This document shows, in pieces, positions 1-56,897 of a stretch of 56,897 bases of DNA. Every line of letters starts with the position of its first letter. Positions within the stretch are counted from its first letter, which is position 1. Where the stretch lies: contig CALXKD010000006.1 in NCBI GenBank assembly GCA_944388795.1, positions 1 to 56,897 on the forward strand, given 5' to 3'. This DNA comes from an uncultured Clostridia bacterium (GTDB taxonomy: Bacteria; Bacillota; Clostridia; TANB77; CAG-508). Both the position numbers and the translations under genes were made by a program. Below the pieces are notes generated by a model that saw only the letters and a program-made list of their open reading frames with translations, was not told where the DNA came from and searched no databases.

Positions 1-163
1 AAAGTATCTATAATATTTTTTTGGTTGAGACATTTTCTCAAATGATTTATTAAGACATTATCACAAATGAATCAGAAGGGCTTTTTTTGTGTTTATAAAA
101 ATCCTTGAAAAATATGTAAAAATAGTATATAATACCAACGATAAAGAAATAGGAGGAGATAAC

Positions 164-1747
164 ATGCTAAGTGCAAATGGAGTGACTGTAAGATTTGGAA
201 AAAGAGTCCTTTTTGAAGATGTTAATATAAACTTTGGAAAAGGAAATTGTTATGGAATTATTGGAGCAAATGGTGCTGGAAAATCAACTTTTCTAAAGGT
301 TTTATCAGGAGAAATAGAACCAAGTAAAGGTGATGTTAGTTTAGATAAGGGAGAAAGACTATCTGTTTTAAAACAAGATCACTTTGCTTTTGAAGAATAT
401 ACGGTTATGGATACTGTATTAATGGGAAATAAAGAATTATATGATATCATGAAGGAAAAAGAAGCTATTTATGCAAAACCAGATTTTTCAGAAGAAGATG
501 GTATGAAGGCAGCCAAATTAGAAGAAAGATTTGCTGAATTAGATGGATGGAATGCAGAATCAGATGCAGCCATTTTATTAAATGACTTAGGAATTATTCC
601 AGATAATCATTATAAATTAATGAAGGAAATTGAAGCAAAAGAAAAAGTAAAAGTGTTATTGGCACAAAGTTTATTTGGAAATCCGGATGTCTTACTATTA
701 GATGAGCCAACAAACGACTTAGATATGAAAAGTATTAACTGGCTACAAGATTTCTTAATGGATTTTGAAAATACAGTGATTGTTGTATCACATGATAGAT
801 ATTTCTTAAATAAAGTATGTACACATATTGCAGATGTTGATTTTGGAAAAATAAAAGTATATCCAGGAAATTATGATTTCTGGTATGAATCAAGTCAATT
901 GGCATTAAAACAAGCAAGAGAGCAAAACAAAAAGAAGGAAGAAAAAATAAAAGAATTACAAGACTTTATCGCCAGATTTAGTGCAAATGCCTCAAAATCA
1001 AAACAAGCAACTTCTAGAAAGAAAACATTAGAGAAGATTGAATTAGAAGAAATTAAACCATCTAATAGAAAATATCCATATGTAGATTTTAAACCAGATA
1101 GAGAACCAGGAAGAGAAATTTTACAAGTAAAAAATATATCTAAAACAATTGATGGTGTAAAATTGCTAGACAACGTTTCATTTGATGTAAAAGAAGGGAA
1201 TAAAATTGCTTTTTTAGCAGATAATGAATTAGCTAAAACAGTGTTATTCCAAATTATAGAAGGAGAAATGCAGCCAGACGAAGGAGAATTGGTATGGGGA
1301 ACAACCATTACAAAATCATATTTCCCTAAGGATAACAACTATTTATTTGAAACAGATGAAAATATAACAGAATGGCTTAGAAAATATTCTAAAGATCCAG
1401 ATGAAACTTATGTAAGAAGCTTTTTAGGAAGAATGTTATTCTCAGGAGATGAAGCATTAAAGCAAGTAAGGGTATTATCTGGTGGAGAAAAGGTAAGATG
1501 TGTATTATCAAAAATGATGTTATCGGGAGCGAACTTCTTAATATTTGATGAGCCAACAAACCATTTAGATATGGAAAGTATTACATCATTAAACGAGGGA
1601 ATGAAACGATTTACAGGAAATATTTTATTTACATCACATGACCATGAATTGACGCAAACCGTTGCCAATAGAATCATTGATATAAAAGAAAATGGAAAAA
1701 TTGTTGATAGAGAAGTAACCTATAATGAGTATTTAGGAGTAGAATAA
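164..1747 (+). CDS. ABC-F family ATPase (YbiT/YkpA-like, two ABC domains, no TM)
   Basis: Walker A GANGAGKST, LLLDEPTNDLD, second LSGGEK / FDEPTNHLD. Start moved to ATG 164 after the SD aggagg. Confidence 0.9.
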   Translation: MLSANGVTVRFGKRVLFEDVNINFGKGNCYGIIGANGAGKSTFLKVLSGEIEPSKGDVSLDKGERLSVLKQDHFAFEEYTVMDTVLMGNKELYDIMKEKEAIYAKPDFSEEDGMKAAKLEERFAELDGWNAESDAAILLNDLGIIPDNHYKLMKEIEAKEKVKVLLAQSLFGNPDVLLLDEPTNDLDMKSINWLQDFLMDFENTVIVVSHDRYFLNKVCTHIADVDFGKIKVYPGNYDFWYESSQLALKQAREQNKKKEEKIKELQDFIARFSANASKSKQATSRKKTLEKIELEEIKPSNRKYPYVDFKPDREPGREILQVKNISKTIDGVKLLDNVSFDVKEGNKIAFLADNELAKTVLFQIIEGEMQPDEGELVWGTTITKSYFPKDNNYLFETDENITEWLRKYSKDPDETYVRSFLGRMLFSGDEALKQVRVLSGGEKVRCVLSKMMLSGANFLIFDEPTNHLDMESITSLNEGMKRFTGNILFTSHDHELTQTVANRIIDIKENGKIVDREVTYNEYLGVE

Positions 1748-1809
1748 AAAGGAATTTGGAGGAAAATCCGCTTGTAAAATCTGTTGGATGTAGGAGGAAA
1801 ACTGATTTT

Positions 1810-2295
1810 ATGGAAAGAGTAGATAAGGTAAATTATTATTTAGATATTGCAGAAAGTGTACTAGAGAGGGGAACATGTCTTAGAAATAATTATGGAAGTA
1901 TTATTGTAAAAAATGATGAAATTATTTCTACGGGATATACAGGAGCACCAAGAGGAAGAAAAAATTGTATTGATTTAGGATATTGTACAAGACAAAAATA
2001 TGAAATGCCAAGCGGAAAAGGATATGAAAGGTGTAGGTCTGTACATAGTGAACAAAATGCTATCATTAGTGCTGCGAGAAAAGATATGATAGGTGCTACA
2101 CTGTATTTAGTAGGAATTAATAAACGAAATGGAGAATATGTAAAGGATAATGAGCCATGTTCTTTTTGTAAAAGAATGATTATCAATGCTGGAATTGAAA
2201 AGGTGGTTATGAGAGATACTAAAAAAGAATACAGAGTGCAAGAAGTAGATAATTGGATAAGACAAGATGATACAATTTTTAAAGAGAAAGAATAG
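1810..2295 (+). CDS. dCMP/cytidine deaminase family protein (ComEB-like)
   Basis: Zn motifs HSEQNA and PCSFC; ISTGYTGAP. ATG 1810 follows aggagg. Confidence 0.85.
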   Translation: MERVDKVNYYLDIAESVLERGTCLRNNYGSIIVKNDEIISTGYTGAPRGRKNCIDLGYCTRQKYEMPSGKGYERCRSVHSEQNAIISAARKDMIGATLYLVGINKRNGEYVKDNEPCSFCKRMIINAGIEKVVMRDTKKEYRVQEVDNWIRQDDTIFKEKE

Positions 2296-2310
2296 AGAAA
2301 GGAAACAAGA

Positions 2311-4494
2311 ATGGATAAAATTATTAATACAATTGCAGAAGAATTAAATATTAGACCAAAACAAGTAGAAGCTACGATAAAATTAATTGATGAGGGAAAT
2401 ACCATTCCCTTTATTGCACGTTATAGAAAAGAAGTAACAGGAGGATTAAGTGACGAAATCCTTAGGGATTTAGGAGAAAGATTAAATTACTTAAGAAATT
2501 TAGAACAAAGAAAAGAAGAAGTCGTAAAATCAATTGATGAACAAGGAAAATTAACAGATGAAATCTTACAAGCAATTGCTATTTGTAAGACATTAGCAGA
2601 GGTAGAAGATATTTATAGACCATATAAACAAAAGAAAAAAACAAGAGCAACAGTTGCAAAGGCAAAAGGTCTAGAGCCATTGGCAAATATCATTATAGAG
2701 CAAAAAGAAACAACACCAATTTTAGAAATTGCAAAAGAATATGTGAATATCGAAACTTTATCAGAAGAGGATAAAAAGAATAAGGATAAAGTGGTTGCAA
2801 CTCCAGAAGATGCTGTACAAGGAGCTTTAGATATTATTGCAGAAGATATTTCAGATAATAGTAAATATAGAAAACAAATCAAAAGAATATGTTATAGAGA
2901 AGCAACCATTCAAACAAAGGCAGCAAAGCCAGAAGAAAAATCAAATTATGAAATGTATTATGAATATCAAGAAGCAATAAAATATATACCAAGTCATAGA
3001 ATCTTGGCAATCAATCGTGGAGAAAAAGAAGATTTTCTAAAAGTAAAGATTGAAAAACCAGAAGATAAGATATTAGCATATATAGAAAAAGATATGATAA
3101 AGGGTGAAACACAATTTACCCAAATGCTAAAAGATACGATTTTAGATAGTTTTAGAAGATTAATTGAACCATCAATTGATAGAGAAATTCGATCAGATTT
3201 AACAGAAAAGGCAGAAGATAAAGCGATTAAAGTATTTGGTAAAAACTCAAAACAACTGCTTTTAGGAGCACCAATCAAAGGAAAAACAGTTATGGGATTT
3301 GACCCAGCTTATAGAACAGGATGTAAAATTGCCGTTATTGATGAAACAGGAAAATTATTAGATTATACAACGGTTTATCCAACAGAGCCTCAAAATGATG
3401 TAGAAGGGGCTAAAAAAGAATTATTAAAATTAATTGACAAAGATAAAGTAGATATGATAGCCATTGGAAATGGAACAGCATCAAGAGAATCAGAAATGTT
3501 TGTAGCAGATATGATAAAAGAAGCTTCAAGGGATGTTCATTATGTCATTGTTAGTGAAGCAGGAGCATCTGTATATTCTGCATCAAAATTAGCTACAGAA
3601 GAATATCCAGATATCAATGTATCTATTAGAGGTGCCATTTCTATTGCCAGACGTTTGCAAGATCCATTAGCAGAATTGGTTAAAATAGATCCAAAGGCTA
3701 TTGGTGTTGGACAATATCAACATGATGTTAATCAAAAGAAATTACAAGAAAGCTTAACAGGTGTGGTAGAAGATAGTGTTAATAAAGTAGGTGTTGATGT
3801 AAACACAGCGACACCATCATTACTTTCATATGTTTCAGGAATTAATAACACCATTGCGAAAAATATTGTAAAATATAGAGATGAAAATGGAAAATTAAAA
3901 AATAGAAAAGAATTATTAAAGGTTCCTAAGCTTGGAAAAGTAGCATTTGAACAATGTGCAGGATTCTTAAGAATCTTAGATGGAGATAATCCATTAGAAG
4001 TTACAGCTGTTCACCCAGAAAGTTATGCAGCAACAGAAAAATTATTAAATCAATTAGGATTTGATAAACAAGATTTAAAGGATAAAGAAAAGCTAGAAGA
4101 ATTAAGAACAAAATTAAAAACAGTTAATGTAGCAGAAATGGCAAAAGAACTAAATATAGGGGAGATGACATTAACAGATATTATTGAAGAATTATCAAAG
4201 CCAGGAAGAGATCCGCGTGAAGATATGCCAAAACCAATTTTAAGAAGTGATGTATTAAAATTAGATGACTTGAGAGAAGGGATGGTGTTAACAGGAACTG
4301 TTAGAAATGTCATTGACTTTGGAGCATTCGTGGATATTGGTGTAAAACATGATGGGCTTGTACATATTTCAGAAATGAGTGATAAATTTATAAAAAATCC
4401 ATCTGATGTGGTTTCTGTAGGAGATATTGTAAAAGTAAAAGTCATTAAAATTGATAAAGAAAGACAAAAAGTAGGACTTTCTATGAAGGTTTAA
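2311..4494 (+). CDS. tex: Tex family RNA-binding transcription accessory protein
   Basis: TIPFIARYRKE, DPAYRTGCK, IGVGQYQHDV and a C-terminal S1 domain (FGAFVDIG). Confidence 0.95.
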   Translation: MDKIINTIAEELNIRPKQVEATIKLIDEGNTIPFIARYRKEVTGGLSDEILRDLGERLNYLRNLEQRKEEVVKSIDEQGKLTDEILQAIAICKTLAEVEDIYRPYKQKKKTRATVAKAKGLEPLANIIIEQKETTPILEIAKEYVNIETLSEEDKKNKDKVVATPEDAVQGALDIIAEDISDNSKYRKQIKRICYREATIQTKAAKPEEKSNYEMYYEYQEAIKYIPSHRILAINRGEKEDFLKVKIEKPEDKILAYIEKDMIKGETQFTQMLKDTILDSFRRLIEPSIDREIRSDLTEKAEDKAIKVFGKNSKQLLLGAPIKGKTVMGFDPAYRTGCKIAVIDETGKLLDYTTVYPTEPQNDVEGAKKELLKLIDKDKVDMIAIGNGTASRESEMFVADMIKEASRDVHYVIVSEAGASVYSASKLATEEYPDINVSIRGAISIARRLQDPLAELVKIDPKAIGVGQYQHDVNQKKLQESLTGVVEDSVNKVGVDVNTATPSLLSYVSGINNTIAKNIVKYRDENGKLKNRKELLKVPKLGKVAFEQCAGFLRILDGDNPLEVTAVHPESYAATEKLLNQLGFDKQDLKDKEKLEELRTKLKTVNVAEMAKELNIGEMTLTDIIEELSKPGRDPREDMPKPILRSDVLKLDDLREGMVLTGTVRNVIDFGAFVDIGVKHDGLVHISEMSDKFIKNPSDVVSVGDIVKVKVIKIDKERQKVGLSMKV

Positions 4495-4503
4495 GAAAAT
4501 GTT

Positions 4504-4531
4504 AAAAGTTGCCAATTGCTTGGCAACTTTT
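4504..4531. terminator. Bidirectional rho-independent terminator
   Basis: aaaagttgccaa-ttgc-ttggcaactttt between convergent genes. Confidence 0.85.
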
Positions 4532-4532
4532 T

Positions 4533-5597
4533 CTATCCTTTATATTTTTCTTGGATTTCTTGAATTTCATCAAAATGATTTTTTAATATATCTAAAAATA
4601 AATCATCTAATTCAGGATCAAATTGTGTTCCTTTACATCTTTCAAATTCTGAAATAATTTTATCTAAGCTTAAAGAATCACGGTAAGCTCTTCTAGAAGC
4701 CATAGCATCAAAACTGTCAGCGATTGCGGTTATTCTAGCTAAATAAGGAATGTTATTTCCAGCAAGTTTTCCAGGATATCCAGTTCCATCATATTTTTCA
4801 TGATGATGTTCTACAATTGGTAAAATATCGTTAAATATAGCAGCATTTGATAATATATGGACACCAATATTAGGATGTTGTTTTATTTGAGAATATTCTT
4901 CATCTGTAAGCTTAGAATCTTTCAATAATACACTATCTGGAACTCCTATTTTACCAATATCGTGGAATAATCCACCAATTTCCAAAGTGTGTAGTTCTTC
5001 ATTTGATAAACCTAATTTTTTTCCTATTAAAACAGAATAAGCAGCAACTCTATCAGAATGACCTCTTGTATACATATCTTTTGCTTCAATTGTGTATCGT
5101 AATGTTTTAATAGAATCTAAATAAGCTTGTTCTAATTTTTCATAAGTATCAGATAATTTGTTATTTATTTCTTTGATTTCATTCATTTGTTTGATAGATT
5201 TTATTCCTGATTCAATTAATAAAAGTAATTGATCAAATTTATCTCCTTTTTCACAATAACCTTGGATATCTAATCTTCGAATGGTTTCTAGTGGAGGAGC
5301 TAAATCTTTATGACCTGTAAGTAATAAAATGTATAAATCTTTATTAAATTTTCTAATTTCTTCAACTACTTGATCTCCATGAAAAGGTGTCATGATAAAG
5401 TCTAATACCATTAAATCAAAATGTTCTTCTTTAACTAATCTGATAGCTTCTTGAGGATCAGTAACACCTGTAAAGTCATATCCAGAACGTTTTAAAAATA
5501 TGGATAAAGAATCAACAATACCTTCTTCGTCATCTACAGCAATAATTCTATAAGTATTATTTTCTATATTTTCTGCACCTTGTAAATGCTTTCTCAT
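4533..5597 (-). CDS. Response regulator with REC + HD-GYP phosphodiesterase domain (RpfG-like)
   Basis: REC: VDDEE, VLDFIM, LLTG, CEK. HD-GYP: YTRGHSDRV, HDIGKIG, HHEKYDGTGYP, ADSFDAM, GTQFDP. Confidence 0.92.
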   Translation of the reverse strand: MRKHLQGAENIENNTYRIIAVDDEEGIVDSLSIFLKRSGYDFTGVTDPQEAIRLVKEEHFDLMVLDFIMTPFHGDQVVEEIRKFNKDLYILLLTGHKDLAPPLETIRRLDIQGYCEKGDKFDQLLLLIESGIKSIKQMNEIKEINNKLSDTYEKLEQAYLDSIKTLRYTIEAKDMYTRGHSDRVAAYSVLIGKKLGLSNEELHTLEIGGLFHDIGKIGVPDSVLLKDSKLTDEEYSQIKQHPNIGVHILSNAAIFNDILPIVEHHHEKYDGTGYPGKLAGNNIPYLARITAIADSFDAMASRRAYRDSLSLDKIISEFERCKGTQFDPELDDLFLDILKNHFDEIQEIQEKYKG

Positions 5598-5800
5598 AAT
5601 TTCCTCCTATATTAACCTAATTTTCAACTATTATATAATAAAAAAAATAAAAATCAAGTTTTTTTACACGATTTTTAGTGTAATTGCTTGATTTTTATTT
5701 TTAACGTAACATAAAAAAGTATAGGAAATTTTAAATAAATCTAACTAAGAATACACCAGGATAAAGTATGCATCCTTTACTTAAAATTATGTAAAGTCCT

Positions 5801-7795
5801 TTATAATGGTAGAATAATTGTAAATGTTGTGCCTTTTCCTTCTTCTGATTCAAATGTAATATCACCATTAAAATGAGCTTTTATGGTAGAGTAAGACATA
5901 TACAAACCTAAACCAGTACCATTTTTTCCTTTTGTTGTAATCATTTCTTTAAATAATTTATCTTTTACCTTTTTCGACATTCCACTAGCATAATCTTTAA
6001 CATGAATAAGAACATTATGATCTTTGGTTTCTAAAATTAATTCAATATTTTTGTTTTTCTCCCCGTTATATGCTTGAATAGAATTAGAAATCATATTATT
6101 AATAACTTGTACTAAGCTATTAATATCACCATTTATACTAGTATGTTCATCTGTTCTCATAGAAATATTTAGATAAATAAGTGCATTTTTTAACTCATGC
6201 TTCATTAAAATATTAACTCTTTTTACTAATTCATCAAGTGTAAAGTGGACAGAATCTGCTTCAGATAAAGTTACAGCTTGTCCCTTAACAGCAGTTATAA
6301 TATCTGACATATATTCAGTATAATCTTTAATTTTTGAAATCCATTCTGACATATCTTTTGCAATATCATGGTGGTCTTGAGAGGTAACATCAGGATCATC
6401 AATAGATTCATTATATTCCTTAATTAGGCCATTTAAACCTTCTAATGCTCCAGATATTGACATGATAGGCGTTTTTAAGTTATGAGCAATTCCTCCAATT
6501 AATTGACCAAGTGAGGCTAAACGTTCACTTTCCATCAGGGTTTCTTGACTATTATGTAATTGGTCTACGTAAGTTTTCGTTAATTTCTGAATTTCATTAA
6601 AGGAAGCAGTCAAATCTCCAATTTCGTCATTTGATGTTATAGGAAGATTATTAGCATAAATAACATTTTGTGAATTAGAAATATTTCTCATTCCTTCAAT
6701 AACACTGTCAATATCATTGCTTAAGTCTTTACCAATATAAAGGATAAATAAGCAGTTAATAATAATTAAAAGACCAGCAATTAATATAAATGGAAGGATA
6801 AAAGAATTAGCAAATACAAAGTATCGAATTCCAACATAACATTCTCCCATATTTGTATTTATTTTTATTAATGCACCTTCTATATTTTGACCATAATATT
6901 CATAAGTATAACCTTCTGTTTCATCATAAAAATTTAGTGTATAGTTTATAAAGAAATCATTTAGCTTTTTTGGAGAATAATAAATTTCACCAGTAGAAGC
7001 AGACATGATTAATGCATGATCTCCTTCAGATTTAAATTCTATAGAGTTTAAAATGTTTTCTACATCTGAAATATCATATACTGTAGTTTCATTAAAATGA
7101 GATAATAATTCTTGTCTATAGAAATGATATAGTAATTCTCCTTTTTCTTTTGTCATTAAAGACATAGAAATTAGTAAGATTAAGACAAAAGAATATAAGA
7201 ATAAAGGTAATATTTGTATTAATAATTTATTGTATAAAGGTAAACGAATACCTGTAACTTCATTTTTTGCCAATTCCGCTGTAGCAATTAATCTATTTGA
7301 AAAGAATTTCTTGCTAAGCATATAAGAAAAAATAGCAAAAACAGCAGAGAAAGAAAATACAACAGTGGTGATTCTTAAAACTAATTCTGCTTCTGTATTA
7401 AATGCAAATAATAAAATGGCAATGATAATAGAAGGTACAAATAATTCTAATAAAAGCATTAGATAAGGATAATTGAAGGATTTTTTTCTTAATTTTTTAA
7501 TATATTCTTTAGGCGGATTTTTTAGTTTATCATCAGATAAAGATAATTTACTATATATGACTCTCAAAGCAATATATAATAAAATCAATAAAATAGAGAT
7601 AATGATGATAAACTGAGTGGTATATTTTATACCAACAATTTCTATCTGAAAATTATTATCAATAGAATTTGGTGGATAATTTAAAACAAAAGGCAGTACA
7701 AAATATAAAACTGCTGCAATCATAGCAAATATTAAAGTGTTAACAAATGCTAATTTTTTTTCATTATCAATATTAAAAATTTTAATAGATTTCAT
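5801..7795 (-). CDS. Membrane sensor histidine kinase (multi-TM, HAMP, HisKA, HATPase)
   Basis: About 6 hydrophobic segments, HAMP SNDEIGDLTASFN, H-box GIAHNLKTP, N-box NMISNSIQA, G2 GTGLGL. Confidence 0.9.
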   Translation of the reverse strand: MKSIKIFNIDNEKKLAFVNTLIFAMIAAVLYFVLPFVLNYPPNSIDNNFQIEIVGIKYTTQFIIIISILLILLYIALRVIYSKLSLSDDKLKNPPKEYIKKLRKKSFNYPYLMLLLELFVPSIIIAILLFAFNTEAELVLRITTVVFSFSAVFAIFSYMLSKKFFSNRLIATAELAKNEVTGIRLPLYNKLLIQILPLFLYSFVLILLISMSLMTKEKGELLYHFYRQELLSHFNETTVYDISDVENILNSIEFKSEGDHALIMSASTGEIYYSPKKLNDFFINYTLNFYDETEGYTYEYYGQNIEGALIKINTNMGECYVGIRYFVFANSFILPFILIAGLLIIINCLFILYIGKDLSNDIDSVIEGMRNISNSQNVIYANNLPITSNDEIGDLTASFNEIQKLTKTYVDQLHNSQETLMESERLASLGQLIGGIAHNLKTPIMSISGALEGLNGLIKEYNESIDDPDVTSQDHHDIAKDMSEWISKIKDYTEYMSDIITAVKGQAVTLSEADSVHFTLDELVKRVNILMKHELKNALIYLNISMRTDEHTSINGDINSLVQVINNMISNSIQAYNGEKNKNIELILETKDHNVLIHVKDYASGMSKKVKDKLFKEMITTKGKNGTGLGLYMSYSTIKAHFNGDITFESEEGKGTTFTIILPL

Positions 7796-7808
7796 CTTAG
7801 GTTTCCTC

Positions 7809-10800
7809 CTAACTATGTTTTTCTTTTAGGTAAGCTATAATTTTATGAATATATTCTGTTGTTATATTTGGCCAATCCAGGTTTAAGGTATTTAAGACAG
7901 CTAAGGTTTTTTCATTATGAAAGGTAATAACATTTTTGCTGTTTATATTTCGTATATAGGCAGTAATACCAAAATAATTAGATTTTGCATTAGACAAAGC
8001 ATGTTTAAACTCATTTATTGATGCTGCTTTTATAGAAACACCACAATCTGTCAGCATAGTTAATAATTGATCACCTGAAACATAATGATTATTGTATAAA
8101 TGATATATTTCTAAATTATGTTGTTGCTGTTGCATTAATTGAACAATAAAGTTTGCACAAATATCTACAGGTGAAAATTCAAAATTAAACTGAAAAAGTT
8201 CCTTTGGAAAAATCCCTAAATTAATAAAGGCATCTAATCTATTCAAAAAGGCATTATCAGCAAAATTTTCTTGAAAACCACCATCATCATAGCGATTAGT
8301 AATTGTACCCAATCTATAAATACTAGCTATAATATCTTCGTTTTTACAGGCCTCAATAATTGCTTTTTCTGCTTCAAATTTACTTCTTACATATACATTT
8401 TCACGGAAAGATTGCCCTATATATAAATCATCTTCTGTAAAATTAGCAGAAGGTGTTTTGACAAGTCCATGTCCAGATACAGACATTGTGGAAATGTAAT
8501 GTAAAGGAATATGAAATTCCTTACAAAAAGCAATGATTTTTTGTGTAGAGGTTACATTTGTTTTATTAAATAGTTCATAATTTCCATAATGTTTTACTAA
8601 AGCAGCTGTATCAATCACGCAATTACACTTATTTCCCAAGTGATTGTATAATTCGGTATCTAATCCAAATTGGTCATCTAATATATTACCTTCTATAACT
8701 TTAATTCTATATAAATATGGCTCTATATCCAATTTAGGAAAATAGAATTTAAACTTTTTAATTAACCTTGATAAAGGATTTATAGAATCTTTTTTTCTTA
8801 TAATACAAAATACTTTACTATGTGTTGTGGTTAATAAATAGTATAAGATATGCATTCCTAAGAAACCAGTGGCTCCAAAAAGAACAATGCTCTTGATATG
8901 AAAAGAAATATCAATTGTTTTTTTGATTTCCTTTATAATAGGCATTTTTTCAAGAAAAGCAGAGGTTTCATTTGGTTGATCCACTAAAAGAAAATCAGCA
9001 AGCTTTCGGATGGTTGGATATTCATAAAAGTTTTGTGTATTTGTTGAAATTCCTTTATTATATAATAAAGATTGTACCTTTATTAGGAAAAGAGAATCCA
9101 CATAATAATCAAAGAAATTATCTTCTACACTAATAGGAGATTTTAGCTCTAATAAGTTAGTAAATAATTCTTGTAATGTTTCCTCTAAAGTATTTTGTGG
9201 TTTAACATATTTTGTACGACTCCTTTTTGGTAAAGGAAGTGCTGATTTATCTATTTTTCCATTAATTGTCAAAGGTAGCTTGTCTAATCTAATAAAATAG
9301 TTGGGTATCATGTAACTAGGTAGATCCTTTTTCAAAAAGTCAGATAAATTTTCGATTTCCTCATCTGCTACATAATAAGCACAAAGTAATTTATGTTTAT
9401 TAATTTCAATTAAGGAAGCATATACATCTTTAATAGATGGATGTGTTAATAAAATAGATTGAATTTCTCCTAATTCAATTCTATAGCCATTTAATTTAAC
9501 TTGAAAGTCGCTACGCCCTAAATATTCCATGACGCCATTAGGATGTAATATAGCAAGATCACCAGTTTTATATAGTTTAGATTCTGGATAAAAAGGATTA
9601 TCCAAAAATCTTTCTGTAGTTTTTTTATTATCTGTATAGCCTAAAGCTAAACCATCACCACTAATATACATTTCTCCAATACTACCTAAAGGAACCAATT
9701 CTAAGTCATTATTTAAAATTAGAATTTGTGTATGGTCAATAGGATAACCAATTGGAACAGAGGTATATGTATCATTTGCATTATATTCATAAATCATACA
9801 ACCAACAGTTGCTTCAGTTGGTCCATATTCATTATAAATATGGATAGGATGAGAAAATAGAGAAGTGATTTTTTCACACATTTCTTTTGTTAAAATATCT
9901 CCACCCAAAATAAATTTACATACAATGCTATTACTTAAATCAAGATCTTGTAATAAAGTAAAATGTCCAGGTGTTAGTTTTATAATTTGAACTTTATTAT
10001 CTGTAATAATATCTTTTAAAAGTAATTCCGCATTATCATTTTGATATATATATATTGTATTTCCTGAGCATAAAGGTGTATAAATAGAAGTTACAGTTAA
10101 GTCAAATGCAACAGAAGAAAATAATGGGAAATTTGTTTCTTCTCCATGCACATATTGTTTAATTGCCCAACGAATATAATTGCTTAAACTTTTATGACAA
10201 ATTTTAACACCTTTTGGTTTTCCTGTTGATCCAGAGGTATATATAATATATGCTAAATCTTCTTCTTTTAAATCATAATCAAAATTCTCTATAGAATCAT
10301 TTAAAGAAGGATAAGTATTTAAATCAATCCTTAAAACCATATTTTTATCTAAATGAATAGAAGATAATGCCTTTGGATGTGTTAATACACATTTTGCCTT
10401 ACTATTATTGACAATATATTCAATTCTCTCATCAGGGTAATTTATATCAATTGGGATATAGCAAACTCCCAATTTTTGTGTAGCCAAAATACTAGCAACA
10501 AATTCAATAGAATCTGAAAATGCTAAACAAACAATATCACCAGCTTGTATAGAATGCTTTTTTAAGGTTAAGGCAATTAAATTAGCTAAATTATTTAAAG
10601 ATTTATATGTAAGAGCTGTATTCTTATACGAAATGGCTAACTTATTTGGTGTATTCTTTACTTGTTTTTTAAACAAATCATAAACAGAAACAAATGAATT
10701 TGTAGAAGCAGTTTTTTTGTTATATGTTTCTAAAATATAAGATTTTTCTTTAGAAGAAACAATTTCGAGCTCCTTAATTTTTAATGTCGGATTAGATATG

Positions 10801-12044
10801 ATTTGTTTAATCATTTCCATTAAACGTTCATGTAAAAGAGATATATCCTCCATTGTAAATAAATCTTTTTTAAAGTCGTAATATATATTAATCATTCCTG
10901 TATCATCTATATCATATAGATGAATATCCAAATTATTGACAACACAATGATTAAATAACCATCTGCAAGAATAAGGAATACTAGAATCTGTTCTATGATT
11001 TCTTGCATTTTGATAAGATAGACAAACATCATAAAGATTTTTAGATATATTAAATTTTTTTCTAATGGTATCTAGTAAAAGTCTATATGGATATCTTTGA
11101 TTTCTAAAAACAGAAAGTTCGTGTTTAGAAACTTGATTAATAAAGTCTATACAAGTCAAATCTTTATCAATTTCCATACGAAAAGGTATGGTACTAATAT
11201 ACATACCAGTTGTTGTTTTTTCTTTAAAATTAGATCTATTTAATATAGGGGTTCCTACAATAGAGGAACTCGTATTATTGATTTTTGACAAATATATATT
11301 AAGGACAGCCATAAAAAGTGAAAATAAAGAAGTTTTATGGTTGTTACAAAAATTTACTAATGTATCTGTTTCAGCTTTTGAAAGTGTAACACTTTTTCGA
11401 ATAGCTTCATAAGAACTAGATTGGAAGTCCTTTAAATATGAGAATTCCAGATTATCAAATTGATGCTCCCAAAATTCTTTGGCACGTTCAAACTTTGGAC
11501 TTTCTATATATTTTTGTTCATCATGTATAAAATTAATATAAGAGTTATTCTTAATATTTTCTATAAGTGAATTTTGTATTAAAGAAGCATAATAAGACAT
11601 GATTTGGTCAATTAATAAGCTCATGGTCCAAGCATCAGAAATAATATGATGTAAATTGGCCATAAAACCACCGGTACCATCTGAATTTATAAAAATTACA
11701 AAACGATATAAGTCATTGTTAAAAAGTGTAAAAGGTTTTGAAATAACATCTTCTTCCAGTTTTGATAAAGGATATTGTTTGGTGATTGATATTTTTTCAA
11801 TATCAACAAAAGAATAGTTCTTAATAAATTGTTTTATTTCAGAGCCATCTTCAAATAGGTTAATCCTTACGGAATCATTATGTTGTATAAATAAATTGAT
11901 TGCTTTTTCCAAAGCATCAACATTGATTTTTTCAGTAATAGATAATGTTCCACATATATTTGATACAGAAGTATTTTTATTAAATTGCTCTGTTAATAAA
12001 ATTGATTTTTGTGGATTTGTTAATTCATAACTTAAAATACTCAT
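7809..12044 (-). CDS. Single-module NRPS, C-A-T-R (terminal thioester reductase)
   Basis: C: HHIISDAW. A: YTSGSTGKPKG, FDLTV, NEYGPTE, YKTGDL, QVKLNGYRIELGEI, LPSYMIP, NGKIDK. T: NFFDYYVDSL. R: GATGFLG, YISTMSV, YVRSK. Confidence 0.93.
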   Translation of the reverse strand: MSILSYELTNPQKSILLTEQFNKNTSVSNICGTLSITEKINVDALEKAINLFIQHNDSVRINLFEDGSEIKQFIKNYSFVDIEKISITKQYPLSKLEEDVISKPFTLFNNDLYRFVIFINSDGTGGFMANLHHIISDAWTMSLLIDQIMSYYASLIQNSLIENIKNNSYINFIHDEQKYIESPKFERAKEFWEHQFDNLEFSYLKDFQSSSYEAIRKSVTLSKAETDTLVNFCNNHKTSLFSLFMAVLNIYLSKINNTSSSIVGTPILNRSNFKEKTTTGMYISTIPFRMEIDKDLTCIDFINQVSKHELSVFRNQRYPYRLLLDTIRKKFNISKNLYDVCLSYQNARNHRTDSSIPYSCRWLFNHCVVNNLDIHLYDIDDTGMINIYYDFKKDLFTMEDISLLHERLMEMIKQIISNPTLKIKELEIVSSKEKSYILETYNKKTASTNSFVSVYDLFKKQVKNTPNKLAISYKNTALTYKSLNNLANLIALTLKKHSIQAGDIVCLAFSDSIEFVASILATQKLGVCYIPIDINYPDERIEYIVNNSKAKCVLTHPKALSSIHLDKNMVLRIDLNTYPSLNDSIENFDYDLKEEDLAYIIYTSGSTGKPKGVKICHKSLSNYIRWAIKQYVHGEETNFPLFSSVAFDLTVTSIYTPLCSGNTIYIYQNDNAELLLKDIITDNKVQIIKLTPGHFTLLQDLDLSNSIVCKFILGGDILTKEMCEKITSLFSHPIHIYNEYGPTEATVGCMIYEYNANDTYTSVPIGYPIDHTQILILNNDLELVPLGSIGEMYISGDGLALGYTDNKKTTERFLDNPFYPESKLYKTGDLAILHPNGVMEYLGRSDFQVKLNGYRIELGEIQSILLTHPSIKDVYASLIEINKHKLLCAYYVADEEIENLSDFLKKDLPSYMIPNYFIRLDKLPLTINGKIDKSALPLPKRSRTKYVKPQNTLEETLQELFTNLLELKSPISVEDNFFDYYVDSLFLIKVQSLLYNKGISTNTQNFYEYPTIRKLADFLLVDQPNETSAFLEKMPIIKEIKKTIDISFHIKSIVLFGATGFLGMHILYYLLTTTHSKVFCIIRKKDSINPLSRLIKKFKFYFPKLDIEPYLYRIKVIEGNILDDQFGLDTELYNHLGNKCNCVIDTAALVKHYGNYELFNKTNVTSTQKIIAFCKEFHIPLHYISTMSVSGHGLVKTPSANFTEDDLYIGQSFRENVYVRSKFEAEKAIIEACKNEDIIASIYRLGTITNRYDDGGFQENFADNAFLNRLDAFINLGIFPKELFQFNFEFSPVDICANFIVQLMQQQQHNLEIYHLYNNHYVSGDQLLTMLTDCGVSIKAASINEFKHALSNAKSNYFGITAYIRNINSKNVITFHNEKTLAVLNTLNLDWPNITTEYIHKIIAYLKEKHS

Positions 12045-12231
12045 AAAACATCACCTTAAAAAATTTTTGCTATGATGATTATACATATAAAAAATCAAAA
12101 AATCAAATTATTATACTAAATAACTCATAAATCTTCATTTTATTTGTTTTTTTATATGTATATTTAATGAAAGTTTGAGTTGAAAAATAAAAAAAATAGA
12201 GATAGAATGAAGAAAAGATGGGAGGGATTGT

Positions 12232-13959
12232 ATGGGTGATAATGAAAATAGAAAGGTTTATGAACCAAGAATTGTAAAGAATTATAGGGAAATGATAGAA
12301 TATTCTGTTAAAAATTATGCAGATAAAATTGCCTATAAATATAAGAAAAATGGAGATTTAAAACATGTAGAATATGTAGAAAAGACATATGAACAAGTTG
12401 GAAGAGATATAAAAGCTTTTGCAACAGAATTATTAAATAAAGGTTTAGAACATAGAAAGATTGTGCTTATTGGAAATAACCGATATGAATGGTGTATTAG
12501 TTATTTAGCAGTAACAAGTGCAAATATGATTATTGTTCCATTAGATAAAGCGCTCCCAGATAATGAAATCGAGAATTTGGTAACTAGAAGTGAAGCAGAT
12601 GTTGCTATATTTGATAAAAAATATATAGATGTTATGAAAAAGCTAAAAAAAGATACAAATGTGAATTTAAAAATGTTAATTTGTATGGACAATATAAAAG
12701 ATAATGAGGTCGAAAAATTTTCACAGTTATTACAAAAAGGTGAAGAATTATTAAAAAACGGAGATAATCGCTATGAAAAAGTAGAGGTCAACCCTGATAA
12801 AATGTCTATTATGTTATTTACATCAGGAACAACAAATTTACCAAAGGCTGTTATGCTATCTCAAAAAAATATATGTGCCAATTTATCAGACTTTGCATCT
12901 TGGGTAAAATTGTATCCAACAGATACTTTACTGTCTTTTCTACCAATTCATCATACTTTTGAATGCACAGTTACTTTTCTTTATGGCTTTTATAGTGGCT
13001 GTACAGTTGCCTTTTGTGATGGATTAAAATATATTCAAAAAAATCTTGCGGAATACAAGGTTTCTGTATTTGTGGCTGTTCCATTAGTACTAGAAACTAT
13101 GTATAAAAAGATTCAAAAAGCCATTCAAGACCAAGGAAAAGAAAAATTAATTCATATGATGATAAAATTATCCAATGGACTTTTAAAATGTAAAATAGAT
13201 TTAAGAAAAGTAATCTTTAAACAAATATTGGACAATTTAGGTGGAAATATTCGTTTAGTTTTATATGGATCAGCACCTATGAGCAAGGAAACAATTGTAG
13301 GATTTAACAATTTTGGAATTGCCTTGGTACAAGGATATGGTTTAACAGAAACATCACCAGTTATTGCAGCAGAGTCTGATAAAGAAAAAAGACCAGGTTC
13401 TGTGGGACTAGCACTTCCAAGCTTGAATGTAAAGATAGATAATCCAGATGAAAATGGTGAAGGAGAAATTTTAGTGAAGGGTCCAAGTGTTATGATGGGA
13501 TATTATCATAATGAGGAGGAAAATAAAAAAGCTTTTATCGATGGTTGGTTTAGAACAGGAGATTATGGATATATGACAGAGGATGGTTTTATCTATGTTA
13601 CAGGAAGAAAGAAAGATATTATTGTTTTAAGAAATGGAAAGAATGTATATCCACAAGAAATAGAATTTTTAATTAATAAACTTCCATATGTTACAGAGTC
13701 TTTAGTATATCAGAGGGAAAAAGACAAAACAGATACCATGTTATGTGCAAAGATTGTATATGATAAAGATATCATAAAAGAAAGTTTTGGAGAAAAAACA
13801 GAAAAAGAATATAAAGATAATATTTGGGAAGAAATAAAAGAGATTAACAAACAATTACCTGTATTTAAACACATAAAAAAGATAACAATTACAACAGAAC
13901 CATTAATAAAAACCACTACACAAAAAGTAAAGCGATATGAAGAATTGAAAAAAGTTTAG
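12232..13959 (+). CDS. Long-chain fatty acid-CoA ligase (AMP-binding, FadD-like)
   Basis: FTSGTTNLPKAV, QGYGLTETSP, FRTGDYG, GRKKDIIVLRNGKNVYPQEIE, TTTQKVKR. Confidence 0.88.
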   Translation: MGDNENRKVYEPRIVKNYREMIEYSVKNYADKIAYKYKKNGDLKHVEYVEKTYEQVGRDIKAFATELLNKGLEHRKIVLIGNNRYEWCISYLAVTSANMIIVPLDKALPDNEIENLVTRSEADVAIFDKKYIDVMKKLKKDTNVNLKMLICMDNIKDNEVEKFSQLLQKGEELLKNGDNRYEKVEVNPDKMSIMLFTSGTTNLPKAVMLSQKNICANLSDFASWVKLYPTDTLLSFLPIHHTFECTVTFLYGFYSGCTVAFCDGLKYIQKNLAEYKVSVFVAVPLVLETMYKKIQKAIQDQGKEKLIHMMIKLSNGLLKCKIDLRKVIFKQILDNLGGNIRLVLYGSAPMSKETIVGFNNFGIALVQGYGLTETSPVIAAESDKEKRPGSVGLALPSLNVKIDNPDENGEGEILVKGPSVMMGYYHNEEENKKAFIDGWFRTGDYGYMTEDGFIYVTGRKKDIIVLRNGKNVYPQEIEFLINKLPYVTESLVYQREKDKTDTMLCAKIVYDKDIIKESFGEKTEKEYKDNIWEEIKEINKQLPVFKHIKKITITTEPLIKTTTQKVKRYEELKKV

Positions 13960-14097
13960 TTATCAAAGGTATGGAAATATTGATAACAAGTAATATATTT
14001 TTAATTTAAAGGAAAACTTAATAAAGTTTATTAGGTTTTCTTTTTTCTTATGACTAAAATTTGTAATATCGTAAATACTACTTTTGAGGTGATTTTA

Positions 14098-15234
14098 TTG
14101 CGAAGAACCAAAAAAAGAAAAAGTAGTGGAAAAAAAATTATGATGATTACAATTATCTTATTAATTGTATGGTTATTGGGTTTCTATTTATATGTTACAT
14201 ATAATAATATCGAAATATATGATTCAAATTATACAGCACAAAAGACACAATCCACAATAGAGGAACAAACTGTGGAAAAGGTAGAGGAAAAAAGCAAAAC
14301 AGTGGCAGATGTGATAGAGGAAACTATAGAAGGAGTTGTTGGAATTTCAAAATTAAAAAATACAGGAACTTCTATATTTTCAGAAAATACAGAAAGTCAA
14401 TTAGGATTAGGAACAGGTGTTATTGTAACTGACAATGGATACATTTTGAGTAATGAACATGTAACAGGAAGTAAATATAGTAAATGTTATGTAACACTAG
14501 AAAATGGAAATAATTATGACGGAACTGTTGTATGGAGTGATTCTAACATAGATTTATCGATTGTAAAAATAGAAGCCAGTAATTTAAAATATATTACATT
14601 AGGAGATTCGGATAATATAAAAATAGGGGAAACCGTTTATGCAATTGGAAATCCTATTGGATTTGAATTTAGAAGAACCGTTACTTCGGGAATTATTAGT
14701 GCAAAAAATAGAACTATAAAACTAGAAGAGGAAGAAAATACAGCATATATGACAGATTTAATACAAACAGATGCGACAATTAATCCAGGAAATAGTGGAG
14801 GACCACTAATTTATCCGAATGGAGAAGTCATTGGTATTAATACAGTTAAGATTTCATCAGCAGAAGGGATAGGGTTTGCAATACCAATTAATATTGTAAA
14901 ACCGATTATAGAAAGTTATAAAAATACAGGAGATTTTCAAGAAGCAAAAATTGGGATATATGCTTATGATACAGAAGTGATTCCATATTTAGAAACTGGA
15001 GTAAAAACTAGTTTCCAAGAGGGAATTTATGTGACGGAAGTAACAAAAAATGGTCCAGCAGAAGCAGCAGGAATAAAAGAAGGAGATATTATTACACAGA
15101 TAGATGATACAAAGTTAAATACAATGAATGATTTAAGAGAATATGTATATACAAAAAAGCCAAATGAAGAGGTTACGTTAAAGATTAATAGAGGGAAAAT
15201 TAAAAAAGATGTTATCATAAAATTAGGAAAGTAA
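14098..15234 (+). CDS. htrA: HtrA/DegP-like serine protease with PDZ domain and N-terminal anchor
   Basis: SNEHV, DLSIVKI, TDATINPGNSGGPL, PDZ GPAEAAGIKEGDII. TTG start after gaggtg assumed. Confidence 0.88.
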   Translation: MRRTKKRKSSGKKIMMITIILLIVWLLGFYLYVTYNNIEIYDSNYTAQKTQSTIEEQTVEKVEEKSKTVADVIEETIEGVVGISKLKNTGTSIFSENTESQLGLGTGVIVTDNGYILSNEHVTGSKYSKCYVTLENGNNYDGTVVWSDSNIDLSIVKIEASNLKYITLGDSDNIKIGETVYAIGNPIGFEFRRTVTSGIISAKNRTIKLEEEENTAYMTDLIQTDATINPGNSGGPLIYPNGEVIGINTVKISSAEGIGFAIPINIVKPIIESYKNTGDFQEAKIGIYAYDTEVIPYLETGVKTSFQEGIYVTEVTKNGPAEAAGIKEGDIITQIDDTKLNTMNDLREYVYTKKPNEEVTLKINRGKIKKDVIIKLGK

Positions 15235-15240
15235 AGATTA

Positions 15241-15265
15241 TCCAGTTGGAAAAATCCCAACTGGA
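15241..15265. terminator. Hairpin terminator between convergent genes
   Basis: tccagttgg-aaaaatc-ccaactgga. Confidence 0.6.
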
Positions 15266-15271
15266 CAATGT

Positions 15272-16324
15272 CTATTCTGTTAGAAATGGTTCCATAAAAT
15301 CATATTTTCTAGAATAATCCATAGTATTTTCATTTGAAAGATATACTTCTGAAGTATTACTCTTTAAAAATTCAATAATTTCATACACATCTATCCAAAT
15401 TTCATTTGGACTATCAACTTGTGATTCATCAAAAATAAGTTGCATACCAAAATGTAAATGGGCAACATTAATATTATTCACGTTTTCTTTTATACTATAT
15501 CCTGTCATACCTAAATATCCAATAACATCACCAGCTTTTACAGTATCGCCTTTTTCTAATCCCTCTATATATGGATGGTCTTTTCGTAGATGGGCATAAT
15601 AATAATATCGTTTTCCATCAAAGCTTCTAATGCCAATACGCCAACCTCCGTATTGATTCCATCCGAGTTGTTCAACAATACCAGATTCAACAGCTATAAT
15701 GGGAGTACCAATACTTCCCATTAAATCATTTCCTAAATGGGTTCTTTTAAATCCATAAGACCTAGAATTGCCAAAATCCTTGTAATGTGTAAAATAATAA
15801 TTTTTAGCAATTGGTAAAAATGCTTTTAAACCATATTGGTTTTGAAATACTTTAGAATTATTAGAATCTAATACCTCGATAGAATAATTGCCGATAAATC
15901 CACTGAGAACGGCGGAATAAGCTTCTAAATAATAGTCGTAAAATGTTAAATTAGATGTTAGTTCTTCTATTGTTTTTCCACTTTTTAAATTTTCTATGAT
16001 TTTATCTAAATCACTTGATTTAAAGTTATTAAAATTTCCGCCATATATACATGCTAAATAAGCCAATAATTCTATCCAATTATATTGAATTTCTTCATTA
16101 TTATTATGAGAATCAATATCTAATGTAGCTGTTAATTTTAAAACAGTACTTGGAATGGTGAAATCTACCCACTTGATAAAATCGTTTTCTTTTTCAGAGG
16201 TTGCTGTTGCAGAAGTGAATACTTTCTCAGAATAATATAATACCAAAAAAGAGCTTAAAAAAATAATTAATGTGAGAAGTGAAATAAATATAATAGAATT
16301 TAGCTTTATAGATTTTATAACCAA
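15272..16324 (-). CDS. M23 family metallopeptidase with N-terminal anchor
   Basis: HLGNDL, YYYAHL, HLHFG motifs. Confidence 0.88.
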   Translation of the reverse strand: MVIKSIKLNSIIFISLLTLIIFLSSFLVLYYSEKVFTSATATSEKENDFIKWVDFTIPSTVLKLTATLDIDSHNNNEEIQYNWIELLAYLACIYGGNFNNFKSSDLDKIIENLKSGKTIEELTSNLTFYDYYLEAYSAVLSGFIGNYSIEVLDSNNSKVFQNQYGLKAFLPIAKNYYFTHYKDFGNSRSYGFKRTHLGNDLMGSIGTPIIAVESGIVEQLGWNQYGGWRIGIRSFDGKRYYYYAHLRKDHPYIEGLEKGDTVKAGDVIGYLGMTGYSIKENVNNINVAHLHFGMQLIFDESQVDSPNEIWIDVYEIIEFLKSNTSEVYLSNENTMDYSRKYDFMEPFLTE

Positions 16325-16432
16325 TTATAACACCCCATAAAAATATATGAAGTAAAAGGAAAATCATGCATATAATTTGTATAAATCTATTTACGAAAAG
16401 ATAAAGTTATATTAAAATACATAAGATAGGAA

Positions 16433-16903
16433 GTGATGATTATGAATAAATATATGGAATTAGCAAAACAAAATGCAGAAGAGGGGATAGAAAGGAATGA
16501 AGGAGGTCCTTTTGGAGCTGTTATTGTAGATAAGGCAGGAAATATTATTTCAAATGGAAACAATAAAGTGATTGTAAATCATGATCCAACAGCACATGCA
16601 GAGATAACAGCAATTAGAGAGGCTTGTAAAAAATTAAATACGTATGATTTATCAGATTATATATTGTATACATCTTGTGAACCATGTCCTATGTGCTTAT
16701 CAGCTATTATTTGGGCAAATATAAAAGAGGTATATTATGGATGTACGAAAGAGGATGCGGGAGAAATTGGCTTCAGGGATGATATGATATATGATTATTT
16801 AAAGGGAAAACATACCAATTTAATTAAGATGAATAAAATAGATAGAGAAGAATGTATAGAAGTATTTAAAAATTATGAAAAAAATAATGGTATTATATAT
16901 TAA
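16433..16903 (+). CDS. guaD: Guanine/nucleoside deaminase (GuaD-like)
   Basis: GGPFGAVIV, DPTAHAE, EPCPMCLSAIIWA, IGFRD. Confidence 0.8.
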   Translation: MMIMNKYMELAKQNAEEGIERNEGGPFGAVIVDKAGNIISNGNNKVIVNHDPTAHAEITAIREACKKLNTYDLSDYILYTSCEPCPMCLSAIIWANIKEVYYGCTKEDAGEIGFRDDMIYDYLKGKHTNLIKMNKIDREECIEVFKNYEKNNGIIY

Positions 16904-16927
16904 AATAGATGGTATGATTAAAATATT

Positions 16928-16957
16928 AAAAACCGCTAAAATATAAATAGCGGTTTT

Positions 16958-16958
<1 letters not shown>
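16928..16958. terminator. Bidirectional terminator (guaD / tRNA-Arg)
   Basis: aaaaaccgcta-N9-tagcggttttt. Confidence 0.75.
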
Positions 16959-17034
<76 letters not shown>

Positions 17035-17223
17035 ATAACTAATATTATAATGGTTTTTCATCAATTTTACAAGACTTTTTTATGTATTTTACAATTATTA
17101 TTGAAAAAAATAGTATTTTGGAATCATTTCAATGAAAATATATGAAAAACATTATTAAAAAATATAAAAAAAGTCTTGCAAACCATAAAAAAATGTGCTA
17201 TTATATATAAGCATGAAATAAAT

Positions 17224-17299
17224 CGAGGTGTAGCGCAGTTGGTAGCGCGCGTGGTTTGGGACCATGAGGTCGCAGGTTCGATCCCTGTCACCTCGACCA
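17224..17299 (+). tRNA. tRNA-Pro(TGG)
   Basis: CGAGGTGTAGCGCAG...CGTGG-TT-TGG-GA-CCATG...GTTCGATCC...CCTCGACCA. Confidence 0.96.
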
Positions 17300-17398
17300 A
17301 TTAAATAATATACTGATTGAGTATTAATCAAAAAGATTTGGTTAATACTCTTTTTTAAAATATTAATATGAATATAAAATAGAAGAGAGGAAAATTTT

Positions 17399-18079
17399 AT
17401 GAAAATTTTGGACTTTATTTTAAATAATAAAGATTATTTAGAAGATTTAATTACAAGAAGTACATACCATTCAAATGCTATTGAAGGAAGTACCCTTACT
17501 TATGCTGAAACTTACGCTATTCTTTATAACGACAATAGCTTTAAAATCGAAGGAAAAGAGCCAAGGGAAATATACGAAGCAATAAATCATAAAAAAGCAT
17601 TAGAATTAGTTTTTAGGAATTTACAAAACAATGAAGAATTTGATGAAAGACTTATTAAAAAATTAAATGAAACGATAAATAGAGATATTAAAGATACAGA
17701 AGGTTATAGAACTGTACAAGTATTTATTCAAGGTAGTGAACATATTCCACCAGAGCCTGAAAAGGTACCAAATTTAATGATGTATTATATATATAATTAT
17801 AATCACGATGAAGAAGATATATTTACTAAAATTGCTAAATATCATATTGATTTTGAGAAAATACATCCTTTTGAAGATGGAAATGGAAGAACAGGTAGAT
17901 TGCTTATAAATTATGAATTGCTAAAGAATGATTTACCACCTGTTGTTATAGCTAAAGAAGATAGGATAAAGTATTTTGAATTTTTAAGAAATAATGATAG
18001 TAATGGATTAGCTGAATGGATAAAAGAATTATCTATTAGAGAAGAAGAAAGAATGGAGAAGTTTAAATATAAAGGATAG
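17399..18079 (+). CDS. Fic domain protein with N-terminal auto-inhibitory helix (class II)
   Basis: Catalytic HPFEDGNGRTGR; inhibitory SNAIEG. Confidence 0.9.
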   Translation: MKILDFILNNKDYLEDLITRSTYHSNAIEGSTLTYAETYAILYNDNSFKIEGKEPREIYEAINHKKALELVFRNLQNNEEFDERLIKKLNETINRDIKDTEGYRTVQVFIQGSEHIPPEPEKVPNLMMYYIYNYNHDEEDIFTKIAKYHIDFEKIHPFEDGNGRTGRLLINYELLKNDLPPVVIAKEDRIKYFEFLRNNDSNGLAEWIKELSIREEERMEKFKYKG

Positions 18080-18338
18080 ATTAATAAAATGGATAAAATA
18101 TATACTTATATTTATCATATTTATACTAGTGTATTTGATTGTGGATTATTTAAATGTTCCCACTTTATTGAATATTTATATTGATAATCTAAATACTGAT
18201 TTATTGAATATTGTTATTAATTCAATAATAGTAATAACCTTATATTTAGTCACATATTTAACACTAGATAGAAGATCAATACAAATATCGAAAAATAAAA
18301 TAGAAATGTATAAGCAAATTTTTCTCACCTCGACCAAT
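18080..18338 (+). pseudogene. Start-less membrane-protein gene fragment cut at the att-like repeat
   Basis: Hydrophobic frame KWIKYILIFIIFILVYLIVDYL... has no SD or ATG and runs into the repeat at 18325. Confidence 0.5.
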
Positions 18339-18349
18339 AAAAATATTGT

Positions 18350-18386
18350 AAAAATAGCTTGTATCAAATGATGCAAGCTATTTTTT
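18350..18386. terminator. Rho-independent terminator after the duplicated tRNA-Pro 3' end
   Basis: aaaaatagcttgtatc-aaat-gatgcaagctattttt. Confidence 0.75.
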
Positions 18387-18480
18387 ACTAGAATATTTAT
18401 ATACTTAATAAAAAAATTGTTTAGTAAATACATTCTAAATTATTGTAATATAATAGTTTTTTTATATCAATTATTTTTAA

Positions 18481-20195
18481 CTATTTATTTGTTATTTGCC
18501 CACTATTATTTCTATTCCTATTTATTTTATCTTGTATCTTAAGGTCACCAAAAAGAATATATAGTATAAAAAGTATAATACCAATAATAGAAAGGATTTT
18601 AGATATATCCATAATACGAGTACCAGTATATGTTACAGTTATATCAAATTCTGGTATTTTATTTAAAGAGACTGCTAATAATCCGTTTTCACTTTCAAAA
18701 CTATTTATTTCAACTCCATTTAATGTTATAGTGTAGCCTGGGTAATAGGTATATGGAAATTCAAAAATGGTATTATCTTCTAAAACTTCTATTTTACAAG
18801 ATAAAGACTGACCATCTTTTTTTAGTTCTTCAACTATTCCGATTACCGTCTAATACATAGACAGTATGCTCTCTATGTGTAATATAATCTCTATTTTCAT
18901 TAAATTTTACAGGTAGATATTCACTTTTTCCCATTCCAGCAATTACATCTGTTGCATTTTCTGAAACAATACCAATATTCCATTTATCAATTTCAACAAT
19001 GTCTGAATCTATTGGAAGAAATCCTTTTAAAAGGATAACACAAAGAATAGAAATGACAGAGAAAAATAAGACATCCTTTGTATTAAAGTTTTTTACAAGA
19101 ATTTCTATGTTTAATGCACAGACAATAGCAAAAAAGAAATTTGCAAATACAAGCATTCTCCAAGGAAATTGAAGAATTTCAAAAACATTTCCAAACAAAT
19201 TCCATGGAAAATATTTTGTAGACATGAATGTACAAAGTAATCCTAAACATAGAAATAAGATGTATTCTTTTTTATATTTTGACTTTATAGCTTTTTTTAT
19301 TGCAAAGACAGTTAAGCAGAGAATAACAATAATGTGTAATCCTATTTCAAATACATGTGTTGCATCTTTTTCTGTAAAAAATAAAGCTTTTAAATCTAGA
19401 GCACTTTCAGCAAGAGATTCTGCTGTTGCCATGGCATCTTTTTGGTATACTTGATATTCTGTAAATGTTTTCGTTTCTAACATAGGCATCCAAAAGAAGG
19501 CAGTTATAACAATGATAAAAAAAATATTTATAAATAATTTTTTCAATATATCCTTATCTTTTAGTTTTGACAGATTTGTACATAAATATATAAAAGCTAT
19601 TAGGGCAGTCATAAGTGTCATTAAATTATGAGTAAGTAATAAGCCTATGGCACCTACACATAAAATCCAATTTCCTTTTTCTTTTTGAAATAATTTATAT
19701 AGCCCTAAAAATACGAGTGGAATAAAAATGTAACTTAAAAATTCTCCAATAGCATTTCTAATATACATATCTGTTAAATGATATGGCATGGTAATGTATA
19801 AAATGGCAGAAAGTGTTCCTGTTACCTTGTTATGAGTTAACTTACTAACAAATGTATACATAGTTATGCCGAGAAAGTAAAAGTCCTATAAATAGTACCA
19901 ATTTATAGCCTCCGATAAAGGTGCTTGTAATACATTTACCCAATATAATCATAATAGAAGATAATGGACCATAAAATAAATCCCAACTATAACCAAATTC
20001 ACTTGCTAAATTAGAAAGAACAGTTGCATTTTCATGATTTTTAATAGATAAGTTAGTAGAATATGCTCTGGCAATATGTTGAATACCATCATCATAATAT
20101 ACATTTAAATCTTTCCATAGCAAGGGAATGCATAAAATTAACGAAATAATTAAAATTATCAAAATATATGTTATGTTTTTTAATTTACCCTCCAT
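18481..20195 (-). pseudogene. Multi-TM membrane protein (6-pyruvoyl-tetrahydropterin-synthase-related / YfhO-like GT-C type), ~570 aa, interrupted by two +1 frameshifts (pseudogene or recoded gene)
   Basis: DDGIQH, FGYSWDLFYGPL, PYHLTDMYIRNAIGE, QFPWR, FPYTYYPGY. Removing one base at 19871 and one at 18841 gives a single open frame ending at TAG 18481-18483. Confidence 0.8.
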
Positions 20196-20540
20196 TGTAA
20201 TTGTATTTCCTCCATTTGTTTCCATAAAAATGATAAAAGTCATTTATTTTTAAATAGAAATTTGATATAGTATAAAATAATAAATGCTTATGGATATAGA
20301 GTATCATAAAAAATTGAAAAAGAATAGAGGCATTGTAAAAATAGTTAAGCAAAGAAATATATCAATAAATTTTGATAAGAAGGGAATAAGGTGAAAGATA
20401 TGAAAAAACATGAGAAATGTATTCATACAAATTATACAAAAAAATGGGAAAAGAATTGATATAGTAAGCAACAAAATGTAAAAATAGTGGAAATAAGATA
20501 TAAAATGCAGAAATTTTATCTGCATTTTTTTATATTTCTA

Positions 20541-20581
20541 TTGACAACTGTTATACACTGTTATACAATAAATATAACAGT
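20541..20581 (+). promoter_or_regulatory. SigA promoter with overlapping GntR/YtrA-type operator repeats
   Basis: TTGACA 20541-20546, 17 bp, TACAAT 20564-20569. actgttatac x2 (20547-20566) plus inverted tataacagt (20573-20581). Confidence 0.7.
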
Positions 20582-20593
20582 TAGGAGGGAAAT

Positions 20594-20971
20594 ATGAATA
20601 TTATCATTAGCAATAGTAGTAGTGAACCAATTTATGAGCAAATTGAAAAGGCAATTAAACAAGCTATTTTCTCTAATGAATTAAAAGAAGAGGAAATGTT
20701 ACCATCTGTCAGAGTAATGGCAAATGACTTAAAAATTAGCTTTTTAACCGTAAAAAAAGCATATGACAAATTAGAGAATGATGGATATATTAAAACTGTA
20801 CCAGGAAAAGGTAGTTTTGTAGCACCTAAAAATATGGAGTTATTAAAAGAGGAAAAACGAAAAGAAATAGAAGTACATATAGAAGCTATTATTCATTTGG
20901 CAAAAATGGCAGATATTACAGAAGAAGAGATTATAGAGTTATTTAAAATGATGTTTGAGGGGGAAGTGTAG
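20594..20971 (+). CDS. GntR family (YtrA subfamily) transcriptional regulator
   Basis: PIYEQI, LPSVR, TVKKAY, GKGSFV; short C-terminus; precedes an ABC transporter. Confidence 0.92.
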   Translation: MNIIISNSSSEPIYEQIEKAIKQAIFSNELKEEEMLPSVRVMANDLKISFLTVKKAYDKLENDGYIKTVPGKGSFVAPKNMELLKEEKRKEIEVHIEAIIHLAKMADITEEEIIELFKMMFEGEV

Positions 20972-20972
20972 T

Positions 20973-21830
20973 ATGGAAAACGTAATAGAAGTTAAAAATT
21001 TACATAAACAATATAATGACTTTGAATTAAAAGATATCAGCTTTACTATTCCAGAAGGAAGTATCGTAGGACTCATTGGAGAAAATGGAGCTGGTAAAAC
21101 AACTACTATAAAATCAATATTAAATATTATTCATGCAGAAGGAGAAGTGAATATATTTGGAAAAGATCATAAAACATATGAAAAAGAAATAAAAAAGGAT
21201 ATTGGGGTAGTCATAGATGATAGCTTTTTATCAGAATATTTGAATGCTAAAAATATAAACCGAATTATGAAGGACTTTTATGAAGACTGGAATGAAGAAA
21301 AATATTTTGAATATTTAAAAGCATTTGGTTTACCTACAAATAAAATGGTAAAAGATTTTTCAAGTGGAATGAAAATGAAACTAAAAATAGCCACTGCAAT
21401 TTCTCATAATCCTAAATTATTAATCCTAGATGAACCAACAAGTGGATTAGATCCAGTTGTTAGAAATGAAATATTAGATATTTTTAGAAAATTTATAGAA
21501 GAGGATGAAAAAAGAGCAATTTTAATTTCTACACATATCACAACAGATTTAGAACATATATCAGATTACATTATATTTATCAATAAAGGTAATTTAGTTT
21601 TCAAAATGCCTACACAAGATTTGTTAGAGGAATATGGAATTGTCAAATGTAGTGAGAATGATTTTCATAGAATTCAAAAAGAAGATTATATTGCTTATAA
21701 AAAAGAAAAATATCAATATGAAGTATTAACAGAGAATAAAGAAAAATTTAAAAATAAATATTCTATTACAACAATTGATAAACCGACAATTGAAGATATT
21801 ATGTTATTTTATATTAAAGGGGGAAAATAG
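20973..21830 (+). CDS. ABC transporter ATP-binding protein (YtrB-like)
   Basis: GENGAGKTT, FSSGMK, LILDEPTSGLD. Confidence 0.92.
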   Translation: MENVIEVKNLHKQYNDFELKDISFTIPEGSIVGLIGENGAGKTTTIKSILNIIHAEGEVNIFGKDHKTYEKEIKKDIGVVIDDSFLSEYLNAKNINRIMKDFYEDWNEEKYFEYLKAFGLPTNKMVKDFSSGMKMKLKIATAISHNPKLLILDEPTSGLDPVVRNEILDIFRKFIEEDEKRAILISTHITTDLEHISDYIIFINKGNLVFKMPTQDLLEEYGIVKCSENDFHRIQKEDYIAYKKEKYQYEVLTENKEKFKNKYSITTIDKPTIEDIMLFYIKGGK

Positions 21831-21832
21831 CT

Positions 21833-22516
21833 ATGAAAACAATAAAAGGCTTGATAAAGAAGGACATATTCAATTTAGCAAGTTACAAGATGTCGTTACT
21901 TATATTATTAATATGCATGTGTGTAATGGGAATGGCAAGTTCTAGTATGGTAAATTATATACCAATTATTGCGATAACAATGGTTGGTATGATAGCTTTA
22001 TCTACTTTCAGTTATGATGATATATCAAAGTCTAATACATATATATTATCTTTGCCAACAAACAAAAAAGAAATTGTGCTTTCTAAATATATATTTATTA
22101 TTGCAATGATTATCATAGGTGGAATATTAGGAGTTATTATAACACCAATTGTGATTCAAATAATGAATGCCATTCATCCAGAGGAAATCATTGCAGTAGA
22201 TTTTCATGCAATATTTATAACAACATTAGGTGGTATGTTTGGAATTTCTTTGGTAGAAGCAATTCAAATTCCAAGTATCTATAAATGGGGAGCTGAAAAA
22301 GGAAGAATTCAAATGTTTATACTAATCTTTGCACTGATCTTGTTAATTGTCGGAATCGGTTATCTTGTAACAAAGATAGGGATTGGAATAAATATGGAGA
22401 TGATACAAAACTTTTTAGATAAGTTTGGAATACCAATTTTAATTATTTCTATCATAATGATGCATTATATATCTTATAAAGTATCTTATAAAATTTATTG
22501 TAAAAAAGAGGGCTAA
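21833..22516 (+). CDS. ABC-2 transporter permease
   Basis: About 6 TM segments, LSLPTNKKEIVLSKY; operon context. Confidence 0.85.
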   Translation: MKTIKGLIKKDIFNLASYKMSLLILLICMCVMGMASSSMVNYIPIIAITMVGMIALSTFSYDDISKSNTYILSLPTNKKEIVLSKYIFIIAMIIIGGILGVIITPIVIQIMNAIHPEEIIAVDFHAIFITTLGGMFGISLVEAIQIPSIYKWGAEKGRIQMFILIFALILLIVGIGYLVTKIGIGINMEMIQNFLDKFGIPILIISIIMMHYISYKVSYKIYCKKEG

Positions 22517-22559
22517 TTTTTTTATGCATAACATATTTCTTGGAAAGGAATGATGAAAT

Positions 22560-22805
22560 ATGAAAAGAAGGTTAATCTATAATGGAAAATATTTAAGCGA
22601 AATGACAAAAGAAGAGTTAAAAGCACAATTAAAAATAAATCAAACAAGAATAAAATATCGAAATATATTTTTCCTTTTAGTGGCTTTGGCTTGTGGTTTG
22701 AGTAATCCCATCTTAAGTATGATTCCTATTTTTATAACAATTATCACAAGTTATTGGTTATTAGAAAACAATGTAGCTATACAAGAAGAATTGAAAAATA
22801 AATAA
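22560..22805 (+). CDS. Small hypothetical membrane protein
   Basis: SD aagga, two hydrophobic segments, terminator-like hairpin downstream. Confidence 0.6.
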   Translation: MKRRLIYNGKYLSEMTKEELKAQLKINQTRIKYRNIFFLLVALACGLSNPILSMIPIFITIITSYWLLENNVAIQEELKNK

Positions 22806-22959
22806 AAAAATTAGAATTAGAAATGTAATTTTCTAATTCTTTTTTTAAAATGAGAGTAGCTACCTAATCACTAAAAAAATATATGAAAATAAAAGAAAAC
22901 TCTATACGCTACTTACCTATTATGGTATAATTTTTAAAAACACAGATAAGGAGGATGTT

Positions 22960-23718
22960 ATGGTTGAAGTTAACAAGCTAACAAAAAAATTTGTTAGATA
23001 TAAAAATAAAAAAGAAAAAGAAGAATTTTATGCAGATAAAGAAATTACTTTTGAAGCAAAAGAGGGAGAAATTATAGGCATATTAGGACCAAATGGAGCA
23101 GGAAAGACAACGCTTTTAAGAATGATAGCAGGGATATTAGAGCCAACAAAAGGTAGCATTTCTTTTGATGGATTAAATTATAAAGACAATGAGATTGAAA
23201 TAAAACAAAAAATAGCATATTTATCAGGAAACACAAAATTATATGATACATTATCTACATATGAACTTCTAAAAATGTGTGGAGGAATCTATGGAATGGA
23301 AGATAAAAATATAGAGAAAAGAATACAAGAAATTTCAGACATTTTAAACATGCATAAGTTTTTATATAACCGAATTGGAACATTATCTACTGGACAAACA
23401 CAAAGAGTAAATATAGCAAGATGTTTAGTGCATGACCCTAAATATTATATTTTAGATGAAGCAACAACAGGATTAGATATTATTTCTAGCCAAATTATTT
23501 TAGACTTTATGAAACAAGAAAAGCAAAAAGGAAAAACAATATTATATTCTACACATTATATGGAGGAAGCCGAGAACATATGTGATAGAGTTATTATGAT
23601 TAATAATGGAGAGGTTATTCATGCAGGAACACCTAAAGAAATAAAAGAGGATACGCAAACAACTAACTTGAGAGATGCCTTTTTCAAGATGATAGGAGGT
23701 GTTTCAATTGAAGAGTAA
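22960..23718 (+). CDS. natA: Na+ efflux-type ABC ATPase (NatA-like)
   Basis: GPNGAGKTT, LSTGQTQRVNIARCLVHDP, STHYMEEAE. Confidence 0.75.
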   Translation: MVEVNKLTKKFVRYKNKKEKEEFYADKEITFEAKEGEIIGILGPNGAGKTTLLRMIAGILEPTKGSISFDGLNYKDNEIEIKQKIAYLSGNTKLYDTLSTYELLKMCGGIYGMEDKNIEKRIQEISDILNMHKFLYNRIGTLSTGQTQRVNIARCLVHDPKYYILDEATTGLDIISSQIILDFMKQEKQKGKTILYSTHYMEEAENICDRVIMINNGEVIHAGTPKEIKEDTQTTNLRDAFFKMIGGVSIEE

Positions 23719-24856
23719 TTTATGGAATATCCTAAAAAAAGAATTAAGAGAATTATTTAGAGATAAAAAATCACTTGCTATGATGTTAATTATACCAATA
23801 TTTATACCACTTTTAGTTATTGGAATGTCAGCTTTATTTGAAGCACAAGTAAGTAAGGATGTAGAGGAGTACAATAAAATTGGTTTTGCATATGAAATGA
23901 CAGATGTAGAAAAAAATATAGCAAAAGAAATGAACATTGAAATTATAAATGGAAATGAAGAAGAATTAAAACAACAATATGATGATGGAGATATTGACTT
24001 ATATATAACAAAAGATGGAAATAAATATATAATTAATACAGATGGTTCAGATACAAGCACATATTCAAGCAGCTTAATGGAAACATATTTTAATACATAT
24101 AAACAATATTTACAACAAAACTACTTGCAAGAAAATAATTTAAATCCAGATGAAGTATTAAACATTATTACAGTAGAAGAAAATATGATTGAACAAGATA
24201 ATTACTTTGCAAATTATATAAAAAATTATGCATTTCTTTTCATAATGATGGCAATAACAGTTTCAGCTACATATCCTGCAACAGATACAACGGCAGGGGA
24301 AAGAGAAAGAGGAACATTAGAAACATTACTTACATTTCCAATAAAGAGTAAAGATATTATTATAGGGAAATTTTTAGGAGTTACAATATCTTCTATTATT
24401 ACCGGTGTTATTAGTTTGGTACTAGCAATCATATCTTTAATTGTTACAAAAAATATGTTTTCAATATATGAGGGAATAGATACAATGTTTTCTCCAATTA
24501 CGATAGTATTTGCTGTAATTGTAATCATTGTATATTCATTCTTTATAAGTGGATTATGCATTTCTATTGCAAGTACATCAAAGACTTTTAAAGAGGCACA
24601 AAGTGCCTTAACGCCACTAACATTTATATCATTCTTTCCAGGAATGATTGCATTTATGATGGGAATAACAACAACACCAATACTTTCTATAATACCATTT
24701 ATAAACTTTACTTTAATATTTACAGATATTAATAATGGAACTATCGATATATTAAATATCGTATTAATGGCAGTATCTACCATAATTTATATAAGTATCG
24801 TTTTTGCCTATATCATAAAACAATATAAATCAGAAAAAGTATTATTTACAAAATAA
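23708..24856 (+). CDS. natB: ABC permease (NatB-like)
   Basis: KKELRELFRD, TAGERERGTLETLL, KTFKEAQS. TTG start overlaps natA. Confidence 0.75.
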   Translation: MKSNLWNILKKELRELFRDKKSLAMMLIIPIFIPLLVIGMSALFEAQVSKDVEEYNKIGFAYEMTDVEKNIAKEMNIEIINGNEEELKQQYDDGDIDLYITKDGNKYIINTDGSDTSTYSSSLMETYFNTYKQYLQQNYLQENNLNPDEVLNIITVEENMIEQDNYFANYIKNYAFLFIMMAITVSATYPATDTTAGERERGTLETLLTFPIKSKDIIIGKFLGVTISSIITGVISLVLAIISLIVTKNMFSIYEGIDTMFSPITIVFAVIVIIVYSFFISGLCISIASTSKTFKEAQSALTPLTFISFFPGMIAFMMGITTTPILSIIPFINFTLIFTDINNGTIDILNIVLMAVSTIIYISIVFAYIIKQYKSEKVLFTK

Positions 24857-24904
24857 GAAAAAGAGAAAAGAAAAACTAAAAAGCAGATTTTGCTTTTTAG
24901 TTTT

Positions 24905-25675
24905 TTATTCATAATCTTCAATATAAATTGCTTTTGCAAGGTAAGGCGTAATCTCATTAATGTCATACCATCCAGAGCTTTTACTATCATTTTTCAATCC
25001 ATTTGGATTAGAAACATAAACCATTCCCTTTCCATCAGTAGCAAGAAGTGCCATGTAATGAGAAGCAGTTGTCCAACGATTATTGTGGGGAGTATTCCAA
25101 ACACAGACAATAATTGGTCTATTGGTAAGTAAATGCTCTTCGATTGAGGAATTGGATAAATGTTCAGAATCATAATAAAAACCAGAATTTTTAATTCCAA
25201 AAGTAGAAGCTAGTTCACTTGGAAATTGTTCGTAATCCATAACTGGATAATATTTTTGTCTCAAATCTTCAGGTGTATAATTTTTATGATAACCACTTAA
25301 AATAATAGACATAACCGTTATACCACAACCATTTTCAGCCATAGTATCTCCCCAATAGGTGTTATTGCTCCAAGAAGCATCTCCATTTTGTTTATATTCC
25401 AAATAGGTTTTTTGATGATTTTTTTCTGTTGTGAAAGTTGTAAAATATCCATCTATATGGTTTATGTTTTCTTGACCTATTCCGGCATAATTCGGATTTG
25501 TGTCTTGCTTGATAATATCATATTCGGAATGATTATCTAAAGATGAAATAAAATCTGTACTTTTAATTGAAATATTATGAGAGTTTATATATAAATAAAC
25601 TACAACACATAATAAAATCAAAGATAATAGAAATCTTTTTTTATTTAATTTTCTTTTATGTATTCTGTTTTTCAT
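24905..25675 (-). CDS. Membrane-anchored C39-like cysteine peptidase
   Basis: YKQ...W...ENGCG, HYMAL, VSNP; basic N-terminus followed by a TM segment. Confidence 0.75.
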   Translation of the reverse strand: MKNRIHKRKLNKKRFLLSLILLCVVVYLYINSHNISIKSTDFISSLDNHSEYDIIKQDTNPNYAGIGQENINHIDGYFTTFTTEKNHQKTYLEYKQNGDASWSNNTYWGDTMAENGCGITVMSIILSGYHKNYTPEDLRQKYYPVMDYEQFPSELASTFGIKNSGFYYDSEHLSNSSIEEHLLTNRPIIVCVWNTPHNNRWTTASHYMALLATDGKGMVYVSNPNGLKNDSKSSGWYDINEITPYLAKAIYIEDYE

Positions 25676-25848
25676 GTATATACCTTCTTTCTAACTTAAT
25701 TTTTATCTTTAAATATATTTTATAGAATCAACATAGAAAGAACTTTAAAAAAGGATTAACAAATTCTTAACTTTTTCTTACAATTAGAAAAAAGTACAGA
25801 AAAACTATAGATTTATGATATAATTTAGATAAAAGAAAGGGGATTGGT

Positions 25849-26538
25849 ATGAATATTTTAGTATTAGATGATGAAAAAGAAATAGCGGATTTAGTAGAGG
25901 TATATTTACAAAATGAGAATTACCATATATATAAATTTTATAAGTCAGAAGAGGCAATTCATTGTATAGATACTGAGAAAATAGATGTTGCTATTTTGGA
26001 TGTTATGATAGAAGGGAAAGATGGATTTGAAATTTGTAGATATATTCGAAAAAAAGGACTTAAATTTCCTGTCATTATGCTAACTGCTAAAATAGAGGAT
26101 AATGATAAGATAAAGGGATTAACACTAGGAGCAGATGATTATATTACCAAACCCTTTAATCCGTTAGAATTGGTGGCAAGAGTAAAATCAGCATTAAGAA
26201 GATATACATTATATAATGGAGAGAATAAAACAAATCATACAATAGAAATCAATGGATTAGTGATAGATAAAGATAAACATAAATGTTTGCTATATGAAAG
26301 AGAGGTAGATTTAACACCAATAGAATTTGAAATATTATTATATTTAGCAGAAAATAGAGGAAAAGTGATTCCTTCAGAAGAATTATTTGAAAAAGTGTGG
26401 AAAGAAAAATATTTAGATAGTAACAATACAGTTATGGTGCATATTAGAAGGATACGAGAAAAATTAAATGAAGATACGAAACATCCAAAATTTATAAAAA
26501 CGGTATGGGGAGTGGGATATAAAATTGAAAATGAATGA
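25849..26538 (+). CDS. OmpR-family response regulator (VanR-like)
   Basis: LDDEKEI, ILDVM, GADDYITKPFNPLE, VMVHIRRIREK, TVWGVGY. Confidence 0.92.
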   Translation: MNILVLDDEKEIADLVEVYLQNENYHIYKFYKSEEAIHCIDTEKIDVAILDVMIEGKDGFEICRYIRKKGLKFPVIMLTAKIEDNDKIKGLTLGADDYITKPFNPLELVARVKSALRRYTLYNGENKTNHTIEINGLVIDKDKHKCLLYEREVDLTPIEFEILLYLAENRGKVIPSEELFEKVWKEKYLDSNNTVMVHIRRIREKLNEDTKHPKFIKTVWGVGYKIENE

Positions 26539-27604
26539 TTTAACAAAAATGAAAATGAGATTATGTATGTCTTTAATGGCAAATATTATGGTGGCAGTCA
26601 TTGTTTCCTTGATAGTATATTTTATTATTGCTATGTTTTTTGAGGGCATTATATCGAATATTGTATCAAATTTAAACTATGACGTATATTCATGGATTGT
26701 ATATAATAGAGAAATTGTAGTATATGTGTATATTGGAATTGTTTTAGCAGTGATTATTTATCGATTTATTTCAAAATATGTAAATGCTATGCATGAAGTA
26801 TATAATGCTTTAGATTTAATATTAAAAGAGGATAATGAAACCATTAAGTTACCAAGTGAAATGAACCAATTTTCAGATAAGATCAATGAAATTAAATATG
26901 ATTATATATTAACGAAAAAGAATGAAAGAGAAGCGGAGCAAAAGAAAAATGATTTAATTGTGTATATGGCACATGATTTAAAAACACCATTAACTTCTAT
27001 TATTGGATATTTAACATTATTAAAAGATGAAAAACAAATATCAAAAGAATTGCAAGAAAAGTATATTAAAATTGCATTAGATAAAGCTTTAAGAGTAGAG
27101 GATTTGACCAATCAATTTTTTGATATTACAAGATATAATTTACAAAATATGCCGATTAATAAGCAGGAAATTAACTTAGTGTATCTATTAAAACAAGTGA
27201 TTGACGAATGTTATCCAATGCTTGAAAAAAGAAATTTAAAATGCCATTTGGAGTCTGTTGATAAGGTGATGTATGTTGGAGATGGAGATAAATTAGCAAG
27301 AGCATTTGATAATTTATTAAAAAATGCCATTAATTATAGTTATGAAAATACCACAATCGAGATACAATTAGAGGAAAAGGAAGGAAAAATATCAATTGTA
27401 TTCAGAAATAAAGGAGATAAAATTCCACAATATAAATTAGATAAATTATTTGAAAAATTTTATAGAGGAGATGATGCAAGAACAAGTAGTACAGGTGGAG
27501 CAGGATTAGGACTTGCCATAACCAAACAAATTATAGAGTTGCATGAAGGAAAGATTTATGTTAAAAATGATGATGAATATATAGAATTCTTTATAGATTT
27601 ATAA
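26531..27604 (+). CDS. Sensor histidine kinase (VanS-like, intramembrane-sensing)
   Basis: Two close TM segments, AHDLKTPLTS, NLLKNA, GAGLGLAI. Confidence 0.9.
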   Translation: MNDLTKMKMRLCMSLMANIMVAVIVSLIVYFIIAMFFEGIISNIVSNLNYDVYSWIVYNREIVVYVYIGIVLAVIIYRFISKYVNAMHEVYNALDLILKEDNETIKLPSEMNQFSDKINEIKYDYILTKKNEREAEQKKNDLIVYMAHDLKTPLTSIIGYLTLLKDEKQISKELQEKYIKIALDKALRVEDLTNQFFDITRYNLQNMPINKQEINLVYLLKQVIDECYPMLEKRNLKCHLESVDKVMYVGDGDKLARAFDNLLKNAINYSYENTTIEIQLEEKEGKISIVFRNKGDKIPQYKLDKLFEKFYRGDDARTSSTGGAGLGLAITKQIIELHEGKIYVKNDDEYIEFFIDL

Positions 27605-27629
27605 AATAACTTGAAATAGGAGGTACACG

Positions 27630-28175
27630 ATGGGAAAAGTATTAAAGGTAAGAGAAGTAGGAAATCCTATTTTATCAACAAAGTGTGAAGAAGTAGATAT
27701 ACACCATATAAATGAATCTATCATAGAAATTATAGAAGATATGAAGGAAACTTTGAATTTTACAGGTGGATTTGGAATAGCAGCTCCACAAATAGGTGTG
27801 AATAAAAGAATTGTCATTATACAAGTGGAAAAAGATAACTGTACTTATCAAGATTGTGAGGATATTCCAACAACAATTATGATAAATCCTGTTTGGAGAA
27901 ATTTATCAGAAGAAACTTATATAGAATATGAAGGGTGTCTAAGTGTACCAGCAATTAGAGGAAAAGTGGAAAGATATCATGATATAGAAGTTACTTATTA
28001 TAATGAACAAGGAGAAAAAATAACAAAACAAGTTCAGGGATTTACAGCAAGAGATATCCAACATGAATGTGATCATTTAGATGGAATTGTATTTTTAGAA
28101 AAAGTAAATATGCATAATGGATTTGCAACAAAAGAAATGATAAATAAATATAATTTAAAGGAGGATTTGTCATGA
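27630..28175 (+). CDS. def: Peptide deformylase
   Basis: GIAAPQIG, EGCLS, QHECDHLDG. Confidence 0.92.
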   Translation: MGKVLKVREVGNPILSTKCEEVDIHHINESIIEIIEDMKETLNFTGGFGIAAPQIGVNKRIVIIQVEKDNCTYQDCEDIPTTIMINPVWRNLSEETYIEYEGCLSVPAIRGKVERYHDIEVTYYNEQGEKITKQVQGFTARDIQHECDHLDGIVFLEKVNMHNGFATKEMINKYNLKEDLS

Positions 28176-28840
28176 AATTAGTATTGGCTTCGCAAGGCTT
28201 TACAACAGATGAAATTGCAGAAAATGTATCTGAATTGGTAGGAAAATCATTAAGTAATATAAATATTTCTATCATTAATGAAGCATATATTGTAATTCCG
28301 GAGAATGAAGATAAAAGATGGTTAATACAAGAATTAGGGAATATAGCAAAATATATAGGTGGAACAATTGATTTTGTGAATTTAAGAGCATATACAAAGG
28401 AAGAAATCAGAAAAAGATTAGTCAATACAGATATTATATATATTGTTGGTGGAAAGCAATTTATTTTACCAAATTTATTTAAAGAAACAGGATTTGATGA
28501 AATTTTAAGAAAATGTGCTAAAAATAAAGTTATTATGGGAACATCAGCAGGTGCAACTGTATTGGGAAAGCAAATAGAAAGTGCTCCGTATTGGAAAGAA
28601 AGATATCAGGTGGAAAAGGAAAAAATAGAAAATAAAACATTAGGATTGGTAGAGTTTAATATTGTTCCACACTATATGAGAGAAGATCATAAAAAATGGA
28701 ATAAAGAATTTTTAGAAGAGGTTTTAAGAGATAATCCATTTCCTGTTTATGCAATACGAGATGATCAAGCGATTATTTATGACGAGGGAAAACTCAAATT
28801 TGTTGGAGGAAATCCAGAAATATTTGGAAAAAATATATAA
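28172..28840 (+). CDS. Peptidase S51 / class I glutamine amidotransferase-like protein
   Basis: IYIVGG, GTSAGA, IVPHY. Confidence 0.8.
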   Translation: MKLVLASQGFTTDEIAENVSELVGKSLSNINISIINEAYIVIPENEDKRWLIQELGNIAKYIGGTIDFVNLRAYTKEEIRKRLVNTDIIYIVGGKQFILPNLFKETGFDEILRKCAKNKVIMGTSAGATVLGKQIESAPYWKERYQVEKEKIENKTLGLVEFNIVPHYMREDHKKWNKEFLEEVLRDNPFPVYAIRDDQAIIYDEGKLKFVGGNPEIFGKNI

Positions 28841-28924
28841 AAAGAAATAAAGTATATAACGAGTATGTATATACTTTATTTTTGACTTTTAATAATATTA
28901 TTAGAAAAATATTTGAAGAAAGTA

Positions 28925-28953
28925 TTGACAAAATGAAGAAAACCCAGTATAAT
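28925..28953 (+). promoter_or_regulatory. Consensus SigA promoter of tRNA-Gly
   Basis: TTGACA, 17 bp, TATAAT. Confidence 0.85.
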
Positions 28954-28973
28954 TTATAAATGTCAAGAGTCAT

Positions 28974-29047
<74 letters not shown>

Positions 29048-29053
29048 AATTTT

Positions 29054-29083
29054 AAATACCACATTTATAAATGTGGTATTTTT
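29054..29083 (+). terminator. tRNA-Gly terminator
   Basis: aaataccacattt-at-aaatgtggtattttt. Confidence 0.8.
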
Positions 29084-29236
29084 CTATTTTAAGAAGTATA
29101 TTGAAAATATAGAAAAGTGTGATATAATAACAAGGACTGAGCTAGTAAGAATATCTTTATAGCAAAGTATTTAAAAATTTCTGATACTAAAATGTTATTG
29201 AAGTAGAAGTATGAATATCATATTTAGGAGGAAATC

Positions 29237-29482
29237 ATGGATACAAGGGTTGCCATAATAGGAATAATATTAGAAAAAAAGGATGAAGTAGAAAAACTAA
29301 ACTCTATTTTACATGACTATTCGAAATGGATTATTGGAAGAATGGGTATGCCATATCCTAAAAAATCTATCAATATTATTAATATTATCGTAGATGCACC
29401 ACAAGACGAAATAAACACTTTATCAGGAAAAATAGGTAAACTTTCTGGAATTACAAGTAAAGTGATTTATTCCAATGTATAG
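29237..29482 (+). CDS. TM1266-family putative regulator (ACT/CopG-like; 'iron-only hydrogenase system regulator')
   Basis: TRVAIIGII, LNSILHDY, IIGRMGMPY, INTLSGKIGKL. Confidence 0.82.
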   Translation: MDTRVAIIGIILEKKDEVEKLNSILHDYSKWIIGRMGMPYPKKSINIINIIVDAPQDEINTLSGKIGKLSGITSKVIYSNV

Positions 29483-29535
29483 TAAAGATATATTCTTATT
29501 TTAAAGCTCTATTTCTATAAAAGGAGGAGTTTAAA

Positions 29536-30144
29536 ATGGAGAATGAAAGTGTTATTAATAAAAGAATAACTCAATTTTCAAAAGGTGCTGATATAGCACA
29601 AACAATTATTATATTTTTAATTGCCCTATTAGTTCCAACATTTTTAGGACAGCTTATTACAAGTCTATTTGGATCAACAAGTGTGATAGCAAGTAATTCT
29701 CAATTAATTGTTGGAACAATTGTCAATATGGCTTTAGTCACAACAGCTATTAATTTAAAAGGTTGGGCTAAAATTCTTGGAGTTGTAACAATGCCAAGTA
29801 TTTCTACAATATTAAGTGGATATGTATTTGGAACAGCTTCTACATATATGGTATATATGATACCAGCAATATGGGTAGGAAATTTTGCATTAGTATATGC
29901 TTACAAATTTATCATGTTAGGGAAAAATAAACATTATTTCTTAGCAGGAATAGTAGGTGTGGTTGTAAAAGTAGCCATCATATTTGCATTCTTTGGAATT
30001 TTAAATGCTTTTGGTGTTTTTCCAGAGAAATTAGTTTCAAATTTACAAACAGCTATGAGTACAACACAATTGATTACAGCTACATTAGGTGTTATTTTAT
30101 CTTTTATTATTTATAAATTAGAAAAGAAATCAGCGAAAGAATAA
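29536..30144 (+). CDS. ECF transporter S-component-like membrane protein
   Basis: About 6 TM segments, QLIVGTIVN, MIPAIWVGN, QLITA. Confidence 0.6.
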   Translation: MENESVINKRITQFSKGADIAQTIIIFLIALLVPTFLGQLITSLFGSTSVIASNSQLIVGTIVNMALVTTAINLKGWAKILGVVTMPSISTILSGYVFGTASTYMVYMIPAIWVGNFALVYAYKFIMLGKNKHYFLAGIVGVVVKVAIIFAFFGILNAFGVFPEKLVSNLQTAMSTTQLITATLGVILSFIIYKLEKKSAKE

Positions 30145-30215
30145 ATATGAACAAAAATGTGAATGTTGAACTTTAGGGATAGCCCTTAAAGTTCATTTTT
30201 TATTTAGAAAAATAT

Positions 30216-30304
30216 AAAAAAAGAACTAGATTACTGTTATAGGAGAAATCTAGTTCATAAACAAAAAATAATTCATAAATCGATATATAAATATATGATT
30301 TATT
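30216..30304 (-). ncRNA. Candidate small RNA (~90 nt)
   Basis: Minus-strand promoter TTGACT, 17 bp, TG-C-TACAAT (30311-30339); 5' hairpin; 10-bp terminator stem followed by U7; no ORF. Confidence 0.55.
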
Positions 30305-30413
30305 ACTGGTATTGTAGCAAATAAAAGAAAACAAGTCAATAAAAAAACACAAAAAACAACAAATTTCTATAAAATATTACAAAAGAAATAAATAAGAAAA
30401 AAGTATTACAATA

Positions 30414-31928
30414 TTATTGATAAATTTCTAAATCTTTAAAGGCAGGTCCGTATAGATTTTTACCCATAGCATCATAGCGAGAACCATGGCAAGGGCAATC
30501 CCAAGTTTTATCAATATCATTCCAAGTAAGTAAACATCCTAGATGTGTACAAATTGGATTAATCGCATGAATTTTATTTTCTTTATCTCTATAAACACCT
30601 ACTTTTTTTCCATCTAGTTCAATAATATCTCCAGAATGTGGTTTAATGTTTTCTAAAGAAGTATCTGAAGCTTTTAATTTATTGAGTAATAAAGAATTGG
30701 TAGAATCCACAACCATGTTTTTTACTTCGTCAAAATTTTTAAATAAGCCAAATCTTGTAGAATCAAATAAATAAGCATATGGATTTTTTCTTTCACAAAT
30801 TTCATCAACAATTAAATTAGCTGCAACATTAGAAAGTGTCATGCCCCATTTTTTAAATCCAGTCCCTACATATACATTTGGTAATAGACTAGAATATTTA
30901 CCAATGTAAGGAAGCTTGTCTAAAGAGATACAATCCTCACTACTCCACTCATATAAAACATCACAATCCGGATAATATTGTTTAGCAAAATTTTTCAAGA
31001 CATCATAAGGATTTTCTTGAGAATAATTATGACCAGTTTTACTATTACCACTTGCCAATAATAAAATATCTTTACCATTAAATTTTGTCGTTCTAAAGGA
31101 ATAAATAGGAGAAGAAATATTAATATACATATCATTTAATGGGTCGTTTTTGGTATCTAAGGCAATGATATAAGAAGTGGATTGATATAATTTAGAAAAA
31201 TAAAAACCAGGAACATTCATAAATGGATAACGTGTTGCCATAATGACATGTTTTGCTTTTATCATTTTGCCATTATCTGTATAGACTACATAGTTTTTCT
31301 TATCTTTTTCTATATCCACAGCTGTGGTATTGGTATAAATTTGTCCATTTTTTTCAATAATGCTTTTCGATAATCCTAAAATATATTTTAAAGGATTAAA
31401 TTTTGCTTGGTTTTTAAAACACAAAGCACTTTCCACTTCAAATGGCAAAGAAACATTTTTGGTTAGTTCAGCATGATAATCTAAACTTTCTAATACTTTT
31501 TGTTCCTTTTCTAATAAATTGACTTCTTCCTTTTTTGTTGTATATACATAACTATTTTGTATTTCAAAATCACAATCAATTTGTTCTTTATTGATAATAT
31601 CTTTAATATTTTTGATGGCCTTTTCATTTACCTCTAAATAATCTTTTGCAAAATGCATATCATAAGAGGTGTTTAGATAAGAATAAAATAAATCATGTTG
31701 ACTGGTAATTTTACCAGTTGTAAAACTAGTGGTACCAGCTAAATTATTTTTATCGATTAAAATGACTTTAAAACCTAAGTGACTTAAATAATATCCACAA
31801 GTCATTCCCAAAATACCTGCTCCAATAATACAAATATCAGCTTCTGAATTTTTATCTAATGATTCAAATTTTGAAGTTCCTTTTACGGAATCTATCCATA
31901 ATGAATTCATAAAATTCCACCTTTCCAA
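30414..31928 (-). CDS. FAD-dependent oxidoreductase with C-terminal Rieske [2Fe-2S] domain (YhfW-like)
   Basis: IIGAGILG, TGFKKWGMT, CTHLGC, WDCPCHGSRY. Confidence 0.9.
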   Translation of the reverse strand: MERWNFMNSLWIDSVKGTSKFESLDKNSEADICIIGAGILGMTCGYYLSHLGFKVILIDKNNLAGTTSFTTGKITSQHDLFYSYLNTSYDMHFAKDYLEVNEKAIKNIKDIINKEQIDCDFEIQNSYVYTTKKEEVNLLEKEQKVLESLDYHAELTKNVSLPFEVESALCFKNQAKFNPLKYILGLSKSIIEKNGQIYTNTTAVDIEKDKKNYVVYTDNGKMIKAKHVIMATRYPFMNVPGFYFSKLYQSTSYIIALDTKNDPLNDMYINISSPIYSFRTTKFNGKDILLLASGNSKTGHNYSQENPYDVLKNFAKQYYPDCDVLYEWSSEDCISLDKLPYIGKYSSLLPNVYVGTGFKKWGMTLSNVAANLIVDEICERKNPYAYLFDSTRFGLFKNFDEVKNMVVDSTNSLLLNKLKASDTSLENIKPHSGDIIELDGKKVGVYRDKENKIHAINPICTHLGCLLTWNDIDKTWDCPCHGSRYDAMGKNLYGPAFKDLEIYQ

Positions 31929-32044
31929 ATAATTATATACATAGTATAACCAGATTTTTGGAATAAATTATAAAAATAGTGGAAAAATGAATTATATAAT
32001 GATATACTGTGAAACAGAAAAAAGAATATATAGGAGGGATAAAT

Positions 32045-33439
32045 ATGAGTGAAGAATTAAAAGAAAAGCTTTTTGATAAAAAGGAAAATGGTTGGAAAAG
32101 TGTAAATGATGAAAAAAGACAAGCTATATTTGATTTTTCAAAAGGTTACATGGATTTCTTAAATCAAGCAAAGACAGAAAGAGAATTTGTGAAAAAGGCA
32201 AGAAAATTGGCTGACCAAAATGGATTTAAAGACATTATCGAATTTGATACCTTAAAACCTGGAGACAAGGTATATTTTGTAAATAGAAATAAAAGTATGT
32301 ATTTAGCTGTTATCGGAACAGAAAGTATTGAGAAAGGATTACATATTATTGGTTCACATGTGGATTCACCAAGATTAGATTTAAAACCAAATCCTCTATA
32401 TGAAGATACAGAAATGGCATATTTTAAAACACATTATTATGGTGGAATTAAGAAATATCAATGGACAACGATTCCACTAAGTATTCATGGTACGATTGTG
32501 AAAACAAATGGAGAAAAAATCGATATTTGTATAGGAGAAGATGAAAATGATCCAATCTTTACCATCACAGATTTATTGCCACATTTAGCACAAGACCAAA
32601 TGGAGAAAAAATTAAAAAATGGAATTGATGGAGAAGATTTAAATCTTTTAATTGGAAGTATTCCTTATGAAGAAAAAGGAAAAGACCAAGTAAAATTAAA
32701 TATTTTAAATATATTACATCAAAAATATGGAATTACAGAAGCAGATTTAACAAGTACAGAGATAGAAGTAGTACCAGCTTTTAGAGCAAGAAGTATGGGA
32801 TTTGATGAAAGTATGGTGGCAGCATATGGTCAAGATGATAAAGTATGTGCCTATACATCATTGGCAGCAATGATGGAATTAGAAAATGTAAAAAATACAG
32901 CTATATGTATATTATCTGATAAAGAAGAAATTGGTAGTATGGGAAATACAGGTATGGAATCACATATGTTTGACTTCTTTGTCTCAGAAATATTAAATAA
33001 ATTGGGTGTGAACAAACCAAATTTATTAGATAAAGTATTTTGCTTTTCAAAAATGTTATCTTCAGATGTAGATGCTGGTTTTGACCCAATCTATGCTTCT
33101 GTTTCAGATAAAATAAATGCAGGCTTTTTAGGAAAAGGAATTAGTTTGAATAAATATACAGGAGCTAGAGGAAAATCAGGGGCATCTGATGCAAATGCAG
33201 AATATGTGGCATGGGTAAGAAAAGTATTAGAAGAAAACGATATTCATTATCAAGTTGCAGAACTTGGAAAAGTAGATGTCGGCGGTGGAGGAACAATTGC
33301 TTATATCATTGCTAATAAAGGAGCAGATGTTATAGACTGTGGTGTTCCAGTATTATCAATGCACGCACCTTATGAAGTAACAAGCAAATATGATATATAT
33401 TCAGCATATAAAACATATAAAGCATTTTGGAATGCATAG
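32045..33439 (+). CDS. M18 family aminopeptidase (ApeA-like)
   Basis: GSHVDSPRLDLKP, HYYGGIKKYQW, GQDDK, DKEEIGS, SMHAP. ATG 32045 after ggagg. Confidence 0.92.
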   Translation: MSEELKEKLFDKKENGWKSVNDEKRQAIFDFSKGYMDFLNQAKTEREFVKKARKLADQNGFKDIIEFDTLKPGDKVYFVNRNKSMYLAVIGTESIEKGLHIIGSHVDSPRLDLKPNPLYEDTEMAYFKTHYYGGIKKYQWTTIPLSIHGTIVKTNGEKIDICIGEDENDPIFTITDLLPHLAQDQMEKKLKNGIDGEDLNLLIGSIPYEEKGKDQVKLNILNILHQKYGITEADLTSTEIEVVPAFRARSMGFDESMVAAYGQDDKVCAYTSLAAMMELENVKNTAICILSDKEEIGSMGNTGMESHMFDFFVSEILNKLGVNKPNLLDKVFCFSKMLSSDVDAGFDPIYASVSDKINAGFLGKGISLNKYTGARGKSGASDANAEYVAWVRKVLEENDIHYQVAELGKVDVGGGGTIAYIIANKGADVIDCGVPVLSMHAPYEVTSKYDIYSAYKTYKAFWNA

Positions 33440-33489
33440 AATCAATTGATAAAATAAAAAGGCACTATATGAATTGTGCCTTTTTTACT

Positions 33490-33837
33490 TTATTTAAAAT
33501 TAATTAATAAATCAATGATATTATCTACAAAATTAAGTTTTTCCTCAGTTAAATAATTTAATTTTTCAGATATTTTAATTTGTTTTATACTATCTTTATT
33601 TGTCATAAATTCCTTAAAAATAGTATTAGGACTAATACCTAAAATATTCATATAATTTATCAAGGTCTGGGTTTTAATTCCGCTATATCCGTTTTCAATT
33701 CTAGAAATATATTTTAAAGAAATTCCTAACTGTTCTGCCATAACTTCTTGCGTATAGCCCTTTTTAACTCTAAAATCTTTTAATATTTTTCCAAAGGTTT
33801 TATCAATATCACTTTTTGAGATAGAATTCATTTTCAT
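33490..33837 (-). CDS. XRE-family helix-turn-helix regulator
   Basis: RVKKGYTQEVMAEQLGISLKYISRIENG. Confidence 0.88.
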   Translation of the reverse strand: MKMNSISKSDIDKTFGKILKDFRVKKGYTQEVMAEQLGISLKYISRIENGYSGIKTQTLINYMNILGISPNTIFKEFMTNKDSIKQIKISEKLNYLTEEKLNFVDNIIDLLINFK

Positions 33838-34046
33838 CCTCCATAATTTTAAAGTATTATCATAAGTATAACAAGCTGGGAGCTAATCTAGAACACAGTA
33901 ATAATATAAGAAAAAACAAAGTGAAATATTCATAAAAGTTATAAAAAAGCTTGAAAAATATAAATGAAAATGATAATATGTAAAAAAACAATAAGTATAA
34001 CTAAAAGTGATACAATAGATAAAAATAGGTGGAGAAATAATTAGAA

Positions 34047-34361
34047 ATGGTAAAAAATAAAGAATATAAAGACTTTTTGAAAAAAATAATATCTTGTATT
34101 AGTAATGGAGACTATTATTCAGCTAAAGAGCTGTCGATTTTAACATTAAATCATTTGGAGGATGATACTAATATCATGGAAAAAGATTTAAAGAAATATA
34201 TAAAAGCACATATATGTAAACAAGAATTAAGAAATTTAAAAAATAAGAAGGACATATATTTGATAGATAAATATTCAGAATATTTTTTAACAAAAATAAA
34301 GCAAGATGAAGAAATAACGCAAATAGCTTCTTTAGAAGAATTTATTCAAGAAATCATATAA
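34047..34361 (+). CDS. Hypothetical protein
   Basis: ORF with SD ggag and an upstream promoter-like sequence; no recognised motif. Confidence 0.6.
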   Translation: MVKNKEYKDFLKKIISCISNGDYYSAKELSILTLNHLEDDTNIMEKDLKKYIKAHICKQELRNLKNKKDIYLIDKYSEYFLTKIKQDEEITQIASLEEFIQEII

Positions 34362-34511
34362 GGAAGAAAAAGGATATAAATAGAATAATTAATAATGGAA
34401 AAAAATATTGACAAATAACAAATAGAAAAGTAGAATTTGAAGTATAGAAAAATATGGGTAAAAAACTTTGTATAGATTACAAAGTTTTTAATTATTTAAA
34501 GGAGAAAATGA

Positions 34512-35150
34512 ATGAAAATTATAAAACCTAACATTGGTGAAATTCATGAAATATCTGATTTGAGAAAAGCGTTGTTAGAAAACATAGAAGAATATGAAAT
34601 AAGAGAAAAATATATAAAAAATAATGAAGATGAAAACCTTGGAGTAGAAAAATTTGAATTTAGAAATTGTATGTTTGAAAATTGTAAATATATACAATCC
34701 AATTTTGAAAATGCATATTTTTCAGATATTATATTCAAAAATTGTGATTTTTCAAATTCTAATTTTAGTAAAGCAGGCTTTAATAAGGTAGAGTTTATTA
34801 GTTGCAAATTAACAGGGTGTGATTTTATAGAATCAGATATTTTTAATGTGTATATAAATGAATCTAATTTAGTTTATGCCAATCTATCGAATTCTAGTTT
34901 TAGAGATGTAAGGATAGAAAATAGTAATTTACAAGCGAGTAGTATGAATGAAGTTAAATTTAAGGATATTGCATTTTTAGAGTGTAATTTAAATAAAGTG
35001 CAGTTATTTAGAACAAAATTAAAAGGAATAGACTTTTCTACTTGTGAATTAAATGGGATTACAGTAGATATACCAGATTTGAGTGGTATGATTGTAAATG
35101 AATTTCAAGCATTAGAATTATCAAAATTATTAGGCTTAAAAATTAAATAA
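34512..35150 (+). CDS. Pentapeptide repeat protein (YisX/Qnr-like fold)
   Basis: Tandem xxF/Lxx pentapeptides (NCDFS NSNFS KAGFN...). Confidence 0.9.
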   Translation: MKIIKPNIGEIHEISDLRKALLENIEEYEIREKYIKNNEDENLGVEKFEFRNCMFENCKYIQSNFENAYFSDIIFKNCDFSNSNFSKAGFNKVEFISCKLTGCDFIESDIFNVYINESNLVYANLSNSSFRDVRIENSNLQASSMNEVKFKDIAFLECNLNKVQLFRTKLKGIDFSTCELNGITVDIPDLSGMIVNEFQALELSKLLGLKIK

Positions 35151-35232
35151 CGGTAAAATTTGGTAGTAATTTAATGCTTTTTATGGTATAATATATATGT
35201 GTGTTAAAAATAGAGATATCTAAGGAGGAAAC

Positions 35233-35400
35233 ATGAATCGAGAAGAAAAATTTGAGTTTGATATTGCAAATTTAAAACAAGACTTAGCAATAGAAGATAT
35301 GCAGGTTACAGAAGAAGATGTTGCATTATTACGAAGATATTTTGATAATGAAATTACAATGCCTGAAATGATTGATATAATAAAGAGAACGACAATGTAA
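35233..35400 (+). CDS. VbhA/FicA-like antitoxin (55 aa, absent from the ORF track)
   Basis: SD aaggagg; MNREEKFEFDIANLKQDLAIEDMQVTEEDVALLRRYFDNEITMPEMIDIIKRTTM; 14 bp upstream of fic. Confidence 0.75.
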   Translation: MNREEKFEFDIANLKQDLAIEDMQVTEEDVALLRRYFDNEITMPEMIDIIKRTTM

Positions 35401-35414
35401 AAGGAGAATGTCCT

Positions 35415-36011
35415 ATGAGTGATTTGTATGAAGCTAGAAATTCTATATATTGCTATAAAGATAGTGATGTATTAGTAAATAAACTAGATATAAGGGATAA
35501 TAAAAAATTAGAGGAAATAGAAAGAAAGATTGTTTTGGCAAAATTATATGAATTAAGACAAAATCATCAAATAGGAAATTTTGATATGAATCATTTTGTT
35601 GGTATTCATAAGTTCCTTTTTGAAGATATTTATCCATTTGCAGGCTTGTTTAGAAATGAAAATATTGCAAAGGGAAATTTCAGTTTTGCGGAATGGGAAT
35701 ATATAGAAGATGAATTAAGAAAATTACTAAATCAATTGAAAGAAGAAAATTATTTGCAAAATTTAGATAAAGATATGTTTGTTAAAAGATTATCTTATTA
35801 TATGGCAGAATTAAATGTATTACATCCTTTTAGAGAAGGAAATGGAAGAACGATTAGAGAGTTTATCAGACAATTGGCATATAAGAATGGATATGTTTTA
35901 AATCTAAAACATATGAAGCCAAAAGAAATGCTAAATGCCTCTATTCGCTCAGTTGTTGATACAACTGACTTAGAAAGCATTATATCAGAATGCTTAGAAA
36001 AAGAAGCATAG
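35415..36011 (+). CDS. fic: Fic family toxin (class I, FicT-like)
   Basis: YCY..SDVLVNKL, IHKFLFEDIYPFAG, HPFREGNGRTIR. Confidence 0.9.
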   Translation: MSDLYEARNSIYCYKDSDVLVNKLDIRDNKKLEEIERKIVLAKLYELRQNHQIGNFDMNHFVGIHKFLFEDIYPFAGLFRNENIAKGNFSFAEWEYIEDELRKLLNQLKEENYLQNLDKDMFVKRLSYYMAELNVLHPFREGNGRTIREFIRQLAYKNGYVLNLKHMKPKEMLNASIRSVVDTTDLESIISECLEKEA

Positions 36012-36068
36012 AAGAGATTATTAATTTTAATAATTTCTTTTATATTTTATGTATCATAGGAGGTTTTT

Positions 36069-36587
36069 ATGGATTTTTTAAGTTTAGCAAAAGAACGGTA
36101 TTCGTGTAGAGCTTTTTTAAAAAAGAAGGTTGAAAAAGAAAAAATTGAAAAAATATTAGAAGCGGGAAGAGTTGCTCCAACAGCTGTGAATTTTCAACCA
36201 CAAAGAATTTTAATCCTAGATGATGAAGAAAAATTATCAAGATTGAAGGAATGTACAAAATACGGTTGGGGAGCACCAATGGTTATGATTGTATGCTATG
36301 ATAAAAATGTTTCTTGGAAAAGAAAATATGACAATAAAGATGAAGGGATTATTGATGCTAGTATTGTAACAACACATATGATGCTAGAAGTACAAGATTT
36401 AGGATTAGGAACAACGTGGATTGGTTCATTTGATCCTAAAAAAGTTAGAGAAATATATGAGATTCCAGAAAATCTTGAAATTATTGCATTGTTACCAATC
36501 GGATATCCAGCAGAAGATGCAAAACCAAGTGATGCACATGATAAAAGAAATTCTATGGAAGAAATGGTTTACTGGAATGAATTTTAA
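36069..36587 (+). CDS. Nitroreductase family protein
   Basis: RYSCRAF, APTAVNFQP, LGLGTTWIG, LPIGYP. Confidence 0.92.
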   Translation: MDFLSLAKERYSCRAFLKKKVEKEKIEKILEAGRVAPTAVNFQPQRILILDDEEKLSRLKECTKYGWGAPMVMIVCYDKNVSWKRKYDNKDEGIIDASIVTTHMMLEVQDLGLGTTWIGSFDPKKVREIYEIPENLEIIALLPIGYPAEDAKPSDAHDKRNSMEEMVYWNEF

Positions 36588-36634
36588 AAATGAAAAAATA
36601 AAGAGTAAATAATTGTTAGAAAGTGGGAATAGAT

Positions 36635-37102
36635 ATGTCATTTGTAAAAGCAAAAGAATATTTGAAACAATATGGACTAGAAAATAAAATTATGGAGTTT
36701 CCTGTTTCTTCAGCAACAGTAGAAGAGGCAGCAAAAGCTGTAAATTGTAAAGAAGAGGAGATTGCAAAAACATTGTCTTTTATTGTAGAGGATAAACCGA
36801 TATTAATTGTTGTTGCAGGAGATAAGAAAATAGATAATCCAAAATATAAAGCAGAATTTCATACAAAGGCAAAAATGATACCATTTGAAAATGTTGAAGA
36901 ATTGGTAGGGCATGAAGTAGGAGGTGTTTGTCCTTTTGGAATTAATGAAAATGTACAAGTGTATTTAGATACTTCACTAAAAAGATTCCCTATTATTTAT
37001 CCTGCCTGTGGAAGTTCTAATAGTGCAATAAAATTAACGATTGAAGAATTAGAAAAGACATCAAATTATGAAAGATGGGTAGATGTTTGTAAAAGTGTTT
37101 AA
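36635..37102 (+). CDS. YbaK/EbsC family aminoacyl-tRNA deacylase-like protein
   Basis: SSATVEEAA, IAKTLSF, GGVCPFG, YPACGS. Confidence 0.9.
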   Translation: MSFVKAKEYLKQYGLENKIMEFPVSSATVEEAAKAVNCKEEEIAKTLSFIVEDKPILIVVAGDKKIDNPKYKAEFHTKAKMIPFENVEELVGHEVGGVCPFGINENVQVYLDTSLKRFPIIYPACGSSNSAIKLTIEELEKTSNYERWVDVCKSV

Positions 37103-37650
37103 ATATAGTAATAACGAATAAAAATATAAAAAATAAAGAACATAGCAAAATCAATAAAAATTTGCTATGTTTTTTTGAAAAAAATAATTTTTTCGCAAAA
37201 AAGATAATAAAATATAAGTGAAAAAATACGAAAGAAGGTGGTATATATGAAGAAGGAATTTTCAAAAAATACAACAGTTTTATGCTCATTTAACTGAAAG
37301 GACAATAAACATAGAACTAAACCAAGCCAAAATCCAAATACGCTTCAACAAATCATTAATGATATATTAATGATACAGAAGAACATTGAAAAAGTTAAAT
37401 TTTAAAAATATAGAAATATAGGGGTTTTTACGACATTTTTGACAAAAAGGATAAATCTTGAAAGTATTAAAAATACTGAAATGCGAAAACTATATAAAAA
37501 TATCTAATAAAAATACAGATTTTCTTAGAAAAAATTTTTTATTTGTTACTATTGCTGAAGATGAAGATTTATTGACTTTGTAAAATAGGTTGTAATAATA
37601 TTATCATAAATGATAGTGTAGTAATAGTTTAATAAATAGGGTGTGGTCGT

Positions 37651-37965
37651 ATGGGAAGTTTAGGTATTAATTTTAAAGAACTCTTTTTAAAAAAGCATGG
37701 ACAACAAGTTTTTAAATATATTGTTAAACAAATAAAAGAAGAGTATAATGGTAATTGTGATATAAATTATATTGATACTATATCCACAGTTGCTTTTATA
37801 TCATATTTTAGCGTAACTGATACAAGTAAAATTCGTTTATTGGGTAGTATTTCAAAAGATATTGATATAAAAAACATTAAAAAAATTCATAATAAATCTA
37901 TATCTATAATTCAAAATTATATAGGAAATAGTAATAATGGAAATACAAAAAGAGGAGAAACATAA
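37651..37965 (+). CDS. Hypothetical protein
   Basis: ORF with an upstream TTGACT promoter-like site and a downstream bidirectional terminator. Confidence 0.55.
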   Translation: MGSLGINFKELFLKKHGQQVFKYIVKQIKEEYNGNCDINYIDTISTVAFISYFSVTDTSKIRLLGSISKDIDIKNIKKIHNKSISIIQNYIGNSNNGNTKRGET

Positions 37966-38072
37966 AGTTCTCCTCCTCTTGCTAGTCCTTAAATTAAGTC
38001 CTAGAAAACCTACAAAGCTGATTCATAATCGAAACAAATTTTTACATGCTACACAAACTACGCAAAGTCATC

Positions 38073-38516
38073 TTACCAAGTAATAGTGAAATCAAAGTAT
38101 GATGACTGTCCGTTCGTTGTTCCGCTCCATGGCTGTACGTAGATATAATAATCTCCGCCAACGCTTAAGAAAAGATTTTTCTCAATTGTTGAGCCATCTC
38201 CACGTACATATCCAACATCACCTTTAATTCCAACCGGGTTTACAACCCATACTTTATAAGTCATGTTAGCATTGCCAGTTGCTCGTACCTTTACAGTAGG
38301 GTTGAATCCCATATAGCGAAGTTGCACAACAGAAGCCATGTTATGCTTAAGTTCCATCGTAAATGAACTGGAATCCCGTGTTGTTGCCTCTGTTGTTTCT
38401 GCAACAGTATCTTTCGTTGTGTCCTGATTTGTCTCAGCTGCAAAAACAGTTGAAGGTGCAATAAGCATTGCTCCCATTGTCATTACAGCAATCACCTTTT
38501 TCATAAATTTAAACAT
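38073..38516 (-). CDS. Secreted hypothetical protein (Sec signal peptide, beta-rich domain)
   Basis: MKKVIAVMTMGAMLIAPSTVFA/AE signal; SD aaggag; visibly more GC-rich than flanking genes. Confidence 0.8.
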   Translation of the reverse strand: MFKFMKKVIAVMTMGAMLIAPSTVFAAETNQDTTKDTVAETTEATTRDSSSFTMELKHNMASVVQLRYMGFNPTVKVRATGNANMTYKVWVVNPVGIKGDVGYVRGDGSTIEKNLFLSVGGDYYIYVQPWSGTTNGQSSYFDFTITW

Positions 38517-38579
38517 AATAGTTCTCCTTTTAAACTTATGAATCAGCTCTGAGATGCAAGTTATACTTGCGTAATTACT

Positions 38580-38608
38580 ATTATAGATACTACTACATAA
38601 AATGTCAA
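38580..38608 (-). promoter_or_regulatory. Consensus SigA promoter for the 38073-38516 gene
   Basis: Minus strand TTGACA (38603-38608), 17 bp, TATAAT (38580-38585). Confidence 0.8.
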
Positions 38609-38687
38609 TAATTACTTGTAAAAAAATCCTGTTTTTCCCTTAAATTATTAGTGCTTTGTCGAAACCTAATACAATATACTCATTTGT

Positions 38688-38736
38688 ATTTTTTAAACAC
38701 AATTCTAATTAACTGTTAGAATTGTGTTTAAAAAAT
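38688..38736. repeat. Perfect 21-bp inverted repeat, 7-nt spacer
   Basis: attttttaaacacaattctaa-ttaactg-ttagaattgtgtttaaaaaat. Confidence 0.9.
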
Positions 38737-38804
38737 TATCACAATATATATATTGACTTTCATTTTAACATAATATATAATTTGAAAAAAAGGGGGATTC
38801 AATA

Positions 38805-38987
38805 ATGAATAAATTAAGTAAAATATTATTGACTTTTGTTATTATACTTGTAATTGCGTTGATAACTATGACCGTTCTATTTTTTAATATGAAAAATCTA
38901 GCTTACTATAATTATTCTATATACGAATCACAAAAAGATTTATCAAACTCTTTGGAAAAACAATTAGAAGAATATAGACAAAAATAA
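38805..38987 (+). CDS. Small single-TM protein with coiled-coil tail
   Basis: SD agggggg, upstream TTGACT/TATAAT, one TM segment. Confidence 0.6.
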   Translation: MNKLSKILLTFVIILVIALITMTVLFFNMKNLAYYNYSIYESQKDLSNSLEKQLEEYRQK

Positions 38988-39045
38988 AAACTTGATAAGA
39001 ATAGGCATTTTGATCTGTTCTTATCAAATTTTTATTCTATTTTAA

Positions 39046-39447
39046 TTATTTTGAATATTTGGTCCTTATTTCTTCTAGTAGTTCAACTTGTTCTTCCATA
39101 TTTGATACAGTACAAATATATTGATTATCTTTTATTTTATCAAAATACAAATCTAAATCAGAGTTTGGTCTTGATTCTATATTATCTATATCAATATTGG
39201 TAAAACAATTAAAATAAATTTTATAATAAATATCTCTGTAAGTAAGAGGTACTGTTATTTTTTCTAAATTGATTTCATCATAATAATCATCTAATTCCAT
39301 TAATGAAACAATCTCTCTTTTTTCGTTCTCTGTTATATTATCTATTTTAGTAATATCATCTCCAAAAAGATTATACATAAAGGAGATAACTATTGCTAAA
39401 AATATTATTAAAATAACTGTAATTATAGATATAATTATTTTTTTCAT
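39046..39447 (-). CDS. Hypothetical membrane-anchored protein
   Basis: MKKIIISIITVILIIFLAIVISF anchor; SD ggagg before the second Met. Confidence 0.65.
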   Translation of the reverse strand: MKKIIISIITVILIIFLAIVISFMYNLFGDDITKIDNITENEKREIVSLMELDDYYDEINLEKITVPLTYRDIYYKIYFNCFTNIDIDNIESRPNSDLDLYFDKIKDNQYICTVSNMEEQVELLEEIRTKYSK

Positions 39448-39530
39448 AAACTCCTCCATAATTTCATATTATTTATAATAATATAAAAACAATAAATTAT
39501 CAACAATTATATTTATATATTAACTTTATA

Positions 39531-40661
39531 CTATCTACCCCAATATGCTTGATAACCACTTATTATTTCTCCTGTTGTAGTATCTACATAATAGTATTTG
39601 TTCATACCTTCTTTTACATATTGATTATGATCCATATAATCTTTCCATTTTGCATCATGTTCTACTTTTATTTTCCATACTTTTCTTGTTATATTTTCAG
39701 TTTTATAATATGTTTCATCTTCCATAGTACCTGTAAATCATATTTATTATTTTCAAGTTGATATATAAAAGCATTCATTTTTTCTATTGATAAGTTACTT
39801 GTTATATTAGTAATTTCATGAGGGCTCATTCTTGCTCTTTATTTTTTACAATGTTTATGGCTTCTTCTTCTGTTATTACGGCAGGATTATTTTGATAGGT
39901 ATTATCATTATTTATTGATACTGAGTTTAAATATATTTCTCCGTTACAATTCAAAAAAGAAACATTAAAAGATTCATTTTTATTTGGTATTTCATCATAA
40001 TATGTAGAGAAATTTGCAACTAATAATATATTTGTTTGATTTTGAAAAGCATTGTTTTCAGAACTTGTTTTAGATAAAGTATATTTACCTTCTTCTATAC
40101 CTAACTTGTTATATATATCTGTGGCTACTTTGCTAATTTCTTCATTGTTTATTCCTGTAAATCGAGATGTTTATATTTTAAGTCCATACCATTAAAACCA
40201 ATAAAATCCCCATCATTGTCATTTAATTGAAACATAAGACCTACTTCATATCACCATTTTGTTTTTACCATATAATAACTGTCTACAGTTTCATCATAAC
40301 CTCTTTTTAATTCTATTCTATTTATTGTTTGATTTTTATAACCTATTTTTTCTAATATTTCAAGATCTTTTGCTTCATCTTCACTGATTAATTCTTTCTT
40401 TTTCTGTAAGTTCTGTTGGGGGTAATTTATTTATCATTTCTTCTTCTGTATAACTTTTAGGTTCTTTCCATATTTTTTCATATAAATTTGTTGTAGCAAA
40501 TACAACTCCTGTTCCTAAACCTAATACAATTAAAATCGTTGCAACTGATTTTGTTATTTTATTCATTTTTGGCAAGTATTTTCCTACTCTTTAAATTCGG
40601 ATACAGCTATTTTCATTTGTGATTTTTCAATTATATTTTTTATTATTTTATTTTCGTTCAT
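39531..40661 (-). pseudogene. Degraded anti-sigma-factor-like membrane protein
   Basis: Fragments MNENK...KIAVSEFKE*, TM ILIVLGLGTGVVFA and C-terminal YYVDTTTGEIISG, with several stops and frameshifts. Start overlaps the sigma gene end. Confidence 0.6.
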
Positions 40662-41200
40662 AACCATACCCCCTTTTTTCTAATTCTCTCTTTAATTTTT
40701 TTCGTATTCTTGACAACCTTGATTTTACTTTGATCTCTGATATTTTAAGTCCTTAGATATATCTTTTATTTTTTTTGAAAAATAGTAATAACTTATAAAT
40801 ATTTTTCTATCTTCGCCTTTCATCTTTTCTAACTCTTCTATAATAATAGCTGTTTTTCTTTTTCTTCTGCTGTATAGTAGACAGCTATATTACTATATAT
40901 AGTTCTTTCTAAAATTTCAATATCTAAGTTTTGATTTGTAATATTCCTTTGTTTTTTCATAGTTAAATTTTTTGTTATTTTTGCAATATATGGTTTTATT
41001 TCTTTGTTTATATCTAATTTATCACGATTTTGCCATATTACTAAAAAGACATCTGAAGCAAATTCTTTTATATCTTTACTTATAAAATTATATTTGCTAT
41101 TTTTTATGATAACAAAAACATATCCATCAAAGTCTTTTATAATATTTGTTATATCAAGTTTTTCATCAAAAATATATTACCTTATTTTTTTATTACTCAT
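40648..41200 (-). pseudogene. Degraded ECF RNA polymerase sigma-70 factor
   Basis: MSNKKIR*...ASDVFLVIWQNRDKL...KPYIAKITKN (region 2) and IKDISKDL..VKSRLSRIRKKLK (region 4); early stop plus frameshifts. Confidence 0.75.
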
Positions 41201-41356
41201 TTTGCTTAGAGCTCCTTTTTTATATATCCATCTACATATTACCATAAAGGTAACATTAAAATAAAAAAAGATTAGTTTTCTGTCTGAAGTAATCTATACT
41301 TTACAATAATTTATTTATAACTAATCTTATTAACTTTGCAGGATTTATTATTGATT

Positions 41357-41659
41357 TCAAGTTATAAATATATAAAATCCATAACCTAATATATATGATA
41401 AAACACATATAAAAATATATAATATGATATTGATTCCTAATTTTTTATTTAAGAAAATGTTTAGTGGAAGTAATAAAATTATAAATATTAAAATTATTGC
41501 AATTTCAATATAATTTTTATAATTTATCATTGACCAAGATATACCTAAAAAAGTTAAAAAACTAAAAAATCCTATTGTAAAGTTATATACTAATGCACTT
41601 ATTAAAAACAATGTTTTTTTCAATTTTCTATCATTTTTATTAATTATATTATTATTCAT
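41357..41659 (-). CDS. Small hypothetical membrane protein (about 3 TM)
   Basis: SD aaggagg; hydrophobic ORF. Confidence 0.6.
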   Translation of the reverse strand: MNNNIINKNDRKLKKTLFLISALVYNFTIGFFSFLTFLGISWSMINYKNYIEIAIILIFIILLLPLNIFLNKKLGINIILYIFICVLSYILGYGFYIFIT

Positions 41660-41881
41660 TAAGTATATCCTCCTTATATAAGAGATTTCACATTATTAAT
41701 TTATCCTCTCCATAATAAACAGAAACTTATTAGAAATCCTATTATATTATATATTATATAAACTATATTGGTAATTTTTATTTTCTTTTTTTGGTTACTT
41801 TTTTTTATATTATCATTTTTAATAGAATTAAAAAATATAATATAGAAATAAAAAAACAAGAGTTTGAAAACTCTTGTTTTT

Positions 41882-41958
<77 letters not shown>

Positions 41959-42058
41959 ATAGCTAAATAACAATAAATATAATAGCACAAATATAAGCTT
42001 GTGTCAATGATTTTAAGACAAAAAATGAAAAATAATCATTTAATTTGATAAAAATATT

Positions 42059-42685
42059 TTAAAACTTAAATATTAGACCAATAATACCAAAAAGAATAAA
42101 TAAACTATTAGAAATGATTTCTATGATATTCTGATTAAATTTCATACTTAAAATTTTACCACATAAAATTGCTAAAAGATTACTACAAACCATGCCTAAG
42201 ATAGAGCCAATAATCAAAGATAATTTATATTCAGGATATTGAATACCAAGTCCAATAGAAGAAAGAAATGTTTTATCTCCTAATTCTCCTATCAATATAC
42301 AAAATGCAATGATAAATAAATAGTTGATTTTCCATTTACACAATTTAGAAATGAAACCTGTTTTACTTCCCTCTTTATCATGTACATTAATAGAAGAGTA
42401 TTTTCTTTTCATAGAAATAAATCCTACTATTCCAAATACAATAAAAGAAAGATAAGTAAATAAATTTAAGTAGTAGGAAAAGCTTTCATTGTTAATAGAG
42501 CCTAATTGACTACCTAAAAGAATAGCTAATCCGTGACTAAGAAAAGTTCCCAAAGCAATACCTAATAAAATATTTTTTATTTTACTTTTAGTTGAAAAAG
42601 ACAAAACCATAATTTGCGTTTTATCACCTAACTCAGCTAAAAAAATAATGGTAAAAGATAAGAATAATGGATATAAAAAATTCAT
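42059..42685 (-). CDS. GDT1/TMEM165 (UPF0016) family Mn2+/Ca2+ transporter
   Basis: Duplicated ELGDKT motif (AELGDKTQ, GELGDKTF). Confidence 0.9.
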   Translation of the reverse strand: MNFLYPLFLSFTIIFLAELGDKTQIMVLSFSTKSKIKNILLGIALGTFLSHGLAILLGSQLGSINNESFSYYLNLFTYLSFIVFGIVGFISMKRKYSSINVHDKEGSKTGFISKLCKWKINYLFIIAFCILIGELGDKTFLSSIGLGIQYPEYKLSLIIGSILGMVCSNLLAILCGKILSMKFNQNIIEIISNSLFILFGIIGLIFKF

Positions 42686-42875
42686 AAATTGACCTCATTT
42701 CTTAATTAATAAATATGAAAAAGAAAAGATTTTTATGAGGAAAAATAGAAAATATAAATTTGGCAAAATGGTATATCCCTAGAAGTTTATGTGAATTTTT
42801 TGTGAAATTCTTTACATCAATAAATTAAAATGATAATATGTTCATGATATAAATAAAATCAAAGGAGGAATTTTT

Positions 42876-43817
42876 GTGATAGAGGTAAAAAATGTTACAA
42901 AAAAGTATGGAAAAGCAGTAGCCGTAGAAGATATAAGCTTTTCTATAAATGATGGCGAAATTGTAGGACTACTTGGACCTAATGGGGCAGGAAAAAGTAC
43001 AACCATGAATATCTTAACTGGTTATATAGAGCAGACATCTGGTGAAGTAACAATTGAAGGATATAATACATTAAGAAAACCTAGAAAGGCCAAGAAACAA
43101 ATAGGGTATATGCCAGAGGGAGTACCTCTTTATCCAGAACTAACCGTAAAAGAATTTGTGACATATATGGCAGAATTGAAGCAAGTAGACAGAAAAGTAA
43201 GAAAAGAAAAAGTAGAAAAAGTAATTGAACAAACAGGATTAAAAGATGTTGAAAATAAATTAACTAGAAATTTATCTAGAGGATATAAACAAAGAGTTAG
43301 TATGGCAGGAGCATTAGTAGGAGAACCTAAAATATTAATATTAGATGAGCCAACTGTAGGACTAGATCCAAAACAAATTACAGAAATCAGGAGCTTAATA
43401 AAAGAGCTTGGAAAGACACATACAATTATTCTAAGCTCACATATTTTATCAGAAGTAAGTCAAATATGTAATAAGGTTATCATTATTAATAAAGGTAAAA
43501 TTATAGCAATTGATACACCAGAAAACTTGGAGGATAAAGTAAATAATAATAATTGTATCTATGTTACAGTAGAGGATACAGAAAATAAAATTTCAAATAT
43601 AAAAGATAAAATAAAAGATGTTAAAAATATAGAGCTTGTTCAAGAAAATGAAGATGGAACAAAACAATATTTAATTGAGGCCAATAAAGATATTGATTTA
43701 AGAAAGAAAATTTTCTCTGAATTTGCAAAAGAAAATATAACTATATTTGAAATGAAAAAGGCGGATACAACATTAGAAGATGCATTTATGAAATTAATAG
43801 AAGGAGGAAATAAATAA
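42876..43817 (+). CDS. ABC transporter ATPase (GldA-like)
   Basis: GPNGAGKST, LSRGYKQRV, DEPTVGLDPKQ. Confidence 0.9.
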   Translation: MIEVKNVTKKYGKAVAVEDISFSINDGEIVGLLGPNGAGKSTTMNILTGYIEQTSGEVTIEGYNTLRKPRKAKKQIGYMPEGVPLYPELTVKEFVTYMAELKQVDRKVRKEKVEKVIEQTGLKDVENKLTRNLSRGYKQRVSMAGALVGEPKILILDEPTVGLDPKQITEIRSLIKELGKTHTIILSSHILSEVSQICNKVIIINKGKIIAIDTPENLEDKVNNNNCIYVTVEDTENKISNIKDKIKDVKNIELVQENEDGTKQYLIEANKDIDLRKKIFSEFAKENITIFEMKKADTTLEDAFMKLIEGGNK

Positions 43818-44497
43818 TGTGGGCAATTGTAAAAAAAGAATTTAAATCTTATTTCTTTTCACCAGTAGGATATGTTTTTATAGGATTATTTTTAATCATG
43901 TTTAGCATATTTTTCTATACAGATGTATTTTACTATCAAAGTACAAATTTTGAATATATATTTTACTCAGGAGCTACAATACTAACATTTATTACTCCGA
44001 TTCTTACAATGAGAACATTAGCAGAAGAAAGAAAAACTGGTACAGAGCAATTATTATTAACATCACCTGTTAGTATTACGAAAATTGTTTTAGGAAAATT
44101 TATTTCAGCAACACTAATTGTTGTAATAACAGAACTTTGCACATTTATGTATTTTGGAATATTGTGTTATTTTGGAGCACCACATTTAACAACAGCATTG
44201 GTAACCTTATTAGGATTTTTATTATTAGCTATGAGTTATATCGCATTTGGTTTATTAGCTTCAAGTATAACAGAAAATCAAATTGTTGCAGGTGTTATCA
44301 CAATAGGATTCTTTATATTAACATGGTTTTTGCCAAACTTTAGTGATATATTTACCAATTTCTCATTAATAAATATATTTACTAATTTTCCAACAGGACA
44401 AATTGATATTGCAGATACAATAACATTTATAACATTTACAATTATGTGTATATTGTTAACCATTATTGTTATGCAAAGAAGAAAAAGTGTAAGGTAA
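43817..44497 (+). CDS. ABC-2 permease (GldF-like)
   Basis: KEFKSYFFSPVGY, AEERKTGTEQLLLTSP, SSITENQIVA. Confidence 0.85.
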   Translation: MWAIVKKEFKSYFFSPVGYVFIGLFLIMFSIFFYTDVFYYQSTNFEYIFYSGATILTFITPILTMRTLAEERKTGTEQLLLTSPVSITKIVLGKFISATLIVVITELCTFMYFGILCYFGAPHLTTALVTLLGFLLLAMSYIAFGLLASSITENQIVAGVITIGFFILTWFLPNFSDIFTNFSLINIFTNFPTGQIDIADTITFITFTIMCILLTIIVMQRRKSVR

Positions 44498-44505
44498 GGA
44501 GGTTA

Positions 44506-46068
44506 GTGAAGTTGAAGGAAAAGGAAGAAAAAGATAAAAAGATAAAAAAAGAAAAGATGCCAAAAGAAAAAAAGGCTAAAAAAGAGAAAGTAAAAAAAGA
44601 TAAAGAAACCAGTAAATTTGTTCAAAAAATAAAGAAAAAATGGTTGATTGATGGAACAAAGACATTGGTATTGGTTTTATTAATTGTACTTGTGTTCTTA
44701 GCACTAAATACATGGATACAAAGTTTAGAGTTAACACCAATAGATTTAACAGAAGAGAAGCTATATACACTAACAGATGAAAGTAAAGAAAGAGTAAAAG
44801 ACATAGATAAAGATGTCAATATATATTTTGTAGGATATACAGATGGAGATTCAAACTTAGAATTAGCAAAACAATATAAAAATGCAAATGAAAGAATAGT
44901 AGCAGAATCAGTTAATGCAGAAGATAGACCGGATTTAGCGGAAAAATATGGTATAGAAAGTGGTTCAACAGGTATTATCGTAGAATGTGGAGATAGATCT
45001 AAAGTACTAACAGAAAGTGATTTGGTAACATATGATACAACTACTTATGAAACAATTAGTATAGCAGAGGAAAGATTAACAAGTGCTATCGTATCTGTTA
45101 CAACAGATGATATACCAAAAATATATTTCTTAGAAGGATATAGTGATTTTAGTTTAAGCTATAACATGAATTATTTAAATGTATATCTAGAAAATGAAAT
45201 AACAGAGGTAGATACATTAAATATTTTATCAACTGGAAGTGTTCCAGAGGATTGTGATACATTAATTATTACTTCACCATCAAAAGATTTTGATGATGTA
45301 GCCAAAACAGCAATTATAGATTATATTAACCGAGGAGGCAACATCTTATGGTTAAATGCTGCAATGGCAAATACAGTAGATTTACCAAATGTGAATGAAG
45401 TTTTAGCATTATATGGAGTAAATCCTTTTGAAGTAGGAATTATTAGAGAAACAGATGCATCAAAAATGGTATCTGGTTCACCAGATTTAATTATTCCAAA
45501 TTTAGGATACTCAAGCATAACAGAAGATATATATAGTGATGGAATTATTTTTGCAAATGCAACAAAAATCAATATTAATGAAGAAAGATTAGAAGATTTA
45601 AATGTTGTAGAAACAGATTTAGCCACAACAAGTTCAGGAGCATATTTTAGAACAAACTTTAATAATAGTGCAACAACAGCAGAAGAAGGAGAAGAAACAG
45701 GATCTTTTGTTGTTGGAGCAGAATTAGAAAAAACAATAACAGAAGGAAATGAAGAAACTGGAGAACAAGCAAAAACATCAACATTAATTATTTATGGAGA
45801 AAATTACTTCATATCAGATTATCAATTAGCACAAAACTCTCAATATCCTGCTATTCAATTAGGAAATAATAAGGACTTAATATTAAATTCTTTAGCATAT
45901 TTATCTGATAGGGAGGAAGATATAACAGCAAGAAAAAGCACAGGAACTGTAACATATACAGCAACAGAACAACAAGATACAATCGTAAGAGTCATTATAT
46001 TTGCAGTACCAGCAGTTATTATATTAGTAGGACTAATTGTATGGCAAAAGAGAAGAAGAAAGAAATAG
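44506..46068 (+). CDS. GldG-family ABC transporter auxiliary protein
   Basis: DLTEEKLYTL, PSKDF, YINRGG, GNNKDLILNSL, C-terminal TM plus RRRKK. GTG start after aggagg. Confidence 0.8.
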   Translation: MKLKEKEEKDKKIKKEKMPKEKKAKKEKVKKDKETSKFVQKIKKKWLIDGTKTLVLVLLIVLVFLALNTWIQSLELTPIDLTEEKLYTLTDESKERVKDIDKDVNIYFVGYTDGDSNLELAKQYKNANERIVAESVNAEDRPDLAEKYGIESGSTGIIVECGDRSKVLTESDLVTYDTTTYETISIAEERLTSAIVSVTTDDIPKIYFLEGYSDFSLSYNMNYLNVYLENEITEVDTLNILSTGSVPEDCDTLIITSPSKDFDDVAKTAIIDYINRGGNILWLNAAMANTVDLPNVNEVLALYGVNPFEVGIIRETDASKMVSGSPDLIIPNLGYSSITEDIYSDGIIFANATKININEERLEDLNVVETDLATTSSGAYFRTNFNNSATTAEEGEETGSFVVGAELEKTITEGNEETGEQAKTSTLIIYGENYFISDYQLAQNSQYPAIQLGNNKDLILNSLAYLSDREEDITARKSTGTVTYTATEQQDTIVRVIIFAVPAVIILVGLIVWQKRRRKK

Positions 46069-46120
46069 AAAAAGAATAAAAATAATAAAACCTCATAAAA
46101 TATTTATGAGGTTTATTTTT

Positions 46121-47146
46121 ATGAAAAAACGAGTTTGTAAAGCATTATTTGTTATAATAGGAACTTTAATTGGAGCAGGATTTGCATCAGGACAGGAAAT
46201 ATATCTTTTTTTCTATCAATATGGACTAAAAGGCTTGATAGGAATTATTATTTCTAGTGGGTTACTAGGAATGGTTATTTATAAAGTGTTAAATATTTGT
46301 AAAAATCATGAAATTAAAAATTATAAAGAATTTTTGAGATATTTTCTGAAAGATGAGAAAAAGTTAGATATTTTTAATACAATTATTAATATATTTATTT
46401 TAATTACATTTTATATTATGATAGCAGGATTTGGAGCATATTTTGAACAACAATTTCATATAAACAGTTTAGTTGGAAGTATCATGTTAGCCATTATATG
46501 CTTTATGGTATTTTTGAAAAATGTATCAGGTTTAATAAAGGTAAATCAATTGCTTGTTCCTATATTAATAGGGAGTTTATTTTTAATAGGGCTTCAAGTA
46601 ATTGATTTAAAAAGCTTACTAGAGATCCAAAATTATGTTATAAATAATCCAAGTAGTAAATGGCTTTTAGATAGTATTATCTATGGTAGTTATAATACTA
46701 TATTATTAATTCCTGTATTAATTGCTTTGCAAAATGTAGTAAATAATAGGAGAGAAAATAAAATTGTATCGATATCAACAGTGATAATCGTTATTTTGTT
46801 ATCTTATATTATCTTTTTTATGTTAGTAAAGGTAGATGTTAATATCGAAAATCTAGAAATGCCAGCTGTATATGTGGCTTCAAAAATTTCTAATATATTT
46901 AAATATATATATGGATTTATTATTTTAAGTTCTATATTAACAACAAGTATATCATTAGGAACAAGTTTTTTAGAAAATGTAGTAAAAGAAAAGAAGCAGT
47001 ATAAACAATATGCTATTTTTATATGTATAAGCTCTATATTAGTCTCTAAAATTGGCTTTTCTAATTTAGTAAATTTGTTATATCCTGTATTTGGATATAT
47101 AGGCTTAATACAAATTATAAAAATCATGTTATTAAAAAGTAAGTGA
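46121..47146 (+). CDS. YkvI-like multi-TM membrane protein
   Basis: IGTLIGAGFASGQEI, LYPVFGY. Confidence 0.8.
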   Translation: MKKRVCKALFVIIGTLIGAGFASGQEIYLFFYQYGLKGLIGIIISSGLLGMVIYKVLNICKNHEIKNYKEFLRYFLKDEKKLDIFNTIINIFILITFYIMIAGFGAYFEQQFHINSLVGSIMLAIICFMVFLKNVSGLIKVNQLLVPILIGSLFLIGLQVIDLKSLLEIQNYVINNPSSKWLLDSIIYGSYNTILLIPVLIALQNVVNNRRENKIVSISTVIIVILLSYIIFFMLVKVDVNIENLEMPAVYVASKISNIFKYIYGFIILSSILTTSISLGTSFLENVVKEKKQYKQYAIFICISSILVSKIGFSNLVNLLYPVFGYIGLIQIIKIMLLKSK

Positions 47147-47228
47147 ATCTATAAAAAAACAAGCAGTAGCTTGCTTTTTTGCATTCAGTATAGTAGAATA
47201 ACAATAACAAAAGATAAGGAGAAATGTA

Positions 47229-48407
47229 ATGAAGGATTATTGGGAAGAACCTGAAAAGAAAAAAGTGAATGCCAAAAAAATCATATTATCTGTAACCATT
47301 TCAATTGTTGTTGTTGCGGTTATTGTTCTTGTTGCTTTATATGTAACCAATAAAGAATTTAGAAATTGGATGGATATACAAGTGTTTAGAAAGGAAGTTT
47401 CACAAGATAAAGTAGCAACAATTGAATTAGAGGAGGGGCAAACATCAAATGTATATGCTTTTAATAAGTATATTGGAATATTAAACAAGAATAAGTTATC
47501 TCTATATGGTTCAGCAGGTACAGAAGAGGTAAGCTTGGATGTAGAAATAACAACACCAGTGTTTTATTCTTCTAACCGATTTTTGATTATAGGTGAAAAA
47601 AATGGACAAAAAATATATGTAGTAGAAGATAAGGAAATTGCTTGGGAAAGTGAAATTGAAGGAAATATTTCTCAAGTATATATCAATAAAAATGGATATG
47701 TAGCAGTTATCATATCTGGAACTAGTTATAAAAGTGTTATTCAAGTATTTGATCCAGATGGAAATGCATTATTTAAAAAATATTTACCATCAACTATTGC
47801 TGTTGATGTGTCTATATCAAATGATAATAAATATCTGGCTATAGCAGAGGTAGATACATCAGGGACAATTATACAGTCAAATATAAGAGTTATATCTATA
47901 GAAAAGGTAAAAACAGATCCAACAAATTCTGAAGAAAATAATTATCAAAGTGAACAAAATAAATTACTAGTAAGTATCAAATACCAGGATAATGATAGAA
48001 TTATTTGTATGTATACAGATAAGATAAATATTATAGAAAATGGACAAGAAACAACTTTATTTGAAAATAATGATAAAAAAATCACGGCACAATCTATCAA
48101 TTTAGATAACTATTTTACAACAATACAAGAAGAATCATCAGGAATATTTTCTGCAAATTCTGTTGCAAATATTGTTAATGTAGATACAAAAGACATTAAA
48201 AATTATACAGTGGAAACATCTGTAAAAGAGATTTATACAAAGGGAGATATTATTGCTTTAAATTTAGGAACAGAGGTGGAATTTATAAATACAGGAGGAT
48301 GGCTTGTTAAGAGATATGTAGCAAGTCAAGAGATTACAAATGTTACAGTATCTAACAGTATTGCAGGAATTATTTATAGAGATAAAATTGAAATTATAAA
48401 TTTATAG
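47229..48407 (+). CDS. Membrane-anchored beta-propeller-like conserved hypothetical protein (DUF5711-like)
   Basis: One TM segment then beta-rich repeats (INKNGYVAV, ISNDNKYLA); upstream of cvpA. Confidence 0.6.
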   Translation: MKDYWEEPEKKKVNAKKIILSVTISIVVVAVIVLVALYVTNKEFRNWMDIQVFRKEVSQDKVATIELEEGQTSNVYAFNKYIGILNKNKLSLYGSAGTEEVSLDVEITTPVFYSSNRFLIIGEKNGQKIYVVEDKEIAWESEIEGNISQVYINKNGYVAVIISGTSYKSVIQVFDPDGNALFKKYLPSTIAVDVSISNDNKYLAIAEVDTSGTIIQSNIRVISIEKVKTDPTNSEENNYQSEQNKLLVSIKYQDNDRIICMYTDKINIIENGQETTLFENNDKKITAQSINLDNYFTTIQEESSGIFSANSVANIVNVDTKDIKNYTVETSVKEIYTKGDIIALNLGTEVEFINTGGWLVKRYVASQEITNVTVSNSIAGIIYRDKIEIINL

Positions 48408-48416
48408 GAGGAAGTT

Positions 48417-49037
48417 ATGGGTATAGTTGTAGATATTATTATTGTAGCAATTATTGCATTATCCACATTTTTAGCATATAGGAAGGGATTAATTACATTA
48501 GCCATTCAATTGGTTGCTGTCATTATAGCAGTTGTTCTAACATTAGTGTTATATAAACCAGTTTCAAATTTGATTATCAATGTAACAGGAATAGATGAAA
48601 TGATTCAAGATGCTATATTAGAAGAGGCAAATGATATTATGACAAATGGTGAAGAAAATGCTAACCAAGTGGTAGAAACAATTCAAAATAATATGTTACC
48701 AGAAACAGCAAGAACCATTTCCATTAATATCATACAAGGTGCAGTTATTTTAATTTTATATGTAGTAATAAGACTTATATTAAGATTTGTTACAGCTTTG
48801 GCAAACTTGGTAGCAAAATTACCAATATTACATCAATTTAATAAATTGGGTGGTATTATTTATGGAATATTAAGAGGCTTACTAATTGTATATATCTTAT
48901 TATTACTTGTTAATGTAAGTGGAGAAATAGATCCTAAAAACAATGTATATACAACTGTTGAGGAGTCTTACATAGGAAAAATAATGAATGAAAATAATGT
49001 ATTAAGTATTTTATTTGAGAATGTAAGTGGAAATTAA
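48417..49037 (+). CDS. CvpA (colicin V production) family protein
   Basis: DIIIV...AYRKG, NKLGGIIYGILRG. Confidence 0.85.
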   Translation: MGIVVDIIIVAIIALSTFLAYRKGLITLAIQLVAVIIAVVLTLVLYKPVSNLIINVTGIDEMIQDAILEEANDIMTNGEENANQVVETIQNNMLPETARTISINIIQGAVILILYVVIRLILRFVTALANLVAKLPILHQFNKLGGIIYGILRGLLIVYILLLLVNVSGEIDPKNNVYTTVEESYIGKIMNENNVLSILFENVSGN

Positions 49038-49140
49038 TAAAAAATAATAAAGACAAATTCTTAAAATTTGTCTTTATTTGTTGATTTTTGATTCTATATT
49101 TGCTATACTAATTACATGATTTTTTAGGAGTGGATTATAA

Positions 49141-50496
49141 GTGAGTAAAAATAAAGTGAACCAAAGACAAAAGACAAATAGTAAAAATAAAAAAGAAAAG
49201 AAAAAAATGAAAACATGGAAAAAAGTATTATTAGTTATATTATTAATTATATTAATTGCAGGAGGCGTATTTGCATATAGGGTCCATAAAAATGGTGGTG
49301 GATTATCTGGTATGCTAGCAACGGTTGTTGGACATGATGAGAATACAAGAAAAAGTTTAGGAGAATTTCAAGTACTATTAATGGGGGTTAGTACAGACCA
49401 AGAAGGTGTATCGTTGACAGATACGATTATGGTAGCATCATACAATCCGAATAGCCAAAGAGCTGTGTTATTATCTATACCAAGAGATTCTTTTACAGGA
49501 ACAAATGTAAAAAGAGCAAAAGCATCAGACAAAATCAATGCGATATATAATTTGACAAAAGACCCTATGGAAACAGTAAATGCTGTTAATGAATTAACAG
49601 GTTTAGATTTAAAATATTATGCAATCGTACAAACAGAGGCTTTAATAGAATTAGTAGATGCATTAGGACCAATAGAATATGATGTTCCAATAGATATGGA
49701 TTATGATGATGTTACACAAGATTTACATATTCATTTTGAAAAAGGTGTGCAGGAAATAGATGGACAAGAAGCAGAAGAATTATTAAGATTTAGAAAAAAT
49801 AATGATGGAACAAGCTTCCCAACAGAATATGGTGATAATGATATTGGAAGAATGAGAAATCAAAGAGAATTCCTAACAGCAGTTGTTGAACAAACTGTAA
49901 AATTAGAAAATATTACAAAATTAGGAACGGTATTAGATATTGCTAGTAGAAATTTAATAACAAATGTAGATTTTAATGCTTTAAAAGATTATCTTCCATA
50001 TGCAGTAGAATTTAGTACGGAAAATTTATTAACAGAATCTTTACCAGGAAGTGTACCAAGTTTAAGTCAAACCAACAATGTTAGTATATTTGTTGTAGAT
50101 GAAGAAGCAACAGAACAGATGATTAAAGAATTGTTCTATCCAGAAACATTAACAGAGGATGGTAACACGGTCGATGAGAATACTACAAATTCAAGTTCAA
50201 GTGATTCTACAACAAGTTCTAAATCTAGTGTAAAAGTAGAGGTTTTAAATGGTACAAATGACGGGAAAGTACTTCAAGAAGTTGTTAATAAACTAAAGGA
50301 AGAAGGGTACAATGTTTCAAGAACTGGAAATACAACATCTACAAGTAAAACAGTTATTTTAAATAAAAATGATGTTTCTAACATGGTGATAGACGAGATA
50401 AAACAAGTAGTGGGAACAGGAACTATTTCTAGCAATGGAGCAGGAAGCTCTAGTAAAGCAGATATCACTATTGTTATTGGAAAAGATTATGAATAA
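49141..50496 (+). CDS. LCP (LytR-CpsA-Psr) family protein with LytR C-terminal domain
   Basis: TDTIMV, SIPRD, KINA, RFRK, DIGRMRNQ; C-terminal VEVLNGT...IVIGKD. Confidence 0.9.
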   Translation: MSKNKVNQRQKTNSKNKKEKKKMKTWKKVLLVILLIILIAGGVFAYRVHKNGGGLSGMLATVVGHDENTRKSLGEFQVLLMGVSTDQEGVSLTDTIMVASYNPNSQRAVLLSIPRDSFTGTNVKRAKASDKINAIYNLTKDPMETVNAVNELTGLDLKYYAIVQTEALIELVDALGPIEYDVPIDMDYDDVTQDLHIHFEKGVQEIDGQEAEELLRFRKNNDGTSFPTEYGDNDIGRMRNQREFLTAVVEQTVKLENITKLGTVLDIASRNLITNVDFNALKDYLPYAVEFSTENLLTESLPGSVPSLSQTNNVSIFVVDEEATEQMIKELFYPETLTEDGNTVDENTTNSSSSDSTTSSKSSVKVEVLNGTNDGKVLQEVVNKLKEEGYNVSRTGNTTSTSKTVILNKNDVSNMVIDEIKQVVGTGTISSNGAGSSSKADITIVIGKDYE

Positions 50497-50538
50497 AATA
50501 AAGGGGCAGACGAATTAATAGTCTGCTCCTTTGTTTAT

Positions 50539-51786
50539 CTAGATATCTGTATTTTCTTTTTTTCTATTTGAGAAAAAGATTCGAAAGGTAATTAGTAAAA
50601 CAATAAATAATCCACCAATTTGTAGAACAAATTGTAATAATTGAGAGGCTTCTACATTATGTGTTGCAACAATATCAGAAGTATATTGAATTCCATCAAT
50701 GGTATAAACAACACTTCCTAAAACATCTCCTTGTGTAATAGGGGCAGATATATCTGAATGTAATTGTATTTCAGGTGTATAATTTGTTTCAAGATCAGAA
50801 GTATTTACTAATGCATAAATACTATCTGTAAAAGCTAATTCTAAGGATTTTGTATCTGAAGTTGCATTTGGCACTTCAATTTGTGTGATGATATCTCCAG
50901 GATTGGCAATATTTTTTAAGGAAAAGTTATTAAATCCATATTCATATAAAGTTTTGCTTTCAGAAAATCTTGTAGAAACACCATCTACAACAGTTCCACC
51001 TAATACAACACAAATTAGCTCTAAATCATTTTTATAAGCACAAGATACCAAACATTCACCAGCTTCAGTGGTAAAACCAGTTTTTCCAACTGTTACATAA
51101 CTATAGTAATTAGGATTGCTAGGGACAAGTAATTGGTTGGTAGAAGTGTAAGATCGAACATCAGATTTATTGGTTGCAGGAATTGAGCATGAAGTACTAC
51201 CTGCTATTCTTCTGAAATCATCATTTTTTAAACAATATTGCATAATAACGGATAAATCATAAGCTGTTGTATAATGATTATCATCTTGTAACCCATAAGC
51301 ATTGGTAAAATGTGTGTTAGTCAAGCCTAATTCATTTACTTTTGTATTCATCATAGATACAAAGCTTTCTATAGAACCACCTACATATTCTGCTAAAACA
51401 TTTGCTGCATCATTTGCAGAATGTACCAATAATAGTTGTAATAATTGTTCTACTGTTAATTGTTCATCACCATCAATATTAGCAGTCACATATCCTTCTG
51501 GTATAGACATAACAGCATCATAGCTGGCAGTTATGATTTCATTTAAATCACAGTTTTCTAAAACCAATATCGCTGTTAGAATTTTAGTAGTACTAGCTGG
51601 AAACATTCTTTCATTAGAATTTTTGTCATATAATATTTTATTCGTTTTATTATCCATTAGGATAGCAGCTCTAGATACTAATTCTGGTGCATTTGTATCT
51701 GCTGCATAAACAATATTTAAATTACTGAATAATAGTGCAAGAATAAAAAACGATAATAAAAAGATTTTTTTTACATGTAATTTCAT
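50539..51786 (-). CDS. D-alanyl-D-alanine carboxypeptidase (S11, DacA-like)
   Basis: PASTTK, SAND, KTG motifs; signal peptide and C-terminal TM. Confidence 0.92.
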   Translation of the reverse strand: MKLHVKKIFLLSFFILALLFSNLNIVYAADTNAPELVSRAAILMDNKTNKILYDKNSNERMFPASTTKILTAILVLENCDLNEIITASYDAVMSIPEGYVTANIDGDEQLTVEQLLQLLLVHSANDAANVLAEYVGGSIESFVSMMNTKVNELGLTNTHFTNAYGLQDDNHYTTAYDLSVIMQYCLKNDDFRRIAGSTSCSIPATNKSDVRSYTSTNQLLVPSNPNYYSYVTVGKTGFTTEAGECLVSCAYKNDLELICVVLGGTVVDGVSTRFSESKTLYEYGFNNFSLKNIANPGDIITQIEVPNATSDTKSLELAFTDSIYALVNTSDLETNYTPEIQLHSDISAPITQGDVLGSVVYTIDGIQYTSDIVATHNVEASQLLQFVLQIGGLFIVLLITFRIFFSNRKKENTDI

Positions 51787-51925
51787 TTAAAAACTCCTAA
51801 TAATTTTATAAATCATTTGTTTAATATCAATACTATATAGCATTTTGTCGAATTTTGCAATTATTTTTTACATTTTATAATCAAGATATGTATATTTCGT
51901 GAAAAAATTTTGAAAAGGAGGTATT

Positions 51926-52606
51926 ATGTACGAATTTAATAAAAAACAAAAAATTATTTTAGCAATTATTTTATTTATAATTATCATTGCCTTTTTATAC
52001 TATATCTATACAAAGGATGAACCCACATTTATTTCAGGAGAAGAAATAGTAGAAGAAAATGCAATAGAGAATACACAAAAAAAGGGGGAAGAAGTTAAAA
52101 AGGAGGAGAACGAAAAAATTGTTGTTCATGTATCAGGAGCAGTGAATAAAGAAGGCGTTTTTGAATTAGAGGAAAACAGTAGAATTTCAGATGCTATTGA
52201 TAAAGCTGGAGGATTAAAAGAAAATGCAGATACCAAGAATCTAAATTTAGCTTTTAAATTAGAAGATGGCATGAAAATATATATACCAATGATAGGAGAA
52301 AATACAGAAGAAAACATAGGAATGAATGCAATAGATGAAACTTCAAAATATATAACATCATCAGGAGGTGTGGTTCAAGAAAACGGGGAAAGTGAGAAGA
52401 AAAACGAAACTGGAAAAGTAAATATTAATACAGCGACACAAACAGAATTAGAAACATTACCAGGGATAGGACCATCTACATCACTTAAGATTATTGATTA
52501 TAGAGAAGAAAATGGGAAATTTCAATCTATAGAGGAAATAAAGGAGGTCAGCGGGATAGGTGATGCAAAATATGAAAATATAAAAGATTTGATTTGTGTG
52601 AAATAA
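51926..52606 (+). CDS. comEA: Competence DNA-binding protein ComEA
   Basis: SLBB VHVSGAV..GV, HhH VNINTA..LETLPGIG...VSGIG. Confidence 0.92.
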   Translation: MYEFNKKQKIILAIILFIIIIAFLYYIYTKDEPTFISGEEIVEENAIENTQKKGEEVKKEENEKIVVHVSGAVNKEGVFELEENSRISDAIDKAGGLKENADTKNLNLAFKLEDGMKIYIPMIGENTEENIGMNAIDETSKYITSSGGVVQENGESEKKNETGKVNINTATQTELETLPGIGPSTSLKIIDYREENGKFQSIEEIKEVSGIGDAKYENIKDLICVK

Positions 52607-52672
52607 GTATTCAGTCAATGTTTTATAAATGCACTTTTATTATTAGAAAAACAGATTTCATCTAAAAAAAAC

Positions 52673-52718
52673 TTGACAAGGTATAAAAACCATAGTAAAA
52701 TGTTAGCGTAAACTAACA
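52673..52718 (+). promoter_or_regulatory. SigA promoter with a DtxR/MntR-type palindromic operator
   Basis: TTGACA 52673-52678, 17 bp, TAAAAT 52696-52701; tgttag-cgtaaa-ctaaca 52701-52718. Confidence 0.65.
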
Positions 52719-52729
52719 AGGAGGAGAAT

Positions 52730-53197
52730 ATGAAATTAACAAATTCCCAAGAAGAGTATTTAAAAACCATATATATATTAGAAAAAAGTAGTGGTAAGAT
52801 TAGGGTTACAGATATAGCTAAAAAATTAAAGATAACCAAACCTAGTGTAAATAGAGCTATCAGAAATCTAAGAGAGATGGATTTAATAGAATATGAAGTA
52901 TATGGTGATATTAATCTAACATATCAAGGAGAAGAATTGGCAAAAGAAATTATAAAAAAACAAGATATTATAAAAATGTTTTTAGTGGATATATTAGAGG
53001 TGGATGAAAAAGATGCCGAAGAGGAAGCAAAATCTATGAAACATGCTATGTCACCAGACACAACTCAAAAATTGGAGAGGTATATAGGTAAGATAATGGA
53101 TTTAGGAGATTTAGATTGTGATTATGATGAAAATAATCCAAAATGCCAAAGCTGTATAAAAGTAACCATAAAAAATAGATTAAATAAGAAGAAATAG
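52730..53197 (+). CDS. DtxR/MntR-family metal-dependent regulator with Cys-rich tail
   Basis: SQEEYLKTIY, RVTDIAKKL, KPSVNRA, MKHAMS; tail C-x8-C-x2-C. Confidence 0.85.
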   Translation: MKLTNSQEEYLKTIYILEKSSGKIRVTDIAKKLKITKPSVNRAIRNLREMDLIEYEVYGDINLTYQGEELAKEIIKKQDIIKMFLVDILEVDEKDAEEEAKSMKHAMSPDTTQKLERYIGKIMDLGDLDCDYDENNPKCQSCIKVTIKNRLNKKK

Positions 53198-53209
53198 TAG
53201 GAGGTAAAG

Positions 53210-53923
53210 ATGATATTAGAATTAGAAGATATATGTTTTGAAAGAGAAAATAAAAAAATCTTAAATCATATTAATCTACAAATTGATTTAGGAAAATTCA
53301 TAGCAATTACAGGACCAAATGGATCAGGAAAATCAACTTTAGCAAAAATGATTATGGGAATTGAAAAACCAGATGCAGGAAAAATTCTTTTTGATGGAAA
53401 AGATATTACGAATATGGAAATTAATGAAAGAGCAAAACTGGGAATTAGTTTTGGATTTCAACAACCTGTTAAGTTTAAAGGGATTACAGTTTATGATTTG
53501 TTAAAAATAGCGGCACATAAAAAAATAACTAAAAAAGAAGCTTGTGATGCTTTAGCAAAAGTAGGATTATGTGCTAAAGAATATGTAGATCGAGAAGTGA
53601 ATGGTTCTTTATCAGGAGGAGAATTAAAAAGAATTGAAATAGCAACAGTTGCTTTAAGAGAAACAAAATTAACTATTTTTGATGAACCAGAGGCTGGAAT
53701 TGACTTATGGAGTTTTAATAATTTAATAGATGTTTTCCAGACAATGAGTGAAATTACAAAAGGAACTACAATTATTATTTCACACCAAGAAAGAATTTTA
53801 GAGATAGCAGATAAAATCATATTAATGAAATCTGGAAAAATACAAAAAATTGGAACAAGTGAAGAGATTTTAAATGGAGAGATTAAGAATAAAGGGTGTT
53901 GTAAAATAAAAGGAGAATGTTAG
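53210..53923 (+). CDS. sufC: SufC-like ABC ATPase
   Basis: GPNGSGKST, ERAKLGISFGFQQP, LSGGELKRIEI, DEPEAGID. Confidence 0.8.
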   Translation: MILELEDICFERENKKILNHINLQIDLGKFIAITGPNGSGKSTLAKMIMGIEKPDAGKILFDGKDITNMEINERAKLGISFGFQQPVKFKGITVYDLLKIAAHKKITKKEACDALAKVGLCAKEYVDREVNGSLSGGELKRIEIATVALRETKLTIFDEPEAGIDLWSFNNLIDVFQTMSEITKGTTIIISHQERILEIADKIILMKSGKIQKIGTSEEILNGEIKNKGCCKIKGEC

Positions 53924-53935
53924 AAAGGAGAAAAA

Positions 53936-54868
53936 ATGGAGTCAAAAAATTTAAATCAGGTAGATGAAGCACTTTTAAATGAGGTTTCTAATTTAGAAAA
54001 TATGACTAAGGGTGCCTATAATATTCGAAAAAATGGTAAAGGAGTAGAAAGACAAGTAACAGAAAATGTAAATATTGTTACCAAAAAAGATGTATCAGGG
54101 ATTGATATCTATGTTAAAGAAAATACAAAGTTTGAATTTATTCATATTCCAGTCATCATTACAGAGAGTGGATTAAAAGATGTGGTATATAATGATTTTT
54201 ATATAGGAAAAAATGCAAATGTTATTATTGTTGCAGGATGTGGTATTCATAATGACCATCACAAGGATTCACAACATGACGGAATTCATAGGTTTTACTT
54301 AGAAGAAGGAGCTAAAGTAAGATATATAGAAAAACATTATGGAGAAGGAAATGGAGATGGAAAAAGAATATTAAATCCAGTAACAGAGGTATATCTAAAA
54401 AATGGAAGTAGTTTAGAAATGGAAAGTGTACAAATCAAAGGCGTTAGCTCAACTATTAGAGAAACAAAAGGCGTTTTAGCAGAAAATACAAATTTTGTTG
54501 TTACTGAAAAAATTATGACAGATGGAAAACAATATGCAAAAACCATATTTGATGTACAATTAAATGGAGAAAATTCTAGTACACATGTTACATCAAGGTC
54601 TGTTGCAACAGGAGATTCAAAACAGGAATTTATTTCTAAAATATATGGGAATGAAAAATGTTTTGCACATAGTGAATGTGATGCTATCATAAAAGATAAT
54701 GCAATTGTTACAGCAACTCCTGAGATAACAGCAAATAATGTGGAAGCAAATTTAATTCACGAAGCTGCTATTGGAAAAATTGCAGGAGAACAATTGATAA
54801 AATTGATGACTTTAGGATTATCTGAAAAAGAGGCAGAAGAAGAAATTATTAATGGCTTTTTAAGATAG
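53936..54868 (+). CDS. SufB/SufD family Fe-S scaffold protein
   Basis: AGCG, HSECDAI, HEAAIGKIAGEQL..LMTLGL. Confidence 0.85.
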   Translation: MESKNLNQVDEALLNEVSNLENMTKGAYNIRKNGKGVERQVTENVNIVTKKDVSGIDIYVKENTKFEFIHIPVIITESGLKDVVYNDFYIGKNANVIIVAGCGIHNDHHKDSQHDGIHRFYLEEGAKVRYIEKHYGEGNGDGKRILNPVTEVYLKNGSSLEMESVQIKGVSSTIRETKGVLAENTNFVVTEKIMTDGKQYAKTIFDVQLNGENSSTHVTSRSVATGDSKQEFISKIYGNEKCFAHSECDAIIKDNAIVTATPEITANNVEANLIHEAAIGKIAGEQLIKLMTLGLSEKEAEEEIINGFLR

Positions 54869-54983
54869 AATATAGAAGCAATGATTATGTAGATAATTGT
54901 TGCTTTTTTAATGTAATTTTTAAATGAAAAATAGTTGATTATAAAATTTTTGTGGTATAATGAAATAAAAACGGAGTATATGA

Positions 54984-56027
54984 ATGAGTAAAAAAGGAAA
55001 ACATGCCCAGAAAAAAAAGAAAAGAAAATTAAAAATTAATCCGAAAACATTTACTATTAGAGTGGTTATACTATTATTAATAATTATTGGTATTATGATT
55101 TATAATGTGAATAAACCTAAAGAAGAACCACAAAGTCAAGAAATAGAAGAACAAGTGGCAGAGGAAAGTATAGAAGTTTCTGTTGAAGAAGAGGTTATAG
55201 AGGAAACCATAGATACTGATGTGGAGCAATTGATAAATGAGATTCGAGCAGAAAATAATTTAAATGAGAATAATTTTCATTTTTTCTATTATAATTTAGA
55301 AGAGAAAAAGTATTATTTTTATAATGAAAATACTTATTTTACGGCTGCAAGTACAATTAAGGTTCCTGTTGCCATGTTGTATTATGACAAGGTAGCTGAA
55401 GGAACATTAAGTTTATCAGATACATTGATATATGGTAGTGATGATTATGAAGCAGGAGGTGGAAGTACTGCAGCAAATTATTCAGTTGGAGAAAGAGTTC
55501 CATTATCATATCTTTTAGAGCAAACAATTGTGAACAGCGATAATACAGCATTAAATATCTTAATGGGAAATTTAGGATATAGAAAATGCAAAGAAGAATT
55601 AACCCAATATTCTGATGTTGAATTACCAGAAGATTTTTATACCTCTAATATTGCAAATGTTTCTTATTATTATGATGTACTACAACATTTATATGAAAAT
55701 TCTGATAAATATGCAGAATTAATTGAATATATGAAAAAATCTTCAGGTGGTATATATTTAAAAGCAAATCTACCACAATATGAGGTAGCACATAAATATG
55801 GTTCTTATGAGGGATATGTTCATGATTATGGAGTTATTTATGGGGAAAATACATATTTAGTGGGTGTATTTACAAATGGAGTTACAAATGCTAGTGATTT
55901 AATTGCTCGTATTGGTCAAGAAGTGGTAGAATGTGCAGAAAATGAAAAAATAGAAATAGTAGTAGATGGGAATATAGTGACTACAGATGAAACCCAAATA
56001 GAAGAAATGAATAATGAAGTGGAATAG
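54984..56027 (+). CDS. Membrane-anchored serine hydrolase (class A beta-lactamase-like / PBP fold)
   Basis: AASTIK (SxxK), SDN, HKYG; N-terminal TM. Confidence 0.8.
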   Translation: MSKKGKHAQKKKKRKLKINPKTFTIRVVILLLIIIGIMIYNVNKPKEEPQSQEIEEQVAEESIEVSVEEEVIEETIDTDVEQLINEIRAENNLNENNFHFFYYNLEEKKYYFYNENTYFTAASTIKVPVAMLYYDKVAEGTLSLSDTLIYGSDDYEAGGGSTAANYSVGERVPLSYLLEQTIVNSDNTALNILMGNLGYRKCKEELTQYSDVELPEDFYTSNIANVSYYYDVLQHLYENSDKYAELIEYMKKSSGGIYLKANLPQYEVAHKYGSYEGYVHDYGVIYGENTYLVGVFTNGVTNASDLIARIGQEVVECAENEKIEIVVDGNIVTTDETQIEEMNNEVE

Positions 56028-56118
56028 AAAATAATAGAAAGAAATTATTATGTGAAAAAATAGAAAAATCTCAATAGGAATATTCTTATTGAGATTTTTT
56101 AAATAAATTACTTCTATA

Positions 56119-56499
56119 TTATTCAACTTCTTTTTTCCATAAACCATGTTTATTACAATAAGCATAAAGGCAAGATCCTGGTATATATGGAAAACGACAT
56201 TCTGCATTTTGTTCTGGATATAATTTTACAGTATATTCTTTATTATCTGCAACTAAAGCTACCCATTCTATAAAATGTTCTTTTTCCATAACATGATTTA
56301 CTTTTACAAATATTTCATCTTCTACTTTTTCATAAGTTGGTACATGTTTTTCAACAGCTGCATCTACTGAGTTTGGTTTTAATACTTCCATTGGCTCTCC
56401 ACAGCAAACAATACCACATCCTTTACAGTTACAGTCTTCAATAACTTTTACGATTGCCCCACAAGATTTACATTTTTTTATAATTAATTCGTTTTTCAT
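56119..56499 (-). CDS. dfx: Desulfoferrodoxin / superoxide reductase
   Basis: CKSCG...CCGEPM, EKHVP, HVM..EHFIEW, YCNKHGLW. Start 56499 after ggagg. Confidence 0.9.
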   Translation of the reverse strand: MKNELIIKKCKSCGAIVKVIEDCNCKGCGIVCCGEPMEVLKPNSVDAAVEKHVPTYEKVEDEIFVKVNHVMEKEHFIEWVALVADNKEYTVKLYPEQNAECRFPYIPGSCLYAYCNKHGLWKKEVE

Positions 56500-56647
56500 A
56501 ATTTTACCTCCTTCATGGGTATAGTATATCATAATACTAATAAAAAATATACAATTTTATGCTTTTATGCATATTTTTTTATTTTATGAATATTATATAG
56601 AGTGAAATTATATTTTATACTAGAATTTACTATTTTCAATCAAAGTG

Positions 56648-56676
56648 TTGACAATGTATGCTATTAGTAGTATAAT
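56648..56676 (+). promoter_or_regulatory. Consensus SigA promoter of tRNA-fMet
   Basis: TTGACA, 17 bp, TATAAT. Confidence 0.85.
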
Positions 56677-56696
56677 TACATTTGTAAAATTTATAT

Positions 56697-56772
<76 letters not shown>

Positions 56773-56897
56773 CTGAAATGCCTCTGCTAAAGCGATTTAC
56801 AGAGGATTTTTTATTACTTAGAAAAATCCATTTAAGACCATTAAAAACCGTTAAAAAGCATTAAAATTTATTTCATAAAGGGTAAATAAAGGGTATA

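What the first reader, a model, noticed from the sequence alone, without database searches (positions are those of the whole stretch)
4533..13959. Rpf-like signalling cluster with an NRPS as the candidate signal synthase (acyl-CoA ligase / C-A-T-R NRPS / sensor kinase / HD-GYP regulator)
Seen: the NRPS stop lies 13 bp before the histidine kinase start, a REC-HD-GYP regulator follows on the same strand, and a long-chain acyl-CoA ligase is divergent across a 187-bp gap. No exporter, immunity gene or DNA-binding regulator is present. Known: Xanthomonas DSF signalling uses RpfB (acyl-CoA ligase), RpfF (signal synthase), RpfC (multi-TM kinase) and RpfG (REC-HD-GYP c-di-GMP phosphodiesterase); N-terminal starter C domains condense acyl-CoA onto the first amino acid; R domains release aldehydes or alcohols. 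Inference: the NRPS makes a diffusible N-acyl amino aldehyde/alcohol, the co-transcribed kinase senses it, and the output is cyclic-dinucleotide hydrolysis. That would be a lipo-amino-acid quorum-sensing system in a Gram-positive anaerobe, which I do not recognise as described.
Basis: partly seen in the sequence, partly recalled or inferred. Interest (0 to 1): 0.9.

Follow-up and report, generated by a model that had tools for sequence, protein, structure and literature searches.

The report
Lipo-amino-acid signalling cassette in gut Clostridia
A small peptide-making enzyme, a membrane sensor kinase and a cyclic-di-GMP-degrading regulator form one gene cassette kept across many uncultured gut Clostridia, and the enzyme and the sensor's ligand-facing half change together, as expected of a signal and its receptor.

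Summary
The window holds REC-HD-GYP (4533-5597), a multi-TM histidine kinase (5801-7795), a C-A-T-R NRPS (7809-12044) and a divergent FadD-like ligase (12232-13959), with gaps of 13, 203 and 187 bp.

The NRPS-kinase-regulator triad is a conserved unit:
- In 61 related genomes, all 54 with the kinase also have the NRPS.
- Of 80 loci retrieved through the kinase alone, 77 have the NRPS adjacent; the other 3 end at contig edges.
- Within the genus, the NRPS (median 33% identity) and the kinase sensor half (25%) are hypervariable. The kinase catalytic half (72%), the regulator (77%) and flanking Tex (84%) are conserved, with a sharp boundary just before the H-box.
- A-domain codes differ between species, and bimodular NRPSs mostly pair with a different 7TM-PAS sensor.
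- The cassette also occurs in other Clostridia families with C-A-T-TE. In one genome the NRPS position holds a PilZ-tandem-GNAT acyltransferase.

The ligase is facultative. Sensing of the product, its chemistry and the phosphodiesterase activity are inferred, not shown. My searches found no description in print.

The parts
4504..4531 (.). Bidirectional terminator-like hairpin between Tex and the regulator gene. It marks the downstream end of the cassette.
   Evidence: 12-bp stem with 4 G-C pairs, reported on both strands. This is a consensus match only.
4533..5597 (-). Response regulator, REC plus HD-GYP (354 aa). It is the predicted cyclic-dinucleotide phosphodiesterase output.
   Evidence: Response_reg 4e-16, HD_5 7.1e-37. 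HD and HHE..DGTGYP motifs are intact; best solved relatives are PmGH 4mcw (9.6e-40) and V-cGAP3 5z7c (8.3e-38); 68-94% identical within the genus and 58-65% in two other families.
5630..5657 (-). -35/-10-like site (TTGATT-16-TATAAT) upstream of the regulator gene. It is a possible separate promoter.
   Evidence: 10 of 12 matches. The scan as a whole is not above shuffles (61 found against 76.8 expected), so this is weak.
5801..6565 (-). Kinase transmitter half (residues about 411-664): DHp/H-box and HATPase_c. This is the conserved part.
   Evidence: HisKA and HATPase_c; median 72% identity in the genus; 95% mean identity over residues 421-450.
6566..7795 (-). Kinase sensor half (residues 1-410): five TM helices, a small extracytoplasmic alpha/beta domain (about 240-326), TM6 and HAMP. 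This is the hypervariable part.
   Evidence: AlphaFold2 model, pLDDT 85.9, pTM 0.79; 20-44% identity per 30-residue bin; no solved match at E<=0.001, only weak CpxA, KinD and dCache sensor-domain rows.
7805..7811 (-). NRPS stop codon TAG overlapping the GGAGG ribosome-binding site of the kinase.
   Evidence: read directly from the sequence. It implies co-transcription and probable translational coupling.
7809..12044 (-). Single-module NRPS, C-A-T-R (1411 aa), the candidate signal synthase. Approximate domain spans: C 10734-12029, A 9255-10673, T 8988-9179, R 7818-8888.
   Evidence: Pfam domains; best NCBIfam match is AusA module 2, 691 bits, below the equivalog cut-off. A-domain 10-residue code DLTKIGEVGK; the N-terminal C domain falls in the clade of N-terminal C domains, separate from internal C domains.
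12045..12231 (.). Divergent intergenic region. It holds -35/-10-like sites for the NRPS (12106..12078, -) and the ligase (12180..12208, +).
   Evidence: These are consensus matches only. No Rfam family was found in it.
12232..13959 (+). FadD-like long-chain acyl-CoA ligase (575 aa). It is a facultative accessory and the possible acyl donor supplier.
   Evidence: AMP-binding, long-chain-fatty-acid-CoA ligase models; a distinct clade at 54-93% identity lies next to the NRPS or at a contig break in 11 genus members, while paralogues elsewhere are 40-51%.

Best explanation
This is a self-contained small-molecule signalling cassette.

Proposed mechanism, with each step marked:
- The C-A-T-R NRPS loads one amino acid. 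The A-domain code reads DLTKIGEVGK, which I recall as an asparagine code.
- Its N-terminal C domain N-acylates that amino acid with a fatty acyl thioester (inferred). The acyl group comes from cellular acyl-CoA, here possibly from the divergent FadD-like ligase.
- The R domain releases the product reductively as an N-acyl amino aldehyde or alcohol (inferred from domain order).
- The lipophilic product leaves the cell without a dedicated exporter (inferred).
- It is bound by the hypervariable 5TM-plus-extracytoplasmic-domain sensor of the kinase that is translated from the same mRNA (inferred from co-variation and strict linkage).
- Ligand binding changes phosphotransfer to the REC-HD-GYP regulator (adjacent cognate pair, inferred).
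- The regulator's phosphodiesterase activity alters the c-di-GMP pool (domain-level inference).

Different species carry different synthase and sensor cassettes on the same conserved transmitter and regulator. This gives species-specific signal-receptor pairs, as in the ComQXP, Agr and Vfm specificity groups.
For: Linkage
- Among 61 genomes of five families of the order, 55 have an NRPS-grade match and 54 have the kinase. All 54 kinase genomes have the NRPS, and 6 have neither.
- Of 41 loci (40 chosen from the NRPS hits, plus the window), 37 have NRPS and kinase adjacent and co-directional. Gaps are -47 to 80 bp in 34 of the 35 loci with NRPS-then-kinase order.
- Retrieval through the kinase alone from 185,579 species genomes gave at least 593 relatives. 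Of the best 80, 77 have an NRPS domain adjacent and 3 end at a contig edge.
- In a class-wide draw of 200 genomes, 19 besides the window's own have a kinase match. In 11 of them NRPS C and A domains lie directly upstream of the kinase and a REC/HD-GYP regulator lies downstream.

Mosaic conservation
- Median pairwise identities within the genus, 16 species:

| Protein or part | Median identity |
|---|---|
| Tex | 84% |
| Regulator | 77% |
| Kinase catalytic half | 72% |
| HtrA | 59% |
| NRPS | 33% |
| Kinase sensor half | 25% |

- Identity along the kinase jumps from 20-44% (residues 1-390) to 95% (residues 421-450).
- Species with Tex 87-91% identical to the window's carry different cassettes.

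Co-variation
- Mantel r for sensor half against NRPS is 0.55 (p=0.001). The partial value controlling for the catalytic half is 0.54. Catalytic half against NRPS is 0.15 (p=0.106).
- There are 11 distinct A-domain codes among the 25 single-module NRPSs paired with the 5TM sensor type, and more when the 7TM-paired and bimodular synthetases are counted.

Sensor architecture tracks synthase class
- 71 loci pair the 5TM sensor with one A domain. 27 pair a HisKA_7TM-PAS sensor with a bimodular C-A-T-C-A-T-R.
- The C-domain tree puts single-module and bimodular enzymes as close sisters in at least four places, each with the matching sensor switch.

Synthase replaced by unrelated enzymes at the same position
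- C-A-T-TE occurs in one genome checked by Pfam.
- A carrier-domain protein with a Rossmann-like C-terminal domain occurs in one genus.
- In G100, a 543-aa protein sits 2 bp upstream of the kinase start. Its model (pLDDT 89.5) is YcgR-N/PilZ over residues 1-211 (Z about 15 to MotI, PP4397 and MrkH). Residues 211-533 are a tandem GNAT whose best match is a histidine N-acyltransferase solved with N-myristoyl-histidine (Z 13.5-14.9). RxxxR (R107, R111) and G139 are invariant in 17 homologues.

Coupled expression and intact motifs
- The NRPS stop overlaps the kinase Shine-Dalgarno.
- HD-GYP motifs are intact.
- Short contigs with 0-3 mismatches lie on the NRPS, regulator and ligase in two chicken-gut RNA-library runs of one study. 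DNA carry-over is not excluded.
Against: - Nothing here shows binding, secretion or density dependence.
- NRPS and the sensor-coding DNA are contiguous. Block recombination, with a breakpoint at the very conserved H-box, could produce the co-variation without any functional coupling.
- NRPSs with the same A-domain code in different families do not have clearly more similar sensors (28% against 26%).
- The rule linking sensor type to module number has exceptions. In family f3, 5 loci pair a single-module NRPS with a 7TM kinase. G024 pairs a single-module NRPS with a 7TM kinase. L109 pairs a bimodular NRPS with the 5TM type.
- Some NRPSs lack the kinase: G029, a second NRPS in G026, and the only NRPS found in G017.
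- The downstream pathway is unclear. G000 (74.5% complete) has no canonical GG[DE]EF cyclase, only a conserved REC-GGDEF protein reading GGDDF. No PilZ protein and no c-di-GMP riboswitch were found.
- Only an AcpS-type PPTase was found in G000.
- The C domain's nearest solved relatives by sequence are elongation C domains (TycC 9e-25, against the SrfA-A starter C at 1.2e-16).
- The kinase-to-regulator gap of 203 bp allows separate regulation.
Confidence: 0.55

Rival explanations
1. The NRPS product is mainly an outward-acting bioactive, such as a peptide or acyl-amino aldehyde protease inhibitor like those reported for gut Clostridia NRPSs. The kinase and regulator then form a producer-side circuit that senses the product for feedback or self-adaptation, as NisK/NisR does for nisin. 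It would not be a dedicated cell-cell signal.
For: - The architecture ends in a reductase, and the best NCBIfam match is AusA, the aureusimine synthetase.
- Gut NRPSs were reported to give dipeptide aldehydes (Guo 2017 and Schneider & Balskus 2018). I saw this only as a passage and reference list in PMC12327764. The details are recalled.
- An HtrA-like serine protease gene flanks the NRPS in families f1 and f5.
- Some NRPSs persist without the kinase and regulator (G029, G026).
Against: - The single-module C-A-T-R and C-A-T-TE forms cannot make dipeptides.
- The cassette has no exporter or immunity gene.
- The kinase was never found without a synthase among assessable close orthologues.
- A GNAT acyltransferase can replace the NRPS.
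- This rival still needs the kinase to sense the product, so it differs from the best explanation only in the molecule's main target.
Confidence: 0.2
2. The kinase senses an unrelated cue (a host or dietary lipid, bile, envelope state). It is merely co-transcribed with the NRPS so that both respond to the same promoter. The co-variation comes from physical linkage, because whole NRPS-plus-sensor blocks are exchanged by recombination.
For: - The variable region is one contiguous DNA block ending at a 95%-conserved stretch that could serve as a recombination anchor.
- The same A-domain code does not predict sensor similarity across families.
- The rule linking sensor type to module number has exceptions.
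Against: - The adjacency survives changes of gene order (kinase before NRPS in G044 and G058).
- It survives changes of the release domain (R, TE, Rossmann-like) and of enzyme class (PilZ-GNAT), across many Clostridia families at GC 26-53%. That is hard to explain without a functional tie.
- Sensor architecture switches together with synthase class in at least four sister pairs.
- Kinase and regulator are lost together, and were not found without a synthase, in the 61-genome sample.
Confidence: 0.15
3. The circuit is cell-autonomous. The kinase monitors the membrane-embedded lipid product or its precursor to tune synthesis or membrane composition through c-di-GMP, with no intercellular role.
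For: - The correlation with the A domain is strongest for the 5-TM bundle (r=0.51), which suggests an intramembrane ligand site.
- No exporter is present.
- A PilZ domain fused to the acyltransferase in G100 implies c-di-GMP feedback onto synthesis.
Against: - Diversification of synthase and sensor pairs between close species is typical of discrimination between cells, not of housekeeping homeostasis.
- The type-A sensor has a folded extracytoplasmic domain.
Confidence: 0.1

Closest known systems
Rpf/DSF signalling of Xanthomonas (RpfF, RpfC, RpfG, RpfB); description from established knowledge, recalled
   Same: A lipid-like signal is made by an enzyme encoded beside a multi-TM sensor kinase. 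The partner regulator is REC-HD-GYP and lowers c-di-GMP. A FadD-type ligase lies next door.
   Different: The synthase here is an NRPS (or a GNAT), not a crotonase-family RpfF. The kinase is not a hybrid, having no REC or HPt domain. The ligase is facultative. The carriers are Gram-positive anaerobes. The synthase and sensor are hypervariable.
Vfm quorum sensing of Dickeya (PMC9306890; abstract and outline read)
   Same: An unidentified signal is made by NRPS-type adenylation enzymes. Polymorphism in A-domain specificity defines signal specificity groups. The signal is perceived through a two-component system.
   Different: Vfm is a 26-gene cluster in Gammaproteobacteria. Its regulator VfmH is described as a Fis-family response regulator in the abstract start of PMC10714721 (search listing). 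Its linked polymorphism lies in an ABC permease (VfmG), not in the kinase sensor. The cassette here has 3 or 4 genes, an HD-GYP output, and the polymorphism sits inside the kinase.
ComQXP of Bacillus and Agr of staphylococci (pherotype systems; recalled)
   Same: The mosaic pattern is the same. The signal-making genes and the sensor half of the kinase are hypervariable, while the kinase transmitter half and the regulator are conserved at one chromosomal locus.
   Different: Those signals are ribosomal peptides, and their regulators bind DNA. Here the signal would be non-ribosomal and the output a cyclic-dinucleotide phosphodiesterase. Variation was seen here between species. Within-species variation was not tested.
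Gut Clostridia NRPS family giving peptide aldehydes or pyrazinones (Guo et al. 2017 Cell; ruminopeptin, Schneider & Balskus 2018) and AusA of S. aureus
   Same: Small NRPSs ending in a thioester reductase, in gut Firmicutes. The best NCBIfam match of this NRPS is AusA module 2.
   Different: Neither paper is held in the library. I saw only a passage and the reference list in PMC12327764, so whether they noted the kinase is unknown to me. This NRPS has a single module with an N-terminal C domain, so no dipeptide is possible. The score is far below the AusA equivalog cut-off (691 against 2500 bits).
Pvf (PvfC) autoinducer system of Pseudomonas (PMC10194917; passages read)
   Same: A small NRPS makes extracellular autoinducers that control many genes.
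   Different: According to that paper, the Pvf receptor and transduction pathway are still unknown. Here the candidate receptor is encoded immediately downstream.

Membership tests
Rpf/DSF system | RpfF-type enoyl-CoA hydratase/crotonase signal synthase | tested here: not met
   no crotonase-family domain in any gene from 89 to 16324. The only biosynthetic enzymes are the NRPS and the ligase.
Rpf/DSF system | RpfC-type hybrid kinase (HisKA-HATPase-REC-HPt) | tested here: not met
   the kinase ends at HATPase_c (residue 664) and has no REC or HPt domain.
Rpf/DSF system | RpfG-type REC-HD-GYP regulator | tested here: met
   REC plus HD_5, with HD and HHE..DGTGYP motifs. The best solved relatives are HD-GYP phosphodiesterases.
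Rpf/DSF system | RpfB-type fatty acyl-CoA ligase linked to the cluster | tested here: inconclusive
   It is present in the window. It is adjacent in only 9 of 41 NRPS-selected loci and 20 of 80 kinase-selected loci. In the 7TM-type loci of the second set, the 8-kb flank ends inside the NRPS, so the ligase cannot be assessed there.
Reductase-terminated NRPS (AusA / gut peptide-aldehyde family) | Terminal thioester reductase after the last T domain | tested here: met
   NAD_binding_4 at residues 1057-1300. TIGR01746 thioester reductase, 188.6 bits (cut-off 213). GATGFLG and YxxxK can be read.
Reductase-terminated NRPS (AusA / gut peptide-aldehyde family) | AusA equivalog (two modules, A-T-C-A-T-R) | tested here: not met
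   691.8 bits against a 2500-bit cut-off. The match covers only AusA positions 994-2371. This protein has one module with an N-terminal C domain.
Reductase-terminated NRPS (AusA / gut peptide-aldehyde family) | Aldehyde, alcohol or pyrazinone product | not testable with these tools
   This needs expression and mass spectrometry.
Starter (lipo-initiation) condensation domain | C domain at the N-terminus of the first module, distinct from elongation C domains | tested here: inconclusive
   The position is N-terminal. In the C-domain tree, all 40 N-terminal C domains separate from the 8 internal C domains with 100% SH-aLRT (quick tree). By sequence, however, the nearest solved C domain is an elongation one (TycC 9e-25, against the SrfA-A starter C at 1.2e-16). 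No reference subtype models were available.
Two-component phosphorelay pair | H-box kinase plus receiver with acidic pocket, encoded together | tested here: met
   domains. H-box region 95% conserved. In one search the DD, the D of LMVLDF, T and K can be read by eye. The two genes are adjacent in families f1, f4 and f5 and in the class-level loci. Phosphotransfer itself was not tested.
HD-GYP c-di-GMP phosphodiesterase | Catalytic HD..HHE..GYP motifs and activity on c-di-GMP | tested here: inconclusive
   The motifs are intact. The second-best solved relative is cGAMP-specific (5z7c). No canonical GG[DE]EF cyclase, PilZ protein or riboswitch was found in the 74.5%-complete genome. The substrate is therefore not assigned.
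Pherotype-type quorum sensing (ComQXP / Agr / Vfm logic) | Hypervariable synthase and receptor sensor on a conserved transducer | tested here: met
Pherotype-type quorum sensing (ComQXP / Agr / Vfm logic) | Within-species polymorphism, cross-specificity and density-dependent autoinduction | not tested
   Only one genome per species was available, and there were no cultures.

The most novel reading that the evidence does not exclude
Across gut Clostridia, small NRPSs (C-A-T-R, C-A-T-C-A-T-R, C-A-T-TE) and, in places, GNAT acyltransferases are autoinducer synthases for N-acyl amino acid-derived signals. Each is read by a dedicated, co-diversifying sensor kinase that is wired to c-di-GMP through a conserved REC-HD-GYP regulator. 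If so, the gut 'peptide aldehyde' NRPS family is first of all a species-specific bacterial communication system, with host protease inhibition secondary. It would also be the first non-ribosomal pherotype system in Gram-positive anaerobes.
Probability: 0.4. Interest if true: 0.9.

Novelty: new variant of a known kind. Interest (0 to 1): 0.8.

Why it matters
These organisms are uncultured, small-genome gut Clostridia. Record titles such as Clostridium sp. CAG:508, CAG:571 and CAG:273, from human, chicken, rabbit, sheep and mouse samples, identify them. How they communicate is unknown.

- The cassette gives a candidate signal, receptor and output in three adjacent genes, so each step can be tested in vitro without culturing the organism.
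- It offers a biological role other than host protease inhibition for a family of gut NRPSs.
- It links non-ribosomal lipo-amino-acid chemistry to c-di-GMP signalling in Firmicutes.
- The many natural synthase and sensor pairs form a ready-made set for studying how receptor specificity evolves.

Tried and rejected
Tried without a useful result:
- Rfam on the window found only 5 tRNAs, with no riboswitch near the cassette.
- c-di-GMP-I, c-di-GMP-II and PilZ searches of the window's genome found nothing. For c-di-GMP-I the control genomes did not ring either, so that answer is empty.
- The promoter scan was not above shuffles.
- Foldseek of the sensor model against PDB gave no match at E<=0.001.
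- Pfam found no family in the 543-aa G100 protein, even at E<=10. Only the fold searches resolved it.
- The protein search with the sensor region listed only 83-100% identical relatives among the best 120 of 320. It therefore gave no diversity and no view of within-species variation.
- The RNA-library contigs left the kinase gene (bins 5772-7941) without cover in X1 and X2. With contigs only and low depth, this says nothing about expression.

Considered and rejected:
- I tested whether sensors cluster by A-domain code across families. They do not (28% against 26%).
- I first counted G100, G218 and G245 as kinase and regulator without a synthase. Inspection showed a PilZ-GNAT gene in G100. G218 has a carrier-domain ORF cut by the contig end, with a homologue in G245.
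- Four genomes in the class draw (G122, G084, G236, G246) have kinases only 40-52% identical in the catalytic half. They have no NRPS and no HD-GYP regulator nearby. I treat them as outside the orthologous group, which is a judgement and not a test.

Literature:
- Searches found no paper describing an NRPS-kinase-HD-GYP cassette.
- The library lacks most subscription journals, and supplements are closed.
- Guo 2017 and Schneider & Balskus 2018 could not be read. Their cluster figures or supplements might show these kinase genes.
- The GTDB names TANB77 and CAG-508 for this group, the Asn, Thr, Ser, Val, Gly and His meanings of A-domain codes, and the motif rule used to pick the ten code positions are all recalled. 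They come from no call.

Full report
**1. What is in the window**

| Gene | Coordinates | Strand | Length |
|---|---|---|---|
| REC-HD-GYP regulator | 4533-5597 | - | 354 aa |
| Histidine kinase | 5801-7795 | - | 664 aa |
| NRPS | 7809-12044 | - | 1411 aa |
| Acyl-CoA ligase | 12232-13959 | + | 575 aa |

- Pfam confirms REC plus HD-GYP in the regulator. In the kinase it finds HisKA and HATPase_c after about 420 residues with no family. The NRPS is C-A-T-R, and the ligase is FadD-like.
- NCBIfam gives AusA module 2 as the best NRPS model, far below its cut-off. The regulator matches a c-di-GMP phosphodiesterase response-regulator model, below its cut-off.
- The NRPS stop TAG overlaps the kinase GGAGG ribosome-binding site, and the gap is 13 bp.
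- The regulator follows after 203 bp, with its own ribosome-binding site and a promoter-like site.
- The ligase is divergent across 187 bp.
- Flanking genes are Tex, an HtrA-like protease and an M23 peptidase. There is no exporter, immunity gene or DNA-binding regulator.
- The window is contig C6 of a 1.67-Mb, 64-contig, 74.5%-complete genome at about 27% GC.
- Kinase-retrieved relatives carry record titles such as Clostridium sp. CAG:508, CAG:571 and CAG:273, and many 'uncultured Clostridia' MAGs from human, chicken, rabbit, sheep and mouse guts.

**2. Is the linkage conserved?**

I searched 61 genomes (the window's own, 36 of the genus, and 24 from four other families of the order) with each protein.

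- 55 have an NRPS-grade match and 54 have the kinase.
- All 54 kinase genomes have the NRPS. One (G029) has the NRPS but neither the kinase nor the orthologous regulator. Six have neither NRPS nor kinase.
- I fetched 40 loci, chosen from the NRPS hits, and clustered their ORFs. With the window, 37 of 41 have NRPS and kinase adjacent and co-directional.
- In 35 of those the order is NRPS then kinase, with gaps of -47 to 80 bp in 34. In 2 (G044, G058) the kinase comes first.
- Three further loci hold both genes but one is interrupted (G022, G002, G043). One (G029) has no kinase.

As an independent test I retrieved loci through the kinase alone from one genome of each of 185,579 species. At least 593 stretches encode a relative. 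Of the best 80, 77 have an NRPS domain adjacent, and in the other 3 the kinase abuts a contig end.

The regulator is adjacent in families f1 and f5. In f4 one RecF/SMC_N-like gene lies between. In f2 and f3 it is unlinked. Over 112 non-redundant loci, the regulator is in the fetched stretch in 87.

**3. The ligase**

- A distinct ligase clade (54-93% identical) lies next to the NRPS, or at a contig break, in 11 genus members. All genomes also carry FadD paralogues at 40-51%.
- The ligase is adjacent in 9 of 41 NRPS-selected loci and in 20 of 80 kinase-selected loci. In the second set the 7TM-type loci cannot be assessed.
- It accompanies both sensor types, so it belongs to the conserved flank. 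It is an accessory, not a core part.

**4. Mosaic conservation**

Median pairwise identities among 16 species of the genus:

| Protein or part | Median identity |
|---|---|
| Tex | 84% |
| Regulator | 77% |
| Kinase, last 250 residues | 72% |
| HtrA | 59% |
| NRPS | 33% |
| Kinase sensor half | 25% (range 9-90) |

- Along the kinase, identity among 12 species is 20-44% for residues 1-390, 54% for 391-420, 95% for 421-450 and 56-79% after that.
- Species whose Tex is 87-91% identical to the window's carry a different single-module NRPS or a bimodular one.
- This pattern is the one known from ComQXP and Agr (recalled): variable signal genes and variable receptor input on a conserved transmitter and regulator.

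**5. What varies**

- I extracted ten-residue A-domain codes with a recalled motif rule. The window reads DLTKIGEVGK, which I recall as an Asn code.
- There are 11 distinct codes among the 25 single-module NRPSs that pair with the 5TM sensor type. More appear when the 7TM-paired and bimodular synthetases are counted.
- Some genus members carry a C-A-T-C-A-T-R NRPS at the same Tex...HtrA position. Their kinase aligns with the window's only over the catalytic half (61-78%). Its input is HisKA_7TM plus PAS.
- Over all loci, 71 pair the 5TM type with one A domain and 27 pair the 7TM type with two.
- Exceptions: 5 loci of family f3 (one A domain with 7TM), G024 (one A domain with 7TM) and L109 (two A domains with 5TM). 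Ten type-A loci gave no full-length A-domain hit, because of contig ends or split alignments.
- In a quick ML tree, the 8 internal C domains form their own clade and the 40 N-terminal C domains another, each with 100% SH-aLRT. Bimodular and single-module enzymes interleave, with at least four close sister pairs, and each pair shows the matching sensor switch.
- Mantel tests on 25 type-A pairs: sensor against NRPS r=0.55 (p=0.001); partial on the catalytic half 0.54; catalytic half against NRPS 0.15 (p=0.106). The strongest single pair is the 5-TM bundle against the A domain, 0.51.
- Against the idea: the same A-domain code in different families does not bring sensors closer (28% against 26%). 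Contiguity of the variable DNA could give these correlations through linkage alone.

**6. The sensor**

- An AlphaFold2 model of residues 1-420, built on 63 sequences, is confident (pLDDT 85.9, pTM 0.79).
- It shows five TM helices, an alpha/beta domain at about 240-326, a sixth TM helix and a HAMP-like helical pair.
- Foldseek found no solved match at E<=0.001. The weak rows are periplasmic sensor domains: CpxA, KinD and dCache.

**7. Beyond the order**

In an even draw of 200 genomes of the class, 20 (including the window's own) have a kinase match at E<=1e-45. I fetched 20 regions.

- Eleven genomes have NRPS C and A domains directly upstream of the kinase and a REC/HD-GYP regulator downstream. 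Three are in f1 and eight are in seven other families, at GC 31-53%.
- In G079 the NRPS is C-A-T-TE, the kinase has HisKA_7TM and the regulator is REC-DUF3369-HD-GYP.
- In G218 the upstream ORF, cut by the contig end, has a carrier domain followed by about 400 residues with a GxGxxG-like motif and no Pfam family. G245 has its homologue, 58% identical.
- In G100 a 543-aa ORF ends 2 bp before the kinase start. It has no Pfam hit.
- The ESM Atlas pointed to PilZ-containing proteins and, weakly, to FeeM-type N-acyl amino acid synthase clusters.
- A model on 17 homologues (pLDDT 89.5) has residues 1-211 as YcgR-N plus PilZ (Foldseek E 1.7e-12; VIA Z 15.1-15.7).
- Residues 211-533 form a tandem GNAT. 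Its best match is a histidine N-acyltransferase solved with N-myristoyl-histidine (Z 13.5-14.9), followed by VipF and N-myristoyltransferases.
- R107, R111 and G139 (RxxxR and the G of D-x-[ST]-x-x-G) are invariant in the 17 homologues.
- A shared fold does not prove function. Still, an amino-acid N-acyltransferase-like enzyme carrying a c-di-GMP-binding domain, placed where the NRPS otherwise sits, fits both halves of the hypothesis.
- One genome could not be assessed (G181). Four have only distant kinases, with no NRPS or HD-GYP partner.

**8. The output**

- HD-GYP motifs are intact. The nearest solved relatives are PmGH (c-di-GMP) and V-cGAP3 (cGAMP).
- The window's genome has three GGDEF-family proteins, none with a canonical GG[DE]EF. 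One is degenerate GGDEF plus EAL, one is degenerate, and one is a REC-GGDEF reading GGDDF.
- That last protein is conserved, with the same motif, in four near-complete relatives including another family.
- No PilZ protein or c-di-GMP riboswitch was found in this incomplete genome.
- The messenger and its effectors are therefore the weakest link.
- The genome has 11 receiver proteins and about 10 kinases.

**9. Expression**

- Two chicken-gut RNA-library runs of one study hold short contigs with 0-3 mismatches on the regulator, NRPS and ligase.
- A DNA holder covers the whole stretch.
- DNA carry-over in the RNA libraries is not excluded, and contigs cannot show transcripts.

**10. Comparison and novelty**

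- Rpf shares the logic and the REC-HD-GYP output, but the cassette fails two defining features: an RpfF-type synthase and a hybrid RpfC-type kinase.
- Vfm of Dickeya shares NRPS-type signal synthesis, A-domain-defined specificity groups and two-component perception (abstract). It differs in size, taxon, output and where the linked polymorphism sits.
- Pvf shares an NRPS autoinducer synthase, but its receptor is unknown (passages).
- The NRPS itself belongs with reductase-terminated small NRPSs known from gut Firmicutes. I know those papers only from a citing review and from memory.
- Ten literature searches found no description of this cassette. The key subscription papers and all supplements were out of reach.
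- I rate it a new variant of a known kind: signal synthase plus sensor kinase plus second-messenger output, with specificity-group diversification.

**11. Verdict**

- It is not supported for the ligase as a fixed member.
- It remains unproven in its chemistry and ligand sensing.
- Confidence in the signalling reading is 0.55. Interest is 0.8.

Noticed in passing
L176:11985-13613 (G100, another Clostridia family), minus strand: A 543-aa ORF ends 2 bp upstream of the start of a 7TM kinase that is followed by a REC-DUF3369-HD-GYP regulator. It has no Pfam hit. Its model folds as YcgR-N/PilZ plus a tandem GNAT, closest to a histidine N-acyltransferase solved with N-myristoyl-histidine. Only 17 homologues were found in 5.8 billion proteins.
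   Followed up: yes
G000:C33:13168-13905 (outside the window); orthologues in L141-L144: A REC-GGDEF protein of about 315 aa reads GGDDF where GG[DE]EF is expected. The motif is conserved in four near-complete relatives, including another family. It is the only plausible cyclase in these genomes, and no kinase hit lies on its contig (C33). It could be a second target of the cassette kinase.
   Followed up: partly
L170:11330-15229 (G079): A variant cassette in which the single-module NRPS ends in a thioesterase (C-A-T-TE) instead of a reductase. It would release a free N-acyl amino acid. Its regulator carries an extra DUF3369 domain between REC and HD-GYP.
   Followed up: partly
L177:5951-7423 (G218) and L178:2-1135 (G245): The ORF upstream of the kinase has a carrier (PP-binding) domain followed by about 400 residues with a GxGxxG-like motif and no Pfam family. 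This may be a third kind of release domain. Both ORFs are cut by contig ends.
   Followed up: partly
window 14050-15234: An HtrA-like serine protease (Trypsin_2 plus PDZ) flanks the NRPS or ligase side of the cassette in 23 of 41 loci, in families f1 and f5. This may be plain synteny, but a protease next to a possible aldehyde-forming NRPS is worth a look.
   Followed up: no
L060 (G029), L153 (G026:C49), L151 (G017:C74): These related NRPSs have no kinase downstream. G029 also lacks the orthologous regulator genome-wide. In G017 the kinase contig ends at the kinase start, so the true neighbour is unknown.
   Followed up: partly
L041:10545-17760 (G055): Two type-A kinases lie in one locus: NRPS, kinase, a 587-aa ORF with no Pfam family, then a second convergent kinase with the regulator divergent from it.
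   Followed up: no
G000:C5:60660-60950; L042:13820-14407: Only an AcpS-type 129-aa PPTase was found in the window's 74.5%-complete genome. An Sfp-type PPTase lies next to the NRPS in two family f5 loci (G048, G044).
   Followed up: partly
L030 (G022), L040 (G002), L050 (G043), L039 (G031): Copies of the cassette have in-frame stops or split ORFs in the NRPS or the kinase. These are either decaying cassettes or assembly errors.
   Followed up: no
window 25855-27574: A second, ordinary two-component pair lies in the window: a receiver protein of 239 aa and a kinase of 368 aa. It appears unrelated to the cassette.
   Followed up: no
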